Part shown: in pieces, positions 1 to 64,000 of the stretch | How positions within the stretch are numbered: the first letter of the stretch is position 1 | Layout: each line of letters opens with the position of its first letter | Source: Candidatus Latescibacterota bacterium | GTDB lineage: Bacteria; Latescibacterota; UBA2968 | NCBI GenBank assembly: GCA_965208125.1 | Contig: OZ242320.1 | Location: 448,001 to 512,000, forward strand | DNA: 64,000 nucleotides | Reading direction: 5' to 3' | Translations under genes and position numbers: made by a program | The notes under the pieces: generated by a model | Databases searched by the model: none | What the model saw: only the letters and a program-made list of their open reading frames with translations | What the model was told of the DNA's origin: nothing

Positions 1-164
1 GGCCAGACCAGCGCATCTGGATCGAACTCGTCAAAATAGCCATCGTGACGCACGGCTTCGAGCATAAGCTGAACCGATTGGTCATAAACAGCCAACATCT
101 GCTCCAGATCGTCGAGCAGTGTTTCGTGCAATGGACGAGTATCCGATTTATTGCGTGGGGTCAT
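1..164 (-). CDS. hypothetical protein, 5' part only (runs off the window)
   Basis: ATG at 164, 9 nt after the FAR stop; open frame MTPRNKSDTRPLHETLLDDLEQML... to the window edge. Confidence 0.55.
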   Translation of the reverse strand, partial: MTPRNKSDTRPLHETLLDDLEQMLAVYDQSVQLMLEAVRHDGYFDEFDPDALVW

Positions 165-173
165 AAGAGAAAC

Positions 174-1778
174 CTAAACACCCGTCTTGAGCACATGGCG
201 TTGCAAGCCGGGAATGTGAATATCCTTTACGTAAACGGGCCAATCTATGCGCGAAATATCACAATTAAAAATCTCTTTATCTTCTGCATCCATACTGTCA
301 AACAACTGATTCATATTGTCGTTTTGAAACACGCAATCCAGAGAAATATAAGAACCGTAAATATCGGTAAGCGACAGCGTATTTTCCAAAGTGGCATTCA
401 AAATCGACAAATGGCGTTTGTGCTTTGAAACATCAACCAGCGGCACCAAATTCAGTGCTCGTTGCAAAATTTTGAGTGGCAACTGATACTTATAGCGCAA
501 CTTTCGACGAAATTGTGACAGCGTCGGATAGGTCCACCGCGTTACCGCAATGGGGTTGCCATTGCGATCGTGCATTGGATTGTTCACAAAATACTCGTAC
601 ACATACTGAACGACCTCACCCACCGTGACCGGATTTTTTGCACTTGTTGTCACATGATAAACCTTCAAATCGGCATTTGCACGGATGGAAGGCAAAACAC
701 CGATAATCACATTGATAATAATATCCACGGGAATAACGTCTAAAACCGCTTCTGGACGCGCAGGAAAATCATTCAAACGCCCCTTGCCGTAGTGTACGAT
801 AAGTGGATCGGCCACTTTTAGTCCCTCCAGCCATCCCGGTTCTGGATCGGACAAACTGCTCTCAATAATAGAAGGGCGTACGATCACGGTTGGCAAATCA
901 CCCCGAATCTTGGCAACCATCTGCTCACCCATGGCCTTGGTAAAAGAATAACTGTCGTGCCAGCCCAACTCTCGTCCGCGCTTTATGCCCCGTGCCACCA
1001 TCCGTTCCCGCACCCAACGCTGGCGCAAAGCCTCCAACTGGTGTTCCCGCCGATGCGCTGTAACGCGCTTGCCCCGATCCTGCCGGTCCAGCAACCGCGT
1101 AAATTCCGCAAAGCGCTCGGGGCTTCGCGACGCCGCCTCTACTTCGTGGCTATACGCCAGAATAGCTTCAACTTCCGAATCCAGACTATAATCGGGCGCG
1201 CGACCATTTTCCATCTGTTGTGCCACCGTTTGATCGGGTACGGGCGCGTCTTCAGAAATGATCCTCTTTTGTCGTCCATTGACATAAGCCGTCGAAACAT
1301 GCACCAGCACAGCATCTCGACACGCTTTGGCAAATTCGACAACGCGCTTGGCTCCAAGTGTATTTTGCGCCAGAGCCAGATCCAGTGGTGCATCAAAAAC
1401 CACATTGGCCGCGCTGTTAATCACAACATCGACTTCACGGGTCAACCGCGCATATGTCTCCTCGTCCATGCCGAGGTGGTCTTGTGTCAAATCGCTCGGC
1501 ACTGCAATGACCTTTTCGCGCATCACAGCGTCAAAACGATTCCCGAGTTCTGCGCGCAATCGCGCAAAAGCACTGGATTGCAAAATCTCCCTTTGCAGTC
1601 GGTCTTCGGCACTAATGGGCTTGCCCCCTCCCCGACTTTGAGGCCGCACCATGAGATAAATGCGCCCAATATCTGGCGCTTGGCAAAGGATTTTTCCCAC
1701 CAATCCCTTGGCCAAAAAACCGGTTGCACCCGTAATAAAAAGAACTTTGTGGTTCAAAAATGGAATGACAACACTCAT
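174..1778 (-). CDS. fatty acyl-CoA reductase (alcohol-forming, male-sterility/FAR extended SDR)
   Basis: ITGATGFLAK Rossmann motif, HVSTAYV, YSFTK (YxxxK), IVRPSIIES..EP.PGW, C-terminal sterile-like domain. Confidence 0.9.
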   Translation of the reverse strand: MSVVIPFLNHKVLFITGATGFLAKGLVGKILCQAPDIGRIYLMVRPQSRGGGKPISAEDRLQREILQSSAFARLRAELGNRFDAVMREKVIAVPSDLTQDHLGMDEETYARLTREVDVVINSAANVVFDAPLDLALAQNTLGAKRVVEFAKACRDAVLVHVSTAYVNGRQKRIISEDAPVPDQTVAQQMENGRAPDYSLDSEVEAILAYSHEVEAASRSPERFAEFTRLLDRQDRGKRVTAHRREHQLEALRQRWVRERMVARGIKRGRELGWHDSYSFTKAMGEQMVAKIRGDLPTVIVRPSIIESSLSDPEPGWLEGLKVADPLIVHYGKGRLNDFPARPEAVLDVIPVDIIINVIIGVLPSIRANADLKVYHVTTSAKNPVTVGEVVQYVYEYFVNNPMHDRNGNPIAVTRWTYPTLSQFRRKLRYKYQLPLKILQRALNLVPLVDVSKHKRHLSILNATLENTLSLTDIYGSYISLDCVFQNDNMNQLFDSMDAEDKEIFNCDISRIDWPVYVKDIHIPGLQRHVLKTGV

Positions 1779-1846
1779 AAAAAGACCCCGGCGTCCAAAA
1801 AATTAAACCGCAACAGCGCGAAAAAGTACCTTCTCAAAGTGCTCTA

Positions 1847-1875
1847 ATTAAAGACGTACATTGGACTTGTGTCAA
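1847..1875 (-). promoter_or_regulatory. putative sigma70 promoter for the FAR gene
   Basis: TTGACA-N17-TTTAAT on the minus strand, about 70 nt upstream of the ATG. Confidence 0.55.
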
Positions 1876-1923
1876 CCTCTTTCTCGCGCAGTTTACAAGC
1901 GCAAATCCTTATCAAAAATGGGG

Positions 1924-1952
1924 TTGACAAAAAAAAGCTCAACTCCTATCTT
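1924..1952 (+). promoter_or_regulatory. putative sigma70 promoter for the ndk-fab operon
   Basis: TTGACA-N17-TATCTT. Confidence 0.65.
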
Positions 1953-2000
1953 GTCCACCTTTGAGCCGATATGAGCCTATTTTTTATACGGATTTTATGC

Positions 2001-2399
2001 ATGGAACGCACTTTGCTCATCGTCAAACCCGACGCTGTTGCACAAAATGTAATCGGTGAAATTATTCGCCGTCTCGAAAAAAAAAGCTTTCGAATTGTAA
2101 ATCTTGAAATGGTTCGCCTCACGCGCAAACAGGCTGCCGAGTTTTATGCAGTACATTGCCAACGGCCTTTTTACAACGACCTGCTCGATTTTATGACCTC
2201 CGGTCCCTGTGTACCCATGGCACTCGAGCGAGACAACGCCGTCGCATTTTTGCGCGAAGTCATTGGCAGCACCAATCCCGAAGAAGCCGCAGAAGGAACC
2301 ATTCGCAAAGACTTTGCAACCGATATTCAAAACAATGCCGTACACGCCTCAGATTCACTGGAAAATGCAGCCAAAGAAGTGACTTTCTTTTTTGGTTAA
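2001..2399 (+). CDS. ndk: nucleoside diphosphate kinase
   Basis: MERTLLIVKPDAV start, NAVHASDS catalytic His motif; start moved to ATG 2001. Confidence 0.97.
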   Translation: MERTLLIVKPDAVAQNVIGEIIRRLEKKSFRIVNLEMVRLTRKQAAEFYAVHCQRPFYNDLLDFMTSGPCVPMALERDNAVAFLREVIGSTNPEEAAEGTIRKDFATDIQNNAVHASDSLENAAKEVTFFFG

Positions 2400-2416
2400 A
2401 AGCATTCATCTACCTT

Positions 2417-2932
2417 ATGAAAATCGACCTGAGAGATATACAGGAAGGCGAGACCGAACTTTCGTTTGAAGAAACGCCTGCCGACCTGCACATTACCGGA
2501 GAAGACACCCCATTTGCAGGTGCCATAAACACCCGTCTCGTCGTGTACAAATTTGGCGACTCGCTCTCTGCCAAAGGGCAAACCACCTGTCTGGTGCGCC
2601 CCGAATGCGCGCGGTGCCTGGAAACCATCGAATTTCCCATCGCCATCTCATACACATTCGTTTTTCAAAAAGGTCGTCCCGACCAGATGAACGATGACGA
2701 TGACGAAACGCTAATCTGGCTCAATGAAGAACCCGGCGAAATAGACCTGGGCAATGACGTGAAAGATTATATTTTGCTCGAACTACCCATGATTCCAACA
2801 TGCGCTGCATCGCCTTCTGGCCCTTGTGAACGCTATGAGCAAGACCCCCAGGAATTGCTGGAATACACGCGTGAAAAGAGCCACGACCCGCGTTGGGATG
2901 CTCTCCGCGCACTAAAAGAAAACGCACAGTAA
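2417..2932 (+). CDS. yceD: YceD/DUF177 family protein
   Basis: CARCL motif, LELPM, DPRWDAL C-terminus, canonical position before rpmF. Confidence 0.9.
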   Translation: MKIDLRDIQEGETELSFEETPADLHITGEDTPFAGAINTRLVVYKFGDSLSAKGQTTCLVRPECARCLETIEFPIAISYTFVFQKGRPDQMNDDDDETLIWLNEEPGEIDLGNDVKDYILLELPMIPTCAASPSGPCERYEQDPQELLEYTREKSHDPRWDALRALKENAQ

Positions 2933-2962
2933 ACAGAGCAACTATTAAAAAGGAATACCACC

Positions 2963-3145
2963 ATGGCCAACCCCAAACGAAAAAGTTCAAATTCCCGCAC
3001 AGGTAAACGCCGTGCCAATTGGAAGCTGCGTCAACCCACTTTTAACGAATGTCCCAACTGTGGGCAGCAAAAAATACCCCATCGGGTCTGTGGAAATTGC
3101 GGTTATTACAATGGGCGCGAAGTGGTTGAAACCGATGGCTTTTAA
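2963..3145 (+). CDS. rpmF: 50S ribosomal protein L32
   Basis: MANPKRKSS..., CPNC...[10 protein letters not shown] zinc ribbon. Confidence 0.97.
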
Positions 3146-3189
3146 TTTGGGTCTAAAGTTGCGCAGACTTTGAGGAGCAGAGAATTATC

Positions 3190-4182
3190 ATGTATCCCCT
3201 TGCAGCCACCATCACCGGGGTTGGGCACTATGTCCCAGAACAAAAGTTGACCAATACCGACCTCGAAAAAATAGTCGATACATCCGACGAGTGGATCACA
3301 TCCCGCACCGGCATCAAAGAACGTCGCATTCTCGACGAGGGATTGGGCACGTCTTTTATGGCTCTAAAATCTCTGGAAGCCATTCTGCACAGCAAAGGAC
3401 TCGATGCCAGAGATATCGACCTGATCATCGTTGCAACCATCACGCCCGACATGTTATTTCCATCAACGGCCTGTCTGGTACAGGACCAAATTGGTGCCAC
3501 AAATGCCTGGGCTTTTGATCTGGCAGCAGCCTGTAGCGGTTTTTTATATGCTCTGATGGTGGGGGGGCAATTTATTGAAACGGGCGCACACAAACGCGTA
3601 GTCGTCATTGGAGCCGACAAAATGAGCAGCATTACAGACTACACCGACCGCGACACCTGTGTGCTCTTTGGCGATGGCGCAGGCGCCGTTTTACTCGAAC
3701 CCGGCGAACCCGGTTTGGGGCTTAAAGACTTTATCCTCTATTCTGATGGCAGCGGCGTAAAACATCTGCGACAACCCGCTGGCGGCAGTGTGCTTCCGGC
3801 CTCTCGTAAAACCGTTGAAAAAAAAATGCACTATATTTATCAAGATGGCCGCGAAGTTTTCAAATTTGCAGTCCCCAAAATGGCCGAAGTTTCCGCTCAA
3901 ATTCTCGAACGCAACGGCCTGGTCGGCAAAGACATCGCGCTTTTTGTACCGCACCAGGCCAACAAACGCATCATTGACGCATGTGTCAAACGCACAGATA
4001 TACCCGAAGATCGCGTTGTGGTCAATATCGACCGCTATGCCAACACCTCTGCTGCCACCATTCCCATCGGCCTGTCTGAAGCAGTCGAACAGGGCCGCCT
4101 CAGCCGCGGTGACAATGTGCTGTTCGCCAGTGCCGGTGCGGGATATACCTGGGGCAGCACCCTGCTAACCTGGGCTTATTAA
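3190..4182 (+). CDS. fabH: beta-ketoacyl-ACP synthase III
   Basis: DTSDEWI..RTGI, AACSGF, FGDGAGA, PHQAN, ANTSAA. Confidence 0.97.
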   Translation: MYPLAATITGVGHYVPEQKLTNTDLEKIVDTSDEWITSRTGIKERRILDEGLGTSFMALKSLEAILHSKGLDARDIDLIIVATITPDMLFPSTACLVQDQIGATNAWAFDLAAACSGFLYALMVGGQFIETGAHKRVVVIGADKMSSITDYTDRDTCVLFGDGAGAVLLEPGEPGLGLKDFILYSDGSGVKHLRQPAGGSVLPASRKTVEKKMHYIYQDGREVFKFAVPKMAEVSAQILERNGLVGKDIALFVPHQANKRIIDACVKRTDIPEDRVVVNIDRYANTSAATIPIGLSEAVEQGRLSRGDNVLFASAGAGYTWGSTLLTWAY

Positions 4183-5100
4183 ATGACAAAAAAAGCTTTC
4201 CTATTTCCAGGGCAAGGCTCCCAATTCGTTGGCATGGGATACGACCTGTACAGGACCGCACCGGAAGCACACAAAATTTTTGATCTTGCCGACGACTTGC
4301 TCGACATAGACATCAAATCATTCTGCTTCAACGGTCCTGCTGAGTCACTCAAACAAACCGCAGTCACACAACCGGCAATTTTTGCCCACAGCATTGCCGC
4401 CCTCGAAATACTCAAAACCCGGGGACTGCATCCCGACCTCGTGGCAGGACACAGCGTCGGAGAACTCGCCGCGCTCGTTGCGGCAGGTGTTATGCGCGTC
4501 GAAGATGGCTTTCGGGTCGTCAGCGTTCGCGGACATGCCATGCAAGTCGCGGGAAAAATTCGGCCAGGTACCATGGCTGCTGTGCTCGGTCTCAACGACG
4601 ACGTGATGGTTCGGCTTTGCAACGACCTCAGCTCTTCGGGTCATGTCACAACAGCCAATTTCAATTGTCCGGGGCAAGTGGTCCTGTCTGGCGAGGAAAA
4701 CGCCGTTGAAGAAGCACTCGAAAAAGTCAAAGCACTGGGAGCCAAACGCGCTGTGCTCTTGCCCGTAGGCGGCGCATTTCACTCAGCCTTGATGCAACCA
4801 GCCCTAACAGCACTGACCGACATACTCGACGATGTGCCATTTGTGCGGGCGCAAATCCCCGTGATCCCCAATGTCACGGCTGAACCCACACGCGATCCAG
4901 ACTTGCTCAAAGACCTGTTAATCGAGCAAGTTATTTCGCCTGTTCGCTGGACCGAATCCATGCAACGGCTCATAGCAGAAGGCATGACTGAAGCACTCGA
5001 AGTGGGGCCAGGCAATGTGCTCAAGGGCCTCATGCGCCGAATTGACCGAAACATTTCAGTCCGCGAAGCCGGCACATTAGAAGCCATTGAACAACTTTAG
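4183..5100 (+). CDS. fabD: malonyl-CoA:ACP transacylase
   Basis: FPGQGSQ, GHSVGE, GAFHS motifs. Confidence 0.97.
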   Translation: MTKKAFLFPGQGSQFVGMGYDLYRTAPEAHKIFDLADDLLDIDIKSFCFNGPAESLKQTAVTQPAIFAHSIAALEILKTRGLHPDLVAGHSVGELAALVAAGVMRVEDGFRVVSVRGHAMQVAGKIRPGTMAAVLGLNDDVMVRLCNDLSSSGHVTTANFNCPGQVVLSGEENAVEEALEKVKALGAKRAVLLPVGGAFHSALMQPALTALTDILDDVPFVRAQIPVIPNVTAEPTRDPDLLKDLLIEQVISPVRWTESMQRLIAEGMTEALEVGPGNVLKGLMRRIDRNISVREAGTLEAIEQL

Positions 5101-5123
5101 AACATTCAACCGACAATTATCTC

Positions 5124-5870
5124 ATGAACCGACTCACAGATAAAACAGCTCTTATAACAGGCGGATCTCGCGGCATTGGCGAGGCCATTGCCCTGCGCCT
5201 TGCGCGCGAAGGAGCCAACATCGCCTTATGTGCCAGTCAAAGCACGGAAGCTGCAGAAGCCGTGGCCGAAAAAATCCGCGCACAAGGCAGAGAGGCTATT
5301 GTACGACAAACCGATGTATCCAACGCCGAATCCGTTGAAGCCCTTGTAAAGACCGTCCTCGACATCTGGGGCAAAATTGATATACTCGTCAACAATGCAG
5401 GTATCGCCCGCGACAATTTGCTGATGCGTATGAAAGAAGATGATTGGGATGCTGTTCTTGACGTCAATCTCAAAGGTGCGTACCATTGTATCAAAGCCGT
5501 CACCCGTCCCATGATGAAGGCGCGAACCGGTCGCATCATCAACGTCTCATCGGTCGTGGGGCTCACGGGCAATGCCGGGCAGATCAATTACGCCGCATCC
5601 AAATCGGGCCTGATTGGCCTGACCAAATCGGTAGCCAGAGAATTGGCCAGCCGCAATATTACTGCCAACGCCATTGCGCCCGGATTTATTCCGACTGACA
5701 TGACCGCTAAACTCAACGCCAAAATACAAGAACAGTTGATCGCACAGATTCCACTGGGCAAGCTCGGCAGTCCCGACGATGTTGCCGCAGCCGCAGCCTT
5801 TCTCGCCTCTGACGACGCTACTTATATTACTGGACAGGTTCTCGTTGTCGATGGCGGAATGGTGATGTAA
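5124..5870 (+). CDS. fabG: 3-oxoacyl-ACP reductase
   Basis: [18 protein letters not shown]; operon position. Confidence 0.97.
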
Positions 5871-5905
5871 ATAATCACTACACACTACACACGGAGGGCT
5901 TCACA

Positions 5906-6145
5906 ATGACCGATGATATTCAACAAAAAGTTACCGACCTGATCGTTGACCAACTCGGAGTTGATGCCGATAGCGTCAATGCCGACGCCCATTTTATTGA
6001 CGATCTGGGCGCAGACTCGCTCGACACAGTCGAACTGGTCATGGCTTTCGAAGAAGAATTTGACATGGAAATCTCCGATGAAGACGCCGAAAAGCTCGAA
6101 ACAGTTGGCGATGCCATCGCATACTTAGACGAACGTTTGGATTAA
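5906..6145 (+). CDS. acpP: acyl carrier protein
   Basis: [20 protein letters not shown]; GGAGG RBS. Confidence 0.98.
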
Positions 6146-6227
6146 TTCGGGAACTGGAAGCTGGAGATAGGTTCTCATCCCATTAATGGATGTAGGAACA
6201 AATCTCCAGCCTTCAGGAGGTCATTCT

Positions 6228-7478
6228 TTGAACAAACAACGCAGAGTGGTCATCACCGGCATGGGCACACTTGCCCCCAATGGCAATACCACAAAAAGCT
6301 ATTGGGAAGCATTGTGCAATGGACAAACAGGCGTTGGCCCCATAACAAAATTTGACGCCTCTGATTTCCGCGTGCAATTTGCAGCCGAAATCAAAAACTT
6401 TGAACCAGAACACTTTGGTATTGATCGTCGCAGCCAGCGGCGCATGGATCTCTTTACCCAATACGCCATTGCATCATCTGTTCAAGCCGTAGAAAATGCA
6501 GGTCTCGATATCAGTAATGAACAGCCCGAACGCATCGGAGTTGTATTTGGCTCGGGCATTGGCGGCATCCAAACCTTTGAGGATCAGCACGAAGCCTATC
6601 GCAAAGATGGTCCACGACGCATCAGTCCGCTTTTTGTGCCCATGATGATTCCCGACATGTCCGCAGGTCAAGTATCCATCCACCTCGGTGCCAAAGGACC
6701 CAACTATACCACCGTCACAGCTTGCGCCTCGGCAGCCCATGCCATTGGCAATGCAGCCCGCGAAATTTGGGACGACGAAGCCGATGTCATGATCACAGGG
6801 GGGGCAGAAGCCGCCATTACCCCAATGTCAGTCGGTGGATTTGCCGCGGCGCGAACGCTTTCAACCCGCAACGACGCCCCAACGCAAGCCAGCCGTCCCT
6901 TCGATGCAGACCGAGATGGATTTGTAATTGGAGAAGGTGCTGGCGGGCTTGTTCTGGAAGAACTCGAACGCGCAACACAACGGGGTGCCACTATCTATGC
7001 CGAAGTTGTAGGGACTGGCTACACTGGCGATGCCTATCACATTACCGGTATGGCACCTGGCGGCGAGGGGGGTGCCCGCGCTATGTGCCGCGCCATGCGA
7101 CAAGCGCAGATCAATCCCGGAGACGTGGCTTATATCAACGCACACGGCACATCAACACCTGTGGGCGATCCGGCAGAAACAGCCGCCATCAAATCCGTAT
7201 TTGGCGACTATGCCAAAAAGCTCGCCGTCAGTTCGACAAAATCCATGACCGGACATCTTTTGGGGGCTTCGGGTGCGATTGAAACCATCGCAGCAACCCT
7301 ATCAATTCACCACAATGTGGTACCGCCCACGATCAACTACGAAACACCCGATCCAGAATGCGACCTCGATTACGTGCCCAATGAAGCGCGGGAAATACCC
7401 GTTGAAATCGCCATCAGTAATTCCTTTGGCTTTGGTGGCCACAACGCAGTACTCATCCTGCGTAAGTTTCGCAACTAA
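6228..7478 (+). CDS. fabF: beta-ketoacyl-ACP synthase II
   Basis: TACAS, NAHGTST, GHLLGA, SNSFGFGGHN; TTG start at 6228 after AGGAGG. Confidence 0.96.
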   Translation: MNKQRRVVITGMGTLAPNGNTTKSYWEALCNGQTGVGPITKFDASDFRVQFAAEIKNFEPEHFGIDRRSQRRMDLFTQYAIASSVQAVENAGLDISNEQPERIGVVFGSGIGGIQTFEDQHEAYRKDGPRRISPLFVPMMIPDMSAGQVSIHLGAKGPNYTTVTACASAAHAIGNAAREIWDDEADVMITGGAEAAITPMSVGGFAAARTLSTRNDAPTQASRPFDADRDGFVIGEGAGGLVLEELERATQRGATIYAEVVGTGYTGDAYHITGMAPGGEGGARAMCRAMRQAQINPGDVAYINAHGTSTPVGDPAETAAIKSVFGDYAKKLAVSSTKSMTGHLLGASGAIETIAATLSIHHNVVPPTINYETPDPECDLDYVPNEAREIPVEIAISNSFGFGGHNAVLILRKFRN

Positions 7479-7489
7479 CGAGACCATAC

Positions 7490-8266
7490 ATGCTACGTGA
7501 ATTGAAAGGGGGCGGTTTTATCCGGCTCGGAACTGTCTTACAAACGATCAGACGCTGGTCCGCAGGCAGCAGAGTGCGTTCCCAGGAAGAACTCCAACAC
7601 AAACTCGGTTACACCTTTTCCAATACCGCTTTACTCGAACAAGCCCTTAAACACCGGTCTCATGTTTACGTCACTCAGGAAGGCAGCATTGCTTCCAACG
7701 AACGCCTGGAATTTTTGGGCGATGCCGTGCTCGATCTCATTGTGACAGAACATCTCTACAATCGGTTCAAAAATAAAAGAGAAGGCGAACTCACACAGAT
7801 CAAATCTCTACTCGTCAGCAAGGTGGTCCTGGCCGAAAAAGGCCGCAAAATCCAACTTGGAGAATATCTCTATTTGAGCAAAGAAGAAATCTCATCTGGC
7901 GGGCGCCAACGCACCTCGATTATCGGCGATGCTTTTGAAGCGCTCTTAGGTGCGATTTACCTCGATGGCGGGCTTGAAGCTGCCCGCTCATTTGTCGAAC
8001 GCACAATTCTAACCGATGTTGAAGAAATCCTCGCCGACGGCAACTATCTCAACTTCAAAAGCCTGCTTCTCGAACACACACAAAGTACGGGACAGGGCCA
8101 TCCGCGATATCAGCCCATATCCGAAGAAGGCCCAGATCACCGAAAAATTTTCTTTATTGAAGTAACCCTTCAGGGCGATCGATTGGGCGAAGGACAGGGG
8201 CGCAGTAAAAAAGAAGCCCAACAGATGGCCGCAAAAGACGCGCTCAGACACCTGGGCCTACACTAA
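7490..8266 (+). CDS. rnc: ribonuclease III
   Basis: NERLEFLGDAVL signature, DAFEALLGAIYLD, C-terminal dsRBD; start uncertain. Confidence 0.96.
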   Translation: MLRELKGGGFIRLGTVLQTIRRWSAGSRVRSQEELQHKLGYTFSNTALLEQALKHRSHVYVTQEGSIASNERLEFLGDAVLDLIVTEHLYNRFKNKREGELTQIKSLLVSKVVLAEKGRKIQLGEYLYLSKEEISSGGRQRTSIIGDAFEALLGAIYLDGGLEAARSFVERTILTDVEEILADGNYLNFKSLLLEHTQSTGQGHPRYQPISEEGPDHRKIFFIEVTLQGDRLGEGQGRSKKEAQQMAAKDALRHLGLH

Positions 8267-8268
8267 CC

Positions 8269-9102
8269 GTGACACAATGCGATCCCTTCACATGGCGTTT
8301 CCTGAATACCCAACACGGAAACGCCTTTTTTAATATGGCAGTCGATGAAGCTCTCGTGCGCTCGATAGGTGCTCGGCCTGCATTTCGCGTTTACGGGTGG
8401 CAACCGCCCGCGGTCTCCTTTGGATATGCACAGCGCATCAGCCGCGAAGTCGATGCCCAAAAAGTTCGCAAGCGCGGTATCGACATTGTCCGTCGGCCCA
8501 CCGGTGGTCGCGCCGTCTTGCACTGGAACGAACTGACCTACAGCGTTATCTGCCCTGCCGACAATCCCGTTATGGGGGGCAATATCAACGAAGCCTATCG
8601 CAGAATCAGCGAGGGCCTTTTGGCGGGTATTCGCGCTCTCGGTATTGATGCGACCTTTGAATCCCGCCGCCAGACGCAACCCTCACCGCGCGGCAAAGAA
8701 CTCACCTCGCCCTGTTTTACCAGCACAGCGCAATACGAAGTCAAATTCAAGGGACGCAAACTCATCGGTAGCGCGCAACAGCGCATCGGCACAATGCTCT
8801 TGCAGCACGGGTCTCTCCTACTCGGCCCAGAGCACAAACAAATCGTCGATCTTCTGCCCATCGACAAACCCGGCCTGAAAAAGCGTTTTGCACGCGACCT
8901 CGACCGCCACACCACCTCGCTCTCTGAAGCCCTTGCATCCCCCATCGATTTTGATACAGTGGCTACCGCCATCCGACAAGGCATTCAAAAGACCTTTAAC
9001 ATCCAACTTGTTGAAGCCACACTCAGCAAAACCGAAATCGCCGAAACCCAACGCCTCATCAACGAGAAATACGCAACGCATGAATGGAATGACAAGTATT
9101 GA
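8269..9102 (+). CDS. lipoate-protein ligase / LipM-type octanoyltransferase
   Basis: NMAVDEAL, RRPTGGRAVLH, KLIGSAQ, LQHGS. Confidence 0.9.
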   Translation: MTQCDPFTWRFLNTQHGNAFFNMAVDEALVRSIGARPAFRVYGWQPPAVSFGYAQRISREVDAQKVRKRGIDIVRRPTGGRAVLHWNELTYSVICPADNPVMGGNINEAYRRISEGLLAGIRALGIDATFESRRQTQPSPRGKELTSPCFTSTAQYEVKFKGRKLIGSAQQRIGTMLLQHGSLLLGPEHKQIVDLLPIDKPGLKKRFARDLDRHTTSLSEALASPIDFDTVATAIRQGIQKTFNIQLVEATLSKTEIAETQRLINEKYATHEWNDKY

Positions 9103-9511
9103 ATCTTCAAAGATCTGGACCTCACATCCCTTGCGCGAAGAGCCTTTGGCAAAATCTGTTTTACTCGTACTCATCATCCTGGGCGTCGCGGCTATTGTCG
9201 GTGTGAGCTTTCAAAGCATCACCTTCGCCTTTCTTGCACTCGTATTGCTCACCGCGGCGATGTCCCGTTATTTTTTTATAACGCACTATGCTATTGACAC
9301 TCACGGTTTTACCATTTCACATATCGGTATGCACAGGCAGTATTTGTGGACAAATTTTCGCCGCGCCGCAATCCATCCCGACGGCGTCTTCTTAAGTCCT
9401 TTTGCCAAACCGCATCGTCTCGACACATTTCGCGGTCAATTCCTGCGCTCGAAAAATCCCTCAGAGATCTACCATGTCGTCCAAAGACACATCAATATTG
9501 ATCCGGCTTAA
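9089..9511 (+). CDS. hypothetical membrane protein (2 TM plus small soluble domain)
   Basis: ATG 9089 overlaps the upstream stop; two hydrophobic helices; FLSPF..P.RLD.FRG C-terminal motif. Confidence 0.7.
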   Translation: MTSIESSKIWTSHPLREEPLAKSVLLVLIILGVAAIVGVSFQSITFAFLALVLLTAAMSRYFFITHYAIDTHGFTISHIGMHRQYLWTNFRRAAIHPDGVFLSPFAKPHRLDTFRGQFLRSKNPSEIYHVVQRHINIDPA

Positions 9512-9827
9512 GAATTACTGCGCCCATGCCTTTGCCGTCTCCCCACCCGAAAGTGCCATCACCGAAGAAGACGAAATTCTCGCCGAAAAAGCCGCCGCCT
9601 TCATCGTGAGACGCAAACTCACAGCGCCAGCCATTATGTTACTTGAAACCGGGCGACCCTTTAACTATATTGGCAGCCAACTTTTGACTTTTTTATCGCC
9701 CTTCGTATCTATCATCTTTTCCTCAACAGCTGAGTTTGATCGCTTCACGCGCTTTCTGGAAAAACGGGAAAGCATTCCCTGCCTCATTCGTCACATTGAA
9801 ACCCTGGAAAACAAAAACCATGGATAA
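9474..9827 (+). CDS. conserved hypothetical protein
   Basis: Overlaps both neighbours; IVRRKLTAPAIMLLETGRPFNYIGSQ; host-like codon usage. Confidence 0.7.
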   Translation: MSSKDTSILIRLKNYCAHAFAVSPPESAITEEDEILAEKAAAFIVRRKLTAPAIMLLETGRPFNYIGSQLLTFLSPFVSIIFSSTAEFDRFTRFLEKRESIPCLIRHIETLENKNHG

Positions 9828-11607
9828 ACTCGACGTTATCATCGCTACCGACTGCGGCAGCACCACGACCAAAGCCATCCTCATAGAAAAAAAGGGCGAT
9901 GTCTATCGCCAGACCTATCGGGGCGAAGCACCTACCACAGTTGAAGCCCCCTACGAAGACGTCACGCGCGGCGTGCTCAACGCCATTCAAGAAGTCGAAG
10001 AACTCTCCGGCAGACAAATTCTCGACGGCGAAACCATCATCACACCCGCACGGGATAATCGCGGAGTTGACATCTACATTTCTACCAGCAGTGCAGGCGG
10101 CGGCCTGCAAATGATGGTCGGCGGCGTCATTCAGGCCATGACCGGCGAAAGCGCGCAGCGCTGCGCCCTCGGCGCAGGCGCAATCGTCATGGACATTCTC
10201 GCATCCAACGACGGGCGGCAGCCCCACGAAAAAATCGAACGCATACGCCAGTTGCGCCCCGATATGGTGCTCCTTTCGGGAGGCACAGATGGCGGCACCA
10301 TTTCGCACGTTGTCGAACTGGCCGAATTTATTTCGGCAGCCGACCCCAAACCGCGATTTGGATCGGGATACCAACTGCCCGTTATTTACGCCGGAAACAA
10401 AGATGCCGCGCAGGAAATTGAACGTACCCTGGGCGACAAAACAGCCCTCACCGTCACGGAAAACATCCGCCCCACGCTCGAAGAAGAAAACCTCGGACCT
10501 GCCCGCCATGTGATCCACGACCTCTTTCTCGAACACGTCATGGCGCAAGCACCTGGCTACCGGAAACTCATCTCATGGACAGGCGCGCCCATCATGCCCA
10601 CGCCCGGCGCAGTTGGCCTCATGATGCAAACCGCATCCAAACAACAAAATATCAATGTCGTGGGCGTTGACATAGGCGGTGCCACCACCGACGTATTCAG
10701 CGTCTTTGACGATATCTTCAACCGCACGGTATCTGCCAATCTCGGCATGTCCTACAGCGTATCCAACGTACTCGCCGAAGCGGGCCTCGACGATGTCATG
10801 CGCTGGGTACCTTTCAAAATCGACGAAGCAGACCTGCGCGACCGCATCAAAAACAAAATGATCCGCCCCACCACAATTCCACAAATGCTCGAAGAACTTC
10901 AGGTCGAACAGGCCATTGCCCGCGAAGCCCTGCGCCTGGCCTTTGTCCAGCACCGCGCATTGGCCGTGGGTCTCAAAGGCGTACAGGCCGAGCGTACCCT
11001 ATCCGATGTATTCGACCAATCCGCAGGCGGCGAAAGCCTCATCAAAATGCGCGACCTCGATCTCCTCGTAGGAAGCGGCGGCGTTCTATCTCACGCCCCG
11101 CGTCGAATGCAAACAGCCGCCATGCTCATCGACGCCTTCCAGCCCGAAGGCATCACGCGTCTCGCCGTTGACAGCATCTTTATGATGCCACACCTCGGCG
11201 TACTCTCATCGGTCAACGAAATCGCTGCCACTCAGGTTTTTGAACGCGACTGCCTCATCTACCTCGGCACCTGCATTGCACCCATCGCCCAAGGCAAAAT
11301 AGGCGCATCCTGTGCACAATACGAAATCGACCTTCCCGGCGGAACCCAATCGGGCACACTCAACATCGGCGATCTTCTACACTTCTCCCTCGAAGCCGAT
11401 CGAGAAGCACACCTCACCTTGCACCCCGAGCGCAACACAGACGCAGGTGCCGGATCGGGCCGAGAACTGAACATCACAGTCAAGGGGGGTACCGCCGGGC
11501 TAATCCTCGACGGACGCGGTCGCCCCATTGTATTTGCCGAAAATCAATCCGAACGCGCCGATCAAATAAGCCGGTGGAGCGAGACCCTCGACCTCTATCC
11601 CCGGTAA
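9820..11607 (+). CDS. GlmL/MutL (glutamate mutase L)-family ASKHA/actin-like ATPase
   Basis: DCGSTTTK phosphate-1, DIGGATTDVFS phosphate-2, GSGGVL adenosine motif, SSAGGGL, MPTPGAV. Confidence 0.85.
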   Translation: MDKLDVIIATDCGSTTTKAILIEKKGDVYRQTYRGEAPTTVEAPYEDVTRGVLNAIQEVEELSGRQILDGETIITPARDNRGVDIYISTSSAGGGLQMMVGGVIQAMTGESAQRCALGAGAIVMDILASNDGRQPHEKIERIRQLRPDMVLLSGGTDGGTISHVVELAEFISAADPKPRFGSGYQLPVIYAGNKDAAQEIERTLGDKTALTVTENIRPTLEEENLGPARHVIHDLFLEHVMAQAPGYRKLISWTGAPIMPTPGAVGLMMQTASKQQNINVVGVDIGGATTDVFSVFDDIFNRTVSANLGMSYSVSNVLAEAGLDDVMRWVPFKIDEADLRDRIKNKMIRPTTIPQMLEELQVEQAIAREALRLAFVQHRALAVGLKGVQAERTLSDVFDQSAGGESLIKMRDLDLLVGSGGVLSHAPRRMQTAAMLIDAFQPEGITRLAVDSIFMMPHLGVLSSVNEIAATQVFERDCLIYLGTCIAPIAQGKIGASCAQYEIDLPGGTQSGTLNIGDLLHFSLEADREAHLTLHPERNTDAGAGSGRELNITVKGGTAGLILDGRGRPIVFAENQSERADQISRWSETLDLYPR

Positions 11608-11693
11608 GAGAAAGGCCCTGATTTAATTTATTTTTCTTGTAAAGTACCCCTCGCATTGTATATTCCGTTATCCTTAACCCCAGGTATTACCCT

Positions 11694-12812
11694 ATGGCAC
11701 ACGCATACACACCCGGTCTTCGCGTTACCCCACAGACCCTTCTTCAACGCCAGCGCCAACTCCCCCTCAAAGGTGAGGTCGTCGTATCACAAGGCGATAG
11801 CGTAACGCGCGATCAAGTCGTTGCACGCACGCACCTGCCCGGCAACGTCACCACCCTCAACCTGGTCAACATCTTGAGTTGCACGCCAGAAGAACTGCCC
11901 AATTACCTGCTCAAACGCGAAGGCGACCCCGTCGAAGCCGACGAACCCATTGCCGAAACCCGCCCCTTCATCAAATGGTTCAAAACCACCGTTAAAGCAC
12001 CTATTAGTGGCACCCTCGAAAGCATCTCCAAAATCACCGGACAGGTCATCTTTCGCGCGCCCCCCCGCCCCGTTCAGGTACAGGCATACATAGATGGCAA
12101 CGTGACCGAAATCCTGCCCGAAGAAGGCGTCATTGTCGAAACCACAGGTGCATTTGTACAGGGCATCTTTGGCATAGGCGGTGAAACCTGGGGACCTCTG
12201 CACGTCATCTCCGAAGAGCCAGATCAAATTTTAACCCCCGACCAAATCGACGACTCGTGCGCGGGTAAAATCGCCGTAGGCGGCAACCTTCTCACACTCG
12301 ACGTAATTGACAAAGCGCGGGAAAGCGGCGCCGTTGGCATCATTGGGGGCGGCATCCGCGACGCCGATTTGCGCGACCTGCTCGGTTACGACCTCGGCGT
12401 AGCTATCACCGGCACCGAGAATATTGGCCTCACCGTCATCGTCACCGAAGGCTTTGGCCCCATTGCAATGGCGCACAAAACCTTTGACATACTGAGCGAA
12501 AACAACGGCAAAGAAGCCTCTATCTCGGGTGCCACCCAGATTCGCGCCGGGGTTTTGCGTCCCGAAATCATCATCCCGGAATCCAGCAGCCACGAACAAA
12601 CCGAAGAATCCGATCATCCGGGCCTCATCGAAGGGGCACTCTTGCGCGTGATTCGCGCACCCTATTTTGGTCAGGTAGGCAAAGTCACGGCACTACCACC
12701 CGAATTGCAAACAGTCGAATCCGAAACCCATGTGCGCGTACTCGAAGTAGAATTTGACAATGGCGACCGCGCCACTGTCCCGCGCGCCAACGTCGAACTC
12801 ATCCAAGAGTAA
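11694..12812 (+). CDS. conserved hypothetical protein with barrel-sandwich-hybrid-like repeats and C-terminal KOW/SH3-like domain
   Basis: VVVSQGDSV, KREGDPVEADEPIAE, VKAPISGTLESI, RVIRAPYFGQVGKV. Confidence 0.8.
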   Translation: MAHAYTPGLRVTPQTLLQRQRQLPLKGEVVVSQGDSVTRDQVVARTHLPGNVTTLNLVNILSCTPEELPNYLLKREGDPVEADEPIAETRPFIKWFKTTVKAPISGTLESISKITGQVIFRAPPRPVQVQAYIDGNVTEILPEEGVIVETTGAFVQGIFGIGGETWGPLHVISEEPDQILTPDQIDDSCAGKIAVGGNLLTLDVIDKARESGAVGIIGGGIRDADLRDLLGYDLGVAITGTENIGLTVIVTEGFGPIAMAHKTFDILSENNGKEASISGATQIRAGVLRPEIIIPESSSHEQTEESDHPGLIEGALLRVIRAPYFGQVGKVTALPPELQTVESETHVRVLEVEFDNGDRATVPRANVELIQE

Positions 12813-12835
12813 ACGACTCCATCGGGAGATTGCGT

Positions 12836-14044
12836 ATGAGATATTTTTTAACTTGCATCACACTCGTGCTCTGCGCGGCACAGGTATATGCACAACAACC
12901 CACCGGTGTCAAAGCCGAAGACACCCCCAACGACTCGGGAGGCAGCATCACCGTCATCTGGGATTACCCAGAACCCCTCGAGGGAGTCGAACAAATCACA
13001 TACACAATTTCAGTCGGCGAATCTGAAAATGGGCCTTTTCATGGCGCCAAGTACAATGCAGCTAACCTGCAATCCACCGATCCGGGCACTTTTGGGCATG
13101 GCGAAGAAACATTCCACAAGTTTTTTGCCAGAATCTCCGAATATGTTGATCCCGCCGACTCATCTAAAAGAATCGCCATTGAAAATAGTAAAACTTATTA
13201 CGTACAGGTCATCGCCCACCTCCCTTCTGGCGAATCATTTCCCTCGGCAATCGCAAGCGCAGAAGCGTATGAAAATCTCTTCAACCGGACCAAAACCAAC
13301 AACTTCGTTATCGGCACGATCTTCTCTCTCATCATTTTAGGCGGCATTCTCCTCGCCCAAAAACGCGAACTCTTCATTCGGCGCATCGCTGGCCTCGAAG
13401 CCCTTGACGAAGCCCTCGGTCGCGCCACGGAAATGGGTAAACCCGTACTCTTTGTACATGGGTTGCATGACATGGACAGTGTTTCCACTATTGCGGCAAT
13501 CAATGTTCTCTCCCGCGTTGCCCACCGTACAGCCGAATTTAATACCGAATTGCGCGTTGCCAATCGCTACTCAGTTGTCATGGCTGTGAGTCAAGAGGTT
13601 GTCAAAGAATCCTATCTCAATGCAGGCCGTCCCGACGCATATTCCGACGACATGGTCTTTCTGGCAGCTACAGAACAATTCAGCTATGCCGCAGCCCTTG
13701 ACGGCATGATGGTGCGCGACAGACCAGCCACCAATATCATGATGGGATCCTTCTATGCCGAATCGCTCTTGCTGGCAGAAACAGGTGCTTCAATCAATGC
13801 TATTCAGATCGCGGGCACTGACTCCTACACCCAACTGCCCTTTTTCATCACTACCTGCGACTATACGCTCATGGGCGAAGAACTCTATGCGGCGAGTGCG
13901 TATCTCGCCCGAGAACCCAAACTGTTGGGCAGCCTTAAAGGGCAGGACATCGGCAAAGCAGTGCTCTTGATAGCCATGATTTTGGGTACACTTCTGGCGA
14001 GTTTTGAAATTCAAACACTCACGCATATTTTTACCGCATATTAA
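12836..14044 (+). CDS. signal-peptide/FN3-like plus DUF6754-type membrane protein
   Basis: N-terminal signal peptide, DTPNDSGGSITVIW, TM helix, RRIAGLEALDEALGRATEMGKP, QLPFFITTCDY. Confidence 0.8.
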   Translation: MRYFLTCITLVLCAAQVYAQQPTGVKAEDTPNDSGGSITVIWDYPEPLEGVEQITYTISVGESENGPFHGAKYNAANLQSTDPGTFGHGEETFHKFFARISEYVDPADSSKRIAIENSKTYYVQVIAHLPSGESFPSAIASAEAYENLFNRTKTNNFVIGTIFSLIILGGILLAQKRELFIRRIAGLEALDEALGRATEMGKPVLFVHGLHDMDSVSTIAAINVLSRVAHRTAEFNTELRVANRYSVVMAVSQEVVKESYLNAGRPDAYSDDMVFLAATEQFSYAAALDGMMVRDRPATNIMMGSFYAESLLLAETGASINAIQIAGTDSYTQLPFFITTCDYTLMGEELYAASAYLAREPKLLGSLKGQDIGKAVLLIAMILGTLLASFEIQTLTHIFTAY

Positions 14045-14059
14045 GCAGGGGATTCTTTT

Positions 14060-14716
14060 ATGCTTTTTTTACGACGTACATTGCCGCTGATCATCGCCTT
14101 TGTTCTGGGTATGATTGGTATTCTCGTTTACTACATTCCACACAGCGGCGCCCAAAATCTTGAGCAGGACTTGACAACCTGGAATCGAATTATCGCGGCC
14201 TTCGCTCTGGTGTTGGGAATCTACAGTCTGATGCGCTTGCACTGGAGTCGTGTTCAGCGGCAACAAGCCGGATGGGGATATAGTTTCCTCGTATTTGTGG
14301 GCTTTGTGCTTATGTCCATCTTCGCAATCTACAACAATGGACAAGGTCCTTTCACCTCCCAGGTACTTGATTCGGGTCCTTTTGACTGGATGTTTAAGTA
14401 TGTACAGGTACCAGCCGATGCCACCATGTTCTCTATTCTCGCGTTTTTCATCGCATCTGCTGCCTATCGCACCTTTCGCGCACGCACGCCAGAAGCGGCA
14501 ATCCTGCTCGTATCGGCTATTATCGTGATGATCGGCCGCGTGCCCATTGGCGCATCAATTTACCAGGAGCTTCCCCAAATTGCCCAATGGATGATGGATG
14601 TGCCCAATCTGGCAGCCAAGCGCGGCATTTTGCTCGGCGTCAGCCTTGGTGCTGTCGCCACGGCATTACGCATCATTTTTGGCATCGAACGCTCTTATCT
14701 CGGCGGAGGTGAATAA
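14060..14716 (+). CDS. polytopic membrane protein of the GlmL-associated cluster
   Basis: About 6 TM segments; TMFSILAFFIASAAYRTFRAR; LRIIFGIERSYLG C-terminus. Confidence 0.8.
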   Translation: MLFLRRTLPLIIAFVLGMIGILVYYIPHSGAQNLEQDLTTWNRIIAAFALVLGIYSLMRLHWSRVQRQQAGWGYSFLVFVGFVLMSIFAIYNNGQGPFTSQVLDSGPFDWMFKYVQVPADATMFSILAFFIASAAYRTFRARTPEAAILLVSAIIVMIGRVPIGASIYQELPQIAQWMMDVPNLAAKRGILLGVSLGAVATALRIIFGIERSYLGGGE

Positions 14717-15552
14717 TGATAATGAAAGAATTTTTGCTCAATATCGACCGCCGTATCATCTTTGTCTTTGTCGCGCTTGGTATCATCATTCCCTCGTTGG
14801 CTGCCATACGCCTGCCTATCCACATCACGGAAGATGTCAAAGCGATTTACGACACGATCGAAGAAGTGGCAGCAAAAAACGGCACCATTCTCATCTCCTT
14901 TGACTACGGACCCGGATCCATGCCCGAAGTACAGCCCATGGCCATTGCAGTTTTGCGCCACTGTTTCAAGCGCAACGTCAAAGTAGTTGGGATGTCACAC
15001 TGGGTAGATGCTGTTGGTCTTGCACAAGAAGCATTTGATACCACATCAAAAGAATTTGGTGCACAATACGGTGAAGATTATACGTATCTGGGTTATAAAA
15101 CGGGCTTCGGTTCTCTGGTCATCAACATGGGCAACGACTTTCACAATGCATTCCAAAAAGATCTGCAAGGTAGCGATACGACCGAATTACCTGTCACCAA
15201 AAACATAAAGGGATTGGCGGACTTCGACTATGTGATCTGTCTGGCAGCGGGCAACACACCAGATGGTGTCTGGATACCCTATGGACAAGAACGCTACAAA
15301 TTTAAATTTGGCATTGGCTGTACCGCTGTTATGGCACCCGATCAATATCCATATCTGCAATCGGGCCAAATGAACGGCATGATGGGCGGATTGGCCGGTG
15401 CCGCCGAATACGAGACTCTGATTGAAACATCGGGCAAAGCCACCGCGGGTATGGGTGCCCAATCCGTTGTACATCTCATCATCATCGCCTTCATCATCCT
15501 GGGCAATGTGATGTACTTCCTCTATGGACGACAGAGAGGAGGTGCCCAGTGA
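14716..15552 (+). CDS. membrane-anchored protein of the GlmL-associated cluster
   Basis: N- and C-terminal TM helices flanking a soluble domain; PYLQSGQ..G..GG..GAAEYE; coupled to the upstream stop. Confidence 0.8.
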   Translation: MIMKEFLLNIDRRIIFVFVALGIIIPSLAAIRLPIHITEDVKAIYDTIEEVAAKNGTILISFDYGPGSMPEVQPMAIAVLRHCFKRNVKVVGMSHWVDAVGLAQEAFDTTSKEFGAQYGEDYTYLGYKTGFGSLVINMGNDFHNAFQKDLQGSDTTELPVTKNIKGLADFDYVICLAAGNTPDGVWIPYGQERYKFKFGIGCTAVMAPDQYPYLQSGQMNGMMGGLAGAAEYETLIETSGKATAGMGAQSVVHLIIIAFIILGNVMYFLYGRQRGGAQ

Positions 15553-16280
15553 GTCGCGATCATATAATTTTTATCACTTTTTTAGTCGTCTTTGCCGCCA
15601 TCAATATCTACCTCTTTGGCTGGGACAGACTCTCCGCGGATTGGACCGGCTTTGGTATATTTATCGCGGCTGGCATCACCCTATCGCTTTACAGTTTTCT
15701 CTATAAGGACAACCCTCTCTTCAAATTTGCCGAAAATCTCTACGTGGGTGTGGCAGCCGCATACTCCCTCACCCAAATTTGGTACACCGTGCTTTGGGCC
15801 GATGTGGTGAATCCCCTCTATGAACTTAGCAGCGAAAGCATGGGCAATTTGTGGCTCATCGTGCCCACATTGCTTGGCCTCTTCATGCTCACCCAACTCT
15901 CCTCGGCAACATTCAGTTGGCTCAGTCGTATCGCATTCGCATTTGTAGTCGGTCTGGGAGCGGGATTAACCATCCCACGTACTATTGCGGCCAATTTGCT
16001 GGCACAAATGGAACCGACCATGCAACCTATAGCAGCCTCATGGGAAGGATTAAATCTGCTCATTATTCTTGTCGGCGTCGTTACAGTACTCGTGTATTTC
16101 TTCTACTCTGTCGAACACACCGGTCCCGTGGGCGTGGCGTCCAAAATTGGTATCTGGTTTCTCATGATTTCATTTGGCGCATCATTTGGCTACACCATCA
16201 TGGCGCGTCTCTCACTGCTGATTGGGCGCGTCGGGTTCTTGCTCGAAGACTGGCTCGTGCTCGAATTGCCTCTATTTTGA
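15549..16280 (+). CDS. polytopic membrane protein of the GlmL-associated cluster
   Basis: YSFLYKDNPLFKFAE, FLMISFGASFGYTIMARLSLLIGR; GTG start overlaps the upstream TGA. Confidence 0.8.
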   Translation: MSRDHIIFITFLVVFAAINIYLFGWDRLSADWTGFGIFIAAGITLSLYSFLYKDNPLFKFAENLYVGVAAAYSLTQIWYTVLWADVVNPLYELSSESMGNLWLIVPTLLGLFMLTQLSSATFSWLSRIAFAFVVGLGAGLTIPRTIAANLLAQMEPTMQPIAASWEGLNLLIILVGVVTVLVYFFYSVEHTGPVGVASKIGIWFLMISFGASFGYTIMARLSLLIGRVGFLLEDWLVLELPLF

Positions 16281-16363
16281 TTTGAGGAGAAGTGCGTGTT
16301 CATTCGCTCATTTCAAAAAAACGGGAACGTTCAAACCCTTATAGAAGTCCAAAGAAACATTAC

Positions 16364-17326
16364 ATGCCCAATTCCGTGCTGACAGTTGACAACCTCCAAA
16401 CGCATTTTCATACAGACAGCGGAACAGCGAGGGCGGTAGATGGCGTATCATTCACACTCAACAAGGGCGAAACGTATGGCCTTGTTGGTGAATCGGGGTG
16501 CGGAAAAAGTGTCACTTCGCTGTCAATCATGCGATTGGTACCTCATCCTGGCCGCATTGAAAGTGGGCATATTTTTTTTCAGGACCGTGACCTGGTATCC
16601 CTTTCGGATACCGAAATGCGCGACATACGCGGCAATGACATTGCCATGATCTTTCAGGAACCCATGACCAGCCTCAACCCGGTTTACACCTGTGGGTTCC
16701 AGATTGACGAAGCCGTGAGGCGGCATCAGGGATTAGAAAAAACCGAAGCGCGAAAAAAAACAGTTGAAATGCTCCACCTCGTGGGCCTGCCCGATCCCGA
16801 ACAACGCGCAAACGAATACCCGCACCAGTTATCTGGCGGACAACGCCAGCGCGTAATGATCGCCATGGCCCTCTCGTGCAACCCCAAAGTGCTAATTGCG
16901 GACGAACCCACAACAGCACTCGATGTCACTATTCAGGCGCAAATCCTGGACCTGTTGCGCGACTTGCAGCAACAACTCGGTATGGCCGTCCTGCTCATCA
17001 CACACGATTTAGGAGTTATTGCCGAAGCCGCCGATCAGGTCGCGGTCATGTACGCAGGCAAAATTGTAGAAATCGGTCCGGCAGACGCGATCTTTCACAA
17101 CCCCAGGCATCCCTACACGCAGGGATTACTCGCATCAGTACCCCGTCTGGATATCGCGAACAAGCGCCTCAGAACCATTCCGGGCACGGTGCCCGAAGCC
17201 ACGCAATTCCCATCGGGATGTCGATTTGCAGATCGATGTGAAAAGGTCGATTCAATTTGCAGGGAAACCACACCGCAACTGCAAACAATTGACAGCGGTC
17301 ACCAGACCGCGTGTTGGATGGCATAA
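16364..17326 (+). CDS. oppD: oligo/dipeptide ABC transporter ATP-binding subunit (OppD/DppD type)
   Basis: [29 protein letters not shown] and GCRF..RC tail. Confidence 0.9.
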
Positions 17327-17338
17327 AGGCGAGAAATA

Positions 17339-18289
17339 GTGCTTCTTCAAGTTCAAAATCTAAAAAAATACTACCCCATTTCTCAGGGACTTTGGGGGCG
17401 CAACGCCGGACATGTCAAAGCAGTAGATGACGTGAGCTTCAATATCTCTCCCGGCGAAACCCTCGGCCTGGTCGGAGAATCGGGATGCGGAAAAACCACG
17501 ACAGGACGCGCCATTTTACGCCTTATCGATGCGACATCAGGCACCGTGCGATTCAAAAATACTGACATTCTCTCCCTGGGGAAAAAACAACTTCGAACAC
17601 TGCGCCGGCACATGCAAATCATCTTTCAGGACCCTTATGGATCGCTAAACCCCCGCCTCACCATCGGCGGCATCCTCTCGGAACCCCTGAAAATCCACGG
17701 CGACAAAACAAAAGATCGAGTCGCCGACCTGCTCAACACCGTGGGCTTATCTCCCGACGTCGCGCGCCGATATCCACATGAATTTTCCGGCGGACAGCGA
17801 CAGCGCATTGGCATTGCCCGCGCATTGGCCGTAAAACCGCAATTCATTGTCGCAGACGAACCCGTATCTGCACTCGACGTATCGATTCAGGCACAAATCG
17901 TAAACTTGCTCCAGGATTTACAGACTCAGTTTGGTCTCGCCTATCTCTTTATCGCACACGACTTGAGCGTGGTCAAACACATCTCCAACCGCGTGGCAGT
18001 CATGTATCTGGGCAAAATTGTCGAACTGGCCGAAAGCCAGGAACTCTACGACAATCCGCAGCATCCCTATACGCGCGCATTGCTCTCATCAATCCCCATA
18101 CCCGATCCGCGCGTCAGGGGATCGCGCACCAGTTTAACAGGCGATGTGCCCAGCCCGGTCAACGTACCTTCGGGCTGTGCATTTCATCCGCGCTGTCCCG
18201 AAGCAACGGCGGACTGCGCCCACCGCAACCCCGAACTCTTAGACATTGAACCCGGCCACAGCGTGGCCTGTATCTTGCGACACAATTAA
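17339..18289 (+). CDS. oppF: oligo/dipeptide ABC transporter ATP-binding subunit (OppF/DppF type)
   Basis: [40 protein letters not shown] tail. Confidence 0.9.
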
Positions 18290-18334
18290 GGCGTAGAACC
18301 CGTGTGCCCCACCCACCATTTCAAGGAGTCATAA

Positions 18335-21300
18335 GTGAAGGTCTTAAGAACATTAACGTTGCTGTGTCTCACCGGTCTCATATCCCACACCGCCCAGGCA
18401 CAGCCCCCCTCTTTAGGTCCCGCCAAAGCCATTGGGGTTGACCTTGCCAATACCCCGTTGAACCGTCCGTCGCCCGACCAAAAAAGCTACACTTATTGGA
18501 AACCCGAAACAGCCGACGGCTTCTTCCCATCGCTTTTGGGACTGCGGACGGCTGGCGCTCAAATGATTCGCACCAGATATTTCAACATCTACTTCTCTAC
18601 AGCCGAAAAAACTGCCCGGCAAATTGCCGACTTCTGCGATGAGGTTCTATCGAATCTCATGCGCCATTATCCCACCTTTGTCGATCGCATTGCGCCCATC
18701 CACGTCGTCGTTGACGATCAGGCGGATTATTTGGGCAATGCCTTTGCCGTGTACAGCGCCAATTACATCCACTTTTGGACCAACCCCATCGACTGGGAAA
18801 TCCGCGGTACCAGTGACTGGGTACGCAATGTTTTTGTCCACGAACTCGCCCACATCGTAACCCTGAAAGCCGCCTATAAGGGCCTGCCATTCCAAATTGG
18901 CATAGTCAACGCCTCTCGCGCCAATGAAAATCCCGATTTTAGCTTCACGCTTGGCTTGTACCACCTCGCCATGAATTCGGGTTTTGCCGAAGGCATCTCG
19001 CAATACGAAGCCACCGAATATGGCGACGATCGCTGGGACACACACCGCGATATGCTCCTGCGCATGGCTGCGCTCGAAAATGATCTGCTTTCCCTGCCCA
19101 GCATGGGGCAACTCGGCGGCAAAGGCAATTTCCACGGTGAAATGGTCTATAATCAGGGATTTGCCATGCTCAACTACATCGGCGAACGCTTTAGTCCCAC
19201 TGTCGTCAGACAGATCTTTGAACACAGGCCCATTATCAACTTCAACTCCTCGCTGAAAAAAGCCACTGGCGTATCGGCCAAACAACTCTACCGCGACTGG
19301 AAAGCGCATATTGTAGAACAATACGGCACCGTTCAAAGCGACATCCAGGAAGCCGGCGAACGCGAGGGCGAATTGGTCGTCGATAGAGGCAGTTTGGACT
19401 ATCATCCCGTCTATTCTCCGCAAGGCGATAAGCTGGGCTTTATCTCCAACGACGACAGCGACTATTTCATCACCGAACTCAAAGTGATGGACCTGGCAAC
19501 AAATAAAGTCACAAAAATATCCGACCGCGTCGATAACCGCTTTGTCTGGACCGCCAGCGGCGACAGCCTGATGTACATCAAAGCCGTAGGCGCGCGTTGG
19601 GACATCTTCACCTATGACATCAAAACGAAAAAAGAAACCCGCGTCACCGTAGGTCTGCGCGGCAAAGACCCCACTCTCTCACCCGATGGCAAACAAATCG
19701 CCTTTGTAACCATGAGGGATGGCACGGCGAATATCGGTCTTGTAAACACCGACGGCACCGATGTGCGATATCTCACACACAACAACGACGCCACACAGTA
19801 TTTTGGCCCGAAATGGTCGCCCGACGGCAAACACCTGCTCTTCAGCGTATTCCGCACGGGCGAAGACCGCGACATTGCCATCATAGACGTGAATGCAACA
19901 ACCTGGGAAAAGAAAAAAGGCAGGCGCTCACTGGAAAAAAAAGAAGTTGACACACAACTCGACAGCCTCCAGCAGGCAAAAGCCGACAGCCTCAAGGCGT
20001 TTCCCGACAGCCTCGCCTATGCCAACAATGCCAACTTCAAAGCCATTGTACACTCCACAGCCGACGAACGCGATCCCATATGGCTACCCGATGGCAGTGG
20101 ATTTATCTTCAGTTCAGACCGCACGGGCATCTTCAATCTCTACACCCACGACATGGCGACCGGCGAACAAAAGCAACTGACCAATGTTGTGGGCGGCGCG
20201 TTTTTGCCCACTATCTCTCCCGACGCAAAAGACGTGATCTACGCGGGGTATCACGCGGCAAACTACAACCTCTATCGCATCCCCCTGTCCGAGGCCGTCG
20301 CCGTTGATCCCCCCGAGGGTATTGCGCGAGACTATGCTGAAATTTACACCGGCAAATCCATCACCGACCTTCACGACATCGGGCGGTATTCCACGCGCCT
20401 CATCTCTTACGGAATCACACCCATCGCATTGCTGGGTCCCACATTTATCGGCAACCGATTTGGCCTGGATCAAATCAGCGCGGGTGTTCAATGGGCCTGG
20501 GGCGATCTGCTCGGCAGCGACGTTTTTGTAACCACCGCCCTGATCGGCAAAAACTTCAGACGACAACAAGACTTCAACTCGGAATTCGCCTTCTACTACC
20601 AGAACAGCCTCACCCCCATTCTATCTGAACAAAGCACCTATGTCCCCCGCATCTTCTTTGGAGGCAGCAGGCAAACCATCAACAGCATCGTGGATTTGGG
20701 CACCGTCCAAACCGTTCGCGATACACTCAGCGGCACAATGATCACCACAAATGACGAAGGACAACAGGTCCTGATCCCCAATGTCACGCAGCACTTAGAC
20801 CTCACGGTTACGGAAGAAGACGATTTTAAGGATGTATTCTCCGATTTTACGGTGGGCGCCGAAATGGGGGTAGGCCGCGGACACTATTTTAGCCTGGCCT
20901 ATGGCTACCGCAAGTACTCCGAAAACTTGCACGCCGTTCAGGTCCTCCACGACAGCTCTCGCGTCTTTCAGACCAATTTGAGTACTGGTGCTGTTGAAGA
21001 CATCACCGACCAGCTCCCCGGACCGGGCTATGCATCGCAGGAAACTGTTCTCGACGATTTTCTCTACAAAGAACTCGACTTCTTCAAAAGTAACGAATGG
21101 ATGGGTGGTTGGAGCTACATCACCCTCAAACCCGCAACCGACCTCTACATCAACCCATCGGGCGGTCGCGCATTGTCCTTCCGCTACCGGCGCATCAATG
21201 CAACCGTGATAGATACACTGGCCCGTACGCCAGATGTGAACGAAGATTTTGTCCCGGATCCAATCGGCGAAGACCTGTCACCTGCATTTTTCCGAGGCGA

Positions 21301-21910
21301 TAAAGTCAACGTGGGTTTCAACGAATACATCGCCTCCTTCAATGAATTTATCCCGCTCGTCGGCCGCTCTACACTTGCCCTCCAGGTCTTTGGAGCCTAC
21401 AAAGACAGCTATGTCAAAGAAGTACAACAAGAAGGCGGCACATTCGAAGGCGTATTCTATTACCCCCTGCGCTATTATCTCGGTGGTCTGGGCACCTTGC
21501 GCGGCTATCCATATTTCACAATCGCAGGCGGCAAAGCCCTCTTTGGTCGCACCACGCTGACCCTGCCGATCTTTAAGCGCGTTGGCGCGGAACTGCCGCC
21601 TCTCTTTTTTGACAAAATTTACGCCTCGCTCTTCTTTGAATTTGGCGGCGTATCCAATGCCGCCAGCCTCGGCGATATTTTCGACGTAAATGAAGAAGTA
21701 CACAGTGGGCGATGGGACAAATTCAAAAACTCTTTCCTATTTGACTACGGCGCCGAAATCCGATTCCAGATATTTTCACATTACCGCTTACCCATGTTCG
21801 GCTATTTCATCGTCGCCCGTCCCACCAAACTCGAAGTCCCATCCCGCAACAACCCCGATATCATCGAAGAGGTCAGTGGGACGCGATTCTATTTTGGCCT
21901 GTCATTGTAA
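18335..21910 (+). CDS. exported protein: zincin-like peptidase domain, PD40/TolB-like propeller, C-terminal Omp85/BamA-like beta-barrel
   Basis: Signal peptide; HELAH...FAEGISQY; repeated P.(W/L)SPDG; LGGLGTLRGYP loop; terminal RFYFGLSL beta-signal-like strand. Confidence 0.75.
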   Translation: MKVLRTLTLLCLTGLISHTAQAQPPSLGPAKAIGVDLANTPLNRPSPDQKSYTYWKPETADGFFPSLLGLRTAGAQMIRTRYFNIYFSTAEKTARQIADFCDEVLSNLMRHYPTFVDRIAPIHVVVDDQADYLGNAFAVYSANYIHFWTNPIDWEIRGTSDWVRNVFVHELAHIVTLKAAYKGLPFQIGIVNASRANENPDFSFTLGLYHLAMNSGFAEGISQYEATEYGDDRWDTHRDMLLRMAALENDLLSLPSMGQLGGKGNFHGEMVYNQGFAMLNYIGERFSPTVVRQIFEHRPIINFNSSLKKATGVSAKQLYRDWKAHIVEQYGTVQSDIQEAGEREGELVVDRGSLDYHPVYSPQGDKLGFISNDDSDYFITELKVMDLATNKVTKISDRVDNRFVWTASGDSLMYIKAVGARWDIFTYDIKTKKETRVTVGLRGKDPTLSPDGKQIAFVTMRDGTANIGLVNTDGTDVRYLTHNNDATQYFGPKWSPDGKHLLFSVFRTGEDRDIAIIDVNATTWEKKKGRRSLEKKEVDTQLDSLQQAKADSLKAFPDSLAYANNANFKAIVHSTADERDPIWLPDGSGFIFSSDRTGIFNLYTHDMATGEQKQLTNVVGGAFLPTISPDAKDVIYAGYHAANYNLYRIPLSEAVAVDPPEGIARDYAEIYTGKSITDLHDIGRYSTRLISYGITPIALLGPTFIGNRFGLDQISAGVQWAWGDLLGSDVFVTTALIGKNFRRQQDFNSEFAFYYQNSLTPILSEQSTYVPRIFFGGSRQTINSIVDLGTVQTVRDTLSGTMITTNDEGQQVLIPNVTQHLDLTVTEEDDFKDVFSDFTVGAEMGVGRGHYFSLAYGYRKYSENLHAVQVLHDSSRVFQTNLSTGAVEDITDQLPGPGYASQETVLDDFLYKELDFFKSNEWMGGWSYITLKPATDLYINPSGGRALSFRYRRINATVIDTLARTPDVNEDFVPDPIGEDLSPAFFRGDKVNVGFNEYIASFNEFIPLVGRSTLALQVFGAYKDSYVKEVQQEGGTFEGVFYYPLRYYLGGLGTLRGYPYFTIAGGKALFGRTTLTLPIFKRVGAELPPLFFDKIYASLFFEFGGVSNAASLGDIFDVNEEVHSGRWDKFKNSFLFDYGAEIRFQIFSHYRLPMFGYFIVARPTKLEVPSRNNPDIIEEVSGTRFYFGLSL

Positions 21911-21927
21911 AGCCATTTCACGCAATC

Positions 21928-21964
21928 AAGTGCTCCGCTTATGTTATAAGCTGGAGCACTTTTT
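21928..21964 (+). terminator. intrinsic terminator
   Basis: aagtgctcc-gcttat-gtt-ataagc-t-ggagcactt hairpin followed by a T-run. Confidence 0.65.
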
Positions 21965-21979
21965 GCTGTTTTAACGCTT

Positions 21980-22846
21980 ATGTCTCCACTCATCTACGCG
22001 ATGCGTCCGAGCGAATGGGTCAAAAATGTCTTTGTATTGGCCGCCCTCGTTTTTACCAAACGCATTTTTGAACCCGATGATCTCCTGCAAGGCGGTCTGG
22101 CCTTTGTCTGTTTTTGCCTCATATCTGGCGCAGCATACCTTTTTAACGACATCCGAGACAGGGAAAACGACCGCCAGCATCCCCTGAAACGCCATCGCCC
22201 GATTGCCTCGGGTGCGTTGCGTATCTCCGTCGCTGCCACCGCCGCTATCCTCCTCTTCTCGATCGCCCTGACCGGGGGATTTTACGTGTATCCCCATTTT
22301 GGCATCGTCATCCTGATCTATGCGGTACTGAACATCGCCTATACGCTGTACCTCAAACACATCGTCATCCTTGATGTCATGATCATCGCCGCGGGATTTC
22401 TTCTGCGCGCCATCGGCGGTGCGGTGGCGATTCAGGTCGCCATTTCCTCCTGGTTCATCCTCTGCACCATGCTGCTGGCACTATTTCTCGGCTTTGCCAA
22501 GCGCCGGCATGAACTCGCCCTGCTCGAAGGAGATGCCAGCACCCACCGCCGCATCCTCGCAGAATATTCCCCACAATTTCTCGACCAGATAATCGCCATC
22601 GTCACAGCCGGTGCACTGGTATCCTACGCGCTTTACACCATGTCGCCCGAAGTCATTGAAAAACTCGGCACCAAATACCTCAACCTCACCATCCCCTTTG
22701 TGATCTACGGTATGCTACGCTACCTCTATCTCATCTACAAAAAAGACGGGGGCGGCAATCCCACCTCCACCGTATTGGGCGATTACCCTCTTCTAATCGT
22801 CTGCGCCCTGTGGTTGCTAACTCTATGTGTGGTGCTCTACATTTGA
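21980..22846 (+). CDS. UbiA-family decaprenyl-phosphate phosphoribosyltransferase-like protein
   Basis: RPSEWVKN, YLFNDIRDRENDRQHPLKRHRPIASG, KRRHE, multiple TM helices. Confidence 0.9.
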   Translation: MSPLIYAMRPSEWVKNVFVLAALVFTKRIFEPDDLLQGGLAFVCFCLISGAAYLFNDIRDRENDRQHPLKRHRPIASGALRISVAATAAILLFSIALTGGFYVYPHFGIVILIYAVLNIAYTLYLKHIVILDVMIIAAGFLLRAIGGAVAIQVAISSWFILCTMLLALFLGFAKRRHELALLEGDASTHRRILAEYSPQFLDQIIAIVTAGALVSYALYTMSPEVIEKLGTKYLNLTIPFVIYGMLRYLYLIYKKDGGGNPTSTVLGDYPLLIVCALWLLTLCVVLYI

Positions 22847-22860
22847 TGGCGCTTAAAAAG

Positions 22861-22932
22861 TCGGGAAAAGGATTTCCCTCCTACACAACTAAAGGACGCG
22901 GTTGGAGCGGCGTCCTTGCCGCGACCTCCTAC
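22861..22932. repeat. GTAG-type REP-like palindromes (degenerate pair)
   Basis: Minus strand TGTAGGAGGGAAATCCTTTTCCCGA (22861-22885); plus strand GTTGGAGCGGCGTCCTTGCCGCGA (22901-22924). Confidence 0.45.
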
Positions 22933-23020
22933 GCGACGATGTAACCGTTGTGAAAAAACTTAGTATTTTGTATTTTGAACTTCCTGACAGTTTCTAATTC
23001 CTCACACAAGGAGTTCCCGA

Positions 23021-24589
23021 ATGGCAGAGCGACCAAATATTTTGCTGATTATGAACGACGATATGGGCTATTCTGATATTGGATGTTACGGAGGTGAAAT
23101 CCACACGCCAAATTTAGATCAACTTGCTGCCAATGGGTTGCGACTCACCCAATTTTACAACACAGCGCGGTGCTGCCCTACGCGGGCGTCGTTGCTCACG
23201 GGATTGCACCCCCATCAAGCCAGTGTGGGACACATGATGGATGACCGGGAATACGAAGGGTACCGGGGTGATCTGAATTTTAAAAGCGTAACCATTGCCG
23301 AAGTACTCAAAACAGTGGGATATGCGACCTATATGAGCGGCAAATGGCATATCACGCGGCATACAGATGCGGACGGTCCTAAACACAGTTGGCCCTGTCA
23401 GCGCGGATTTGATCGCTTTTTTGGCATCATTACCGGTGCCGCCAATTATTGGAAGCCACAAACACTCACGCGAGACAACGAGCAAATTACAGTGGATGAA
23501 TTTCCAGAGGATTTCTTTTTAACCGATGCCATCAGCGATCAGGCGGCAGATTATATCCGCGAACACGCACAGGCAAACGGAGATCAGCCATTCTTTTTAT
23601 ACACCGCATATACCGCACCCCATTGGCCCCTGCACGCGCACGATGAAGATATTGCAAAATACAAAGATCGTTTTGCCGCGGGATGGGATCAACTGCGCGA
23701 AGAGCGTTTGGCGCGCATGCGCGAAATGGGCATCTTAAAACCCGAATGGGGGTTGAGCGACCGCGACCCCTCTCAAGTGCCCTGGGAAGAAGCCGACCAC
23801 AAGGCATGGCAGCAACGGCGCATGGAAGTTTATGCCGCCCAGGTTGACCGCATGGATCAGGGCATTGGACGCATCGTCCAATCCCTCGAAGAGACCGGAC
23901 AACTGGACAATACCCTGATCGTATTTCTGGCCGACAATGGGGGGTGTGCCGAAGAACTGGGAGGTGGCATGCGACGCAGTGCCATTGCGCCGGCCACCAC
24001 GCGCAATGGTCGCTCAGTCCAACGCGGCAACGATCCAGACATAATGCCAGGAGATGAAACCACGTACCAGAGCTACGGCGTACCCTGGGCTAACGTATCC
24101 AACACGCCATTTCGCCTGTACAAACACTGGGTTCACGAAGGCGGCATTGCAACCCCCTTTATAGTACACTGGCCCGCTCGCGTAACAGACGGCGGCGCAT
24201 TGCGCGAGCAACCCGGCCAGCTTACCGATGTCATGGCAACCTGCCTCGACATAGCGGGCACCGAATATCCCGAAACTTATAATGGACACGAGATTTTACC
24301 ACTCGAAGGCACCTCGCTAACGCCGATCTTTGACAATCGGGACAACGGCAAAGAATATCTGATCTGGGAACACGAAGGCAATGGCGCAGTTCGCAAAGGC
24401 AAGTGGAAACTGGTCAAGCGTTACCCGGGCGATTGGGAGCTATACGATATTGAAGCCGACAGATCGGAACTCGACGATCTGGCAAATGAAAATCCCGATG
24501 TAGTAGCCGAACTCGCGGCAATTTACGACGCATGGGCAGAGCGGTGCGGGATAGAACCCTGGGATAATATCCTCGCAAAGCGCGGGTAA
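23021..24589 (+). CDS. arylsulfatase (Cys-type formylglycine sulfatase)
   Basis: DDMGYSD, CCPTRASLLTG, GKWH, APHWPLHA, DNG. Confidence 0.95.
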   Translation: MAERPNILLIMNDDMGYSDIGCYGGEIHTPNLDQLAANGLRLTQFYNTARCCPTRASLLTGLHPHQASVGHMMDDREYEGYRGDLNFKSVTIAEVLKTVGYATYMSGKWHITRHTDADGPKHSWPCQRGFDRFFGIITGAANYWKPQTLTRDNEQITVDEFPEDFFLTDAISDQAADYIREHAQANGDQPFFLYTAYTAPHWPLHAHDEDIAKYKDRFAAGWDQLREERLARMREMGILKPEWGLSDRDPSQVPWEEADHKAWQQRRMEVYAAQVDRMDQGIGRIVQSLEETGQLDNTLIVFLADNGGCAEELGGGMRRSAIAPATTRNGRSVQRGNDPDIMPGDETTYQSYGVPWANVSNTPFRLYKHWVHEGGIATPFIVHWPARVTDGGALREQPGQLTDVMATCLDIAGTEYPETYNGHEILPLEGTSLTPIFDNRDNGKEYLIWEHEGNGAVRKGKWKLVKRYPGDWELYDIEADRSELDDLANENPDVVAELAAIYDAWAERCGIEPWDNILAKRG

Positions 24590-24606
24590 GAAAAAAGGAA
24601 AACACC

Positions 24607-25362
24607 ATGACACCAACAGATATCACAGATGAAATGCTGGCAATATACCGGCGCGATGGCGTCATAAAAATCCCGCAGATCATCTCACCGGATGAAGTGG
24701 CAAAATTTCGTCAGGCATCACTGGATATACTGGAAGCAATGCCAAAAGATCCAAACCGTCCATTTAACCAAAAAGTGAATGTATGGCGAGATGACGAAGT
24801 ATTGCGAAATTTGACACAACACCCGAATGTCGGCGCAGTCGCAGAAAAAATTGCGGGTGTGCGATTGCGAATCTGGCACGATCACATTCTGGCAAAAATG
24901 CCAGAACTCGAAGTACCAACGGCATTCCATCAAGACCTGGTGAAATGGCCTTATGATCGCAATTCCAATGCTCTATCGGCGTGGATCGCGCTACAGGATA
25001 CCCCCGTAGAAATGGGATGCATGTCATTTGTGCAGGGATCGCACGAAATGAAAGACGTACCGGACATGGCGACAAATAACCAGGAAGGGTGGCGGGAATT
25101 CGCACCGGAAATCGCGTGGCGTACCCGGGTAACGCACCCGCTTCAGGCGGGAGATTGTACATTTCATCACGGAATGACATTTCACACCGCGGGACCGAAT
25201 CAAACCGATGATTGGCGGGTGGGATACGTGATAATTTTCGTCGATGCAGCAGCAAAATACACCGGCAAAAAACATGTGGTCACAGATCCCCTGAGACTGG
25301 CACCCGATACATTGCCGCCAGATGATCATTTTCCACCCGTAGTGAAATTTTATGGAGATTAA
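24607..25362 (+). CDS. phytanoyl-CoA dioxygenase (PhyH) family 2OG-Fe(II) enzyme
   Basis: FHQD, WIALQD...GCM.FV.GSH, HHGMTFH, N.T...R. Confidence 0.9.
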   Translation: MTPTDITDEMLAIYRRDGVIKIPQIISPDEVAKFRQASLDILEAMPKDPNRPFNQKVNVWRDDEVLRNLTQHPNVGAVAEKIAGVRLRIWHDHILAKMPELEVPTAFHQDLVKWPYDRNSNALSAWIALQDTPVEMGCMSFVQGSHEMKDVPDMATNNQEGWREFAPEIAWRTRVTHPLQAGDCTFHHGMTFHTAGPNQTDDWRVGYVIIFVDAAAKYTGKKHVVTDPLRLAPDTLPPDDHFPPVVKFYGD

Positions 25363-25365
25363 AAA

Positions 25366-26790
25366 ATGAGCACCCCCAACATAATTTTAATGATGTGCGA
25401 CGACCTGGGATATGGCGATGTGGGATTTAACGGAAATGAGATAATCAAAACCCCGAATTTGGACCGGCTGGCGAGCAATGGAATCCGGTTCACGCGATTT
25501 TATGCGGGGGGACCTGTATGTTCCCCAACGCGGGGAACGTGTTTAACCGGGCGGCATTATTTTCGATATGGCGTAACACATGCTAATCGCGGACACTTGC
25601 CCACACAGGAAATAACACTGGCGCGAATGTCGAAATCCTTCGGCTATGCGACCGGACACTTTGGCAAATGGCATCTGGGAACGCTGGACCCGAATTATTC
25701 GGGCAAATCCAATCGCAATCCAGCGCGCAATTACGCCCCACCCTGGGAGCGAGATTACGATGCGTCTTTTGCCACAGAGTATGCAGTTCCCACCTGGGAT
25801 CCAACAATAGATATTAACAACAGAACCGGAAAGCGTCTGGATCGCCCCTGGGCCTCGCCATATTACGAAAATGGAAAACTGGCAACGGAAAATCTGGAAG
25901 GATGCGACTCCCGGGTCTTGATGGATCGCGCAATTCCATTTATCGAACAAGCTGTTGAAAATGGCGAGCAGTTCTTTACGACAATCTGGTTTCACGCGCC
26001 CCATAGCCCGGTCGTTGCCGGACCGGAATATCGCGCAATGTACGCCGAATACAGCGAAGATGAACAGCACTATTACGGCTGCATTACCGCCATAGACGAT
26101 CAGGTGGGGCGGTTATATCACGCATTGGAAGCATGGGGCGTAGCCGACAACACCATGATCTGGTTCTGTTCGGACAACGGTCCCGAAGGCCGCACGGGTC
26201 AAAGTGGTCGCCACCGGGGATCAACAGGCGGCTTGCGCGGGCGCAAACGGTCTCTATTTGACGGCGGCGTAGGCGTACCCGCGCTATTGCATTGGCCGGG
26301 TCATGCAGAACCCGGACGCGTGGTAGAAATGCCGTGCAGCACACTGGATTACTTCCCCACAATCGCCGAAGTCATGGGATATGAAATGCCCGACAATCGC
26401 CCCATTGACGGCATCAGTCTGATACCGACAATTGAAGGAAATATGACAGAACGCCCCACTCCCATTCCGTATCGGTTCAACAGTCCTAAAAACGCAATGT
26501 TTGGCGCCCCGACCATCTCAATGATCGACAACCGATATAAATGCCTGACCAATTTATCGAGCGACGGCAGTGAAGATCTGTGTTTTGACATGATTGAAGA
26601 CCGCGTAGAAACGACCAATTTGGCGAACGAGCAACGCGAGCGAATGGGGCAAACCCGAGAGACACTGCGCCAATGGCTCCGCTCATGCGAAGCCAGCCAC
26701 AACGGTGGCGATTACGACGAAGCTTATGAACCCGTCGCGCCATTTGAAGAAATCACCGGAGATTGGCCTGGAAGAAGAAATAGAAATTAG
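25366..26790 (+). CDS. sulfatase (Cys-type)
   Basis: DDLGYGD, CSPTR, GKWHLG, HAPH, SDNG. Confidence 0.95.
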   Translation: MSTPNIILMMCDDLGYGDVGFNGNEIIKTPNLDRLASNGIRFTRFYAGGPVCSPTRGTCLTGRHYFRYGVTHANRGHLPTQEITLARMSKSFGYATGHFGKWHLGTLDPNYSGKSNRNPARNYAPPWERDYDASFATEYAVPTWDPTIDINNRTGKRLDRPWASPYYENGKLATENLEGCDSRVLMDRAIPFIEQAVENGEQFFTTIWFHAPHSPVVAGPEYRAMYAEYSEDEQHYYGCITAIDDQVGRLYHALEAWGVADNTMIWFCSDNGPEGRTGQSGRHRGSTGGLRGRKRSLFDGGVGVPALLHWPGHAEPGRVVEMPCSTLDYFPTIAEVMGYEMPDNRPIDGISLIPTIEGNMTERPTPIPYRFNSPKNAMFGAPTISMIDNRYKCLTNLSSDGSEDLCFDMIEDRVETTNLANEQRERMGQTRETLRQWLRSCEASHNGGDYDEAYEPVAPFEEITGDWPGRRNRN

Positions 26791-26799
26791 AGGTACCGA

Positions 26800-28038
26800 A
26801 TGGCAACTCGATTTGGCGATGAACGCGATTGGTTTTTGGAAAAGCGATTTGGGATGTTCGTCCACTGGGGAATTTACGCAATCCCCGGATGGCACGAACA
26901 GCACCAGTGGCGCGGACGCATGCCCGCAAATGAATACGTGAAATTAGCCGAGCAGTGGAATCCCACAAACTTCAATCCCGACGCATGGTTAGATCTCGCA
27001 GAAGAAGCCGGGATGCAATACATCATCGTCACAACCAAACACCACGATGGATTCTGCTTGTGGGACACATCACATACGGCATTCAACACAATAAATACGC
27101 CGTACGGAAAAGACCTGATGGCAATGCTCGCCGATACGTGTCACAAACGCAACTTCCCCCTGGGCTTCTATTATTCAATTGCCGACTGGCACCACCCCAA
27201 TTACCCCAATCAGGGACGACATCACGAATTGCCCCAACCCAAGCCTGGAGATGATCCCGACTTGGTGAAATACCTCGAATTTCTGAAGGCGCAGGTGTGG
27301 GAATTGTGTACCCATTACGGAAAACTACACGCATTCTGGTGGGATATGAATGTAGATGAACACTTCGACCCATCCATCAACGCGATGATTCGGTCGCTAC
27401 AACCCGCGGCAGTAATCAACAACCGGGGATTTGACCCCGGTGATTTTGGCACGCCCGAGCGCGATTACGAGCAAGGCATAGATACCCAGCAGTCATTTGA
27501 TCGACTGACCGAAGCGTGTCAATCCGTGGGAATCGAAAGCTGGGGCTATCGGGTAGATGAGGATTATTATACGGATCGCCATTTGATACGGAGCATTGAT
27601 CGGTATCTCGCGCGCGACGCAAACTACTTACTCAACGTAGGCCCCAAGCCCGACGGAACGATTCCAGACGCATCCAAACGCATCTTGAAACGCATAGGAA
27701 AATGGTATCGTGCAGTAGAAGAAGCGGTCAAAGACGTAGAACCCGCGTCGCACCTGACGCGCAATCGCGATATACTATTGACGCGCCGGAACAATGTGAT
27801 CTACGTACACCTCATAAACGACCCGCGCACAAGCGGCGTAAAACTCGATCCCATTGCCGTTGCACCAGAGAAAGCAACTTTATTAAACACAGGTGGAACC
27901 GTAGATTTCACAGTGGATCTGGTACCGACCAATCACATAGAACACAAACCCTATTTGCGATTGCAAAACCTGCCAGTAAACGAACTGACCAACACCGTAA
28001 TAGTAGTAAAACTCGAATTTGACGAAACACCTGAATAA
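26800..28038 (+). CDS. alpha-L-fucosidase (GH29)
   Basis: FGMFVHWGIY, TTKHHDGFCLW, WWD nucleophile, LLNVGP. Confidence 0.93.
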   Translation: MATRFGDERDWFLEKRFGMFVHWGIYAIPGWHEQHQWRGRMPANEYVKLAEQWNPTNFNPDAWLDLAEEAGMQYIIVTTKHHDGFCLWDTSHTAFNTINTPYGKDLMAMLADTCHKRNFPLGFYYSIADWHHPNYPNQGRHHELPQPKPGDDPDLVKYLEFLKAQVWELCTHYGKLHAFWWDMNVDEHFDPSINAMIRSLQPAAVINNRGFDPGDFGTPERDYEQGIDTQQSFDRLTEACQSVGIESWGYRVDEDYYTDRHLIRSIDRYLARDANYLLNVGPKPDGTIPDASKRILKRIGKWYRAVEEAVKDVEPASHLTRNRDILLTRRNNVIYVHLINDPRTSGVKLDPIAVAPEKATLLNTGGTVDFTVDLVPTNHIEHKPYLRLQNLPVNELTNTVIVVKLEFDETPE

Positions 28039-28056
28039 AGATAGCTGGAGAAAATC

Positions 28057-28779
28057 ATGTTTGGAGAAATCCGAAATAAAAACGGTGAAAAACTGGATTA
28101 TGCTTTTCACAGTGGAAATCCCGAAAGCAAACACATCATCGTCCTGGGCCATGGCGTAACTGGCAACAAAGACAGGCCATTTCTGGTCGCGCTGGCACAT
28201 GCACTGGAAGCCGAGAGAATCAACGTCCTGCGTATCTCTTTTGCTGGCAATGGAGACTCAGAAGGTCGGTTTGAAGATGCGACCATAACAAAAGAAGTAG
28301 ATGACCTGGGTTCAGTCCTGGATGCCCTAAATGGACATACAATCTGTTATGCCGGACACAGCATGGGAGGTGCCGTAGGCGTATTGCGGGCGAGCACAGA
28401 TGCGCGCATTCAACAACTCATCTCGTTGGCGGGCATGGTAGATACAAAGGGATTTGCACAGCGCGAATTTGGAGATGTTACCCCCGATGAAGGCAACATG
28501 TGGGATGACCCGGATTGCCCGCTATCCAGCGCATATATGGACGACCTGACAGCGATTGACACCGTCGTAGATCGCGCATCTCAAATCTCGATCCCGTGGT
28601 TGCTCGTACACGGCACAGAAGACGATGTAGTGCCCATTGAAGACTCCCAGACAATATTCGAGCAAGCCAACGAACCAAAAGAACTGATCGTGCTAAACGG
28701 TGCAGATCACGTATTCAGCGATGACGCAACACCCGCCATGATACAGGCCGTTATAGATTGGATTGCAAAACAGGAGTAA
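28057..28779 (+). CDS. alpha/beta hydrolase
   Basis: GHG, GHSMGG, HGTEDDVV, GADH catalytic triad. Confidence 0.92.
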   Translation: MFGEIRNKNGEKLDYAFHSGNPESKHIIVLGHGVTGNKDRPFLVALAHALEAERINVLRISFAGNGDSEGRFEDATITKEVDDLGSVLDALNGHTICYAGHSMGGAVGVLRASTDARIQQLISLAGMVDTKGFAQREFGDVTPDEGNMWDDPDCPLSSAYMDDLTAIDTVVDRASQISIPWLLVHGTEDDVVPIEDSQTIFEQANEPKELIVLNGADHVFSDDATPAMIQAVIDWIAKQE

Positions 28780-28781
28780 TA

Positions 28782-29819
28782 ATGTCTTCTAAAACATACC
28801 GAGCCGCGGTAATCGGCCTGGGAATGATCGGTGGAGCAGATCAAGTCTCAGGAGATGTATTGGGTCAGCGCGTGGACAGTATGGACGGCACGCATACTTT
28901 TGCGTATCAAAACCATCCGAGCATCGATCTCGTGGCCGGTGCAAGCCGCGACCAGGGGCGACGCGAGCGCTTTGAAGCGCGCACGGGTGCTATAACTTAT
29001 GAAAGCTGGCGTGAAATGATCGCCAACGAAACACTCGATATCGTCAGCATAGCGACCTACACCCCTACCCACGCGGAAATTGCCATAGCCTGTGCCGAAT
29101 ACGGCATACCCGTCATCTACTGCGAAAAACCCGCGGCAACCACGGTGGTAGATGCCCAGCGCATGCTCGAAGCGCAAAAAGGCGGATTACTGGTTTTCAA
29201 CCATCAGCGCAGATTTGATCCCAATTACCGCCGACTCAGCGCGCTAATTGCCGAAGGAAAACTGGGCACGCTTATTTCCGCTACTCTCCAATGGCCGACG
29301 GGGCGATTGGGCAATGTGGGGACCCATGCAATCGACGCCCTCTTAATGCTCACCGGGCATCGCGTCCAATCAGTCTCCGCAACGCTTGATCTGGCTGGAA
29401 AGCCAGATTGTCGCGGCGATGAATTTCGCGATCCCGGAGGATGGGGCGTCATGCGTATGAACGATGGACTAATGGTTACAGTGAGCGCACCCGATTATTC
29501 CACCGCACCGCCGCGCACGGAAATTAACGGACATAAGGGACGAGTAATTATTGAGGCAAAAGGCATCACACTTGAATACTGGACTGGGGAAACAGAACAG
29601 TGGCCGCCCCATAAGGATAGCGATTCGGGAATGGACCGCGCCGTATCGGAAATCGTCGCCTATCTGGATGATCGCGTCCCCTTTTCTTATAACCCCGAAG
29701 AAGCCGTTCATACACTCGAAGCCATTGTCGCCTTCCATGCTTCTCATAACAAAAACGCAGCCTATGTTGATCTTCCCTTATCGGGCAGCGACCGCGAGAT
29801 AGTTGTGTTAAGTGGATGA
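28782..29819 (+). CDS. Gfo/Idh/MocA oxidoreductase
   Basis: IGLGMIG, CEKP, GTHAID; ATG 28782 after AGGAG. Confidence 0.9.
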   Translation: MSSKTYRAAVIGLGMIGGADQVSGDVLGQRVDSMDGTHTFAYQNHPSIDLVAGASRDQGRRERFEARTGAITYESWREMIANETLDIVSIATYTPTHAEIAIACAEYGIPVIYCEKPAATTVVDAQRMLEAQKGGLLVFNHQRRFDPNYRRLSALIAEGKLGTLISATLQWPTGRLGNVGTHAIDALLMLTGHRVQSVSATLDLAGKPDCRGDEFRDPGGWGVMRMNDGLMVTVSAPDYSTAPPRTEINGHKGRVIIEAKGITLEYWTGETEQWPPHKDSDSGMDRAVSEIVAYLDDRVPFSYNPEEAVHTLEAIVAFHASHNKNAAYVDLPLSGSDREIVVLSG

Positions 29820-29828
29820 AAGGAATCT

Positions 29829-31010
29829 ATGCCGACCATTGGAACACCGCTTTCACCAACCGCAAATAGAGTGCTCATGTGTGGCTCTGGCGAATTGGGA
29901 AAAGAAGTTGTCATTGAACTCCAGCGCTATGGCGTTGAAGTAATCGCCGTAGATCGCTATGCCAATGCGCCCGCGATGCAAGTAGCGCATCGGTCGCATG
30001 TCATTACCATGCTGGATGGAGTTGCCCTGCGCGAAGTCATAGAAAAAGAACAGCCCGACTTAATTGTGCCCGAAATTGAAGCAATCGCCACAGACACACT
30101 CGTCGAATTGGAAAGCGAAGGATTCACAGTAATCCCAACAGCCAGAGCGGCCCGACTGACAATGAACCGCGAGGGCATTCGCAGATTAGCTGCCGAAGAA
30201 CTGGGCCTAAAGACCTCGCCTTACCGATTTGCGTCGAATTTAGAAGAATACCGCGCAGCAGTTCGTGAAATCGGCGTACCGTGTGTCATAAAACCAACCA
30301 TGAGTTCATCGGGCAAAGGACAAAGCACCGTAAAAAACATGGCAGACGCCGAAAAATCGTGGACCTATGCACAGGAAGGTGCGCGTGGAGGCGCAGATGC
30401 GGTCATCGTGGAGGGCTTTGTGGATTTTGACTATGAAATTACGCTATTGACCCTGCGCTATGAAGGAGGCACGAGTTTTTGCGCGCCAATAGGACATCGA
30501 CAGGTAGATGGCGACTATCGCGAATCGTGGCAGCCACAGCCAATGAGCGAGGCCGCACTTGAAGGCGCACAACGAATTGGCAAAGCAATTACCGACGCAC
30601 TGGGCGGCCGAGGGATATTTGGCGTAGAGCTATTTGTAAAAGGCGACGACATCTACTTCAGCGAAGTATCACCCCGCCCACATGACACGGGCATGGTAAC
30701 CATGATCTCGCAAGACCTCTCTGAATTTGCCCTGCATGCGCGGGCAATCCTGGGATTACCAGTACCAAACATCAAACACCACGGCCCATCTGCTTCGCAT
30801 GTAATCCTGGTAGAAGGACATTCGCAACAGGTGCAATTCGGCAACCTGAGCGCAGCACTCGCCGAACCCGACACAGAAATCCGCTTATTTGGCAAACCCG
30901 AAGTACAGGGAGAACGGCGAATGGGAGTCGTACTTGCAAGGGGCGCAACACTGCAAGAAGCGCGCGAAAAGGCGAAAGCGGGAGCAAAGGCGGTCAGTAT
31001 CTCGCTCTGA
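29829..31010 (+). CDS. purT: formate-dependent phosphoribosylglycinamide formyltransferase
   Basis: [46 protein letters not shown]. Confidence 0.97.
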
Positions 31011-31069
31011 GAGACTCTTCTGGTTTGTAATGTATAAAACTGTCGTGCTTATTGCGCGGCAGTTTTTAT

Positions 31070-32275
31070 TTATGATAAAATCAGCCGGGCAACAGCCTCT
31101 TCATTAAGCTTAATACCCAAACCGGGTTTGTCACTCAGAGTAACATGCCCATTTTCAAGCAACAAAGGCTCTGTAAGAAGTCCATTACCAAAAGGACCGC
31201 GCGCAAAACCACTGGGACATTCAGAAATAAAGCAATTGGGAGTCGCTGCGCCGACATGCAGACCCGCCATGAGATGAATAGGCGTGCTGGTACTCACATG
31301 AGACGCCCATGACACGCCAAACACATCGGCTAATTGTGCGATACGCAGCGTCTCAGAAATACCCCCAGCCCGGCAAACATCGGGAAGAATGAGATCGCAT
31401 TCCTCGTTCAGCAACCGATCTCGCACAACATAGCGGTTGCAGTCTGTCTCCCCAACAGCGATTCGAACAGAAGTCGATTGGGTTAGCTGCCGATACCCCT
31501 GATGATCTTCGGGCACCAGAGCATCTTCGAACCATTCTACATTGCCGAGATCCTCGAGCAACCGGACAAAACGAAGAGCATCCTTAATATCGAACCCGCC
31601 GTGCGCATCAACGAGCAACTTGCCGCGGTCTCCCACAGCCCGGGACATCTCGCTGACAACGTGCATTTGCTCGTCTATCGTCCCTCGTCCACAGGACGTC
31701 TTCACCACAGAAAAACCTTCGTCCAGAACCCTTTCAATCCCCTCGCAACGAGATTCAATAGTCTGACCCGGCGTACCCGATGAATACACGGGAATTTGCA
31801 AACGGTAGGGACCGCCAAGCAACCGCCAGATCGGCTCATTGTAGTACTTCCCGCGTATATCCCAAAGCGCGATATCGATCCCCGCAATCGCCTCCAGCGT
31901 AAACCCCTGCGTATGGGAGCGCAGGCGCATCGTCGAAAACATGCGCTCCCACAAAACGTCGATTGAACGCGGATCCTCCCCGATAAGGACAGGACACAAC
32001 AAATCTTCTACAATAGTTTTGACAACGCGAGGCGCAGCCGGGGCGTGGGCTTCGCCAATGCCCTCAATACCGTTATCTGTACGCACGCGAATAAGCGCTG
32101 TCGATCGCCCCGAAGGATAGACACAGAGATGTCGCGTATCGGCTCTGCCGGGAAAGGTCTGTGTGGATTGGGGCGCGACTTGCGGAAATTTTAATCCTGC
32201 GGTATCTTCATATCGCGTCGCACCCTGTTGGTGAACGGTAGAGAGAATATCGCAGGTAATATCGGTAATTTTCAT
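31070..32275 (-). CDS. mandelate racemase/muconate lactonizing enzyme (enolase superfamily)
   Basis: TDNGIEGIGE, IDIALWDIRGK, metal ligands VDAH/WFED/GE, KPGLG. Confidence 0.92.
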   Translation of the reverse strand: MKITDITCDILSTVHQQGATRYEDTAGLKFPQVAPQSTQTFPGRADTRHLCVYPSGRSTALIRVRTDNGIEGIGEAHAPAAPRVVKTIVEDLLCPVLIGEDPRSIDVLWERMFSTMRLRSHTQGFTLEAIAGIDIALWDIRGKYYNEPIWRLLGGPYRLQIPVYSSGTPGQTIESRCEGIERVLDEGFSVVKTSCGRGTIDEQMHVVSEMSRAVGDRGKLLVDAHGGFDIKDALRFVRLLEDLGNVEWFEDALVPEDHQGYRQLTQSTSVRIAVGETDCNRYVVRDRLLNEECDLILPDVCRAGGISETLRIAQLADVFGVSWASHVSTSTPIHLMAGLHVGAATPNCFISECPSGFARGPFGNGLLTEPLLLENGHVTLSDKPGLGIKLNEEAVARLILS

Positions 32276-32378
32276 TTTTGCCTCTTAGGATGTTTTGTGA
32301 AGAAAAACGGACAGATATGAAAATAGAGTGAAAACTCACTATTGGCAAATTTCTGTCCACACTGTGAAAGAGGATTAG

Positions 32379-32723
32379 ATGAATGCTATTGAAGCCCATA
32401 TTGACCGAGCCACTATCCAGGCCATAACGCGACTGATTGTCGAACGCTTTGATCCGGAGCAGATCATTCTCTTCGGAAGCCATGCACGCGGAGAGGCTAA
32501 CGAGCACAGTGATCTGGACCTGCTGGTCGTGATGCATACAAATGTAGGACGACGCCAGCATGGCAATCCTATTCGTCGGGCAATTGCCGAGCATTTCGTG
32601 TTGCCCGTCGATGTAATTATTCGCTCTCCTGAGGTCTTAGCCGAACAGCGCAACAATCCATATTCCCTGATACACAAGGTGCTGGAAGAAGGAGAAGTGG
32701 TGTATGAACGACAAGTCGCCTGA
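32379..32723 (+). CDS. minimal nucleotidyltransferase (MNT/MntA-like antitoxin)
   Basis: IILFGSHARGEANEHSDLDLLVV (GSx10DxD), VDVII, EG.VVYE; 114 aa. Confidence 0.9.
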   Translation: MNAIEAHIDRATIQAITRLIVERFDPEQIILFGSHARGEANEHSDLDLLVVMHTNVGRRQHGNPIRRAIAEHFVLPVDVIIRSPEVLAEQRNNPYSLIHKVLEEGEVVYERQVA

Positions 32724-32757
32724 ACGGGATTGGTTTGAGAAGGCGGATCAAGATAAA
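32704..32757 (+). pseudogene. N-terminal stub of a HEPN-domain partner gene
   Basis: Overlaps the MNT 3' end as HEPN partners do; MNDKSPERDWFEKADQD resembles the W..KA..D first helix of HEPN proteins, then diverges. Confidence 0.5.
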
Positions 32758-32784
32758 AAATCTGAAGAAAAGGAGACCGCAAAC

Positions 32785-34137
32785 ATGAAACACTTATTAA
32801 ATGACGAAGCAATATTGCATTTCATAGCGCGGGGATATTGCGTAATCAAAACAAATGTCGCGCCGCATATCCACGCACAAATACTGACAGATGCAAAAAA
32901 AGCCATGGCAGAGGGAAACCCGGGCAATGACATATTGCACGCCGCACCGGGCTTGCGCGAAATTTTTGATGACGAAGCAATGGTCGGCGCGCTATCGAGC
33001 CTCCTCGGCGATTCTTATGTCATGCACTGCCACAGACATTGCCATCGCAATACCGCGGGTACAGAAGGCCGAAATTTTCACCAGGATGGTTCAACGCGTC
33101 GCTTCGCCGGCTGGAGCCGACCGTGGCGGCGTCACCATCGCCCCCGAACTGTAATGGCAATTTGTTATCCGCACCAGACGCCGATTGAAATGGGACCCAC
33201 TGGCGTGATTCCCGGAACGCAATATTACAGTGCGAAACCAAAAAATGAGTTCGATTACGAATTCCCATTTGCAGTTGTCGATCCCGGCGATGTATTGCTC
33301 GTACATTTTGATCTATGGCATCGCGTATCCAGCAACACAAGCGACCGCGATCGGTACATGATGAAATTTTTGTTCAAACGCACAGAAGAGCCAACAGCGC
33401 CGAATTGGCATGCCGCATCGGATTTTGATCCCGATTTCGACACCCTTGTCAACCGGATAAAACCCGACCATCCGTCCGACGTCTTATTGCGCTATCCTCT
33501 CGTATGGGAATTTATGTGGCGCTGGATGCGCGGTGAACCCCTACCCGAATGGGGTGATGACGCACCCGTCTCTGTTGATGACATGATGCACAACCTGAAC
33601 AGCGATGATCCAGGTGTCGTACTAAACGCGACATACTCCCTGGGACGATTGGGCAAACGTGCAGTACCCACATTGATGGACGTATTGCTGGGACCAGATG
33701 AAGCACTTCGAGAACAAGTACCCGCGGCACTATCAGCTGCAGGCAGGTACGCGGTAGATCCACTCGTCCGTGCATTGGCACATTCGGATGACTGGGTGCG
33801 CGCAACAGCTGCAGATACCCTGGGCGACATTGGCTTACCAGCCCTCGACGCGCTACCCGCTATTCGCAACGCACTCTCAGATCCCGACGACTGGGTACGC
33901 CACAATGCCACGCGCGCATTGACCATCTGGAGCAAAGCTGCTAAAATCACCCGCGATGACTTGCTCACAGCCCTAAAAGACGCCGAGCCTTTTGTCGGCT
34001 TCAACGCGCTAACAGCTCTGGAACACATGGACAGCGTTGACGATGCACAGGTACTGCCATTGTTAAAAACAATGCAAAACCATGAACACTCGCGACTGCG
34101 CTATCAAGTGAACGAAATGCTACAACGCGTAGCCTGA
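32785..34137 (+). CDS. PhyH-family dioxygenase fused to C-terminal HEAT/PBS-lyase repeats
   Basis: FHQD, GPTGVIPGT, HFDLWHR; repeats LAHSDDWVRATAADTLG, LSDPDDWVRHNA; AAGGAG RBS before ATG 32785. Confidence 0.88.
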   Translation: MKHLLNDEAILHFIARGYCVIKTNVAPHIHAQILTDAKKAMAEGNPGNDILHAAPGLREIFDDEAMVGALSSLLGDSYVMHCHRHCHRNTAGTEGRNFHQDGSTRRFAGWSRPWRRHHRPRTVMAICYPHQTPIEMGPTGVIPGTQYYSAKPKNEFDYEFPFAVVDPGDVLLVHFDLWHRVSSNTSDRDRYMMKFLFKRTEEPTAPNWHAASDFDPDFDTLVNRIKPDHPSDVLLRYPLVWEFMWRWMRGEPLPEWGDDAPVSVDDMMHNLNSDDPGVVLNATYSLGRLGKRAVPTLMDVLLGPDEALREQVPAALSAAGRYAVDPLVRALAHSDDWVRATAADTLGDIGLPALDALPAIRNALSDPDDWVRHNATRALTIWSKAAKITRDDLLTALKDAEPFVGFNALTALEHMDSVDDAQVLPLLKTMQNHEHSRLRYQVNEMLQRVA

Positions 34138-34164
34138 CCGAATGTTAAAAATATGTTACAAGTA

Positions 34165-34193
34165 TTGACTTTTGCGTCGAATACTTATAATGT
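34165..34193 (+). promoter_or_regulatory. putative sigma70 promoter
   Basis: TTGACT then TATAAT (15-nt spacer) or TAATGT (17-nt spacer). Confidence 0.5.
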
Positions 34194-34248
34194 TGCCCGT
34201 GCTTGAGTCGCATTTCCACAATTTAACACTCTGTGAGGAAGAACTACA

Positions 34249-34506
34249 ATGTCAGACAAAAAACGGGTTTACTTTCAAGTGGAAGCACCCAGAGCGGGTG
34301 ATGTTGTTGTATCGGGCGATTTTAACAACTGGGAACAACGGTCTCTGAAACCGAATAAAAAGGGACAATGGACAACCTGGACAACCCTAACACCTGGGCG
34401 GTATGAATATCGGTATCAGATCGACGGTGAATGGCGCAATGACCCCGCAGCACCTGTTGTGCCCAATGAATTTGGCTCGGAGAACAATGTTGTGGTCGTA
34501 GGTTAA
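34249..34506 (+). CDS. stand-alone CBM48/AMPK-beta-like glycogen-binding (isoamylase early set) protein
   Basis: V.VSGDFNNW, L.PGRYEYRYQIDGEWRNDP, NEFGSENNV. Confidence 0.9.
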   Translation: MSDKKRVYFQVEAPRAGDVVVSGDFNNWEQRSLKPNKKGQWTTWTTLTPGRYEYRYQIDGEWRNDPAAPVVPNEFGSENNVVVVG

Positions 34507-34528
34507 AACCCACTCAAAATTCCAACAC

Positions 34529-34565
34529 AAAATCGCCTGTCCGGGACAATGGACAGGCGATTTTT
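34529..34565 (+). terminator. intrinsic terminator
   Basis: aaaatcgcctgtcc-N8-ggacaggcgatttt. Confidence 0.8.
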
Positions 34566-34637
34566 GCGTTTTTTAGCACTTTCATATATTTTCTCGTATG
34601 CGTATTTTGCACGACCATCAAACATTGAGGAAGTATA

Positions 34638-35465
34638 ATGTCTTCCAAACGCGAACAGTTAATTCAAGACGGATTCTGCGTATTTAAAAATGTGCTCACT
34701 CCCGAGATGGTTGCGCGCACAAACGCAGTGTCCAATCGCCTGTTAGACGCGCAAGACGCCGAGTATTTTGAGGAACAAAAATCGACGGGCAGTTTGATCA
34801 GCATTTACAATGACGACTTTTTTGCCGAACTGGTCACCTGGACCAAGGCACTCAATGCTCTGAGAGAAATGGGCTTTGATCACCCCACCTTTTCATCAGG
34901 CTATATAATCAGCAAACCCCCGCATAGCCCACCCCTGTTCTGGCATCAGGACTGGTGGGGATGGAATGATCCCATTAGCTACGAGCCCCTGCCACAGCAG
35001 GTATTTTTGATGTATTATCTCGTAGATACCTCGCGTGAAAACGGGTGTTTGAGATTAATCAAAGGCTCACATTTGAAACGACATCCCCTGCACGACATAA
35101 CCCCCGAAGCACATACCGAAGATCTGCGACGCGTATCCGACCCAGACCATCCGGCCTATCAGTCGTATCCCGACGAGCGCGATGTTCCCGTGCGTGCTGG
35201 CGATCTGGTCATTGGCGATTCGCGGCTATTGCACAGCGCACACGCCAACAAAACGGACCAGCGGCGGACAGTCATCACACTGTGGTACCACCCGATATAC
35301 AACGAACTACCCGACGGCATGCGCGCCCGTCTGGCGAACCGGCACCCCATACCAGATCACTGGTCTGAAGACGCGGCGCAAAAAATTGCGCCCTTAATGC
35401 CCATTTACAAAGGCGAATGCGAAGAACTCGAATGGAATCGCATTCCTGGACCTGCACTGGTGTAA
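34638..35465 (+). CDS. phytanoyl-CoA dioxygenase family protein
   Basis: FWHQD, ENGCLRLIKGSH, DSRLLHSAHAN...RR. Confidence 0.9.
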   Translation: MSSKREQLIQDGFCVFKNVLTPEMVARTNAVSNRLLDAQDAEYFEEQKSTGSLISIYNDDFFAELVTWTKALNALREMGFDHPTFSSGYIISKPPHSPPLFWHQDWWGWNDPISYEPLPQQVFLMYYLVDTSRENGCLRLIKGSHLKRHPLHDITPEAHTEDLRRVSDPDHPAYQSYPDERDVPVRAGDLVIGDSRLLHSAHANKTDQRRTVITLWYHPIYNELPDGMRARLANRHPIPDHWSEDAAQKIAPLMPIYKGECEELEWNRIPGPALV

Positions 35466-35635
35466 TGGGTTACATCTATATTTGTGATAATTTGGAAGGG
35501 GTAGTTAGTAACCAATGGTGCAGTAGGCAATCTCAATAATTATGCAAATAATTGAGGGGTGTACATAATTCCTACTGTTGTGGTCCAGCGGAGTATATAG
35601 CTTTTTTGCCTATATTGCTCTTTTGCCTTCGGCGA

Positions 35636-35684
35636 CTTCATTTTTTTGCGCGCCCAAAAAAATGAAGCAAAAAAAGGGCGCCCC
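35636..35684 (+). repeat. hairpin/pseudoknot-forming intergenic element
   Basis: 13-bp stem CTTCATTTTTTTG/CAAAAAAATGAAG; loop GCGCCC is complementary to downstream GGGCGC. Confidence 0.55.
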
Positions 35685-35906
35685 TGCGGGGGGCTTGCAC
35701 AGCGCAAACTGCTCAGGTGGATAAATGCCCTGTGGTGGCCTTCAAAGTTGGATGCAAACAAGAAGGACGGCAGTTAACGGAAAAGCGCGCTGTGCATAAT
35801 GGCTTTGATTAATAGTGGTTTATGGGAGATGTTTTGTAATGCCTTATCTGAAGCACTGCGTAACATCAATCAGATATATAAAAAATGTATAGATGTGGAG
35901 ATTTGT

Positions 35907-36644
35907 ATGAGTGATGGAACCCGGCTGGAAGATGTGAAGCGGTTTTATGAGATTCTTGGAAAGTTGGAGCGTAGGGTAGGAGAACGTAGAATTCTCGCGG
36001 AATGTTCGCGTAGTTCGGGTTGGCCCACTCGGGGAGTATATTTCTTTATGGAGAATGGCGAAGATCGATCTGAGAGTGGCGATGGTTTGAGAATTGTGAG
36101 AGTTGGGACACATTCCGTTAAAACGGGAGGTTCTAAGACATCATTGTGGAATAGGTTGAGCCAGCACAAAGGGTCAACCTCCGGATTAGGCAACCACCGT
36201 GGATCAATATTTCGTGCTCTTGTAGGGCGTGCTTTAATAAACAAAGATAGTATAAAGTGCGAAACGTGGGAGAGCAAGACGACGCCTTCTCCACGAGGTG
36301 TTGAACAGTGTGTAGAGATACGTGTGAGCGAAACGATTGGCCGGATGCCTTTCTTGTGGTGAGAGGTAGATGATAATGATAAGTCGAAAGGGGCAAATTT
36401 ACGAAACTACATTGAGAGCAATGCAATTGCTTTACTCAGCAATTTCTGTACAAATAAGTTGAAAATTGATGCTCCATCGTCTGGATGGCTTGGTTATCAC
36501 TGCACGGATACAAAAGGTAATTTGAATCAAAAGGTTAGAGAATCGGGGCTTTGGAATCAGAAGCTCGTTGATTCTGATAGATACTACCCGGGGTTTCTAG
36601 ATAAGTTAGAGGAGCTTGTGGAACAGATGGAGGCAGTACGATGA
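35907..36644 (+). pseudogene. GIY-YIG-like putative nuclease interrupted by one in-frame TGA (36360-36362)
   Basis: RGVYFF...RVGT...LWNRLSQH; the same frame continues after TGA (EVDDNDKSKGANLRNYIESNAIALLSN...) into ORF 36459-36644, which overlaps the next start. Confidence 0.65.
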
Positions 36645-37363
36645 AGGTGATGAAGGTTGTGATTTCATGTGCGGGGTCTAAGGCGGACAATGCTGGCTAC
36701 ATGAAGACTAAGGATGAAAAATGTGTGAACTTTGTGGGGAATCCCGCCAAGGTGATGTCACGGGAGCCAGGATTTTGCTACGCTCGGCCGGATGGTGAGG
36801 CGGGAGATAGCAAAACTTGGCGGGATAAGCTGATTGCATATAATGAGTCTTGTGTGGAAGCAAATCCTCTTGGACTACTTCCGGCTTACAAACTTTACAC
36901 GCCTAACAAGCCATACAAAGATATATATACTCAACTGGTAGAGGTATTTGGTATAGATAATGTGTACATCCTCTCGGCGGGTTGGGGATTGATACAGGCA
37001 TCCTTTCTGACACCGGAGTACGATATTACTTTCAATGGATCTGCCGATGCTTATAAGCAACGAAATTACAAACAGGACTGCTACAATGACTTCAACCATC
37101 TGGAAAGTGCTATTGATGAGGATTTGTTGTTTTTGGGCGGACAGGGTTACCTGCCATTGTTCTGTGATCGGACTCGGCATTACCAGGGACGGCGAGTCAG
37201 TTACTACAATTCAGCAAAAAAGCCGAAGTGTGATGATGTTAAGTTGGTTCATTACGAACCAACGGGGAATCCACGTACATGGGTCTATGAGTGCGCGACG
37301 AAAGTTATAGAGTGTTACAAGTCTGATCCCTATGGGTTTGATCCGCGAAAGATAAAAGGATAA
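36641..37363 (+). CDS. DUF6884/YaaA-like hypothetical protein
   Basis: VVISCAGSK, LLPAYKLY, YILSAGWGLI, YDITF, FLGGQGY; ATGA overlap. Confidence 0.6.
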   Translation: MKVMKVVISCAGSKADNAGYMKTKDEKCVNFVGNPAKVMSREPGFCYARPDGEAGDSKTWRDKLIAYNESCVEANPLGLLPAYKLYTPNKPYKDIYTQLVEVFGIDNVYILSAGWGLIQASFLTPEYDITFNGSADAYKQRNYKQDCYNDFNHLESAIDEDLLFLGGQGYLPLFCDRTRHYQGRRVSYYNSAKKPKCDDVKLVHYEPTGNPRTWVYECATKVIECYKSDPYGFDPRKIKG

Positions 37364-37375
37364 ATTGCGTTCTAT

Positions 37376-37630
37376 ATGACCAAACCAAAACTATATGAAG
37401 AAGTGGCACTGACCCGCAACATACCGGCAGAAAACTTAAAACAAGGTGATGTTGCTGTCGTAGTCGAGTACGTGCCACATCCTGCAGGTGGAGAAGAAGG
37501 TGCAATTTTAGAGATCTTTAATGCCATTGGCGAATCTGTAGCCGTGGTCACAGTGCCCATCTCCGCGATTAAATCGCTACGTGCTGATCAAGTGTTGATG
37601 GTACGGGAGGTGGCTCCTGCAAGATCGTAA
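37376..37630 (+). CDS. DUF4926-family small protein
   Basis: LYEEVALTRNIP..NLKQGDVAVVVE...EEG.ILEIFNAIGESVAVVTVP. Confidence 0.75.
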   Translation: MTKPKLYEEVALTRNIPAENLKQGDVAVVVEYVPHPAGGEEGAILEIFNAIGESVAVVTVPISAIKSLRADQVLMVREVAPARS

Positions 37631-37651
37631 AAACCACAAAGTGAAAACAAT

Positions 37652-38704
37652 ATGAAAATCGCCGCTCTCATATCCGGTGGTGTCGATAGTTCCGTGGCTT
37701 TGAACATATTAAAAAATGAAAGCCACGACGTGACGGCATTTTACTTAAAAGTATGGCTCGAAGACGAACTCGCTTTCTTAGGGGAATGTCCCTGGGAAAC
37801 CGACCTGAAATTTGTCCGGGCCGTATGCGATCAACTCGATGTCCCGCTACAAGTGATCTCCCTACAATCTGAATACCTCGAACGCGTCGTATCTTATGCA
37901 CTCGACGAATTGCGCGATGGACGCACACCCAGTCCAGATATATTTTGCAATCAGCGAATCAAATTCGGCGCATTCTTTGACCACATAGACAGCAGCTATG
38001 AAAAAGTGGCAACCGGGCATTACGCACAACTCGCACAGAGCAACGGAACTTATCATCTAAAACGCGCACCCGACCCCATCAAAGATCAGACCTACTTCTT
38101 ATCCGGCATGTATCAATCGCAGGTCGCGCAGGCATTATTTCCCATTGGAAACATGATGAAAAGCGAAGTGCGCCAACTCGCGCGAGATTTTGACCTGCCA
38201 AATCAAGCGCGAAAAGACAGCCAGGGAATATGTTTCCTGGGCAAAATCAGATATCCAGACTTTATCGCATTTCATTTGGGCGAAAAAAAAGGCGATATTA
38301 TCGACAGAGAAACCGGACAAATCCTGGGACCCCATCGGGGATACTATTATTACACAATTGGCCAGCGGCATGGCCTGGGATTGGGCGGAGGCCCCTGGTA
38401 CGTCGTACAAAAAGATATCGAGCGCAACATCATCTATGTATCTCACGCCACGAAGCACAAGAACACATCGCGGAACCAATTTATCGCTACAAATCCCAAT
38501 TGGATAGCAGAACCACCTGGCAAAACCGCCCTGCAATTGAAACTGCGCCACGGCCCAGAATTGATCAACTGTGAAATCGAAGCAATGAATAACAACCAAT
38601 TATCCGTAACCATAGCAGAAAAAGATTCCGGCATAGCACCCGGACAATTCGCCGTATTTTACGACGGCGACCTCTGCCTCGGTAGCGCGGTAATTGACCA
38701 CTAA
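37652..38704 (+). CDS. mnmA: tRNA-specific 2-thiouridylase
   Basis: SGGVDSS, TPSPDIFCN..IKF, ATGHYA, KDQTYFL, DSQGICF, YTIGQR, APGQ. Confidence 0.96.
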   Translation: MKIAALISGGVDSSVALNILKNESHDVTAFYLKVWLEDELAFLGECPWETDLKFVRAVCDQLDVPLQVISLQSEYLERVVSYALDELRDGRTPSPDIFCNQRIKFGAFFDHIDSSYEKVATGHYAQLAQSNGTYHLKRAPDPIKDQTYFLSGMYQSQVAQALFPIGNMMKSEVRQLARDFDLPNQARKDSQGICFLGKIRYPDFIAFHLGEKKGDIIDRETGQILGPHRGYYYYTIGQRHGLGLGGGPWYVVQKDIERNIIYVSHATKHKNTSRNQFIATNPNWIAEPPGKTALQLKLRHGPELINCEIEAMNNNQLSVTIAEKDSGIAPGQFAVFYDGDLCLGSAVIDH

Positions 38705-38719
38705 AAAAGAGAGAGCACA

Positions 38720-39469
38720 ATGAGCATTGAACAAGCGCGTGCCGCCGTTGAATCCGGCGATGTACATACCCTGAAAAGACTGATAGCAGAAGATCCGCAA
38801 CTGGCCAATAAAACCACAGCGGACAATCCCCGCACACTTTTACATACACTCTGCGATTATCCCGCGCACAGACCCAGATGCCGCGAATCCGCAGAAATTT
38901 TGATACGCTCAGACGCAGATGTCAATGCGCGGGCAAAATTCGAAGGAAAAACCGACCCCGGCGAAACACCTCTGCATTGGGCGGCCAGCAGCGACGATGC
39001 GGAAATGATAGAAGTGCTGCTCGACAGTGGTGCGGAAATCGACATCGATGGCGGGGTCATTGCAAACGGCACACCGCTCTGGGAAGCCGTAATATTCGGC
39101 ATGCAAAATGCAGCGGCAAAACTGATCCAGCGCGGGGCGACCTGCAACCTGATGATCGCTGCTGGCGTGGGGCGACTCGATCTCGTTGAGAAATTTTTCG
39201 ATAAGGAAGGCAATATAACGGATCGGGCGGGCGATCTGCCCGGATGGTCGGAACCCCGACCTGCGCGAGCTTGTATCGACAGTGCCTTCGGAATGGCATG
39301 CCGCAATGGGCACCTCGAAACCGCCAGATGGTTGCTGGGCAAAAAACCGGAGATCAACCGCAAAAATCCCGTTGGCGAAACGCCTCTGGATCAAGCCATG
39401 GACAGAAAACACATCGAAGTTGCGAACTGGTTGATGACAATTGGCGCGAAACGATCCGCGAACTTATAA
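38720..39469 (+). CDS. ankyrin repeat protein
   Basis: GETPLHWAA, GTPLWEA, ACRNGH, GETPLDQA. Confidence 0.9.
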   Translation: MSIEQARAAVESGDVHTLKRLIAEDPQLANKTTADNPRTLLHTLCDYPAHRPRCRESAEILIRSDADVNARAKFEGKTDPGETPLHWAASSDDAEMIEVLLDSGAEIDIDGGVIANGTPLWEAVIFGMQNAAAKLIQRGATCNLMIAAGVGRLDLVEKFFDKEGNITDRAGDLPGWSEPRPARACIDSAFGMACRNGHLETARWLLGKKPEINRKNPVGETPLDQAMDRKHIEVANWLMTIGAKRSANL

Positions 39470-39496
39470 TGCCACCGCATTAAAGGGAAACTCAAC

Positions 39497-40441
39497 ATGA
39501 ACAAAGTAGGACTGGTTCAGCATCCCGATTTTCAAAAACACGACACCGGAGGCGCACATCCCGAGCGCCCCGAGCGCTTACAAACGCTACATGCCCATCT
39601 GGATGCAACGGGACTGACAAAAGATCTCATAACACTAGAACCCGGACACGTCGATACATCCTGGTTGGAAAAAGCACACACGCCCGAGCACATTGCAAAC
39701 GTAAAAGCACGATGTACACAGGGCATCACGTACATGGACGATTTTGACACCAGAATCTGTCCACTATCTTTTGACATAGCCCGCCTCGCTGTTGGCGCGA
39801 CATTTGAAGCGATTGACGCAGTTATGGACGCGCGTGTACACACGGCTTTTTGTGCCGTACGTCCCCCCGGGCACCACGCCGAACGCAATCACGCAATGGG
39901 ATTTTGTCTATTTAGCAACGCGGTCATAGCCGCGCGATATATACAAGAAACATATTCCCTAAGACGCGTGGCAATTGTAGATTGGGACGTGCATCACGGC
40001 AATGGCACACAGCACATATTGGAAACCGATCCCTCGGTATTCTTCTTTAGCATCCACCAATACCCCCATTATCCCGGCACGGGACGGGCCGACGAAACCG
40101 GCATTGGCGCAGGAGAAGGATTCACACTAAATGCACCCGTGCCCGCAGGCAGCGATGACGCAATGTATTTGCGCATATTCGACGACGTATTTTTGCCCGC
40201 CATGCACGCATTTAAACCACAATTTGTCATTATCTCCGCTGGATTTGACGCGCATCGGTCCGACCCCTTATCGGCCACTCAAGTAACGGAATCCGGTTTT
40301 GCCGAAATGACAAAGCGCGTGATAGCTATCGCACAAGATCACGCAGAAGGACGGCTGATTTCCCTCCTGGAAGGTGGATATGATCTGGGCGGCCTCTCGC
40401 GCAGCGTAGAATCCCACATAAAGGAACTAATGAATGGGTAA
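39497..40441 (+). CDS. histone deacetylase family (class II-like) amidohydrolase
   Basis: HPERPERL, RPPGHHA, DWDVHHGNGT, SAGFDAH, LEGGY. Confidence 0.95.
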   Translation: MNKVGLVQHPDFQKHDTGGAHPERPERLQTLHAHLDATGLTKDLITLEPGHVDTSWLEKAHTPEHIANVKARCTQGITYMDDFDTRICPLSFDIARLAVGATFEAIDAVMDARVHTAFCAVRPPGHHAERNHAMGFCLFSNAVIAARYIQETYSLRRVAIVDWDVHHGNGTQHILETDPSVFFFSIHQYPHYPGTGRADETGIGAGEGFTLNAPVPAGSDDAMYLRIFDDVFLPAMHAFKPQFVIISAGFDAHRSDPLSATQVTESGFAEMTKRVIAIAQDHAEGRLISLLEGGYDLGGLSRSVESHIKELMNG

Positions 40442-41321
40442 TACAAAAAAAATTGTAGCATTTCAAGGTGAACCCGGTGCATTTAGCGAAATGGCCGCGC
40501 GTTCGTACTTTGGCAAAGACGTCCAGGTCGTACCACAACGCAATTTCTCCGCCCTGTTTGCCGCCGTCGAACACGAAGAATGTACGCACGGCATGGTACC
40601 CATTGAAAACTCATTGATAGGTAGCATTCACGAAAACTACGACCACCTGTCAGCCCACCATTTACAGATCGTCGGCGAACTCAAGTTGCGCATCGTACAC
40701 AATCTAATTGTAAACCCCGGAGTAAAATTAGAAGACATCCGCCATATCTATTCCCAGGCACCTGCACTGGCCCAGTGTACGCAATTCACAGCATCTCTGT
40801 CACGCGCCGAAACAATTATGACCTCCGATACCGCAGGAGCCGTAAAAGCTTTGAAAACATCGGGTGCACGCGATGCCGCTGCAATAGCGAGTGCCCAGGC
40901 AGCCTGGGATTACGATCTGGAAATTTTGCAGGCAGGCATTGAAGACGACCATCAGAATTACACGCGATTTTTGGTCGTCACATCCGAGGCTATAGCACCT
41001 GAAAATCCAGACATCGAAATACCCGCAAAGACGTCTATCGTATTCGCCATGAAAAATGTGCCCGGCGCATTATTTAAAAGCTTGAGCGTATTTGCATTGC
41101 GCGACCTCAACCTGCTCAAAATTGAATCTCGCCCCCTTGCGGGCAAACCCTGGGAATACGCCTTCTCGCTCGACTTTGAGGGCCATATCCATCAAGAACC
41201 CTGCGCCCGCGCCATTGAACACCTGCGCGAAATCGCCACCTTTGTAAAAATTCTCGGTTCTTATCGGCAAGGGGACATGGTCGAAGGCAAAGTTTGGAAA
41301 GACGAAAAACGCAAGACGTAA
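40434..41321 (+). CDS. pheA: prephenate dehydratase with ACT domain
   Basis: FQGEPGAFSE, PIENS, NYTRF, LLKIESRP. Confidence 0.94.
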   Translation: MGNTKKIVAFQGEPGAFSEMAARSYFGKDVQVVPQRNFSALFAAVEHEECTHGMVPIENSLIGSIHENYDHLSAHHLQIVGELKLRIVHNLIVNPGVKLEDIRHIYSQAPALAQCTQFTASLSRAETIMTSDTAGAVKALKTSGARDAAAIASAQAAWDYDLEILQAGIEDDHQNYTRFLVVTSEAIAPENPDIEIPAKTSIVFAMKNVPGALFKSLSVFALRDLNLLKIESRPLAGKPWEYAFSLDFEGHIHQEPCARAIEHLREIATFVKILGSYRQGDMVEGKVWKDEKRKT

Positions 41322-41374
41322 AACATGAGACGTGGAAGGCATCCTCTCTCACCTCTTACGTCTCACCTCTCACC
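41299..41374. repeat. inverted degenerate heptamer tandem repeats
   Basis: aagacga-aaaacgc-aagacgt-aaaacat-gagacgt ... tctcacc-tcttacg-tctcacc-tctcacc. Confidence 0.5.
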
Positions 41375-41392
41375 TTCTTTTAAGGACTTTAC

Positions 41393-43519
41393 ATGGCAAG
41401 CCAAAGATACGAAAATCTGTATGCACAAATAGAAACCGCACTGCGAGAAAAACCAAAACGCACGCAGCTCTACAACGCAGTCAAACGGGCGCGGGATGCC
41501 CGACGCACTGCAATTGATATTTTGCCGCAAGGAGAGGCATTTCGCAAAGAAGTGCGCGACATCAAAGTGCGATGCCTGCACAAGCTGGACGACCTGGTCG
41601 ATCAATTTGCCGAGAAAGTCGAATCGCGCGGAGCAAAGGTCTTTCTCGCAAAAGACGGTGCTGCTGCGATTGACTACATCTTAAAACTATCAGCAGAGAA
41701 AAACGCCGAGACCGTGGCAAAATCAAAATCGCTAACAAGCGAAGAAATCGAAGTCAACCACCCGCTGGAAAACGCCGGTCTGGAAGTAATTGAAACCGAC
41801 CTCGGCGAGCTTATTATCCAAAAAGTCCACGAAAAACCATTCCATCTGGTATTTCCCGCTGTCCATAAAACCGCAGTTGAAGTAGCAGAAATATTTAAAA
41901 AAGAAACAGGTGAGGACGTACCCGACGATGTAGATGCCATTATGAAAATCGTGCGCAAATACCTGCGACCGATTTTTCTCAACGCCGACATCGGCATGAC
42001 AGGCGCAAATGTAGGCGTTGCTGAATCGGGCACAATCCTGATCGAAACCAACGAAGGCAATGCCCGTCTGGTATCGAGCATTCCCGATGTACACATCTGC
42101 ATTATGGGACGCGAAAAAGTAGTGGAAACAGTAGAAGACGCATTGCAAATGATGCTGGCACATCCGGTCAGCGCTGTCGGCCAACACACGACAACCTATG
42201 TAACGTGGATGAGTGGCAGATCGCCTCTGGGCGAGGGCGAGGGACGCGCACCGAGGGAATCGCATATCATCATCCTGGACAATGGCCGTACCAGAATGCA
42301 AGAAGACCCCCTGTTTTCAGACGCGCTCAACTGCATCCGCTGCGGCGCCTGTATGAATATCTGTCCAACTTATGGCGTAGTCGGCGGCCATGCATTTGGA
42401 TACATATACCCCGGACCGATCGGCATACCGTGGACGGCTGAAGTTCACGGTGTAGATAAGGCGGGCGACTTCGCACCACTGTGTATTTCGTGTGGCTTGT
42501 GCAAAGAAATATGCCCCGCAGAAATCGACATCCCAATGATGATAGCCGGGGTAAAAGACCGCGACAGCGAAGCCAATCCCCATCCGCGCGTCAACAAAAT
42601 GCTGATGGCCGCAGAAAAAGCCGCAAAAATGAGCAGTTTGACAGCACCCATATCCAATTGGATGATGGACAATGGACTGGTGCGATGGGCAATGGAAAAA
42701 GTGATGGGCATTGATCGACGCCGTCAGCTACCCAAATTCAGCCGAAAAACACTCGTAAAACGCTTCGCAAAACGCGGGCCATCTCCCGTATCGAACCCCA
42801 TTCGCAAAGTGGCCTTTTTCACAGACCTGTTTGCCAATTACAACGACCCCGACCTGGGAATGGCGGCAATTGAACGCCTGGAAGCACTCGGTTGCGAAGT
42901 CATCATCCCCCCGCAAAAAAGCAGCGGATACCCCTACATCGGCTACGGCGACCTGAAAAATGCGAAAAAAATTGCACGCGAAAACGTGGACCTCCTCCTC
43001 CCCTATATACAGCAGGGCTATGAGGTCGTTGCAACAGAACCCACGGCAACGTACTGCCTGAAAATTTCATACCCCAAATTGCTCGATAAAGCAGATGATG
43101 CCGTATCTGTCGCCGAACACACGTATGAGTTTTTTGAGTTCCTATCCCTGCTCGAAAACGATATTTCAGATGAAGAGCAACATGCCCTGCGTGGACGCGC
43201 ATTTGGATTCCACATCCCCTGCCACCAGCGTCCTCTGGGTGCGGGTGAACACGCAATGGCATTCTTGCGCCAGCGCGGTGCAGACGTCGCCCTCATCGAA
43301 ACAGGCACCTGCTGTGGCATGGCGGGAACATTTGGCCTGAAAGCCGGACCCCTCGGCTACGAACTCGCACAGGCTGTTGGAGAACCACTCTTCGAAGGCT
43401 TCCGCGAATCCAATGTAGAAGCCATCGTAACAGAAAGCAGCGTGTGCGCCATCCACCTCTCAGAAGGAACCGAACTCGAAGTCTGGCATCCCTTAAACCT
43501 GCTTCGTCTCCTGGAGTAG
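41393..43519 (+). CDS. LutB/LldF (LUD plus 4Fe-4S) protein fused to a CCG/GlpC-like cysteine-rich domain
   Basis: KSKSLTSEE, ETDLGE, NEGN, CIRCGACMNIC, CISCGLCKEIC, HIPCH, CCGMAGTFG. Confidence 0.88.
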   Translation: MASQRYENLYAQIETALREKPKRTQLYNAVKRARDARRTAIDILPQGEAFRKEVRDIKVRCLHKLDDLVDQFAEKVESRGAKVFLAKDGAAAIDYILKLSAEKNAETVAKSKSLTSEEIEVNHPLENAGLEVIETDLGELIIQKVHEKPFHLVFPAVHKTAVEVAEIFKKETGEDVPDDVDAIMKIVRKYLRPIFLNADIGMTGANVGVAESGTILIETNEGNARLVSSIPDVHICIMGREKVVETVEDALQMMLAHPVSAVGQHTTTYVTWMSGRSPLGEGEGRAPRESHIIILDNGRTRMQEDPLFSDALNCIRCGACMNICPTYGVVGGHAFGYIYPGPIGIPWTAEVHGVDKAGDFAPLCISCGLCKEICPAEIDIPMMIAGVKDRDSEANPHPRVNKMLMAAEKAAKMSSLTAPISNWMMDNGLVRWAMEKVMGIDRRRQLPKFSRKTLVKRFAKRGPSPVSNPIRKVAFFTDLFANYNDPDLGMAAIERLEALGCEVIIPPQKSSGYPYIGYGDLKNAKKIARENVDLLLPYIQQGYEVVATEPTATYCLKISYPKLLDKADDAVSVAEHTYEFFEFLSLLENDISDEEQHALRGRAFGFHIPCHQRPLGAGEHAMAFLRQRGADVALIETGTCCGMAGTFGLKAGPLGYELAQAVGEPLFEGFRESNVEAIVTESSVCAIHLSEGTELEVWHPLNLLRLLE

Positions 43520-43560
43520 AGCACATCCTATCCTGAAATTGAAGACAGTTTCAAAAAAAC

Positions 43561-43598
43561 TTGCATCTCCAACACAAGTGTATTATATTAGTAATACA
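43561..43598 (+). promoter_or_regulatory. sigma70 promoter overlapped by a YtrA/GntR-type operator
   Basis: TTGCAT-N17-TATATT; inverted repeat TGTATTA-N6-TAATACA (43579-43598) covering the -10 box. Confidence 0.7.
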
Positions 43599-43626
43599 GT
43601 AATTCACCTATTGAGAGAATTGCCCT

Positions 43627-44022
43627 ATGTTGATCTCAATTGACCACCACAATGGCATACCCGTTTTTCGCCAGATCATCGACCAGGTGAAATTCCACGT
43701 AGTCAGCGGGCTACTCGCGCCGGGAGACGAACTGCCCTCGACCCGCGCATTATCGGGGCAACTGGGACTCAACCCAATGACAGTGAGCAAAGCGTATAGC
43801 CTGTTGGAAGCAGAGGGATTGGTCGAGCGGCGGCGCGGACGACCGTTAACCGTAAAACCCTTACGAGATCAGATCGTACACGCCGAAAAACTGGAACAAC
43901 TCAAACCACAACTCACACAATTGGCAACAATGGTTCGGCAGTTGGGGGTTGATCGGGCGGAAGTCGTAGATCTTTTCCACTCCATCTTAGATACCCTGGA
44001 GGAAGACAATGATGGCACATGA
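43627..44022 (+). CDS. GntR family (YtrA subfamily) transcriptional regulator
   Basis: PVFRQI, LPSTRALS..L.LNP.TV.KAY..LE.EG; short C-terminal domain; precedes an ABC ATPase. Confidence 0.93.
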   Translation: MLISIDHHNGIPVFRQIIDQVKFHVVSGLLAPGDELPSTRALSGQLGLNPMTVSKAYSLLEAEGLVERRRGRPLTVKPLRDQIVHAEKLEQLKPQLTQLATMVRQLGVDRAEVVDLFHSILDTLEEDNDGT

Positions 44023-44902
44023 CCAGACATCTGTATTTGAAGCCACATCACTGACCAAAAAATTCGGTGACACCACAGCGCTCAACTCCGTAACGCTCTC
44101 TCTTGGCGCACATCGCGTAATTGGATTGATCGGACGCAATGGCGGAGGCAAAACCACCTTGATCCAGCACATGATCGGCCTGTATTTACCCACAGAGGGA
44201 ACGTGTCAAACACTGGGCCGCGCGTGCGATCAGCTGGGAGCAAACGAACTTTCGCGCATTGGTGTGGTACATCAAGAAAATCGATTTTTCGAATGGATGA
44301 CTGTCAAACAACATCTGCGCTACGTATCCTCATTTTACGAGATATGGGACCGCGATCTGGAAGCGCATCTGTTGCGCGAACTCGAATTGGAAACATCCGC
44401 ACGCGTGGGCAACCTGTCTTCGGGGAACATGCAAAAATTGGGAATCATACTGGCAGTATGTCATCATCCCGAGCTATTGATCTTAGATGAGCCGGTCAGT
44501 GGCCTGGACCCCATTGCCCGGGAGACATTGTTGAAATTTCTAATGACACTCCTGGCTGAAGACGAAAACACAATCGTGATCTCCTCCCACATTCTGCGAG
44601 ACATCGAAAAAATAGTAGATTGGGTCGTATGCCTCGACGAAGGGACAATCAAAGCCGACAAATCGCTGGACGATCTGCACCAGACATACGCAAAGTGGAC
44701 AGTCACAGGAAACAATCTGCCCCAGCAATTTTCTGAACCTTATATCCTATCGCAAACAGTGAACGGAGTACAGGCACAATTGATCGTCAATCAAGCACTG
44801 GGCAATGTAGATCAATTCAAGCGGACTTATCATGCTAATATCACCAGTCAGTCCCTGAATCTCGACCAGCTATTTCCCATCCTGATTCGGGAGGGCGCAT
44901 AA
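44009..44902 (+). CDS. ABC-2 type transporter ATP-binding protein
   Basis: GRNGGGKT, LSSGN, LILDEP, SSH. Confidence 0.93.
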   Translation: MMAHDQTSVFEATSLTKKFGDTTALNSVTLSLGAHRVIGLIGRNGGGKTTLIQHMIGLYLPTEGTCQTLGRACDQLGANELSRIGVVHQENRFFEWMTVKQHLRYVSSFYEIWDRDLEAHLLRELELETSARVGNLSSGNMQKLGIILAVCHHPELLILDEPVSGLDPIARETLLKFLMTLLAEDENTIVISSHILRDIEKIVDWVVCLDEGTIKADKSLDDLHQTYAKWTVTGNNLPQQFSEPYILSQTVNGVQAQLIVNQALGNVDQFKRTYHANITSQSLNLDQLFPILIREGA

Positions 44903-46371
44903 TGGGTATTCTTCCATTTTTCACATTTTGGCGAAGCCCCGTTTACATTATCATCGCCTTGTGTGTCGGCTGGTTTCTCTTCCAAAACTTGGTGTCTTCC
45001 CATGCACATCGGTTCTCTGTATTCTTTTTATTTTTGTTTTTTGAACTTTACGGTGGGATTATCGGCAGTATTGTAGGAGAGAACCAGCACCGGAGGCTCA
45101 CATGGACCCTGCCGCATTTTCGCAAGCGTCTGATGATCTGGTCGATAATTATCGGACTATTTTCCGTTGTGGTGTGGACGATTATACTGGCTTATGCCCC
45201 CCTCAATGCGTCCTGGTCAACAATTTTACTGGTCAATTTGGGCTTTTATTGTTTGGGATTTGCCCTTTTCGGGGGTTGGAGTTTAGATACTAATCGCCCC
45301 GGGTTGATTTACAAGTGCCGGATCCTCATCGTGTTACCGGTGCTGGCATTAACCTATTTGTGGCAAGAGGTACTCGCTTTTGGAGAGCAACAAAAGTTGG
45401 GTTTGGCTCTCATCGCATTCGCCATCGCAATTGGAGCTCATTATTTCGCCTTTAATCAGACGACTTTTCGCAGTAAGCCATTTTCTTTTTGGGTTGGATC
45501 ATTCTACTCGGGTTTTGATCCTCGAACTCGGGAGTTTTGGCAACAGAATGCAATGAAGATGCGAAAGGCGAGTACCAGGGTATGGCATCTCGATCACATC
45601 GGTACAGGCATCTTCAACTGGCTACGTGCGGGCCAGTATGAAAATTTTGATCTGGGTGGGTGGAAATGGCCTATTTCCGCGTTTAGCGCAGCATTGGCAA
45701 TGGTATTCTTTTTTCTCGGCATGACGACGAAGTTATTCGGATTATTGGGTCAGTCTCCTTACGATTTTGAGACCGTCTCGAAAATGATTTATCACCTGAT
45801 CTTTTATTTTCACCAGTTGGACTCCAACATCATCGGGGGTATATTCGGTGCAGTGTTTTTCGGCATTTGTATGTATCTTTTTATTTCTCCTATTTCACTG
45901 AAATGGGGGTATGTCTATCCGCTTTCTCGCACCCAGCGGATGTGGATTCGGTATAGCAGTTTGCTGGTACAAAATATTTCTTTTTTTGTAGCATCTATTC
46001 TGGTATTGAGTGTTCTGGGCATCTTGGCGGGTATAAAGGTCGGGTTTGCGTCTGAAGGAGATATATCTTTGGAAATATTCTGTGTCCTTGGGTGGTGGGT
46101 CGTTCTTTTCCCGATATTGCAGTGGTTGCAAGTCAAATATGACCTGTATGAATTTCAAAGAACGCGGCGACATACATGGGGGATGGCTGTCCTGATCTTG
46201 GGCATAATTTTGGCTTTTGGATTCACTGGTTTTACCAGCCTGATGCGTGTCTGGTATCCCGATTTGATGCTGACCTATGAAGTGCCGATCCTTTTTCTCT
46301 CTTTTATTCTTTTACAATGGTTCCTATTGTCTCGGCTCAAACGGTATTATGCCACACAGGATCTGATTTAG
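44902..46371 (+). CDS. ABC exporter permease-like polytopic membrane protein
   Basis: About 12 TM segments in two halves; coupled to the ATPase stop. Confidence 0.75.
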   Translation: MGILPFFTFWRSPVYIIIALCVGWFLFQNLVSSHAHRFSVFFLFLFFELYGGIIGSIVGENQHRRLTWTLPHFRKRLMIWSIIIGLFSVVVWTIILAYAPLNASWSTILLVNLGFYCLGFALFGGWSLDTNRPGLIYKCRILIVLPVLALTYLWQEVLAFGEQQKLGLALIAFAIAIGAHYFAFNQTTFRSKPFSFWVGSFYSGFDPRTREFWQQNAMKMRKASTRVWHLDHIGTGIFNWLRAGQYENFDLGGWKWPISAFSAALAMVFFFLGMTTKLFGLLGQSPYDFETVSKMIYHLIFYFHQLDSNIIGGIFGAVFFGICMYLFISPISLKWGYVYPLSRTQRMWIRYSSLLVQNISFFVASILVLSVLGILAGIKVGFASEGDISLEIFCVLGWWVVLFPILQWLQVKYDLYEFQRTRRHTWGMAVLILGIILAFGFTGFTSLMRVWYPDLMLTYEVPILFLSFILLQWFLLSRLKRYYATQDLI

Positions 46372-46634
46372 ATTAAGTAGATTGATAAATCAATTGGGTG
46401 GTATAGTGATTGCGATGCGCTCAACTCGAATCTCGCAGGACAAAAAGCATGATTTTTGTATAATTATGCATATATGCATTTGTTTTCTCATAGATTTTTA
46501 ATTTTTTATACACGTTAATAGCATTTAATAACTTGCAGCGTGCCGCCAGGGTTACGACAATAAGAGACACGAAGTATTGGCGTACCCATTCTTTTGCACA
46601 CGTATGTATTCCTATACCTGCGAAAATAACGTGT

Positions 46635-49600
46635 ATGTTTGAAAACGGAACGATTCTCGACAAAAGATACCAAATCCAGACACATCTGGGAACCGGGGGC
46701 ATGGGCGAAGTCTATCGGGTGTTGGACCTGGAGCAAAGCCAGGAGTGCGCGCTCAAAATTTTGAATACCATGGTGGATCAGAAGGCTGTGCATCGCCGCT
46801 TCCACAGAGAATTTCAAGTGTTGAACAGATTCCAGCACCCGCGTCTGGTCCGCACATACACCTGGGGCTTTGCCGAAGATCGCCCCTATTTTACAATGGA
46901 CTATTTGCCTGGCAAGACATTGGAAAAAATAATCGCCGATCATGCACATTCAGGGCAATTCCGAGCGTCTCACTTTTTTGCTCTGATACAACAACTTGCC
47001 GAGGGATTGGCTTATATCCACGCGCAGGGTGCAGTGCATCGCGATCTCAAGCCATCCAATATCATGGTTTTGGAAACAGAAGAGGGGCTTGAGACTACGA
47101 TCCTGGATATGGGACTGGCGAAACTCAGGCATCTGCACAGTGCCTCCATTACGCAGACCGGAACAGCCATTGGCACGGCAGAATATATGTCGCCAGAGCA
47201 GGGTAAGGGTCTTTGGGTGGATCATCGATCAGACCTGTATTCATTGGGCGTGATCTTATACGAGATGCTCACGGGCGCACCGCCCTTTTCCGGACAAAAT
47301 CCCATATCTATTATTATGAAGCATATTCGAGAGTCACCCCCACCAATAGGTGAAACCCATATCGCGATTCCCGAACAGACAAAACAAATCGTGCTGAAGT
47401 TGCTGGCAAAGGAGCTTGTTGATCGCTATCAGTCGGCAGAGGAACTCCTGCGTGCCTTACCATCGGGGGTTGTGCTACCCGATGACGAGCAACGCGATGT
47501 ACATAGAAAAGTGATGCGGCCGCAATTTGTCGGGCGCGAATCTGAAATGAAGACATTGCGCGCGATGTTGCAAGATGTACAGGCTGGCGAGCAACGCGTG
47601 GTTCTAATCTCCGGTGAGTCCGGTGTGGGAAAAACGAGACTAATTGAGGAACTATTGGGCGACGCTTTGATCCATGATTTTCTGTGTTTGAAAGGTGCGA
47701 GCCAGGAAGAAGGTGGACAAATATACGGTGCGTTGATCAGTGCTTTTCAAGAGACGGTGGATTCGGTGGCAGAGCTACCCGACCCTGCAGAATCGGACAA
47801 ATTTTCTGTTATGGAACGCTGGTTGCAGTTATTAAAGCGCCTGCGGCACAAACAGCCCATTGTGTTGTGTTTGGAAGATATTCAATGGCTCGATGAATTG
47901 ACCCTGGAATTTTTACAGTATGTGTTGCGCGATCCAGAACCCTGTCCGTTTTTGTTATGTCTGACTTGCCGATGGTCTAACCTGGAGCCGCTTGCAGAGG
48001 AAATTGAGAATTTTATACACAGCAATGAATTTGCTGGTGCTACTCATATTCAGTTGGAAAATCTACCGCGAGAAGAGGCGGGGTATTTAGCGGCGTCGAT
48101 GTTGGGGGAGCGATCTGTACCGCCGGATACCTTGCAAACCCTGTTCAGAGAAACGGGTGGGCAACCCCTGTTTGTCGTGGAGGCGGTGAGGACACTGGTG
48201 CAGGCCGATGTGGTTCGGCAGAATGTGTCCGGCGATTGGCAGTGGGGAGAATTTCCCGAAACATTATTATCCGATGATATTTCAGAGGTTTTGTACAGGC
48301 GCATAACTACTCTGCCTGATGTGCAACAGCGGGTGCTGGAATATTCGTGTGTTTTTCTGAGTGATTTTTCTTTTGAATTATTAGCTTCGGTTTGGCGTGG
48401 TGATGAGTTGGAGTTGTTAGATGTACTGGACGACTTGATTGCAGGAGAGCTTTTGACAGCTTGTGGAGAAGGCGAAGATCAATATCGATTTTCACAGGGT
48501 TTGTATCAGCAGGCAATTTATGACCGCCTGCAAGATGTGCGGCGGCGTCTGTTACATCGAGAAATTGGCAATGCTTTGGAAGAGACGGAAGATGCGGAAG
48601 AATTGGCGGAAGAATTGGCGGATCATTTTGCGGCGGCAGAAGGACGAGATAAGGCTGTGAAATATGCGCGTATGGCAGGCAAAAAAGCATTGGAACAACA
48701 CGCTTATCGCCAGGCAATGAGAAAGTTCGAGGCTGTGCGGAACTGGACAGCGGATGACACCTTTGATTCACCTGCAAATGCCATCGACTTTTTGTGTGAT
48801 TATGCAGATGCGTTGCGCAATTGTAGTCAGCACAATTGCGCACTGGAACTTTTAGACGAGGCAAAAGCATTATTGCCCGTTGATAATAAAGATTTAAAGG
48901 CGCGTATTTTGAACGACCAGGGTGAAATTCAAAGCGTACTGCAACATGGGGAAATAGCAGAAAAATATATGCTGGAGGCATTGCAACTTTATCGTGAACT
49001 CGGTGATTTTGAGGGTGAAATTCAGGCGTTGGGTAGTTTGGCTTATTTGTGTGATGTGTCTGAACGACACAAAGATGCTATTGCATATATGCGTCGGGAA
49101 ATAGAGAAACGTAGTATGTTGGGAGACCCGCAAAATGAGGCTTTTATACAAGGACGAGAAAGTCAGGCGGCATTGGTCGAGTTTCGATTTGAGACAGCTA
49201 AGGGGCATTTGGAGACTGCTACAAAGGCCTTTCAGCAACCTGGACTTGAACACCAACGCATTTGGGTACTCAATTTACTTCCAAGAGTTTATTTTTATCT
49301 GGGTGATTTCAATCGTGCAGAAGCCGTTTGCAACGAAGCAATTAGTGAATGGCAGAAGCGAGGCGTTGTGTACTGGGAAGCGATGAATTTTCTCTATCTG
49401 GGAGAATTGGCTCTGGAACAAGGTAATTTTGTCGAGGCTCTGGAATACGCCGAGACCTCATCAGAACGATTTTTGCAAACACCGAGAAGAGATTATGTCT
49501 ATAGCGCTTATGCGATTGCAGCAACGGCTGCTGCGAGAATGGGAGATACAGAAGCAGCACTTGAATGGGCAGAAAAAGCCAGTGAAGGAGTGCAGCAAGC

Positions 49601-51443
49601 ATCGGGTATGTACACGGGCATATTGCCCCTGGTGCATTGTGGTATTGGTGTTGCTTTGGCTCAAGCAGGGCGGATAACCGAGGCTGAAGAGGCTTTTGAG
49701 CAGTCTATTGAATGCCGTAGAGAATCCAAAGGCGACCACTGGGCGCGTGCATTGCTGATGGCTGGGGAGTTTTATCTCCAACGCGATGATATGACCAGAG
49801 CTACAGCACATCTCGAAGCGGCAAAACAGGCATTTAGAGAAATGGAAATGTCTTATTTTCTGGAGAAAACACAGGTGTTATTAAATCAATTTGATGGATC
49901 TTCTCGAGGCGGAGATGATGCCCCAACCCGTAGCTCTGAGATTTCAGTCGAGACGTTGTCTGTTGATCGCTTGCGCTTCCTCTACGATGTGAGCAGGGAA
50001 TTGACAACAGAACGCGATGTCAGAGTGTTATTGGACCGGATTTTGGGTAATTTGTTGGCTGTTTATCCAGCAGAGCGCGTGCTTGTTGCGCTAAAAAATG
50101 ATACACCAAAAGGCTTTATGGTTGATGCTGTGCGCCACTACAATTTAGAGGTAGATGATATAGAAGCACTGAGCCAGGGTATTATTCGCCAAGTTATTGA
50201 GACAAATGAACCCGTTTTGAGCTTTGATGCCCAGACAGACGAAAGATTCAATCGGTACCAAAGCGTAATAGATTACCACATTCGGTCTGTATTGTGCGTG
50301 CCCGTATTCCATCTTAACGAAGGTGTGATGGGTGCGCTGTATGTGGATCATCGCGGCATGGGCAACGCATTTTCTGAAGCCGATCAGACGTTTTTGCAGG
50401 CATTTGCTAATCTGGTAGGCGTGGCACTGGTCAATGCGAGGATGTACGAACAATTGGAAGAGAAAGCACAATATTTGCAACAACAGGTCGAAAGGCGATA
50501 TCAGCTTGACGACCTGATCGGACAAAGTGATGCCATGCAGAGGGTTTACCAGCTTATCGAACGCGCTGCAAAGAGTGATATTCCCGTGCTTATTCAAGGT
50601 GAAACAGGTACGGGCAAGGGATTGGCTGCGCGTGCCATACACTACAATAGTGCATGCAAAAACCAGCGATTTTTGTCGCAAAATTGTGCTGCTCTTTCAC
50701 CAGAGTTGTTGCAGAGTGAGTTGTTTGGGTACAAAAAAGGTGCGTTTACCGGGGCGACTGAAGATCACATGGGGATTTTTGAGGCTGCCAATGGCGGTAC
50801 GGTTTTTCTGGATGAAATCGCCGATGCCCCGCCACAGTTGCAAAAGAGTTTGTTGCGGGTGTTGCAAGAGGGTGAGATTCGGCGTGTGGGAGAAACAGAG
50901 GATCGCACAGTGGATGTACGCATTATTGCAGCGACCAATCGGGACTTAAAAAAAGAAGTAGAACAAGGGAGGTTTCGCGAAGATTTGTATTATCGGTTGC
51001 ACGGGATTCAGATCGATATGCCACCTTTGCGAGAACGCATGGAAGATGTGCCGTTATTGGCCGAACATCTGCTCATCCGAACAAAAGAAGATGCAAACAA
51101 GTCGGTTGGGAGGCTGACAGTGGGGGCAATCAGGGCGCTCACAAGTTATGACTGGCCGGGCAATGTGCGCGAGTTGGAAAATAAGGTTCGACTTGCGGTC
51201 GCATTGTCGGAAGAAGGTAGTGAAATCACGTCCGATTTGTTTTCAGAAGCTGTCGGGCACGCACTGTCAGATACTCCTGTTGAATACCAGGAGCGTTTAC
51301 AAGATCGTGTTCGGGAATATGAGAAACGATTGATTATGGATGCGCTCGAGAAATGCGTGGGCAATATTACACATACAGCTGAAGAATTGGGCATGACGCG
51401 CGCGGGTTTACAAAAAAAGATCAATCGTTTGGGGTTGAGATAG
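46635..51443 (+). CDS. Ser/Thr kinase - STAND/AAA ATPase - TPR - GAF - sigma54 AAA+ activator - Fis HTH multidomain regulator
   Basis: LGTGGMGEVY, ALK, HRDLKPSN, DMG, YMSPE; FVGRE..GESGVGKT, LEDIQW; TPR helices; SVLCVP..LYVD GAF; GETGTGK, QSELFG..GAFTGA, FLDEI, RFREDLYYRL, WPGNVREL; C-terminal HTH. Start at ATG 46635. Confidence 0.93.
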   Translation: MFENGTILDKRYQIQTHLGTGGMGEVYRVLDLEQSQECALKILNTMVDQKAVHRRFHREFQVLNRFQHPRLVRTYTWGFAEDRPYFTMDYLPGKTLEKIIADHAHSGQFRASHFFALIQQLAEGLAYIHAQGAVHRDLKPSNIMVLETEEGLETTILDMGLAKLRHLHSASITQTGTAIGTAEYMSPEQGKGLWVDHRSDLYSLGVILYEMLTGAPPFSGQNPISIIMKHIRESPPPIGETHIAIPEQTKQIVLKLLAKELVDRYQSAEELLRALPSGVVLPDDEQRDVHRKVMRPQFVGRESEMKTLRAMLQDVQAGEQRVVLISGESGVGKTRLIEELLGDALIHDFLCLKGASQEEGGQIYGALISAFQETVDSVAELPDPAESDKFSVMERWLQLLKRLRHKQPIVLCLEDIQWLDELTLEFLQYVLRDPEPCPFLLCLTCRWSNLEPLAEEIENFIHSNEFAGATHIQLENLPREEAGYLAASMLGERSVPPDTLQTLFRETGGQPLFVVEAVRTLVQADVVRQNVSGDWQWGEFPETLLSDDISEVLYRRITTLPDVQQRVLEYSCVFLSDFSFELLASVWRGDELELLDVLDDLIAGELLTACGEGEDQYRFSQGLYQQAIYDRLQDVRRRLLHREIGNALEETEDAEELAEELADHFAAAEGRDKAVKYARMAGKKALEQHAYRQAMRKFEAVRNWTADDTFDSPANAIDFLCDYADALRNCSQHNCALELLDEAKALLPVDNKDLKARILNDQGEIQSVLQHGEIAEKYMLEALQLYRELGDFEGEIQALGSLAYLCDVSERHKDAIAYMRREIEKRSMLGDPQNEAFIQGRESQAALVEFRFETAKGHLETATKAFQQPGLEHQRIWVLNLLPRVYFYLGDFNRAEAVCNEAISEWQKRGVVYWEAMNFLYLGELALEQGNFVEALEYAETSSERFLQTPRRDYVYSAYAIAATAAARMGDTEAALEWAEKASEGVQQASGMYTGILPLVHCGIGVALAQAGRITEAEEAFEQSIECRRESKGDHWARALLMAGEFYLQRDDMTRATAHLEAAKQAFREMEMSYFLEKTQVLLNQFDGSSRGGDDAPTRSSEISVETLSVDRLRFLYDVSRELTTERDVRVLLDRILGNLLAVYPAERVLVALKNDTPKGFMVDAVRHYNLEVDDIEALSQGIIRQVIETNEPVLSFDAQTDERFNRYQSVIDYHIRSVLCVPVFHLNEGVMGALYVDHRGMGNAFSEADQTFLQAFANLVGVALVNARMYEQLEEKAQYLQQQVERRYQLDDLIGQSDAMQRVYQLIERAAKSDIPVLIQGETGTGKGLAARAIHYNSACKNQRFLSQNCAALSPELLQSELFGYKKGAFTGATEDHMGIFEAANGGTVFLDEIADAPPQLQKSLLRVLQEGEIRRVGETEDRTVDVRIIAATNRDLKKEVEQGRFREDLYYRLHGIQIDMPPLRERMEDVPLLAEHLLIRTKEDANKSVGRLTVGAIRALTSYDWPGNVRELENKVRLAVALSEEGSEITSDLFSEAVGHALSDTPVEYQERLQDRVREYEKRLIMDALEKCVGNITHTAEELGMTRAGLQKKINRLGLR

Positions 51444-51450
51444 ACGTTGA

Positions 51451-51577
51451 ACAGGTGCATCCAACTGTATGCAGTAGTGCATCCGACTGTATGCACCTGT
51501 CTATCCTTATATAATTCAGACAGTTATGTTGATTTTCTTTAAATAAGCGATTTATAGGTGCATCCAACTGTATGCAC
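51451..51577. promoter_or_regulatory. three palindromic enhancer (UAS)-like sites GTGCAT-N8-ATGCA(C)
   Basis: GTGCATCCAACTGTATGCA 51455-51473, GTGCATCCGACTGTATGCAC 51477-51496, GTGCATCCAACTGTATGCAC 51558-51577; about 110-230 nt upstream of a -24/-12 promoter. Confidence 0.75.
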
Positions 51578-51638
51578 TTACACCAGAATCTCGCAGATTT
51601 AGCACAAATCATTCTCAAATTTTATCTCTTTGTTTTTC

Positions 51639-51670
51639 AAGCACTTGAGCACATTCAAGTGCTTTTTTTT
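51639..51670 (+). terminator. hairpin plus T8 between enhancer and promoter (terminator-like; overlaps an IHF-like site)
   Basis: aagcacttga-N6-tcaagtgctt then T-run; TTTCAAGCACTTG is 1 mismatch from WATCAANNNNTTR. Confidence 0.5.
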
Positions 51671-51686
51671 ATTCTGAGACGATTTT

Positions 51687-51702
51687 TGGCACGGATCTTG
51701 CA
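51687..51702 (+). promoter_or_regulatory. sigma54 (-24/-12) promoter
   Basis: TGGCACGGATCTTGCA is an exact match to TGGCACG-N4-TTGCW. Confidence 0.9.
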
Positions 51703-51757
51703 CTATAAAGAGGGCAAACCGTTATGGCACAGGATTTTTCCATTAAAGGAGGATAAC

Positions 51758-51937
51758 ATGGCAACACGACGCAAGTTGAATTTGATCAATGGAACGATAG
51801 ATCAAGAAGGTAGCATCCTCAGGTATCAAGCTACGAACAGTTTCGAAGTAGGTGCCTGTCCCCCTGGTAGGGTGGTTGTTCCGACTCTGCCCTTTCCCGA
51901 TGATGACGATAGAGACGAATTTGATCCGGCTGAGTGA
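51758..51937 (+). CDS. putative RiPP precursor peptide, 59 aa (MATRRKLNLINGTIDQEGSILRYQATNSFEVGACPPGRVVVPTLPFPDDDDRDEFDPAE)
   Basis: AAGGAGG RBS 5 nt before the ATG; first gene after the sigma54 promoter; 28 nt before a radical SAM gene; leader RKLNLING resembles SCIFF/PapA leaders. Confidence 0.8.
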   Translation: MATRRKLNLINGTIDQEGSILRYQATNSFEVGACPPGRVVVPTLPFPDDDDRDEFDPAE

Positions 51938-51965
51938 ATTATCTCTATTCTGAGGAGTACCTGGC

Positions 51966-53408
51966 ATGCTGTGTATTCAAAAATGCGACATACATCTTTT
52001 TCAAACTGAAGAGCACAAACAGCCGATTGTCTATCAGGTTGAGACCGGTCTGTTTTTTAAACTGGATACTCTTTTCCAGTCAATTTTAGAGTGCTGCGAG
52101 GGGTTGTCTGCTTCGCAGGTTATTCAGATGCTGGCTGATCAATACGAGGCAGAAGAGATTGTCGAGGCTATCGAGGAACTGGCTCAGGTGGGTTTGATTT
52201 CGGATGGTGCTCTACCTGTGGTAGCCAATGTGCCGACAACAGAAGGGGTGGCAGCCTGTGGGGTTTCGCAGACAGATCGGTTGCAGGTGTCGTTGCACGT
52301 TTCGCATACGTGCAATATCCAATGTGCGTATTGCTTTGCTCACGGTGGGGATTACGGCGGTAAGGCTATGCTGATGCAACCAGAGGTTGCTGAGCAAGCG
52401 ACACGCTGGATTGTCACCGAGGCTCAGGTGTTCGGGCGGTGCCAGATTGATTTTTTTGGCGGGGAGCCGCTCTTGAATTTTCCGCTGCTGCGCGAGTTGG
52501 TACCGTCTGCCAAATCCCTGGGCGCGCGATTGGGTGTGCAGGTTGGTTTTGGCATTGTGACCAATGGCACGTTGTTGACCGACGAGATGAAGCAGTTTTT
52601 GATTGATGAAAAGTTTCAGATTAAAGTCAGCCTGGATGGGGGACGTAAAACACAGGATCGCATTCGCAAGTTTCACAATGGTTCTGGAACTTATGATGTC
52701 GTGGCAAAGAATGTACAGAAACTGACTGCTGAGGTACCTGAGCGCGTGTATTTGCAGGCTGTTATGACAGCGTATGATATGGATGAGGATCAGATTGCCG
52801 ATGCGTTGCGTTCTCTGGGTACTGAAAACGCGCTCATCGATCCGGCTGTCGTTTCACCGGATGCGCCCTATGCGATTCGAGAAGAACACATACCTGTTTT
52901 GAAGCAACAAATTTACAAGCGAAGCCGGCGTGCGCTCAAAGCCATTTTGAATGGTGAAGAGTGTGAAGAGTTTGATCCGCGGATTCAAAAATTGCTGACA
53001 CGCAAAAAATCCTGTCACGGGTGCCTGGGTGGCAAGCAGTATTTGGCGATTGCAGCAGACGGATCGATTTATTTTTGTTCGAGTTTGGCCGACGCGCCCG
53101 AGTTTAAGATGGGTGATGTGTTTGCGGGTATTGATCGCGAAAAGCAGCAGCATTTTGACGCGCAGTTCAATGTGAATAATCGTCCTGAGTGCAAGACATG
53201 CTGGGCGCGCAACTTGTGTGGTGGCGGATGTCTTTGGGATGCGCGGACGACAACGGGTGATCCGATGTATCCAAACCCAGTTTCCTGTGAACAGACGCGC
53301 TATCGCTATGAGTTGGCGATGGAGATGTGTATGGAAATTGCAGAAGCAGATGCGTCTTTGTTGCCGCGACGATATGATCTGGAAGTGGCATCTGAAGCAG
53401 ACAAGTAA
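51966..53408 (+). CDS. radical SAM/SPASM peptide maturase with N-terminal RRE (PqqD-like) domain
   Basis: N-terminal 3 strands plus helices (YQVETGLFFKLD...EEIVEAIEELAQVGLI); CNIQCAYC; FFGGEPLL, VTNGTLL, VSLDG; SPASM GC..YFC..CKTC.5.C.3.C..C; GAGGAG RBS. Confidence 0.93.
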   Translation: MLCIQKCDIHLFQTEEHKQPIVYQVETGLFFKLDTLFQSILECCEGLSASQVIQMLADQYEAEEIVEAIEELAQVGLISDGALPVVANVPTTEGVAACGVSQTDRLQVSLHVSHTCNIQCAYCFAHGGDYGGKAMLMQPEVAEQATRWIVTEAQVFGRCQIDFFGGEPLLNFPLLRELVPSAKSLGARLGVQVGFGIVTNGTLLTDEMKQFLIDEKFQIKVSLDGGRKTQDRIRKFHNGSGTYDVVAKNVQKLTAEVPERVYLQAVMTAYDMDEDQIADALRSLGTENALIDPAVVSPDAPYAIREEHIPVLKQQIYKRSRRALKAILNGEECEEFDPRIQKLLTRKKSCHGCLGGKQYLAIAADGSIYFCSSLADAPEFKMGDVFAGIDREKQQHFDAQFNVNNRPECKTCWARNLCGGGCLWDARTTTGDPMYPNPVSCEQTRYRYELAMEMCMEIAEADASLLPRRYDLEVASEADK

Positions 53409-53425
53409 ATTTTCATAGCATTTGC

Positions 53426-53468
53426 AAAACTATCCTTAAGCTTACAAACTTAAGGATAGTTTTTTTTT
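53426..53468 (+). terminator. strong intrinsic terminator closing the peptide-rSAM transcript
   Basis: aaaactatccttaag-N8-cttaaggatagtttt plus T-run. Confidence 0.85.
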
Positions 53469-53524
53469 CTGAAAAATCCGTATATTCTAATACCATTTGA
53501 TATTGAGATTAGTAGAGGTGAACC

Positions 53525-54712
53525 ATGTTAAGATCAAATGTTGAATGGAAAAAAAAATATACAAGTACAGTTAAAATATCTATAGGCTTACTTTGTCTTG
53601 CGTCGTTCATTGCCTGTGGTGCTTCGAAAAGTATTGATTCTGATGTTCTATTTTTCGGTGATATACCACCATTGTCGTCAATGGATCATTTGGCAATCAT
53701 CGGAGGCGCAACAAACAAATCAATTGTTGTTGTTGATATTGCAAATAAGAAACAAGCAGGTACAATCACTTTCGAAAAAATTATTCAAGGATGTGCTATC
53801 TCACCCCAGGATAGAAGCATCTGGTTGACATTTACTTTTTGGAGTAATCAGAAAGGGATATTTAAGCTCAATTTTGACAGCAAACCCGAGATTGTAAACC
53901 TTATTCCGGATTTACAAGGCAACTTGCATTTCAACCATGATGGACGAAGACTTTATGTCACGCCAGGTTCTGAAAAGCTTTACATTATTGACACACAATC
54001 CAATCAATTAGTGGAGACAGTTTCTACCATTACCGGAAATCACGGAGAAGGTTGGGCATTTTTTAACGCCAGTGAAGCACAAAATGGACTGATTGCTTTA
54101 ACGGGTATGCCTCTGCGATTTGAAGCTGTAAATGAAGGATTCAACGTTTATTCTGATTATACAAAAACCTTTCTCTTTTTACTTGATGAAAAACGAACTG
54201 TTATACCGCTTGAGTTTGTTGGGGGATTTTCGACTCCCCCGATTTTTTCATTTGATAACAGATTAATAAGCACACTCAGTAAAGAAGAAAAATCAGTCTC
54301 AATTTATGATCTTGATTCTAAAAAAATGAACAGTATTCCTATTGGTGGAGATGTTGTGACATTCGGTGGATACGATAACGACAATGACATTTTCTATGTT
54401 TTATCAAGAAATTTTGATCGAGAATACGGAATTTTAGAAGGCATCACCACCCTGATATTATTGGACATAAGATCCAAAAGCATCATTGATACGCGCACCA
54501 TAGCCGGTAATTATTGGAACGGTGTGTATGATAGAGTATCTCAGACCATCCTATTGGTAGGGCCACATACTGAGGATGTGCGTGAAATACATAATAGAAC
54601 AATTCCTATTTCCAGTTTAACGATTTATGATCCGCATCAAGACCAAATTGTTGATCATATTTCAATTGATGGAGGAACATCCCTGGGAGCTGAGATTTTC
54701 TTGGCCCCCTAA
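53525..54712 (+). CDS. putative lipoprotein with YncE/YVTN-like beta-propeller
   Basis: Basic N-terminus, hydrophobic stretch, FIA-C lipobox; blades such as IVVVDIANKK, FNHDGRRLYVT, LYIIDTQSNQLVETV; low GC. Confidence 0.7.
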   Translation: MLRSNVEWKKKYTSTVKISIGLLCLASFIACGASKSIDSDVLFFGDIPPLSSMDHLAIIGGATNKSIVVVDIANKKQAGTITFEKIIQGCAISPQDRSIWLTFTFWSNQKGIFKLNFDSKPEIVNLIPDLQGNLHFNHDGRRLYVTPGSEKLYIIDTQSNQLVETVSTITGNHGEGWAFFNASEAQNGLIALTGMPLRFEAVNEGFNVYSDYTKTFLFLLDEKRTVIPLEFVGGFSTPPIFSFDNRLISTLSKEEKSVSIYDLDSKKMNSIPIGGDVVTFGGYDNDNDIFYVLSRNFDREYGILEGITTLILLDIRSKSIIDTRTIAGNYWNGVYDRVSQTILLVGPHTEDVREIHNRTIPISSLTIYDPHQDQIVDHISIDGGTSLGAEIFLAP

Positions 54713-54771
54713 CTTAAAAGTTGGGAAGTTCCTTCGTAGATAAGAGAAATAGCCCACACCTCCATTTCGGG

Positions 54772-54922
54772 GAATCTGGCCAATTCGGCCGGACTGCGAC
54801 CAGCGCGCACAAGCTCGACGATTTGGCGCTTCAACTCGAGTGGATAAGGGGACGTGTTGGTGGCATAGTGGGTCTCCTTTCTAACTACTGATAAAGGTAC
54901 TCACCGAAACGGATCAAGTCCA
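54772..54922 (-). mobile_element. IS3-family left end with frameshifted, truncated OrfA
   Basis: End begins TGGACTTGATCC...; AAGGAG RBS; ATG 54866 MPPTRP/PYPLELKRQIVELVRAGRSPAELAR is an HTH_Tnp_1-like start across a frameshift; no OrfB. Confidence 0.7.
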
Positions 54923-54928
54923 GGGTAA

Positions 54929-55435
54929 CTACTGTTTGCTGAGTTTTGATATTAATCTATTTATCTCTTTTGCCATTTGATCCACAGATTCTTGAGGCCG
55001 CTTGATCGGAATTGGAATAATGCCATTACGAATTTCTGAGACTATAATCGGTACTCCAACCAGCTTTTCATCTATGATTATACCAATACGCTTTTTGAGA
55101 TAGGTGCGGCTTATGGTCCGGAATTTTTCACTTCCTTCTGGATTACAGTGCAATAATAGAGTTGTATAAGGACTCGGGTTAGATGTTTGTGTAATGGTTG
55201 CACGTTTAATATCAGAAAGGCCCAAAAGAACCTCAGGCTTAAGTGCGGATTGCTTACCCGAATCTATCAATTCCATGACAGATGAACTGTCGCTTCTATT
55301 GGTATCGATAAGTCGTACCTGAATATATGTTTTATCTATAGTCTGTTCTTTACCTTGAGCAGGATTTAGTGCACCAAACAAAGCTGACAGAATGCTCAGA
55401 CCGAAAAGTCTTAGAATATGCATTTGTGCCCCCAT
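54929..55435 (-). CDS. exported protein with SecDF P1-head-like domain
   Basis: Signal peptide; LHCNPEGSEKFRTISRTYLKKRIGIIIDEKLVGVPIIVSEIRNG matches the SecD P1 head pattern; no SecD TM domain. Confidence 0.7.
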   Translation of the reverse strand: MGAQMHILRLFGLSILSALFGALNPAQGKEQTIDKTYIQVRLIDTNRSDSSSVMELIDSGKQSALKPEVLLGLSDIKRATITQTSNPSPYTTLLLHCNPEGSEKFRTISRTYLKKRIGIIIDEKLVGVPIIVSEIRNGIIPIPIKRPQESVDQMAKEINRLISKLSKQ

Positions 55436-55836
55436 TCTTTTTCCTTAAGTTCCGGAATCAATCTGGTCAAAGACTTGATGGCGTTTCGATTTTAGCTGAT
55501 TCAAAGTCAATACCATCTTGGTTAGAATTTACGCCTCTTCAAATTAGTTCTCTTCCTCCCGATGAGGAAGTAGAAATTTTTTTGATGACATGGGACGTGA
55601 AGTCGGTAGCAGTCACTGTTAAGGATGATTTTTTGACATTGGGGACACAGGTTCCATATGGTCAGGCTTGGAAGATGGCGGGAGTGGTGCCTCACATGTC
55701 CATCTGCTTGTAAAACAAATTGGACATGCAATGACTCTTCACTTCCCGAAGACGCAAATTCCTTTTGTGACAGATCGGAGTTTATTGTTATTTTTATGAG
55801 TAGATCGCCTTATGATGAAAAAAGAAAGGAATTGTT

Positions 55837-56712
55837 GTGAAACGAATATTTTTGGTGTTCTTTTGCCTATCTTTGGGGTTGGTTGGTTCTTTACCTGCTA
55901 TTCAGAAAATGCAGATTACAGAACCTTCTCAACTACCAGAAGATCGTATGCTTCCCGACATTCCCTGGCCTCAAAGTTTGATACAGAAAATAGAAGGCCT
56001 TCATGTGGAACTTGTCGGATATCTAAAATCAGAAAATCATGAGATGTACGTATCAAGGATGGAAGAATTTTTAAATGAGGAGATTCATGATACGGAGTCT
56101 CTATTGGTACTAAACTATACAATAGGGCAAATGTGCCGGTTTGTAGCTTATGAGAAATCGGATGCTGATGTACGCCGTAGATGGTACCAAAAGGCGGTTG
56201 GATTCAACAAGACTGCGATTGAACTTGCACGCACGGATTCTTCCAAATTCAAACCCTATCTGGTCAGATGCTACTTTGGTCTTGCTGAGTGCTATGATGG
56301 GTTAGAAGAAAAAAATCTTGCTCTGGACATGTATCAGCGTTTGGTTGGTTTCAAGGGGGTTGGACACGGAAAATTGAAGGATGACCTTGCTTCAGGTGGC
56401 ATTGGCAATGTTGTTCGCCTATGGAGAGACTTACAGCGCGATCCTGTCGAGTTGCGTAAATATCTAAGAAATATAGCGACATCGAATATGGACAACGAAA
56501 TAGGTTTCGTAGCACTTCAAAAATTGGTTGACTTCGATTTATTAGAAGGAAATTTGCAGATTGCAAGAACTACTCTGAATGAACTGAAGATGCGTTATGG
56601 TGATATTCAAAAATTAGGCGGCCAGATGCCTTCACTTCAAATTAAAGGACTTGAAGATCAATTTAATATTGCGGAAAAATCTAAACATAAAGAACCTGGT
56701 CATAAGCATTGA
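55837..56712 (+). CDS. exported TPR-like helical protein
   Basis: AAAGGA RBS, GTG start, signal peptide; CYFGLAECYDGLEEKNLALDMYQRLV TPR-like helix pair. Confidence 0.7.
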   Translation: MKRIFLVFFCLSLGLVGSLPAIQKMQITEPSQLPEDRMLPDIPWPQSLIQKIEGLHVELVGYLKSENHEMYVSRMEEFLNEEIHDTESLLVLNYTIGQMCRFVAYEKSDADVRRRWYQKAVGFNKTAIELARTDSSKFKPYLVRCYFGLAECYDGLEEKNLALDMYQRLVGFKGVGHGKLKDDLASGGIGNVVRLWRDLQRDPVELRKYLRNIATSNMDNEIGFVALQKLVDFDLLEGNLQIARTTLNELKMRYGDIQKLGGQMPSLQIKGLEDQFNIAEKSKHKEPGHKH

Positions 56713-56760
56713 GGAAAATCCAATTCTAAGCCTCTTTGAGTGACCGCTTGAAAGTGAGAA

Positions 56761-57651
56761 ATGCATAAAATTTCAGACTTCAAAATGTCGGAACAGCTTA
56801 GTCTGGACACAGGCTGGAGCATTGGTGAGAGAGCGTTTGAGAGAATAGAAACTTTGCTTCGTCAGATGTCTCCAGTAGAAAAAATTCTCGAATTTGGAAG
56901 TGGTCCGAGTTCTATCCGTCTGGCGATGGCGTTTTCTGAAGCCGAGGTTCTGTCTATAGAAGGCGACTGGCGGAATTATTTAGAGACCACGAGTCTGATG
57001 CGAGCATTATGGGATAAGCGCAATCTCTCGATCAAATATCGTCCAATTACACTTGAATCTTATGGAGACGCGGAATTTTTGACTTATGAAGATGGGATGT
57101 TTTGGGAGGAAGAGTTGGATTGCGTGATTATTGATGGTCCACCTGTCTATACCTTGCGAGGTCGAGAGGCGTGTCTCTACCAGGTTTATGATCAGATCAA
57201 GACTGGTGGTCTGGTTATTCTGGATGATTTCAGAAGGCGATTTGAGAAGCAAATTGTCAAGAACTGGCTGTCCGTCTATCCCGATAGTTTTACAGTGGCG
57301 ATTATCCGCGAAGACCACCATCTGGCCGTGCTGCACAAGATCAAATCCGTGACACCGTGTTGGGATGCGCCTTGTAGGCTTTCGGATGTTCAAACTGTCA
57401 GTAAAACTCGCGCTCGAATTGCAAAGGCATTATCGCATGTTGATGATGTATATTTGAGAACGTTGATCAAAGCTACTAACAGTGAAACAGATTTGATTGG
57501 CCTGTTCAATACCCTTCGCAACATCCATGGAGTGACGCCTGAGCATATCCAGGCGTTCGCGGACCGAACTACACTCCCACCGGAAACTCAAAAAAGAAAA
57601 CAGAATGCCTGTTATATGACAATCGTCAATGAGTTTTTCCAGAACGGTTAA
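56761..57651 (+). CDS. class I SAM-dependent methyltransferase-like protein
   Basis: ILEFGSGPSS, SIEGD, VIIDGPP...R, GGLVILDD; start may be ATG 56785. Confidence 0.8.
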   Translation: MHKISDFKMSEQLSLDTGWSIGERAFERIETLLRQMSPVEKILEFGSGPSSIRLAMAFSEAEVLSIEGDWRNYLETTSLMRALWDKRNLSIKYRPITLESYGDAEFLTYEDGMFWEEELDCVIIDGPPVYTLRGREACLYQVYDQIKTGGLVILDDFRRRFEKQIVKNWLSVYPDSFTVAIIREDHHLAVLHKIKSVTPCWDAPCRLSDVQTVSKTRARIAKALSHVDDVYLRTLIKATNSETDLIGLFNTLRNIHGVTPEHIQAFADRTTLPPETQKRKQNACYMTIVNEFFQNG

Positions 57652-57846
57652 ATGAAGACGAAGCGCGCTAACAGGCAGGGATAGTCAAACTATCTGCGTT
57701 CAGGCTCAAAAGTGATTGTCCCGAATTGAAATCTTTTCAAAATTGGCTGTAGATCATTTACTTGCTTAAAAACGGCATCCAAATGGGGAGCGCTCTATTA
57801 GATGCCGTTTGTTTTGCTTTTTTGGGTGGGCGACAGATTGTTAGTA

Positions 57847-58839
57847 ATGGGAGAAATATATCAATCAAAAAAATCCGGCCTCAATAAATGGCCGCTCATT
57901 GGACAGCATTCCTCACTCTTAGACGTGCAAAAGCGCGCGTACCGCGTGGCAAATAGCGAATTGCCCGTCAACATCAGTGGAGAAACTGGCACGGGCAAGG
58001 AATTGCTCGCCCGTTATGTTCACGGCATTAGCCACCGCAACAGGGGACCATTTGTAACCGTTGACTGCGGCATACTCTCTTCTGAAATGGCGCGCAGCGA
58101 GTTATTTGGACATGTTCGAGGTGCTTTTACCGGCGCCAGCGAAACGCGCACTGGACTGGTTGAATCTGCCCGAGGCGGTACGTTATTCCTCGATGAAGTA
58201 GGCGAATTGCCAGCCAATCTTCAGTTACAATTGCTCCGCCTGGTACAGGAACAGGAATTTCGCCGCGTAGGCGAAGCATCCATGCGCCGGTCCGATGTGC
58301 GCCTGATCACTGCGACACACTGCAACTTGCGAAAAATGGTGCGAAAAGGGACTTTCCGAGAAGATCTCTATTACCGCTTAACTGTCGTCCCTCTGCATTT
58401 GCCACCCCTGCGAAAGCGGATGAGCGATTTGCCACTTCTGGTCACGCATTTTTGCCAGGAAATGAAAGGATACACCCGCGCATTTTCCCCCGAAGTGATT
58501 CAAAAGATGTCGCGTTATGCATGGCCGGGCAATGTTCGGGAACTACAACACGAAGTCGCCCGATTAATGGTCATGGCCGAAGGTAAAATTATCCGCGTAT
58601 CCGATTTGCGCCCTCGCATTCGAGGATCCAAAGCAGAGGTCGATGTATTTGACCTCCCGTTTAAGGAAGCCAGACAACTGGCGAACAGCCAGTTTATGCG
58701 AGAGTATCTTCACAGAGCTTTGCAGCGAACACAGGGCAATGTAACCCAGGCAGCGCAACAATGCGGGATTGGCCGACAGTATTTCCAATTGCGTATGTCT
58801 GAATACGGGCTAAAGTCGGCATCTTACAAACAAAAATAA
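57847..58839 (+). CDS. sigma54-dependent activator lacking an N-terminal sensor domain (AAA+ plus Fis HTH)
   Basis: GETGTGKE, SELFGHVRGAFTGA, FLDEVGEL, FREDLYYRL, WPGNVREL, GNVTQAA; only about 15 aa precede the AAA+ domain. Confidence 0.92.
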   Translation: MGEIYQSKKSGLNKWPLIGQHSSLLDVQKRAYRVANSELPVNISGETGTGKELLARYVHGISHRNRGPFVTVDCGILSSEMARSELFGHVRGAFTGASETRTGLVESARGGTLFLDEVGELPANLQLQLLRLVQEQEFRRVGEASMRRSDVRLITATHCNLRKMVRKGTFREDLYYRLTVVPLHLPPLRKRMSDLPLLVTHFCQEMKGYTRAFSPEVIQKMSRYAWPGNVRELQHEVARLMVMAEGKIIRVSDLRPRIRGSKAEVDVFDLPFKEARQLANSQFMREYLHRALQRTQGNVTQAAQQCGIGRQYFQLRMSEYGLKSASYKQK

Positions 58840-58856
58840 TACCTCGCGGTGTACTA

Positions 58857-58890
58857 AAAAACGTCAATGGAAAAACCCATTGACGTTTTT
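58857..58890. terminator. bidirectional-type intrinsic terminator
   Basis: aaaaacgtcaatgg-N6-ccattgacgttttt. Confidence 0.75.
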
Positions 58891-58940
58891 CCTTGCAGGA
58901 CGTTTCTTGAGCTTATCTCAACTCTTCACAAGGACCTGTC

Positions 58941-61900
58941 ATGCAATACATCGCCGACATACACCTGCACTCGCGTTTTGCCCGCGCAACCAGCAAAGCC
59001 CTGAACCCCGAAAACCTGTATCGATGGAGCCTCATCAAAGGTCTAACCGTGGTCGGCACCGGAGATTTTACCCATCCCGTATGGTATGAAGAACTGCGCG
59101 ACCAACTCGAACCCGCCGAAGAAGGGCTATATCAATTGCGATCAGACCTCAGACGAGGTATCGACGCCGAATTGCCGCCAGCCTGCCGCGGACAAATGCG
59201 ATTTGTGCTCTCCGTCGAAATCAGTCTCATATACAAAAAAAACGACAAAACCAGAAAAATTCATCACGTCGTCCTGATGCCAAATTTTGATGCTGCAGCG
59301 CGCTTGAATGCCCGACTCGGCGCAATAGGCAATCTAAAATCAGATGGACGCCCCATCCTGGGCCTGGACAGCCGGGACCTGGTGGAAATTTGTCTGGAAA
59401 CGTGTGACGAAGTACTCTTTATACCCGCGCACATCTGGACCCCTCACTTCGCGGTCCTGGGCGCGAGTTCTGGATTCGACACCCTCGAAGAATGTTTTGA
59501 AGACATGCTCCCCCATATCTTCGCCGTAGAAACTGGCCTGTCTTCCGATCCACCCATGAACTGGCGCCTATCCATGCTGGACAACTACGCAATCGTCTCC
59601 AATTCAGACGCCCATTCCCCACAAAAGCTCGCCCGCGAAGCCACCTGCTTTAACACCGAATTATCCTTCCGCGGAATGTATGACGCATTAAAAGACCGCG
59701 ACCCAGCGCGATTTACAGGCACCCTGGAATTCTATCCCGAAGAAGGCAAATATCACTTTGACGGACATCGAAAATGCGATATATGCTGGAAACCCGTACA
59801 AACCCTCAACGCAAACGAAATCTGCCCAGTATGTAACCGCAAATTGACCGTCGGCGTACTCCACCGCGTTGAAAAACTCGCAGACCGCGCAGAAGGCGAC
59901 CGCCCCGAAGTGGCAATGCCCTTTGAAAATCTGATCCCACTGCCGGAAATCATCGGCTCGGTCCTCCAGGTAGGCCCCACCAGCAAGCGCGTACAAACCG
60001 TGTACGAACAAATGCTATCAACACACGGGGCAGAATTGAAAATCCTGCGCGAACTGTCCATCGAAAAAATCGCCCAAACAGGAGACCCCCTCATCGCCGA
60101 AGGCATTCGACGCATGCGCAAAGGAGAAGTTCACATTGCGCCGGGATACGACGGCGTGTACGGAAAAATTCAAGTCTTCTCCGACGAAGACCGCGCACGC
60201 CTGAGCGGGCAGGAATCGCTATTTCACATACCAGCCGCGGAGCCTGCAAAGGAGGCAGAAGAGAACCCGAGCCAAGACAAGAGCACAGAAACCGCGATAG
60301 TCAAAGATTCTCCCCTCACACGTCCCACTTCACACTTCACACTCCTCAACCCACACCAGCAAGCAGCCGTAACCATGGAAAAAGGTCCCGTCATCGTAAC
60401 AGCGGGACCCGGCACCGGAAAAACTCGGGTCCTCACCCATCGCGTCATCGACCTGATCCAGAACCGCGGCGTATCGCCCGCTTCTATAATAGCCGTAACA
60501 TTCACCAACCGCGCCGCGACTGAAATGTGGGAACGCATCGTATCACTATCCTCAGGAGGCGAAGAACTGGTACCCATGCGCGTAGGCACATTCCATCGGT
60601 TGGCATTAGACCTCCTGCGGGAATACGCCCCCGAACGGCTGGGCGCAATAGCCGACCGAGGAGAAGCCCGTACTGTATTGCAAGAAGCAATCGCCGACAT
60701 CGATACCGAAATATCGGTCGATGACGCACGCTCCCAGATCTCCCTATTCAAAGCTGAGGGACGGGAAATACCCGTCACCGACACTGAACTCCAAACCATT
60801 TACACAAATTATCAAAATCGCCTGACTGCTTATGGCCTGATGGACTTTGACGACATCTTGCTCATCCTCCACGACGTACTCGGCAGCGACATTTTGCGGA
60901 CAGTGCAAGCGCGTTTTTCCCATATACTCGTCGATGAATTTCAGGACATCAATGCCGTACAATACGCACTGATTCAAAAATTGGCCGGAGATGGGTCGGG
61001 CCTCTTTGTCATCGGCGACCCCGATCAAGCCATCTACGGTTTTCGGGGCGCGAGCGCGGAATATTTTGCACAATTAAAAACGGACTTTCCCGGAACAAAC
61101 GAAGTCATCCTACAGCACACATTTCGCTCCACCCCTCAGATCATCTCCGCAGCATCCAGCCTGCTCCGCGGAAGATCTTATGTCCCCGTACGAGAAAACG
61201 GTCCAAACCTGAGCGCTTTATCCACACCCGGCGAAACCAGTGAAGGCATTGCCATCGTAGAAGAAATCTCCCGAATGGTCGGCGGCGCAGACTTATTGCA
61301 AGCCAACGAAGAAGGCAAACGCAGTCTGGACGACTTCGCCGTCTTATTCCGCACCGGACGCCAGGCAGACGCCCTGGAAACGTGCTTCTTACAGGCCGGG
61401 ATCCCCTACCGCGTCGTCGGGCAAAAAAGCTATCTGGACGCGGCTTCGGTACAACACGCCCTATCGTTTTTTAAATGCGTCCTGAGGGATGACATTTCCA
61501 GCACCCCATCCACCAGAGATATAACCGACCTCCTCTCCATCCCCGCATTTGACCCCGGCAGAGAAGCGCGCGCATCAATACGCCGGCAAATTCAAGACAA
61601 CGCACTATCAGACACTGTACAGGAAAAATTAAACGCCGCGCTGGAAGCCGTAAATCGCTTCCGCAATGAAACATCCCACCTATCGCCTTCAGAACGCATA
61701 GCGAAGTGGACAGACGAATTTGCGACATCAGACGACATAGACATCGAGCGATTGAGCCTATTGGCTCAAGGCGTGGATACCATCGCGGAGCTATTGGACA
61801 TCATCACCCTGGGACAGGATGGCGACTTTGTGCGTCGTGGAAAGATAGCGCGTCCCGAAGCCGTCACACTCATGACCTTGCATGCGTCTAAGGGCCTGGA

Positions 61901-62171
61901 ATTTCCCGTGGTATTTATCTGTGGGGTTGAGGAAGGATTGATACCGCACGCCGATGCGGATATCGAAGAAGAGAAACGACTATTGTTTGTCGGCATAACC
62001 CGCGGACAAGACGAAGTAATTTTGACACGCGCCCGAAGCCGCAGACGCTTTGGCGAACGCATCGCACCCGAAATATCGCGCTTTGTAGCCGACATACCCG
62101 AAGAAGTGATCGAATTTGTAGATTTGCGAACCGAAAGACGCAAGCCCGCCGAACAATTATCCCTATTTTAA
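58941..62171 (+). CDS. PHP/endonuclease Q domain fused to UvrD/PcrA-like SF1 helicase
   Basis: ADIHLHSRFA, GTGDFTHP, PAHIWTP, ETGLSSD, SNSDAHS, zinc ribbon CPVC; then AGPGTGKT, VDEFQD, IGDPDQAIYGFRGA, TLHASKGLEF, EEKRLLFVGITR. Confidence 0.92.
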   Translation: MQYIADIHLHSRFARATSKALNPENLYRWSLIKGLTVVGTGDFTHPVWYEELRDQLEPAEEGLYQLRSDLRRGIDAELPPACRGQMRFVLSVEISLIYKKNDKTRKIHHVVLMPNFDAAARLNARLGAIGNLKSDGRPILGLDSRDLVEICLETCDEVLFIPAHIWTPHFAVLGASSGFDTLEECFEDMLPHIFAVETGLSSDPPMNWRLSMLDNYAIVSNSDAHSPQKLAREATCFNTELSFRGMYDALKDRDPARFTGTLEFYPEEGKYHFDGHRKCDICWKPVQTLNANEICPVCNRKLTVGVLHRVEKLADRAEGDRPEVAMPFENLIPLPEIIGSVLQVGPTSKRVQTVYEQMLSTHGAELKILRELSIEKIAQTGDPLIAEGIRRMRKGEVHIAPGYDGVYGKIQVFSDEDRARLSGQESLFHIPAAEPAKEAEENPSQDKSTETAIVKDSPLTRPTSHFTLLNPHQQAAVTMEKGPVIVTAGPGTGKTRVLTHRVIDLIQNRGVSPASIIAVTFTNRAATEMWERIVSLSSGGEELVPMRVGTFHRLALDLLREYAPERLGAIADRGEARTVLQEAIADIDTEISVDDARSQISLFKAEGREIPVTDTELQTIYTNYQNRLTAYGLMDFDDILLILHDVLGSDILRTVQARFSHILVDEFQDINAVQYALIQKLAGDGSGLFVIGDPDQAIYGFRGASAEYFAQLKTDFPGTNEVILQHTFRSTPQIISAASSLLRGRSYVPVRENGPNLSALSTPGETSEGIAIVEEISRMVGGADLLQANEEGKRSLDDFAVLFRTGRQADALETCFLQAGIPYRVVGQKSYLDAASVQHALSFFKCVLRDDISSTPSTRDITDLLSIPAFDPGREARASIRRQIQDNALSDTVQEKLNAALEAVNRFRNETSHLSPSERIAKWTDEFATSDDIDIERLSLLAQGVDTIAELLDIITLGQDGDFVRRGKIARPEAVTLMTLHASKGLEFPVVFICGVEEGLIPHADADIEEEKRLLFVGITRGQDEVILTRARSRRRFGERIAPEISRFVADIPEEVIEFVDLRTERRKPAEQLSLF

Positions 62172-63473
62172 AACATCGAGCATCTCGTGTACCGCATCGT
62201 GAATGCGGTCTTCTGTATCTTCAACGAAGGGACCCGTGCGTTTCCAGTGTTGCTGGTTGAACCAGACCTCGTAACCCCCTTCTGGGATCTGCCGTTTGAC
62301 GGGAATATAACCCACAATATCATTTGTATAAGCCACCACCAGAAGATTCTCAAAATAAGGCACCAGTTCTCTTTTCAAACGCAACCCGTGCTCCACATTC
62401 ATCTCTGCGGCAAGCCCGACTATTGCCAGCGCATCGCCAAAACGCACGGTCTGGATCTCAAACGGAAATCTGGTCGCAACCGGAATATTGTTTTCAACGC
62501 TCTCGAACAAATGTCGCGCCCATGCCCGTACATAGTCCGAACCGGCGTCCAGGCTGGCCTTGACCAGATCCATATCAATGGGCTCGGTCTCTATATTGAG
62601 CACCGTCTGAGCAATAGAAATCGGACCGCTGATGTGCCGCAGGTCTTGCGAAGCGAGCACCCGGGTAACGGACTCACCCAATTCGACGCCAATATCCCGG
62701 ATCTCATCAACCTCTCGCTGAACAAAAACTTTTGACATCGGATCGACGGGCTTCGTCTTCTGATCTCCGGCACAGCCCTGCAAAAAACAAGTCTCGACAT
62801 CGGAATACACCGCTTCAATATGATCACAAGCGAAACACACGTAATCCCCCCCAATAAGTGTCCCACTGCGGCTGGTAGGGTGACAGGCATAGCTGAAAAT
62901 AACACACCGCAACTCGCCTTCGAGAGATTCCACCGCAATAACCGGAACATCGTGGTCGTGAGGTGCTTCCAAAGAGGGCACCCACGCCACACCGCCCTTT
63001 CCATCTGGCTTTCGACGGGACCTCGCGATATCGCAACGCCCCGTACCAAAACGAAGGCGCGCGGGAGACCGATCTTCCCAGGCTATTTTTGCACAGCGCG
63101 CGACATTCTCAAAAAGATCCTTGAGATAATCGTCATCCAGTTCCCCGTGCCGCTCCCTGTCCATCTCCCGGATACAGGGACCGCAATGGGTATGCGAACC
63201 ATTGAGAATAATATGTGCCGGATCAATACCCGTGGCCGCGTTAATTCTGCGTCTCACCTCTTCGGTGCGTTCGTAAAAACCCAGAATCTCTGCACCGACG
63301 ATAAGCAGCGGTGTCTCACCGTCGTCTATCGCAACAGCCGTAGCCTTCAAAGGGTGATAAACCGCAGTAGAAGGCTCTTGCCGCGCCGCGAACCCGGCCA
63401 GATAAATCCCCACGGGCGGGGTAATATCGACCGTGCCGACGCCGACTTGATAGGTATTATTGGATGATGACAT
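62163..63473 (-). CDS. neutral/alkaline ceramidase N-terminal-like hydrolase
   Basis: VDITPP.G..LAGF, SHTHCGP, YACHPT, FLQGCAGD, GYIP...GGYE. Confidence 0.8.
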   Translation of the reverse strand: MSSSNNTYQVGVGTVDITPPVGIYLAGFAARQEPSTAVYHPLKATAVAIDDGETPLLIVGAEILGFYERTEEVRRRINAATGIDPAHIILNGSHTHCGPCIREMDRERHGELDDDYLKDLFENVARCAKIAWEDRSPARLRFGTGRCDIARSRRKPDGKGGVAWVPSLEAPHDHDVPVIAVESLEGELRCVIFSYACHPTSRSGTLIGGDYVCFACDHIEAVYSDVETCFLQGCAGDQKTKPVDPMSKVFVQREVDEIRDIGVELGESVTRVLASQDLRHISGPISIAQTVLNIETEPIDMDLVKASLDAGSDYVRAWARHLFESVENNIPVATRFPFEIQTVRFGDALAIVGLAAEMNVEHGLRLKRELVPYFENLLVVAYTNDIVGYIPVKRQIPEGGYEVWFNQQHWKRTGPFVEDTEDRIHDAVHEMLDVLK

Positions 63474-63485
63474 AACACATATTCC

Positions 63486-64000
63486 TTATAAGAACCGCGT
63501 GATCTGATAGACATCAATATCCGTCGCGAGATCTTTTTCCAAAACCAGATCCGCAATGAGTTTGCCACTATAGGGACCGAGTTGCAAACCCGTAGGACCG
63601 TGCCCGGTAGCGAGATAAATATTTCGAATACTGGGCACATGCCCCAACACCGGCAAATGGTCCTCCGTGTAAGGACGCAACCCAACCCGAATCTCCCGAA
63701 CCTCAGCCTGCCCCAGACCGGGCGCAACCCGCAGGGCCTCTGCGAGAACCTCGAGCATCCCTACAGCAGTAGTACGAGCTTCAAAACCGGATCCCGTCTC
63801 CCGCGTCGCCCCCACAACCACGCGGCCATCCGGCCAGGGAACCATATAGTGACCCCGCACCGCACTGATAATGGGCCAGGACGACGTATTCGTATCGCCC
63901 AGACCCAGATGAATAATCTGACCGCGCTGAGGCTCGACCGGAATATGAACGCCAAGCTGATCTCCAAACGCCTGCGACCAGGCCCCACCCGCAATAATAA
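63486..64000 (-). CDS. FAD-dependent oxidoreductase (glycine oxidase/DadA family), 3' part only
   Basis: YMVP..DGRVVVGAT.E, GLRP...D.LP.LG, ATGHG..G..LGP..G. Confidence 0.88.
   Translation of the reverse strand, partial: IIAGGAWSQAFGDQLGVHIPVEPQRGQIIHLGLGDTNTSSWPIISAVRGHYMVPWPDGRVVVGATRETGSGFEARTTAVGMLEVLAEALRVAPGLGQAEVREIRVGLRPYTEDHLPVLGHVPSIRNIYLATGHGPTGLQLGPYSGKLIADLVLEKDLATDIDVYQITRFL

What the first reader, a model, noticed from the sequence alone, without database searches (positions are those of the whole stretch)
46635..53468. Candidate new system: kinase/STAND-controlled, sigma54-driven two-gene RiPP operon
Seen: a complete regulatory and biosynthetic chain, in order. It runs giant kinase-STAND-TPR-GAF-sigma54 activator, three palindromic sites, exact -24/-12 promoter, strong RBS, 59-aa peptide, RRE-radical SAM/SPASM gene, strong terminator. 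Established: RRE-rSAM-SPASM enzymes (CteB, PapB, QhpD type) modify an adjacent short peptide; GAFTGA activators bind upstream enhancers; STAND-TPR proteins are ligand-switched sensors. Inference: a signal sensed by the TPR/GAF/kinase modules switches on one modified peptide. I know of no described RiPP with this precursor or this control logic. The promoter-to-terminator unit has no protease or transporter, so the product may act intracellularly or as a protein subunit rather than as a secreted antibiotic.
Basis: partly seen in the sequence, partly recalled or inferred. Interest (0 to 1): 0.92.

Follow-up and report, generated by a model that had tools for sequence, protein, structure and literature searches.

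The report
Sigma-54-switched radical-SAM peptide cassette
An uncultured Latescibacterota bacterium carries a self-contained three-gene module (a giant sensor-activator, a 59-residue peptide with a hypervariable six-residue stretch, and a radical-SAM enzyme) that looks like an undescribed family of modified peptides, though its chemistry and role are untested.

Summary
Window 46635-53468 carries a 1602-aa kinase/STAND/TPR/GAF/sigma-54 activator and three copies of one 18-nt palindrome. Then come a hairpin with a T-run, the only exact TGGCAC-N5-TTGCA in 64 kb, an AGGAGG site, a 59-aa ORF, a CteB-like rSAM/SPASM gene and a terminator.

Comparison shows a discrete cassette. Paralogues share 84-85% DNA identity from the regulator's ATG to the rSAM stop codon, and the flanks are unrelated. 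It occurs only in Latescibacterota among what I searched (25 of 168 genomes), at 2-3 copies per genome.

The peptide is a real gene: dN/dS is 0.11-0.27 in its conserved parts. It has a conserved leader, an invariant Cys and a six-residue stretch of fixed length with dN/dS 1.0 (78 variants among 119 peptide clusters). A VPPLPFP motif follows.

Three variants of the activator's recognition helix pair with three operator types, with no cross-matches. This ties the palindromes to the regulator.

The rSAM scores below every NCBIfam cutoff and the peptide matches no family. My best reading is a new RiPP family, probably a Cys thioether macrocycle, under sigma-54/EBP control. Related regulators also occur without the peptide pair. 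The chemistry, the signal and the role remain untested.

The parts
46635..51443 (+). Regulator gene, 1602 aa from the ATG at 46635 (the ORF is open from the TTG at 46533). Domains: Ser/Thr kinase nt 46668-47447; STAND P-loop NTPase (AAA_16) 47523-47942; TPR sensor about 48630-49952; GAF 50019-50429; sigma-54 AAA+ with GAFTGA 50514-51260; Fis-type HTH 51309-51428.
   Evidence: Pfam domains. Catalytic motifs conserved across 26-32 orthologues/paralogues. Homology to paralogous cassettes starts at 46634/46635.
51455..51474 (+). Operator (UAS) copy 1, GTGCATCCAACTGTATGCAG. It starts 12 nt after the regulator's stop codon.
   Evidence: Same position and same type in all 17 'Q-class' cassettes.
51477..51496 (+). 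Operator (UAS) copy 2, GTGCATCCGACTGTATGCAC.
51558..51577 (+). Operator (UAS) copy 3, GTGCATCCAACTGTATGCAC, about 110 nt upstream of the -24 element.
51639..51672 (+). Hairpin AAGCACTTGAG-loop-TCAAGTGCTT followed by T8. It is probably the regulator gene's terminator and would shield the sigma-54 promoter from read-through.
   Evidence: Terminator scan. The exact stem is present in 19 of 27 genus cassettes and near-exact in the rest. A sister genus keeps a hairpin plus T-run at the same place with a different stem sequence.
51687..51702 (+). Sigma-54 promoter, TGGCAC-N5-TTGCA (-24 GG / -12 GC).
   Evidence: Unique in the window. GGCAC-N5-TTGC is kept in all 27 genus cassettes printed. TGGTAC-N5-TTGC appears in the sister genus. 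The genome has one rpoN.
51745..51753 (+). Ribosome-binding site AAAGGAGGA, 4 nt before the ATG.
   Evidence: Sequence. Conserved in the paralogues.
51758..51937 (+). Precursor peptide, 59 aa. Leader residues 1-20 (MATRRKLNLINGTID.EG.I); variable linker 21-33; invariant Cys34; hypervariable six residues 35-40 (PPGRVV here); VPTLPFP 41-47; acidic tail DDDDRDEFDPAE.
   Evidence: dN/dS is 0.27 for the leader, 1.00 for residues 35-40, 0.11 for VPPLPFP and 0.23 for the tail. 261 related peptide clusters exist; 119 of the 120 best have C-x6-VPxxPFP.
51966..53408 (+). RRE-like N-domain + radical SAM + SPASM peptide maturase, 480 aa. CxxxCxxC at C116/C120/C123. Seven invariant SPASM cysteines: C353, C371, C409, C412, C418, C422, C441.
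   Evidence: Pfam and NCBIfam. Full-length match to CteB 5wgg, E 7.8e-60. Invariant columns. AF2 model with Foldseek top hit CteB.
53426..53471 (+). Intrinsic terminator of the peptide-rSAM operon (15-bp stem, T-run).

Best explanation
This is a self-contained three-gene cassette for an undescribed family of ribosomally made, radical-SAM-modified peptides (RiPPs). So far it is confined to Candidatus Latescibacterota.

Shown:
- The ~1600-aa regulator, the ~60-aa peptide gene and the rSAM/SPASM gene travel together as one DNA unit.
- The peptide is under purifying selection except for six residues after an invariant Cys.
- The three palindromes change in step with the regulator's HTH recognition helix.
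- A -24/-12 promoter and rpoN are present.

Inferred mechanism:
1. The regulator is made from its own promoter, and its transcript stops at the hairpin at 51639-51672.
2. It sits on the three operators. An unknown input acts through the kinase/STAND-TPR and/or GAF modules and releases its AAA+ domain, which then remodels sigma-54 RNA polymerase at 51687-51702.
3. The peptide and the maturase are co-transcribed up to the terminator at 53426.
4. The maturase binds the conserved leader through its N-terminal RRE-like domain.
5. Like its nearest relatives (CteB/SCIFF, QhpD, PapB), it most likely joins the sulfur of Cys34 to a carbon of a downstream residue. This would close a macrocycle that displays the hypervariable hexapeptide.

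The fate of the leader, any export and the biological role (signal or antagonist) are unknown.
For: Cassette unit: blastn of the window against five paralogous or orthologous loci gives 84-85% identity from 46634/5 to 53384-53408 and nothing in the flanks. Flanking genes differ between loci.

Linkage: a regulator with all six domains lies directly upstream in 18 of 22 loci. The peptide is upstream of the rSAM in 37 of 38 distinct loci. In the genus, the same 15 of 20 genomes have the rSAM and the regulator, and the same 5 have neither. In the window's own genome the kinase-STAND module occurs only twice, both times at a cassette.

Real peptide gene: dN/dS is 0.27 (leader), 0.11 (VPPLPFP) and 0.23 (tail), against 1.00 for residues 35-40. 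A profile search finds 261 peptide clusters. Of the 120 best, 119 have Cys-x6-VPxxPFP, always with exactly six residues, in 78 distinct versions.

Enzyme: CxxxCxxC and seven SPASM cysteines are invariant in 13 diverse members. The best NCBIfam hits are SCIFF maturase, QhpD, Nif11 maturase and PapB. The nearest solved structure is CteB over residues 20-452. The model's N-terminus has strands followed by three helices, as an RRE does.

Regulation: the palindromes and the promoter are statistically unexpected. GAFTGA, both Walker motifs and the kinase HRD, D(M/L)G and Lys motifs are conserved. There is one rpoN.

Operator/helix co-variation in 35 distinct cassettes:
- Helix ..GLQKK.. goes with TGCATCC-N4-GKATGCA in 17 of 17.
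- Helix ..GLHKK.. goes with TGTAWMC-N4-..TACA in 12 of 12.
- Helix ..SLYRK.. goes with TRTATC-N5-GATRCA in 3 of 6.
- There are no cross-class matches.

A sister genus with about 52% rSAM identity keeps the same layout with different sequences.
Against: - Nothing here is experimental. No mass shift, no transcript and no binding has been shown.
- The RRE call rests on a sub-threshold PqqD hit (19.8 bits against 23.4), on homology to CteB, and on a model of only moderate confidence (mean pLDDT 66, with the SPASM part below 50).
- The rSAM scores below the curated cutoff of every NCBIfam maturase family, so its chemistry cannot be transferred with confidence.
- Only one Cys is conserved, and no acceptor residue is evident. 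The acidic tail of this genus is replaced by unrelated tails in other genera.
- The unit has no protease or transporter, and none is conserved in the flanks.
- Orthologous regulators without the peptide/rSAM pair are common in a sister genus and occur twice in this genus. The regulator is therefore not strictly dedicated.
- The three operator patterns were written after looking at the same sequences, and the Y-class pattern fits only 3 of 6.
- The three classes are clades, so the co-variation represents few independent events.
Confidence: 0.72

Rival explanations
1. Private autoinducer loop. The modified peptide, or its hexapeptide ring, is the ligand read by the STAND-TPR sensor of its own activator. 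Each cassette would then be a self-amplifying signalling channel, and the 2-3 cassettes per genome would be separate channels.
For: - TPR is the fastest-evolving regulator domain: 75% mean pairwise identity against 83-87% for the kinase, STAND, GAF and AAA+ domains, and dN/dS 0.30 against 0.17-0.19.
- Across 32 cassettes, identity of peptide residues 35-40 correlates best with TPR identity: Mantel r 0.43, against 0.10-0.22 for the other five domains. The partial r given the other domains is 0.40, and 0.31 with one cassette per distinct ring.
- This holds although the GAF, AAA+ and HTH domains lie between the TPR and the peptide.
- Cassettes within one genome carry different rings.
Against: - The effect is small. 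Within one HTH class, TPR identity is 0.790 for pairs of the same ring type and 0.756 for pairs of different type. Across classes the values are 0.765 and 0.753.
- Ring types largely follow the HTH classes, that is, the orthologous groups: GW is mostly H, PY mostly Q, GVF all Y.
- Shared orthology could give the same pattern, if gene conversion homogenises the conserved domains.
- Mantel tests over-reject for related sequences.
- The second cassette in this very genome has a regulator with the TPR cleanly deleted yet keeps an intact peptide and rSAM.
- No exporter is present.
Confidence: 0.12
2. Precursor of a cofactor or an enzyme subunit, like QhpC/QhpD, PQQ or mycofactocin. The cross-linked peptide would stay in the cell as part of, or raw material for, a redox enzyme.
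For: QhpD is the second-best NCBIfam hit (248 bits). The unit has no protease or transporter.
Against: - The score is far below the QhpD cutoff of 453.
- No dehydrogenase or other partner gene is conserved next to the cassette, and the flanks differ at every locus.
- A cofactor or subunit should be conserved. Here six residues next to the invariant Cys evolve at dN/dS 1.0, in 78 versions.
- There are 2-3 divergent copies per genome.
Confidence: 0.07
3. Conflict or defence module. The STAND-TPR sensor detects an invader or competitor molecule and switches on a toxic or protective modified peptide.
For: STAND NTPases with fast-evolving TPR sensors are typical of conflict systems (recalled knowledge). 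TPR is the most variable regulator domain. The cassettes are patchy within the genus, multicopy and sometimes decayed. The window's copy lies in a stretch of lower G+C.
Against: PADLOC gives only generic domain hits: Ser/Thr kinase models and the RtcR-type AAA+-HTH for the regulator, and viperin-type rSAM models at 34-60 bits for the maturase. No system-specific match appears. No phage genes lie nearby. A transcriptional output is slow for abortive defence.
Confidence: 0.06
4. The short ORF is not the substrate. The rSAM/SPASM enzyme would act on another protein (as anSME does), and the upstream ORF would be a regulatory leader peptide or an unrelated small protein.
For: anSME families are among the hits (110.7 bits), and anSME is the second structural match.
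Against: - The ORF is retained immediately upstream of the enzyme across rSAM identities from 43% to 93%.
- Its leader is conserved, while anSME-type enzymes lack the N-terminal RRE-like domain seen here.
- The peptide gene and the enzyme gene share promoter and terminator.
Confidence: 0.04

Closest known systems
CteB/ScfB-type SCIFF (ranthipeptide) maturases with their SCIFF precursors (NCBIfam TIGR03974; PDB 5wgg/5why)
   Same: Same three-part enzyme: RRE-like N-domain, CxxxCxxC radical-SAM core and a 7-Cys SPASM domain. This is the best NCBIfam hit (265 bits), and the PDB match by sequence and fold covers the full length. The precursor gene lies immediately upstream. The expected chemistry is a Cys thioether.
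   Different: The score is far below the family cutoff of 425, and identity to SCIFF maturases is only 30-32% after a sharp drop from the family's own 39% or more. The precursor has one conserved Cys, not six, with a Pro/aromatic-rich core and a hypervariable hexapeptide. It matches no family model. The taxon and the regulation also differ.
QhpD/QhpC (quinohemoprotein amine dehydrogenase maturation, TIGR03906) and PapB (NF047865)
   Same: They are related rSAM/SPASM enzymes (248 and 225 bits). From recalled literature, they make Cys-to-Asp/Glu thioethers. In this genus the peptide has an Asp-rich tail.
   Different: Both scores are below the cutoffs (453 and 340). No qhp genes lie nearby. There are no Cys-x3-Asp repeats. 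The Asp-rich tail is absent from the peptides of other genera that have the same enzyme family.
NtrC/NifA-type bacterial enhancer-binding proteins at sigma-54 promoters
   Same: The C-terminal GAF-AAA+(GAFTGA)-HTH_8 part aligns with NifA (391 bits) and NorR (356 bits). The layout also matches: upstream palindromic sites and a -24/-12 promoter. Sigma-54 control of natural-product genes has a precedent for polyketide and non-ribosomal peptide genes in Myxococcus (PMC7910581; abstract and passages seen).
   Different: A kinase-STAND-TPR module of about 1150 residues is fused in front. All NCBIfam equivalog cutoffs are missed. I found no paper linking sigma-54 to a RiPP or ranthipeptide.
Kinase-STAND-TPR regulators beside RiPP genes: TOMM system kinase/cyclase fusion protein (TIGR03903)
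   Same: Both have an N-terminal Ser/Thr kinase + AAA_16 + TPR architecture next to a peptide-modification system. The hit is E 1.4e-86.
   Different: The score of 291 is below the cutoff of 706. The output domain here is a sigma-54 activator rather than a cyclase, and the partner system is rSAM/SPASM rather than TOMM.

Membership tests
rSAM/SPASM RiPP maturase (general class) | CxxxCxxC radical-SAM cluster motif | tested here: met
   C116, C120 and C123 are invariant in 13 diverse family members. Pfam Radical_SAM scores 55 bits against a cutoff of 29.5.
rSAM/SPASM RiPP maturase (general class) | C-terminal SPASM domain with seven or more Cys for auxiliary clusters | tested here: met
   Pfam SPASM scores 24.6 bits against 21.5. 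C353, C371, C409, C412, C418, C422 and C441 are invariant.
rSAM/SPASM RiPP maturase (general class) | N-terminal RiPP recognition element (PqqD-like) | tested here: inconclusive
   PqqD scores 19.8 bits, below the 23.4 cutoff. Several homologues carry a precomputed PF05402 hit. The alignment to CteB starts at residue 20. The AF2 model has strands at 4-32 and then three helices at 35-74, with pLDDT 79-88 over residues 31-70.
rSAM/SPASM RiPP maturase (general class) | Short precursor gene adjacent and co-conserved | tested here: met
   Present in 37 of 38 distinct loci. Purifying selection acts on the leader and the core motif.
rSAM/SPASM RiPP maturase (general class) | Enzyme modifies the peptide (mass change) | not testable with these tools
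   Needs co-expression and LC-MS/MS.
SCIFF maturase (TIGR03974) | Score at or above the curated equivalog cutoff | tested here: not met
   265.3 bits against a cutoff of 425.
SCIFF maturase (TIGR03974) | Precursor with six Cys in about 45 residues | tested here: not met
   One conserved Cys in 59 residues.
QhpD (TIGR03906) | Cutoff score and a qhp gene neighbourhood | tested here: not met
   248.1 bits against 453. The neighbours are GntR, ABC and unknown genes on one side, and unknown/TPR genes on the other.
PapB ranthipeptide maturase (NF047865) | Cutoff score; precursor with Cys-x3-Asp repeats (recalled) | tested here: not met
   225.5 bits against 340. There is a single Cys, and the first Asp is 14 residues away.
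Sigma-54 enhancer-binding protein system | AAA+ domain with a GAFTGA loop and Walker A/B motifs | tested here: met
   Sigma54_activat scores 247.7 bits. GAFTGA is kept in 31 of 32 (GSFTGA in one). Walker A and B are conserved in 32.
Sigma-54 enhancer-binding protein system | -24 GG / -12 GC promoter in front of the target, and rpoN in the genome | tested here: met
   Unique exact match at 51687-51702. Kept in 27 of 27 genus cassettes. One Sigma54_DBD gene in the genome.
Sigma-54 enhancer-binding protein system | Upstream activator sites bound by the HTH | tested here: inconclusive
   Binding was not tested. Three helix variants go with three operator types and show no cross-matches in 35 cassettes.
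Sigma-54 enhancer-binding protein system | Transcription depends on RpoN and the activator | not testable with these tools
   Needs a reporter assay.
STAND NTPase sensor (AAA_16 + TPR, MalT-like) | P-loop NTPase with Walker A/B followed by a TPR sensor | tested here: met
   AAA_16 scores 100 bits; TPR_12 scores 67 bits, above its cutoff, while TPR_MalT at 38.3 bits is below its 45-bit cutoff. GE(S/A)GVGK(T/S) and the LED box are conserved in 30.
TOMM kinase/cyclase fusion (TIGR03903) | Cutoff score and a cyclase output domain | tested here: not met
   291.5 bits against 705.75. There is no cyclase domain.

The most novel reading that the evidence does not exclude
Each cassette is a private, self-sensed peptide channel. 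The rSAM enzyme would close a macrocycle that displays a hypervariable hexapeptide, and that ring would be the ligand recognised by the matching STAND-TPR sensor fused to the cassette's own sigma-54 activator. With distinct rings, TPRs and three operator/helix classes, one cell could run two or three insulated autoinduction or kin-recognition circuits. This would be a peptide-signalling architecture not known from diderm-type uncultured phyla.
Probability: 0.12. Interest if true: 0.85.

Novelty: new variant of a known kind. Interest (0 to 1): 0.62.

Why it matters
- It gives RiPP discovery a clean, minimal and highly diversified target. There is one enzyme at about 91% identity across copies, and at least 261 precursor clusters that differ mainly in a six-residue window of fixed length. 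Nature appears to use one maturase as a scaffold for a peptide library.
- It comes from a phylum with no cultured model, Latescibacterota. Two genes should be enough to reconstitute it in E. coli.
- The regulator joins a eukaryote-like kinase, a STAND switch, a TPR sensor, a GAF domain and a sigma-54 motor in one chain. It comes in three natural operator/recognition-helix pairs, which could be tested directly as orthogonal sigma-54 switches.
- If the peptide feeds back on its own sensor, this would be a new kind of bacterial peptide signalling.

Tried and rejected
- TPR-peptide binding prediction. Complex prediction was given the STAND-C/TPR segment (alignment A2, 491 residues) and the peptide (A3). 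The result was 'no answer', score 0.00 in both runs, and the controls were not run. This is no evidence either way.
- Expression. The look-up of sequencing runs on 46635-53468 listed no RNA holder. 22 rows held part of the stretch (best share 0.37), all kept as contigs. Read laying was not used, because contigs cannot show transcripts.
- ESM Atlas search with the peptide gave no usable hit.
- The scan of JGI metagenome contigs added only about seven short family loci (L151-L156, L158) and did not enlarge the paired regulator/peptide set.
- PADLOC gave only generic kinase, RtcR and viperin domain hits.
- Double-glycine leader cleavage site. G(G/A/S) precedes the Cys in only part of the peptides (about 17 of 32), so I rejected it as a conserved site.
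- I first took the TPR-ring Mantel correlation as strong support for peptide sensing. The class-wise check showed a small effect confounded with orthologous groups, so I downgraded it to a lead.
- I first assumed the regulator was exclusive to this operon. Searches showed orphan regulators.
- Literature searches:
  - 'Latescibacter' + 'radical SAM' + 'RiPP': 4 papers, 3 listed. Judged from titles and abstract starts, none describes this system.
  - 'ranthipeptide' + 'sigma-54': 0 papers.
  - 'radical SAM', 'RiPP', 'sigma54', 'enhancer-binding protein': nothing relevant except PMC7910581 on polyketide and non-ribosomal peptide genes.
  - Ranthipeptide genome-mining terms: I saw listings only.
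SSN tables in RiPP-mining papers could already list this rSAM cluster.


Full report
**Observation.**
- The long ORF at 46533-51443 carries Pkinase, AAA_16 (STAND), TPR, GAF, Sigma54_activat, AAA_lid_14 and HTH_8 domains, in that order.
- Orthologues, and the onset of DNA homology to paralogues, put the start at the ATG at 46635. One public gene call starts 22 codons later (P0244, 1580 aa), which would cut into the kinase's glycine loop.
- After the stop codon come three copies of TGCATCCRACTGTATGCA, at 51456, 51478 and 51559. Chance expects 0.10 copies, and 0 of 100 shuffles reach three.
- Next is an 11-pair hairpin with a T-run at 51639-51664.
- The only exact TGGCAC-N5-TTGCW in the 64 kb is at 51687-51702.
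- Then follow AAAGGAGGA, a 59-codon ORF (51758-51937), a 480-codon rSAM/SPASM gene (51966-53408) and a 15-pair terminator (53426-53463).

**The organism and the family.**
- Record titles of near-identical loci name Candidatus Latescibacterota metagenome-assembled genomes (MAGs). Some public labels say Gemmatimonadota or Poribacteria.
- The rSAM defines a sharply bounded family. About 64 clusters have 39-93% identity. Then comes a drop to 31-35%, where SCIFF maturases of Firmicutes begin.
- In one genome per species, the family is present in 25 of 168 Latescibacterota genomes, all in three families of one class. In the window's genus it is present in 15 of 20 genomes, mostly at 2-3 copies.
- In the GTDB-wide scan, every hit at or above 43% identity carries a Latescibacterota title or a Gemmatimonadota/Gemmatimonas title of the kind noted above.
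- The window's own genome has a second copy at C1:2.46 Mb.

**A discrete cassette.**
- blastn of the window against five other copies gives one block of 84-85% identity running from 46634/5 to 53384-53408. That is exactly from the regulator's ATG to the rSAM's stop. Nothing in the flanks matches.
- Flanking genes differ from locus to locus, and none is a protease or transporter.
- Of 22 loci fetched with long flanks, 18 have a single ORF with all six regulator domains directly upstream. One (the genome's second copy) has a clean in-frame loss of the TPR and the start of GAF. Two are interrupted. One, with a split rSAM, has none.
- In the genus, the same 15 genomes hold the rSAM and the regulator, and the same five hold neither.
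- In the window's genome, the kinase-STAND module occurs only at the two cassettes.

**The peptide.**
- A short ORF precedes the rSAM in 37 of 38 distinct loci. One of these is cut by a contig end, one is truncated by an insertion of about 280 nt, one is frameshifted in a decaying locus, and one further locus is unclear.
- Anatomy in 32 cassettes of the genus:
  - a conserved leader, M-A/T-T-R-R-K-L-x-L-I/V-N-G-x-x-D-x-E-G-x-I;
  - a variable linker;
  - an invariant Cys;
  - six hypervariable residues;
  - V-P-P/L-L/V-P-F-P;
  - an acidic tail, usually DDDDWDDF. The window's copy has R in place of W.
- Pooled pairwise dN/dS is 0.27 for the leader, 0.46 for the linker, 1.00 for the six residues, 0.11 for VPPLPFP and 0.23 for the tail. 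The ORF is therefore translated and constrained, except in one window that is free or diversifying.
- A profile search finds 261 peptide clusters, all unnamed or 'hypothetical'. Of the best 120, 119 have Cys-x6-VPxxPFP, always with exactly six residues, in 78 versions.
- Close relatives of the rSAM (86% identity or more) collapse into about seven clusters.
- More distant genera keep the leader's (L/I)(I/V)N(G/A) motif and a Cys followed by a Pro/aromatic-rich motif, such as CVWPWFPILPPP or LSCDPSFPLF. Their tails are unrelated.
- The peptide matches no Pfam or NCBIfam model and gave nothing in the ESM Atlas.

**The enzyme.**
- CxxxCxxC and seven SPASM cysteines are invariant across 13 diverse members.
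- The best NCBIfam hits are the SCIFF maturase (265 bits, cutoff 425), QhpD (248, cutoff 453), the Nif11 maturase (244, cutoff 519) and PapB (225, cutoff 340). All are below their cutoffs.
- The nearest solved structure is CteB, aligned over residues 20-452 at E 7.8e-60.
- An AF2 model (mean pLDDT 66, SPASM part poor) has N-terminal strands followed by three helices. Foldseek ranks CteB first at E 1e-24, then anSME, ChlB, TigE and SuiB.
- By analogy (chemistries recalled from the literature, names), a thioether from the invariant Cys is the most likely reaction. I put that sub-claim near 0.45. The fixed six-residue spacing to the conserved VPPLPFP motif suits a macrocycle of defined size, but the acceptor is unknown.

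**Regulation.**
- The genome has one rpoN and 25 strong matches to the sigma-54 activator domain.
- Kinase, STAND and EBP catalytic motifs, including GAFTGA, are conserved.
- All 27 genus cassettes examined share one intergenic plan. Two adjacent palindromes follow the stop codon. Then come an AT-rich spacer, a third palindrome, the hairpin with its T-run, GGCAC-N5-TTGC, the ribosome-binding site and the ATG.
- The palindromes come in three types that track one position of the HTH recognition helix. In 35 distinct cassettes:
  - GLQKK goes with TGCATCC-N4-GKATGCA in 17 of 17 (46 sites);
  - GLHKK goes with TGTAWMC-N4-..TACA in 12 of 12 (20 sites);
  - SLYRK goes with TRTATC-N5-GATRCA in 3 of 6;
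  - there are no cross-class matches.
- I wrote these patterns after seeing the sequences, and the classes are clades. This counts as a few concerted changes, not 35 independent ones. It is still the best evidence here that the palindromes are this regulator's operators.
- A sister genus (rSAM about 52% identical) keeps palindromes, a hairpin with a different stem followed by a T-run, and TGGTAC-N5-TTGC in the same order. The hairpin's conservation as a structure next to the promoter suggests that it ends the regulator's transcript and insulates the operon.

- Orthologous regulators (about 1600 aa, 39-44% identical in the N-terminal half) occur in 14 of 15 genomes of the sister genus, but the rSAM occurs in only 4 of 15.
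- The 13 such loci I fetched, plus two extra regulators in the window's genus, are followed by TPR proteins, a transposase, an LRR/dockerin protein, a DUF218 protein or a sensor-less 345-aa sigma-54 activator. Of the 15 fetched, 9 keep a sigma-54-like promoter about 235-266 nt after the stop codon; the other six gave no match, among them a distant split regulator of another family (L148).
- Either the peptide/rSAM pair has been lost repeatedly, or it was inserted behind a pre-existing regulator.
- The input signal is unknown.

**A lead, not a finding.**
- The TPR is the most divergent regulator domain: 75% identity and dN/dS 0.30.
- Identity of the six variable peptide residues correlates best with TPR identity. 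Mantel r is 0.43, against 0.10-0.22 for the other domains. The partial r is 0.40, and 0.31 with one cassette per ring.
- However, ring types largely follow the HTH classes, and the class-wise difference in TPR identity is small: 0.790 against 0.756 within a class, and 0.765 against 0.753 between classes.
- Shared orthology, with gene conversion of the conserved parts, could explain the pattern.
- The genome's second cassette works, or at least persists, without a TPR.

**Comparison with known systems.** It works like a CteB/SCIFF-, QhpD- or PapB-type rSAM RiPP system under NifA/NtrC-type control. It fails the membership tests of each named family: the scores are below the cutoffs, the precursor is of a different type, and qhp genes and a cyclase domain are absent. 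Kinase-STAND-TPR proteins beside RiPP genes have a precedent in the TOMM kinase/cyclase family. Sigma-54 control of natural-product genes has a precedent in Myxococcus polyketide and non-ribosomal peptide clusters (PMC7910581; abstract and passages). My searches found no paper describing this precursor, this enzyme clade or sigma-54 control of a RiPP. Supplements were not available.

**Verdict.** This is a real, conserved and modular cassette. It is very probably a new RiPP family with a dedicated sigma-54 activator, which makes it a new variant of a known kind. My confidence in that overall reading is 0.72. The specific chemistry and the role remain open. Interest: 0.62.

Noticed in passing
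window 53525-57651: A low-G+C block (0.40-0.43 against about 0.52 elsewhere) of about 4.2 kb lies between the operon's terminator and the next conserved gene. It holds four ORFs: 395 aa with no family; 168 aa on the minus strand with a SecDF_P1_head domain; 291 aa with TPR; 296 aa with no family. In the orthologous loci L037, L039 and L041 the 345-aa activator follows the rSAM directly, so this looks like an insertion.
   Followed up: partly
window 57802-62171: A sensor-less sigma-54 activator (345 aa, AAA+ and HTH only) is followed by a 1076-aa UvrD-like helicase. In a sister genus, activators of similar size and the same architecture (340-381 aa, 45-47% identical to the window regulator's AAA+ part) sit directly behind 'orphan' giant regulators (L136, L138, L141, L146). 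That hints at an activator cascade.
   Followed up: partly
own genome C1:2461950-2467161 (L006 5939-11162): This is a second cassette in the same genome. Its regulator is 1093 aa, with a clean in-frame loss of the TPR and the start of GAF (window equivalent 48618-50161). Its peptide is 61% identical and its rSAM 92% identical. Its operators are of the other (H) type.
   Followed up: yes
L027, L028, L079, L152 (another genus of the same family): Here the family's rSAM gene is followed at once by a second rSAM/SPASM gene that is only about 26% identical. This is a possible two-enzyme variant of the system.
   Followed up: no
L050 (G058), L052 (G014), L043 (G006), L025: These cassettes are decaying. 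Regulators are interrupted by an opposite-strand 466-aa ORF or by other inserts. One peptide is frameshifted. One peptide is truncated and separated from its rSAM by an insert of about 280 nt.
   Followed up: partly
window 43627-46371: A GntR regulator, an ABC ATPase and a 489-aa protein with no family precede the cassette. They are syntenic in L039 (G020), so they mark the orthologous site of this 'Q-class' copy.
   Followed up: no
window 54775-54911 and L040 11819-11955: A 138-nt stretch inside the low-G+C insertion is 85% identical to a stretch downstream of another genome's cassette. It may be a small repeated element.
   Followed up: no

Follow-up and report, generated by a model that had tools for sequence, protein, structure and literature searches.

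Between the genes for a giant transcriptional activator and a radical SAM (rSAM)/SPASM enzyme, the DNA analysed here (a stretch of 64,000 nucleotides, called the window below) holds a 59-codon reading frame with a single Cys codon. Two questions arise: is this frame the substrate gene of the enzyme next to it, and which bond could be formed from one Cys only? Our best reading is a sigma-54-gated, single-ring thioether RiPP, the proposed chemistry being derived from clade membership only. The features are collected in Table 1.

Table 1. Features of the peptide/rSAM locus, with positions in the window
Feature	Position	Strand	Description
Giant regulator, 1636 aa as listed	46533..51443	+	Ser/Thr kinase, AAA_16/STAND NTPase, TPR, GAF, sigma-54 AAA+ activator, Fis-type HTH
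Three palindromes TGCAT-N8-ATGCA	51456-51473, 51478-51495, 51559-51576	.	Presumed upstream activator sites for the regulator
Intrinsic terminator of the regulator gene	51639..51672 (hairpin 51639-51664)	+	10-11 bp stem AAGCACTTGA/TCAAGTGCTT and T-run
Predicted sigma-54 (-24/-12) promoter TGGCACGGATCTTGCA	51687..51702	+	56 nt before the peptide ATG
Shine-Dalgarno sequence AAGGAGG	51746..51752	+	5 nt before the peptide ATG
Putative precursor peptide gene, 59 aa	51758..51937	+	ATG at 51758, stop codon ends at 51937
rSAM/SPASM maturase, 480 aa	51966..53408	+	N-terminal RRE at about 20-77; CX3CX2C at C116/C120/C123; seven conserved SPASM cysteines
Strong intrinsic terminator	53426..53473	+	15-bp stem and T-run, 18 nt past the rSAM stop
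Methyltransf_24-like protein (mt), 296 aa	56761..57651	+	3.3 kb downstream, outside the operon

A peptide family with one conserved Cys

The translated product of 51758-51937 is MATRRKLNLINGTIDQEGSILRYQATNSFEVGACPPGRVVVPTLPFPDDDDRDEFDPAE. Its sole Cys is residue 34 and Arg stands at C+4, both as described in the first-pass annotation of this DNA. That annotation also held that the ORF track buries the gene in a spurious 121-aa ORF. This ORF spans 51572-51937, and its long form is not credible, because the relatives are mostly about 59 aa long, and because the sigma-54 promoter and the terminator hairpin sit inside it, downstream of its ATG. The peptide consists of a leader (residues 1 to about 23), a spacer to residue 33, Cys34, a hypervariable loop (35-40), a VPPLPFP block (41-47) and an acidic/aromatic tail (48-59). 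Ahead of the ATG, GGAG[GA] is kept in 22/22 loci examined (10 of type A and 12 of type B).

The databases contain 67 relatives of the peptide (E 8.7e-33 to 2.2e-8). A Cys occupies the conserved position in 66 of them, the exception looking frameshifted, and 54 have exactly one Cys. Invariant or nearly invariant columns are M1, L7, L9, N11, G12, C34, V41, P42, P45-P47 and D49-D51. The basic leader, first recognized as being of precursor type in the single sequence, is conserved and ends in L-x-L-[IV]-N-G; in orthologous loci, both the leader and the Cys, on whose conservation the first-pass reading had been made to depend, are kept. Pooled dN/dS is lowest in VPPLPFP (0.12), rises to 0.23 in the tail and 0.24 in the leader, and reaches 0.89 in the loop: at the codon level, block, tail and leader are under purifying selection, and the six residues after Cys34 evolve almost neutrally. 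Cys34 itself is unchanged in 22/22 loci, although its codon shows synonymous change. We take 51758-51937 to encode a real peptide, given 67 relatives, a conservation of the Cys and dN/dS ratios that lie far beyond chance.

The distance from the Cys to [VI]P is also fixed: it is six residues in all 51 single-Cys sequences (of 67) that match the pattern, an extra upstream Cys confounding the count in the remaining sequences, of which 4 failed to match. The loop enclosed by these two landmarks exists in 36 distinct versions, with W, P, T, R, D, S, V or G at C+4.

No NCBIfam or Pfam family matched the peptide, and a scan of the 67 members against NCBIfam (E up to 10) returned no family match, only two chance hits at 0.15. 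A search of 1.84 billion representatives with a profile of the peptide alignment gave 14 matches at E <= 0.001; the 10 inspected belong to the same family or are frameshifted copies, and among them no remote precursor relatives were found by sequence. The peptides form a new precursor family within a known kind of peptide-modifying system, in sponge-type Latescibacterota. A third match in the genome itself (L003) was dismissed as chance (E 0.61, internal stop).

Distant sister loci have enzymes 42 to 54% identical to the maturase and keep the upstream sigma-54 activator. They contain a small ORF, preceded by a Shine-Dalgarno sequence, with x-L-x-L-[IV]-N-G (a looser version in two) and a single Cys ahead of a Pro/aromatic block; the poly-Asp/acidic tail is absent. 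This pattern was found in all 8 loci whose gap could be read, in L043 only after a change of frame.

The maturase and known thioether systems

The gene 28 nt downstream of the peptide encodes an rSAM/SPASM protein. Its top five NCBIfam matches all lie in the CteB/PapB/QhpD clade, at 225 to 265 bits, and it remains below every curated family cut-off: SCIFF maturase 265.3 bits (cut-off 425), QhpD 248.1 (453), nif11 rSAM 244 (519) and PapB NF047865 225.5 (340). With Pfam, Radical_SAM and SPASM are above cut-off, and PqqD (the RRE) reaches 19.8, below 23.4. CteB (PDB 5wgg/5why) is matched at full length, over residues 20-452 (E 7.8e-60), and all rSAM and SPASM cysteines are invariant among 54 aligned homologs. 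By these family and structure matches, the maturase belongs to the SCIFF/QhpD/PapB thioether clade, with an RRE. Six CteB residues in proximity to the catalytic site are listed in PMC10288494; only three are identical in the maturase (F124, F164 and S222), and V198, S372 and S373 stand where CteB has T, H and Q. These replacements and the scores below all cut-offs count against the thioether reading.

A model of peptide and RRE had been suggested in the first-pass annotation. In the predicted complex, leader residues 4-14 are placed on the RRE, with a score of 0.82 (runs 0.82, 0.82 and 0.83), the best of three controls reaching 0.00; the score mark used was attained by 58/80 solved complexes and 2/110 mismatched pairs. 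The runs have at least 53% of contacts in common, with a partner pLDDT of 43 or more. The contacts placed with confidence join peptide residues 4-14 and 20-23 to enzyme residues 21, 28-37, 64-75, 343-346 and 452-459. The model supports binding of the leader to the RRE, as a prediction, and does not show it; its score may reflect likeness to the CteB-peptide complex, because that complex is already solved. It is confident for the leader only, the position of Cys34 being uncertain, and is therefore silent on the acceptor residue.

Among characterized systems, SCIFF (ScfA/ScfB; CteA/CteB of Clostridium thermocellum) is the best family and structure match of the maturase. Both have an RRE, an rSAM domain and a full SPASM layout, in a two-gene cassette without protease or exporter, and the SCIFF leader is likewise basic, with an L-N-G-like end. 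In contrast to SCIFF, with its six Cys and its clostridial hosts, the peptide has one conserved Cys, a Pro-rich core and an acidic tail, and is found in Latescibacterota under sigma-54 control. Neither the maturase (TIGR03974 cut-off) nor any of the 67 precursors (precursor model) qualifies as SCIFF.

PapA/PapB (freyrasin, with six Cys-x3-Asp/Glu thioethers) has a related enzyme, but the maturase falls short of the NF047865 cut-off. In PMC12373016, PapB is described as linking Cys to the carbon beside the carboxylate of a C-terminally located Asp or Glu, and as able to use even the C-terminal carboxylate. All carboxylates of our peptide are C-terminal to the Cys; unlike PapA, it has no C-x3-D/E, and the first conserved Asp comes only 14 residues away from the Cys.

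QhpC/QhpD (small subunit of quinohemoprotein amine dehydrogenase and its maturase) is a third relative. QhpD uses an RRE and a leader to install Cys-Asp and Cys-Glu thioethers in a polypeptide that remains in the cell, according to PMC13692751, and the pair is a precedent for longer-range rings and a non-secreted product. QhpC has several Cys, however, where the peptide has one; the TIGR03906 cut-off is missed, and no qhp dehydrogenase genes were seen in the neighbourhood, which comprises the regulator, a beta-propeller protein, a SecDF-P1-like protein, a TPR protein, mt and an activator.

Precedents for one Cys giving one rSAM-made thioether are KgrA/KgrC (enteropeptin type) and NxxcA/NxxcB. 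In these systems the ring is small and local, and the enzymes, which come from other rSAM groups, do not appear among the top matches of the maturase. KgrA is given as having only a single Cys in PMC10288494, and NxxcB is named as a family in PMC11851443.

Operon, promoter and regulator

The order regulator, peptide, rSAM gene is identical in 22/22 loci, all from Latescibacterota, and the interval between regulator and peptide contains paralog-specific palindromes, a terminator and a sigma-54 promoter. The hairpin that ends the regulator gene in the window is also visible upstream of the promoter in the remaining loci. Bracketed by two terminators, the peptide and rSAM genes appear to form a two-gene operon. 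In a relative, an RNA-library contig of 2,587 nt matches 51748-51802 and 51966-53386; the stretch between the two matches, 173 unlike letters, corresponds to the divergent core. Because such contigs can include DNA, we regard this one as a hint of transcription, not as proof of a single transcript. Bins 51542-51683 are without cover in four RNA-library runs, a gap that, with contigs, proves nothing.

The flanks differ by type: a GntR/ABC pair upstream and an activator and UvrD downstream in type-A loci, whereas in type-B loci a GT2 precedes the module and mt, then unrelated genes, come after it. Neither type has a conserved protease or exporter next to the module. The gene mt follows the rSAM gene in 11/12 type-B loci (77 to 84% identity), the twelfth (L020) ending too soon past the rSAM gene to show it, at distances from the end of the rSAM match that range from 6 nt (L009, L014 and L015) up to some 3,000 nt (L021, about 3 kb). 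Its family matches are weak (Pfam E 0.003, below cut-off; PDB O-methyltransferase 2gpy, E 0.0013), and its Atlas feature matches (0.96) are to clusters in which 16 to 31% of members have PF13578; mt is possibly a tailoring enzyme. The genes for the beta-propeller lipoprotein, the SecDF-P1-like protein and the TPR protein (53525-56712) were rejected as parts of the system, since none of them was found next to the rSAM gene of any of the other 21 loci.

Sigma-54 control is indicated by several features. A GGCAC-N5-TTGC[AG] motif is visible 58 to 74 nt upstream of the ATG in 22/22 loci (13/22 with a stricter pattern). In the 5.75-Mb genome, the strict sigma-54 consensus occurs at 25 sites, which include both peptide loci of the genome; the reversed control gives 0. 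The genome has rpoN (429.6 bits, above cut-off), and the regulator contains GAFTGA, with Pfam matches to Pkinase (3.4e-48), AAA_16 (2.5e-28), TPR_12, GAF (6e-16), Sigma54_activat (6.3e-74) and HTH_8 (9.5e-12). Its start is ambiguous, many relatives aligning only from residue 31 to 35 or so (Met35 is at 46635). With a promoter, rpoN, a GAFTGA activator and upstream sites, the peptide operon has what sigma-54 dependence demands and is predicted to be under such control.

The regulator lies immediately upstream of the peptide in 22/22 loci (77 to 85% identity). Palindromes of the TGCAT-N8-ATGCA type are found 3 times in the window, all at this locus, where 0.17 are expected and 0/100 shuffles reach 3. 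They recur at the same offsets in 10/10 type-A loci and in 0/12 type-B loci, which have GTGTAT-type sites in their place, and the recognition helix of the HTH differs in step with the operator type. Variability along the regulator, tried as a hint of peptide sensing, was set aside: the dip in conservation over the TPR region is slight (0.75-0.78 versus about 0.86), too weak and confounded by kinship.

The N-terminal kinase part of the regulator matches TIGR03903 (TOMM system kinase/cyclase fusion; 1.4e-86) and its AAA+ part matches NF038230 (GPMC regulator; 2.7e-58), both below cut-off, so that a large signal-integrating regulator beside a precursor gene is not a new idea. Compared with those systems, kinase, STAND NTPase, TPR, GAF and sigma-54 activator are here fused in about 1,600 aa, with paralog-specific operators and a matching change of the recognition helix. 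We found no literature linking ranthipeptides with sigma-54.

Cross-link and product

We infer Cys34 as the donor, the thioether bond, the location of the acceptor and the role of the product, and to the following mechanism we give about an even chance of being right. The 59-aa ORF would be the precursor acted on by the adjacent rSAM/SPASM enzyme, both encoded in a two-gene operon that would be silent until the giant activator, on its three palindromes, opens the sigma-54 promoter. The leader (R4-I14, with contacts to Y23) would dock as a strand on the N-terminal RRE, and the enzyme would make one intramolecular thioether from the invariant Cys34, with a 2-Da loss. The acceptor would most likely be a residue carbon in the invariant V41-D51 stretch, at the fixed six-residue distance from the Cys, and one macrocycle would close around the hypervariable loop 35-40.

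Several observations bear on the acceptor. The first-pass annotation had concluded that known motifs, PapB-type C-x3-D/E in particular, do not fit, a view strengthened by the variability of C+4 over 36 distinct loops; with exactly one Cys in 54 of the 67 relatives, the family lacks a Cys-rich core with repeated donor-acceptor motifs such as C-x3-D/E. The annotation had proposed a long-range Cys-Asp/Glu thioether, a Cys-Pro/Gly link or non-thioether chemistry, each of which may apply as far as sequence data go. The known ranthipeptide acceptors are Asp, Glu, Thr and Asn, none of which is at a fixed position in the loop. The sister families without a poly-Asp tail weigh against the acidic tail as universal acceptor: a chemistry common to all of them would leave Asp out as the acceptor, since that tail is absent from the sisters. 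An S-C alpha bond (sactipeptide) and a ranthionine are not separable by sequence.

What becomes of the product? It may stay inside the cell, possibly with the leader retained, because protease and exporter genes are not conserved beside the module; the SCIFF product is likewise suspected to stay in the cell. A further step along this line is possible, although we consider it doubtful: the cross-linked peptide would be an intracellular small protein, either a QhpC-like subunit or cofactor-like partner, or a feedback ligand of the adjacent regulator, with the leader retained and VPPLPFP and the acidic tail as interaction surface. Besides the type-A and type-B flanks, the stronger constraint on block and tail than on the leader fits such a role, as do the TPR and GAF ligand- or peptide-binding domains of the regulator. 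However, genes for export and processing may lie elsewhere in a genome, sister families do not keep the tail, and conservation of the regulator dips only slightly in the TPR region (0.75-0.78 against 0.86).

The same precursor-enzyme pair might also carry out a chemistry other than a Cys thioether, which we think unlikely. In favour of such a chemistry stand the Pro/aromatic-rich core, common to the peptide family and its sister families, the Pro at C+2 in 29/36 distinct loops and the SS in place of CteB's HQ after the auxiliary-cluster Cys. One version would join aromatic, Pro and Arg residues of the core through a C-C or C-O cross-link, with Cys34 as no more than a ligand of auxiliary cluster I. 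Another is oxidation of Cys34 to formylglycine, as by an anaerobic sulfatase maturase (anSME), a detectable relative of the enzyme (110.7 bits in NCBIfam, PDB 4k36 E 1.5e-16), and the local C-P-P-G-R does fit C-x-P-x-R. Yet Arg occupies C+4 in only 3/36 distinct loops, and the sulfatase motif (C/S-x-P-x-R) is therefore not conserved; the anSME score lies below its cut-off of 349, and the maturase carries an RRE, which anSME enzymes are not known to have. Moreover, scores of 225 to 265 bits put the enzyme far nearer to thioether formers than to anSME (111) or the formers of cyclophanes and ethers (73 to 91).

A more ambitious proposal, which we hold to be distinctly improbable, is that each module is a self-contained, sigma-54-gated peptide signalling circuit, the cyclised peptide with its hypervariable ring (35-40) being sensed by the TPR or GAF region of its own activator. 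If so, the activator would switch on the peptide operon via paralog-specific operators, and genomes with 1-3 insulated copies would run several private 'pherotype' channels; in uncultured sponge symbionts, a radical-SAM RiPP and a sigma-54 enhancer-binding protein would then be the parts of an RRNPP- or Agr-like logic. In this reading, the thioether of the ring could also join a residue type so far unseen as acceptor, for instance Pro or Val in VPPLPFP.

The last alternative, an untranslated ORF whose conserved stretch would serve the rSAM gene as a 5' untranslated or regulatory element, can draw on absent proteomic evidence and on annotations that mostly leave the ORF out or label it hypothetical protein, but is hardly credible in view of a strong Shine-Dalgarno sequence at the proper distance in 22/22 loci, a codon-wise mode of change (dN/dS 0.12-0.24 in the conserved parts, synonymous change at the Cys codon) and a frame and length kept over 67 relatives.

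Tools for mining rSAM thioether peptides are trained on Cys-rich cores, and single-Cys precursors offer too few data for a training set, as stated in PMC10288494. The present family comprises about 70 sequences, in which an invariant Cys, a hypervariable loop and an invariant Pro-rich block follow each other at fixed spacing; being so well delimited, it is suited to a clean search for a new ring topology or acceptor in the SCIFF/QhpD/PapB clade. It also comes with an explicit regulatory context (sigma-54 promoter, multi-sensor activator, operator/recognition-helix pairs that differ between paralogs), which may help explain the purpose of SCIFF-like two-gene cassettes. Finally, antiSMASH reports 'ranthipeptide' clusters in sponge Latescibacterota, without further description (PMC12993501), and the peptide/rSAM module gives these clusters a concrete content.

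A short precursor-type gene under selection

The 59-codon frame between the regulator and the rSAM/SPASM gene proved to be a real, narrowly distributed gene of the precursor type (table). The first-pass annotation had placed here a peptide with one Cys and Arg at C+4; reading from ATG to stop (sole Cys at residue 34) and 67 relatives, found at E values of 8.7e-33 to 2.2e-8 when 5.8 billion proteins were searched by word index, confirm it. It had also held the gene to be hidden within a spurious frame, and this was borne out: the mechanical ORF list has only a 121-aa form (51572-51937), which we rejected as the true gene because the relatives are about 59 aa long and the regulator terminator and conserved sigma-54 promoter fall inside it.

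Features of the locus (window positions)
Feature	Position	Strand	Remarks
GntR-type regulator (short), ABC ATPase, 489-aa multi-pass membrane protein	43627-46371		upstream of regulator
Regulator	46533-51443	+	1636 aa; Ser/Thr kinase, AAA_16/STAND NTPase, TPR, GAF, sigma-54 interaction domain, Fis-type HTH
Regulator terminator hairpin	51639-51664	+	upstream of promoter
Putative sigma-54 promoter	51687-51702	+	TGGCACGGATCTTGCA; perfect -24/-12 element
Shine-Dalgarno AAGGAGG	5 nt before ATG 51758	+
Peptide gene	51758 (ATG) to 51937 (stop end)	+	59 aa; MATRRKLNLINGTIDQEGSILRYQATNSFEVGACPPGRVVVPTLPFPDDDDRDEFDPAE
Acidic/aromatic tail	51899-51934		residues 48-59
rSAM/SPASM gene	51966-53408	+	480 aa; starts 28 nt downstream of peptide
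Terminator after rSAM	53426-53463	+	15-bp stem
Three-gene insert	53525-56712		between rSAM terminator and methyltransferase-like gene
Sigma-54 activator	57802-58839		345 aa
UvrD-like protein	58941-62171		1076 aa

The Cys and leader, on whose conservation the annotated reading depended, are kept among the relatives. M1, L7, L9, N11 and G12 are invariant in the alignment of 67, and T3, R4, K6, I14, D15, E17, G18, I20, Y23, E30, C34, V41, P42, P45, F46, P47 and D49-D51 are at least 90% conserved. Of the 67 relatives, 66 retain the conserved Cys, and the lone exception resembles a frameshifted core. Exactly one Cys is found in 54 relatives, two in 11 and three in one, the additional ones lying N-terminal of the conserved Cys, within leader or spacer. 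The spacing from Cys to [VI]P is six residues in all 51 pattern-matched single-Cys sequences (in other matches a further Cys upstream confounds the count, and four of the 67 fall outside the pattern), and 48 distinct strings separate Cys and block. Among the 36 clean loops of six residues, Pro occupies C+2 in 29, position C+3 holds Gly in 20 and Tyr in 10, and C+4 is freely variable.

A crude pooled Nei-Gojobori count over 22 loci, whose pairs are not independent, gave dN/dS values of 0.24 (leader), 0.38 (spacer), 0.89 (loop 35-40), 0.12 (VPPLPFP) and 0.23 (acidic tail, hence purifying selection); the Cys codon shows synonymous change and no non-synonymous change. Judged from these codon changes, the pattern is what a translated gene leaves behind, its loop free to vary and flanked by two constrained parts. 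The tail, P-F-P-D-D-D-D-[WR]-D-[DE]-F, is conserved here yet missing in sister families; it may be likened to protein-docking tails, for instance SSB's.

Against 1.84 billion representatives, a peptide profile had only 14 matches, and the 10 of these that were examined all belonged to its own family or were frameshifted copies. The enzyme is matched at E <=1e-60 in 26 of 168 genomes of the phylum, and in 15 of 20 other genomes of the window's genus (1-3 copies each).

A sigma-54 module of regulator, peptide and enzyme

We compared 22 loci: 20 found by scanning a single genome for each species, all labelled Latescibacterota, the window and an in-genome paralog. The order regulator, peptide, rSAM holds in all 22, with identities to the window of ~77-85%, 57-80% and 89-93%, respectively, so that the peptide is strictly paired with both a sigma-54 activator and an rSAM/SPASM enzyme of the thioether clade.

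The gap between regulator and peptide contains, in order, palindromes, the regulator terminator, the promoter and the Shine-Dalgarno sequence. The three TGCAT-N8-ATGCA palindromes of the whole window all lie there, versus 0.17 expected. By eye, GGCAC-N5-TTGC[AG] occurs 58-74 nt upstream of the ATG in 22 of 22 loci (13 of 22 by a stricter pattern). As recognized from their motifs, a conserved sigma-54 promoter precedes the peptide and paralog-specific operators mark the module loci. The genome has rpoN (429.6 bits), and its 5.75 Mb hold 25 strict TGGCACG-N4-TTGCW sites, window locus and paralog included, versus 0 in the reversed control; these 25 sites make up a small, clean candidate sigma-54 regulon. 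Because a terminator follows the rSAM gene, the operon unit in the window is peptide plus rSAM.

Relatives of the rSAM gene occur in contigs of four RNA-library runs (three studies). One 2,587-nt contig matches 51748-51802 and 51966-53386; the 173 letters separating the two stretches, the place expected for the divergent core of a relative, are unlike. This fits co-transcription in a relative, although RNA libraries can contain DNA and contigs are no proof of a single transcript.

Two locus types were distinguished. Type A (10 loci, including the window) has an ABC pair upstream, a short sigma-54 activator and UvrD-like gene downstream, TGCAT-N8-ATGCA operators (10/10) and the HTH recognition helix TRAGLQKKINRL (10/10). 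In type B (12 loci), a GT2 gene lies upstream in all three loci examined, a Methyltransf_24-like gene comes 6 nt to ~3 kb after rSAM in 11 of 12 (the twelfth, L020, ends too early to show it), operators are of GTGTAT type, and the helix is TRVGLHKKINRL or a -SLYRK- form in all eight regulators aligned. Such covariation of operator and helix fits regulators that each drive the operon next to them. Beside the module, the loci compared share no conserved protease or exporter gene. Since export and processing genes are missing and the tail is strongly constrained, a product that is intracellular, or in a signalling loop with the regulator, would fit.

Conservation of the 489-aa permease is confined to type-A loci (63-81% identity); with the GntR-type and ABC genes it could form an export or immunity module, though this set is absent from type-B loci. 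The 345-aa activator has AAA+ and HTH only, without an N-terminal sensor domain. It and the adjacent UvrD-like gene recur in 9 of 10 type-A loci (~88-95% identity); the tenth, L018, stops 400 nt past rSAM. The insert encodes a 395-aa putative lipoprotein (weak beta-propeller matches), a 167-aa SecDF-P1-head-like protein (minus strand) and a 291-aa TPR protein, which we rejected as system parts, none being beside rSAM in the other 21 loci. The paralog regulator (L054:5939-9220; G000:C1 ~2461938-2465219 in the window's own genome) is a single 1093-aa ORF that matches the window regulator over residues 32-680 and 1211-1636, and so has lost ~530 residues in frame, the TPR region included. Two further regulators (L021, L020) are also broken or rearranged. 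Genes after the methyltransferase-like gene vary among type-B loci (L011:10756-12537, L015:9738-11645) and none is conserved with the module: one locus has a Sel1-repeat/trypsin-like peptidase and an AbiC-like protein, another a tyrosinase-domain protein and a patatin.

The enzyme and leader docking

Pfam placed Radical_SAM, Fer4_12 and SPASM on the enzyme above cut-offs, and PqqD (RRE fold) weakly (19.8 vs 23.4). NCBIfam scores were 265 bits for SCIFF maturase (cut-off 425), 248 for QhpD (453; chemistry as given in PMC13692751), 244 for nif11-type maturase (519), 234 for 'not_ScfB' (855) and 225.5 for PapB (340; chemistry as given in PMC12373016), then 111 for anSME, with cyclophane and ether formers below that. 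By these scores, all under their cut-offs, the enzyme falls within the thioether-forming clade but in no curated family of it. All 54 aligned homologs keep C116, C120 and C123 as well as seven SPASM cysteines. Among solved structures, CteB alone (5wgg/5why) comes close, with E 7.8e-60 over enzyme residues 20-452. Of six CteB residues near the catalytic site named in PMC10288494, three are identical here (F124, F164, S222), whereas V198, S372 and S373 replace CteB T, H and Q.

The peptide-RRE model that the annotation had proposed was run as a complex fold of enzyme and peptide (54 and 67 sequences aligned, respectively) together with SAM and three 4Fe-4S clusters. It scored 0.82 (runs 0.82, 0.82, 0.83) versus 0.00 for the best of three controls, with at least 53% of contacts in agreement and partner pLDDT of at least 43. 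The score mark was attained by 58 of 80 solved complexes versus 2 of 110 mismatched pairs, counts that hold only roughly given our own alignments and co-folded small molecules. Confident contacts join peptide 4-14 and 20-23 with enzyme 21, 28-37, 64-75, 343-346, 452-459 and 474; the predicted leader lies as a strand on the RRE, and Cys34 is placed without confidence. The model supports leader-RRE binding without proving it, and the pass may reflect likeness to CteB because a CteB-peptide complex is already solved.

Inside a known kind of system, then, the peptide is a new precursor family and the enzyme a new subfamily, unusual in the single-Cys, Pro-rich core and the unusually explicit sigma-54 module. 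Sponge Latescibacterota MAGs are reported to carry antiSMASH 'ranthipeptide' clusters, with no precursor analysis given (PMC12993501), and a 2023 mining paper left single-Cys precursors out of its training set for too few data (PMC10288494). Our literature search found no ranthipeptide-sigma-54 link; supplementary datasets of mining papers, outside that search, might list the family.

Sister families and the candidate ring

Enzyme relatives form a second tier at 39-58% identity, then fall to ~30% for SCIFF maturases. Among second-tier loci (L039-L045, L048), a sigma-54 activator lies upstream in 7 of 8 with a readable gap (none detected in L048), and all 8 gaps hold a small ORF preceded by a Shine-Dalgarno sequence (L043 needs a frame change). 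Leaders resemble L-x-L-[IV]-N-G, less closely in L045 and L048; one Cys comes next, after hydrophobic residues, and then a Pro/aromatic-rich stretch. Core types are C-V-W-P-W-F-P-I-L-P-P-P, of which four called relatives retain that Cys plus a second, C-D-P-S-F-P-L-F and C-D-D-G-F-Y-Y-P. GGTAC-type -24/-12 elements are visible in four loci (L039-L042).

Cys34, we infer, would supply the thiol for one thioether. Cys and the invariant block stay six residues apart while the loop between them evolves freely, which suggests ring closure onto that block (V41-D51). The annotated reading, a precursor with one long-range Cys-Asp/Glu thioether, a Cys-Pro/Gly link or non-thioether chemistry, is partly supported, namely as to the precursor-type gene, the thioether-clade pairing and the modelled leader-RRE contact. 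Of its acceptors, Asp fares less well: the poly-Asp tail is absent from all sister peptides read, which argues against Asp as universal acceptor; Asp may still serve in the window's family. Non-thioether chemistry on the peptide is the alternative to the thioether; formylglycine formation at Cys34 is a weak one, its C-x-P-x-R motif not being conserved among relatives.

In four distant sister systems (L039, L045, L046, L048) the rSAM/SPASM gene is directly followed by another of its kind (23-26% identity between the two), so that these systems may install two modifications.
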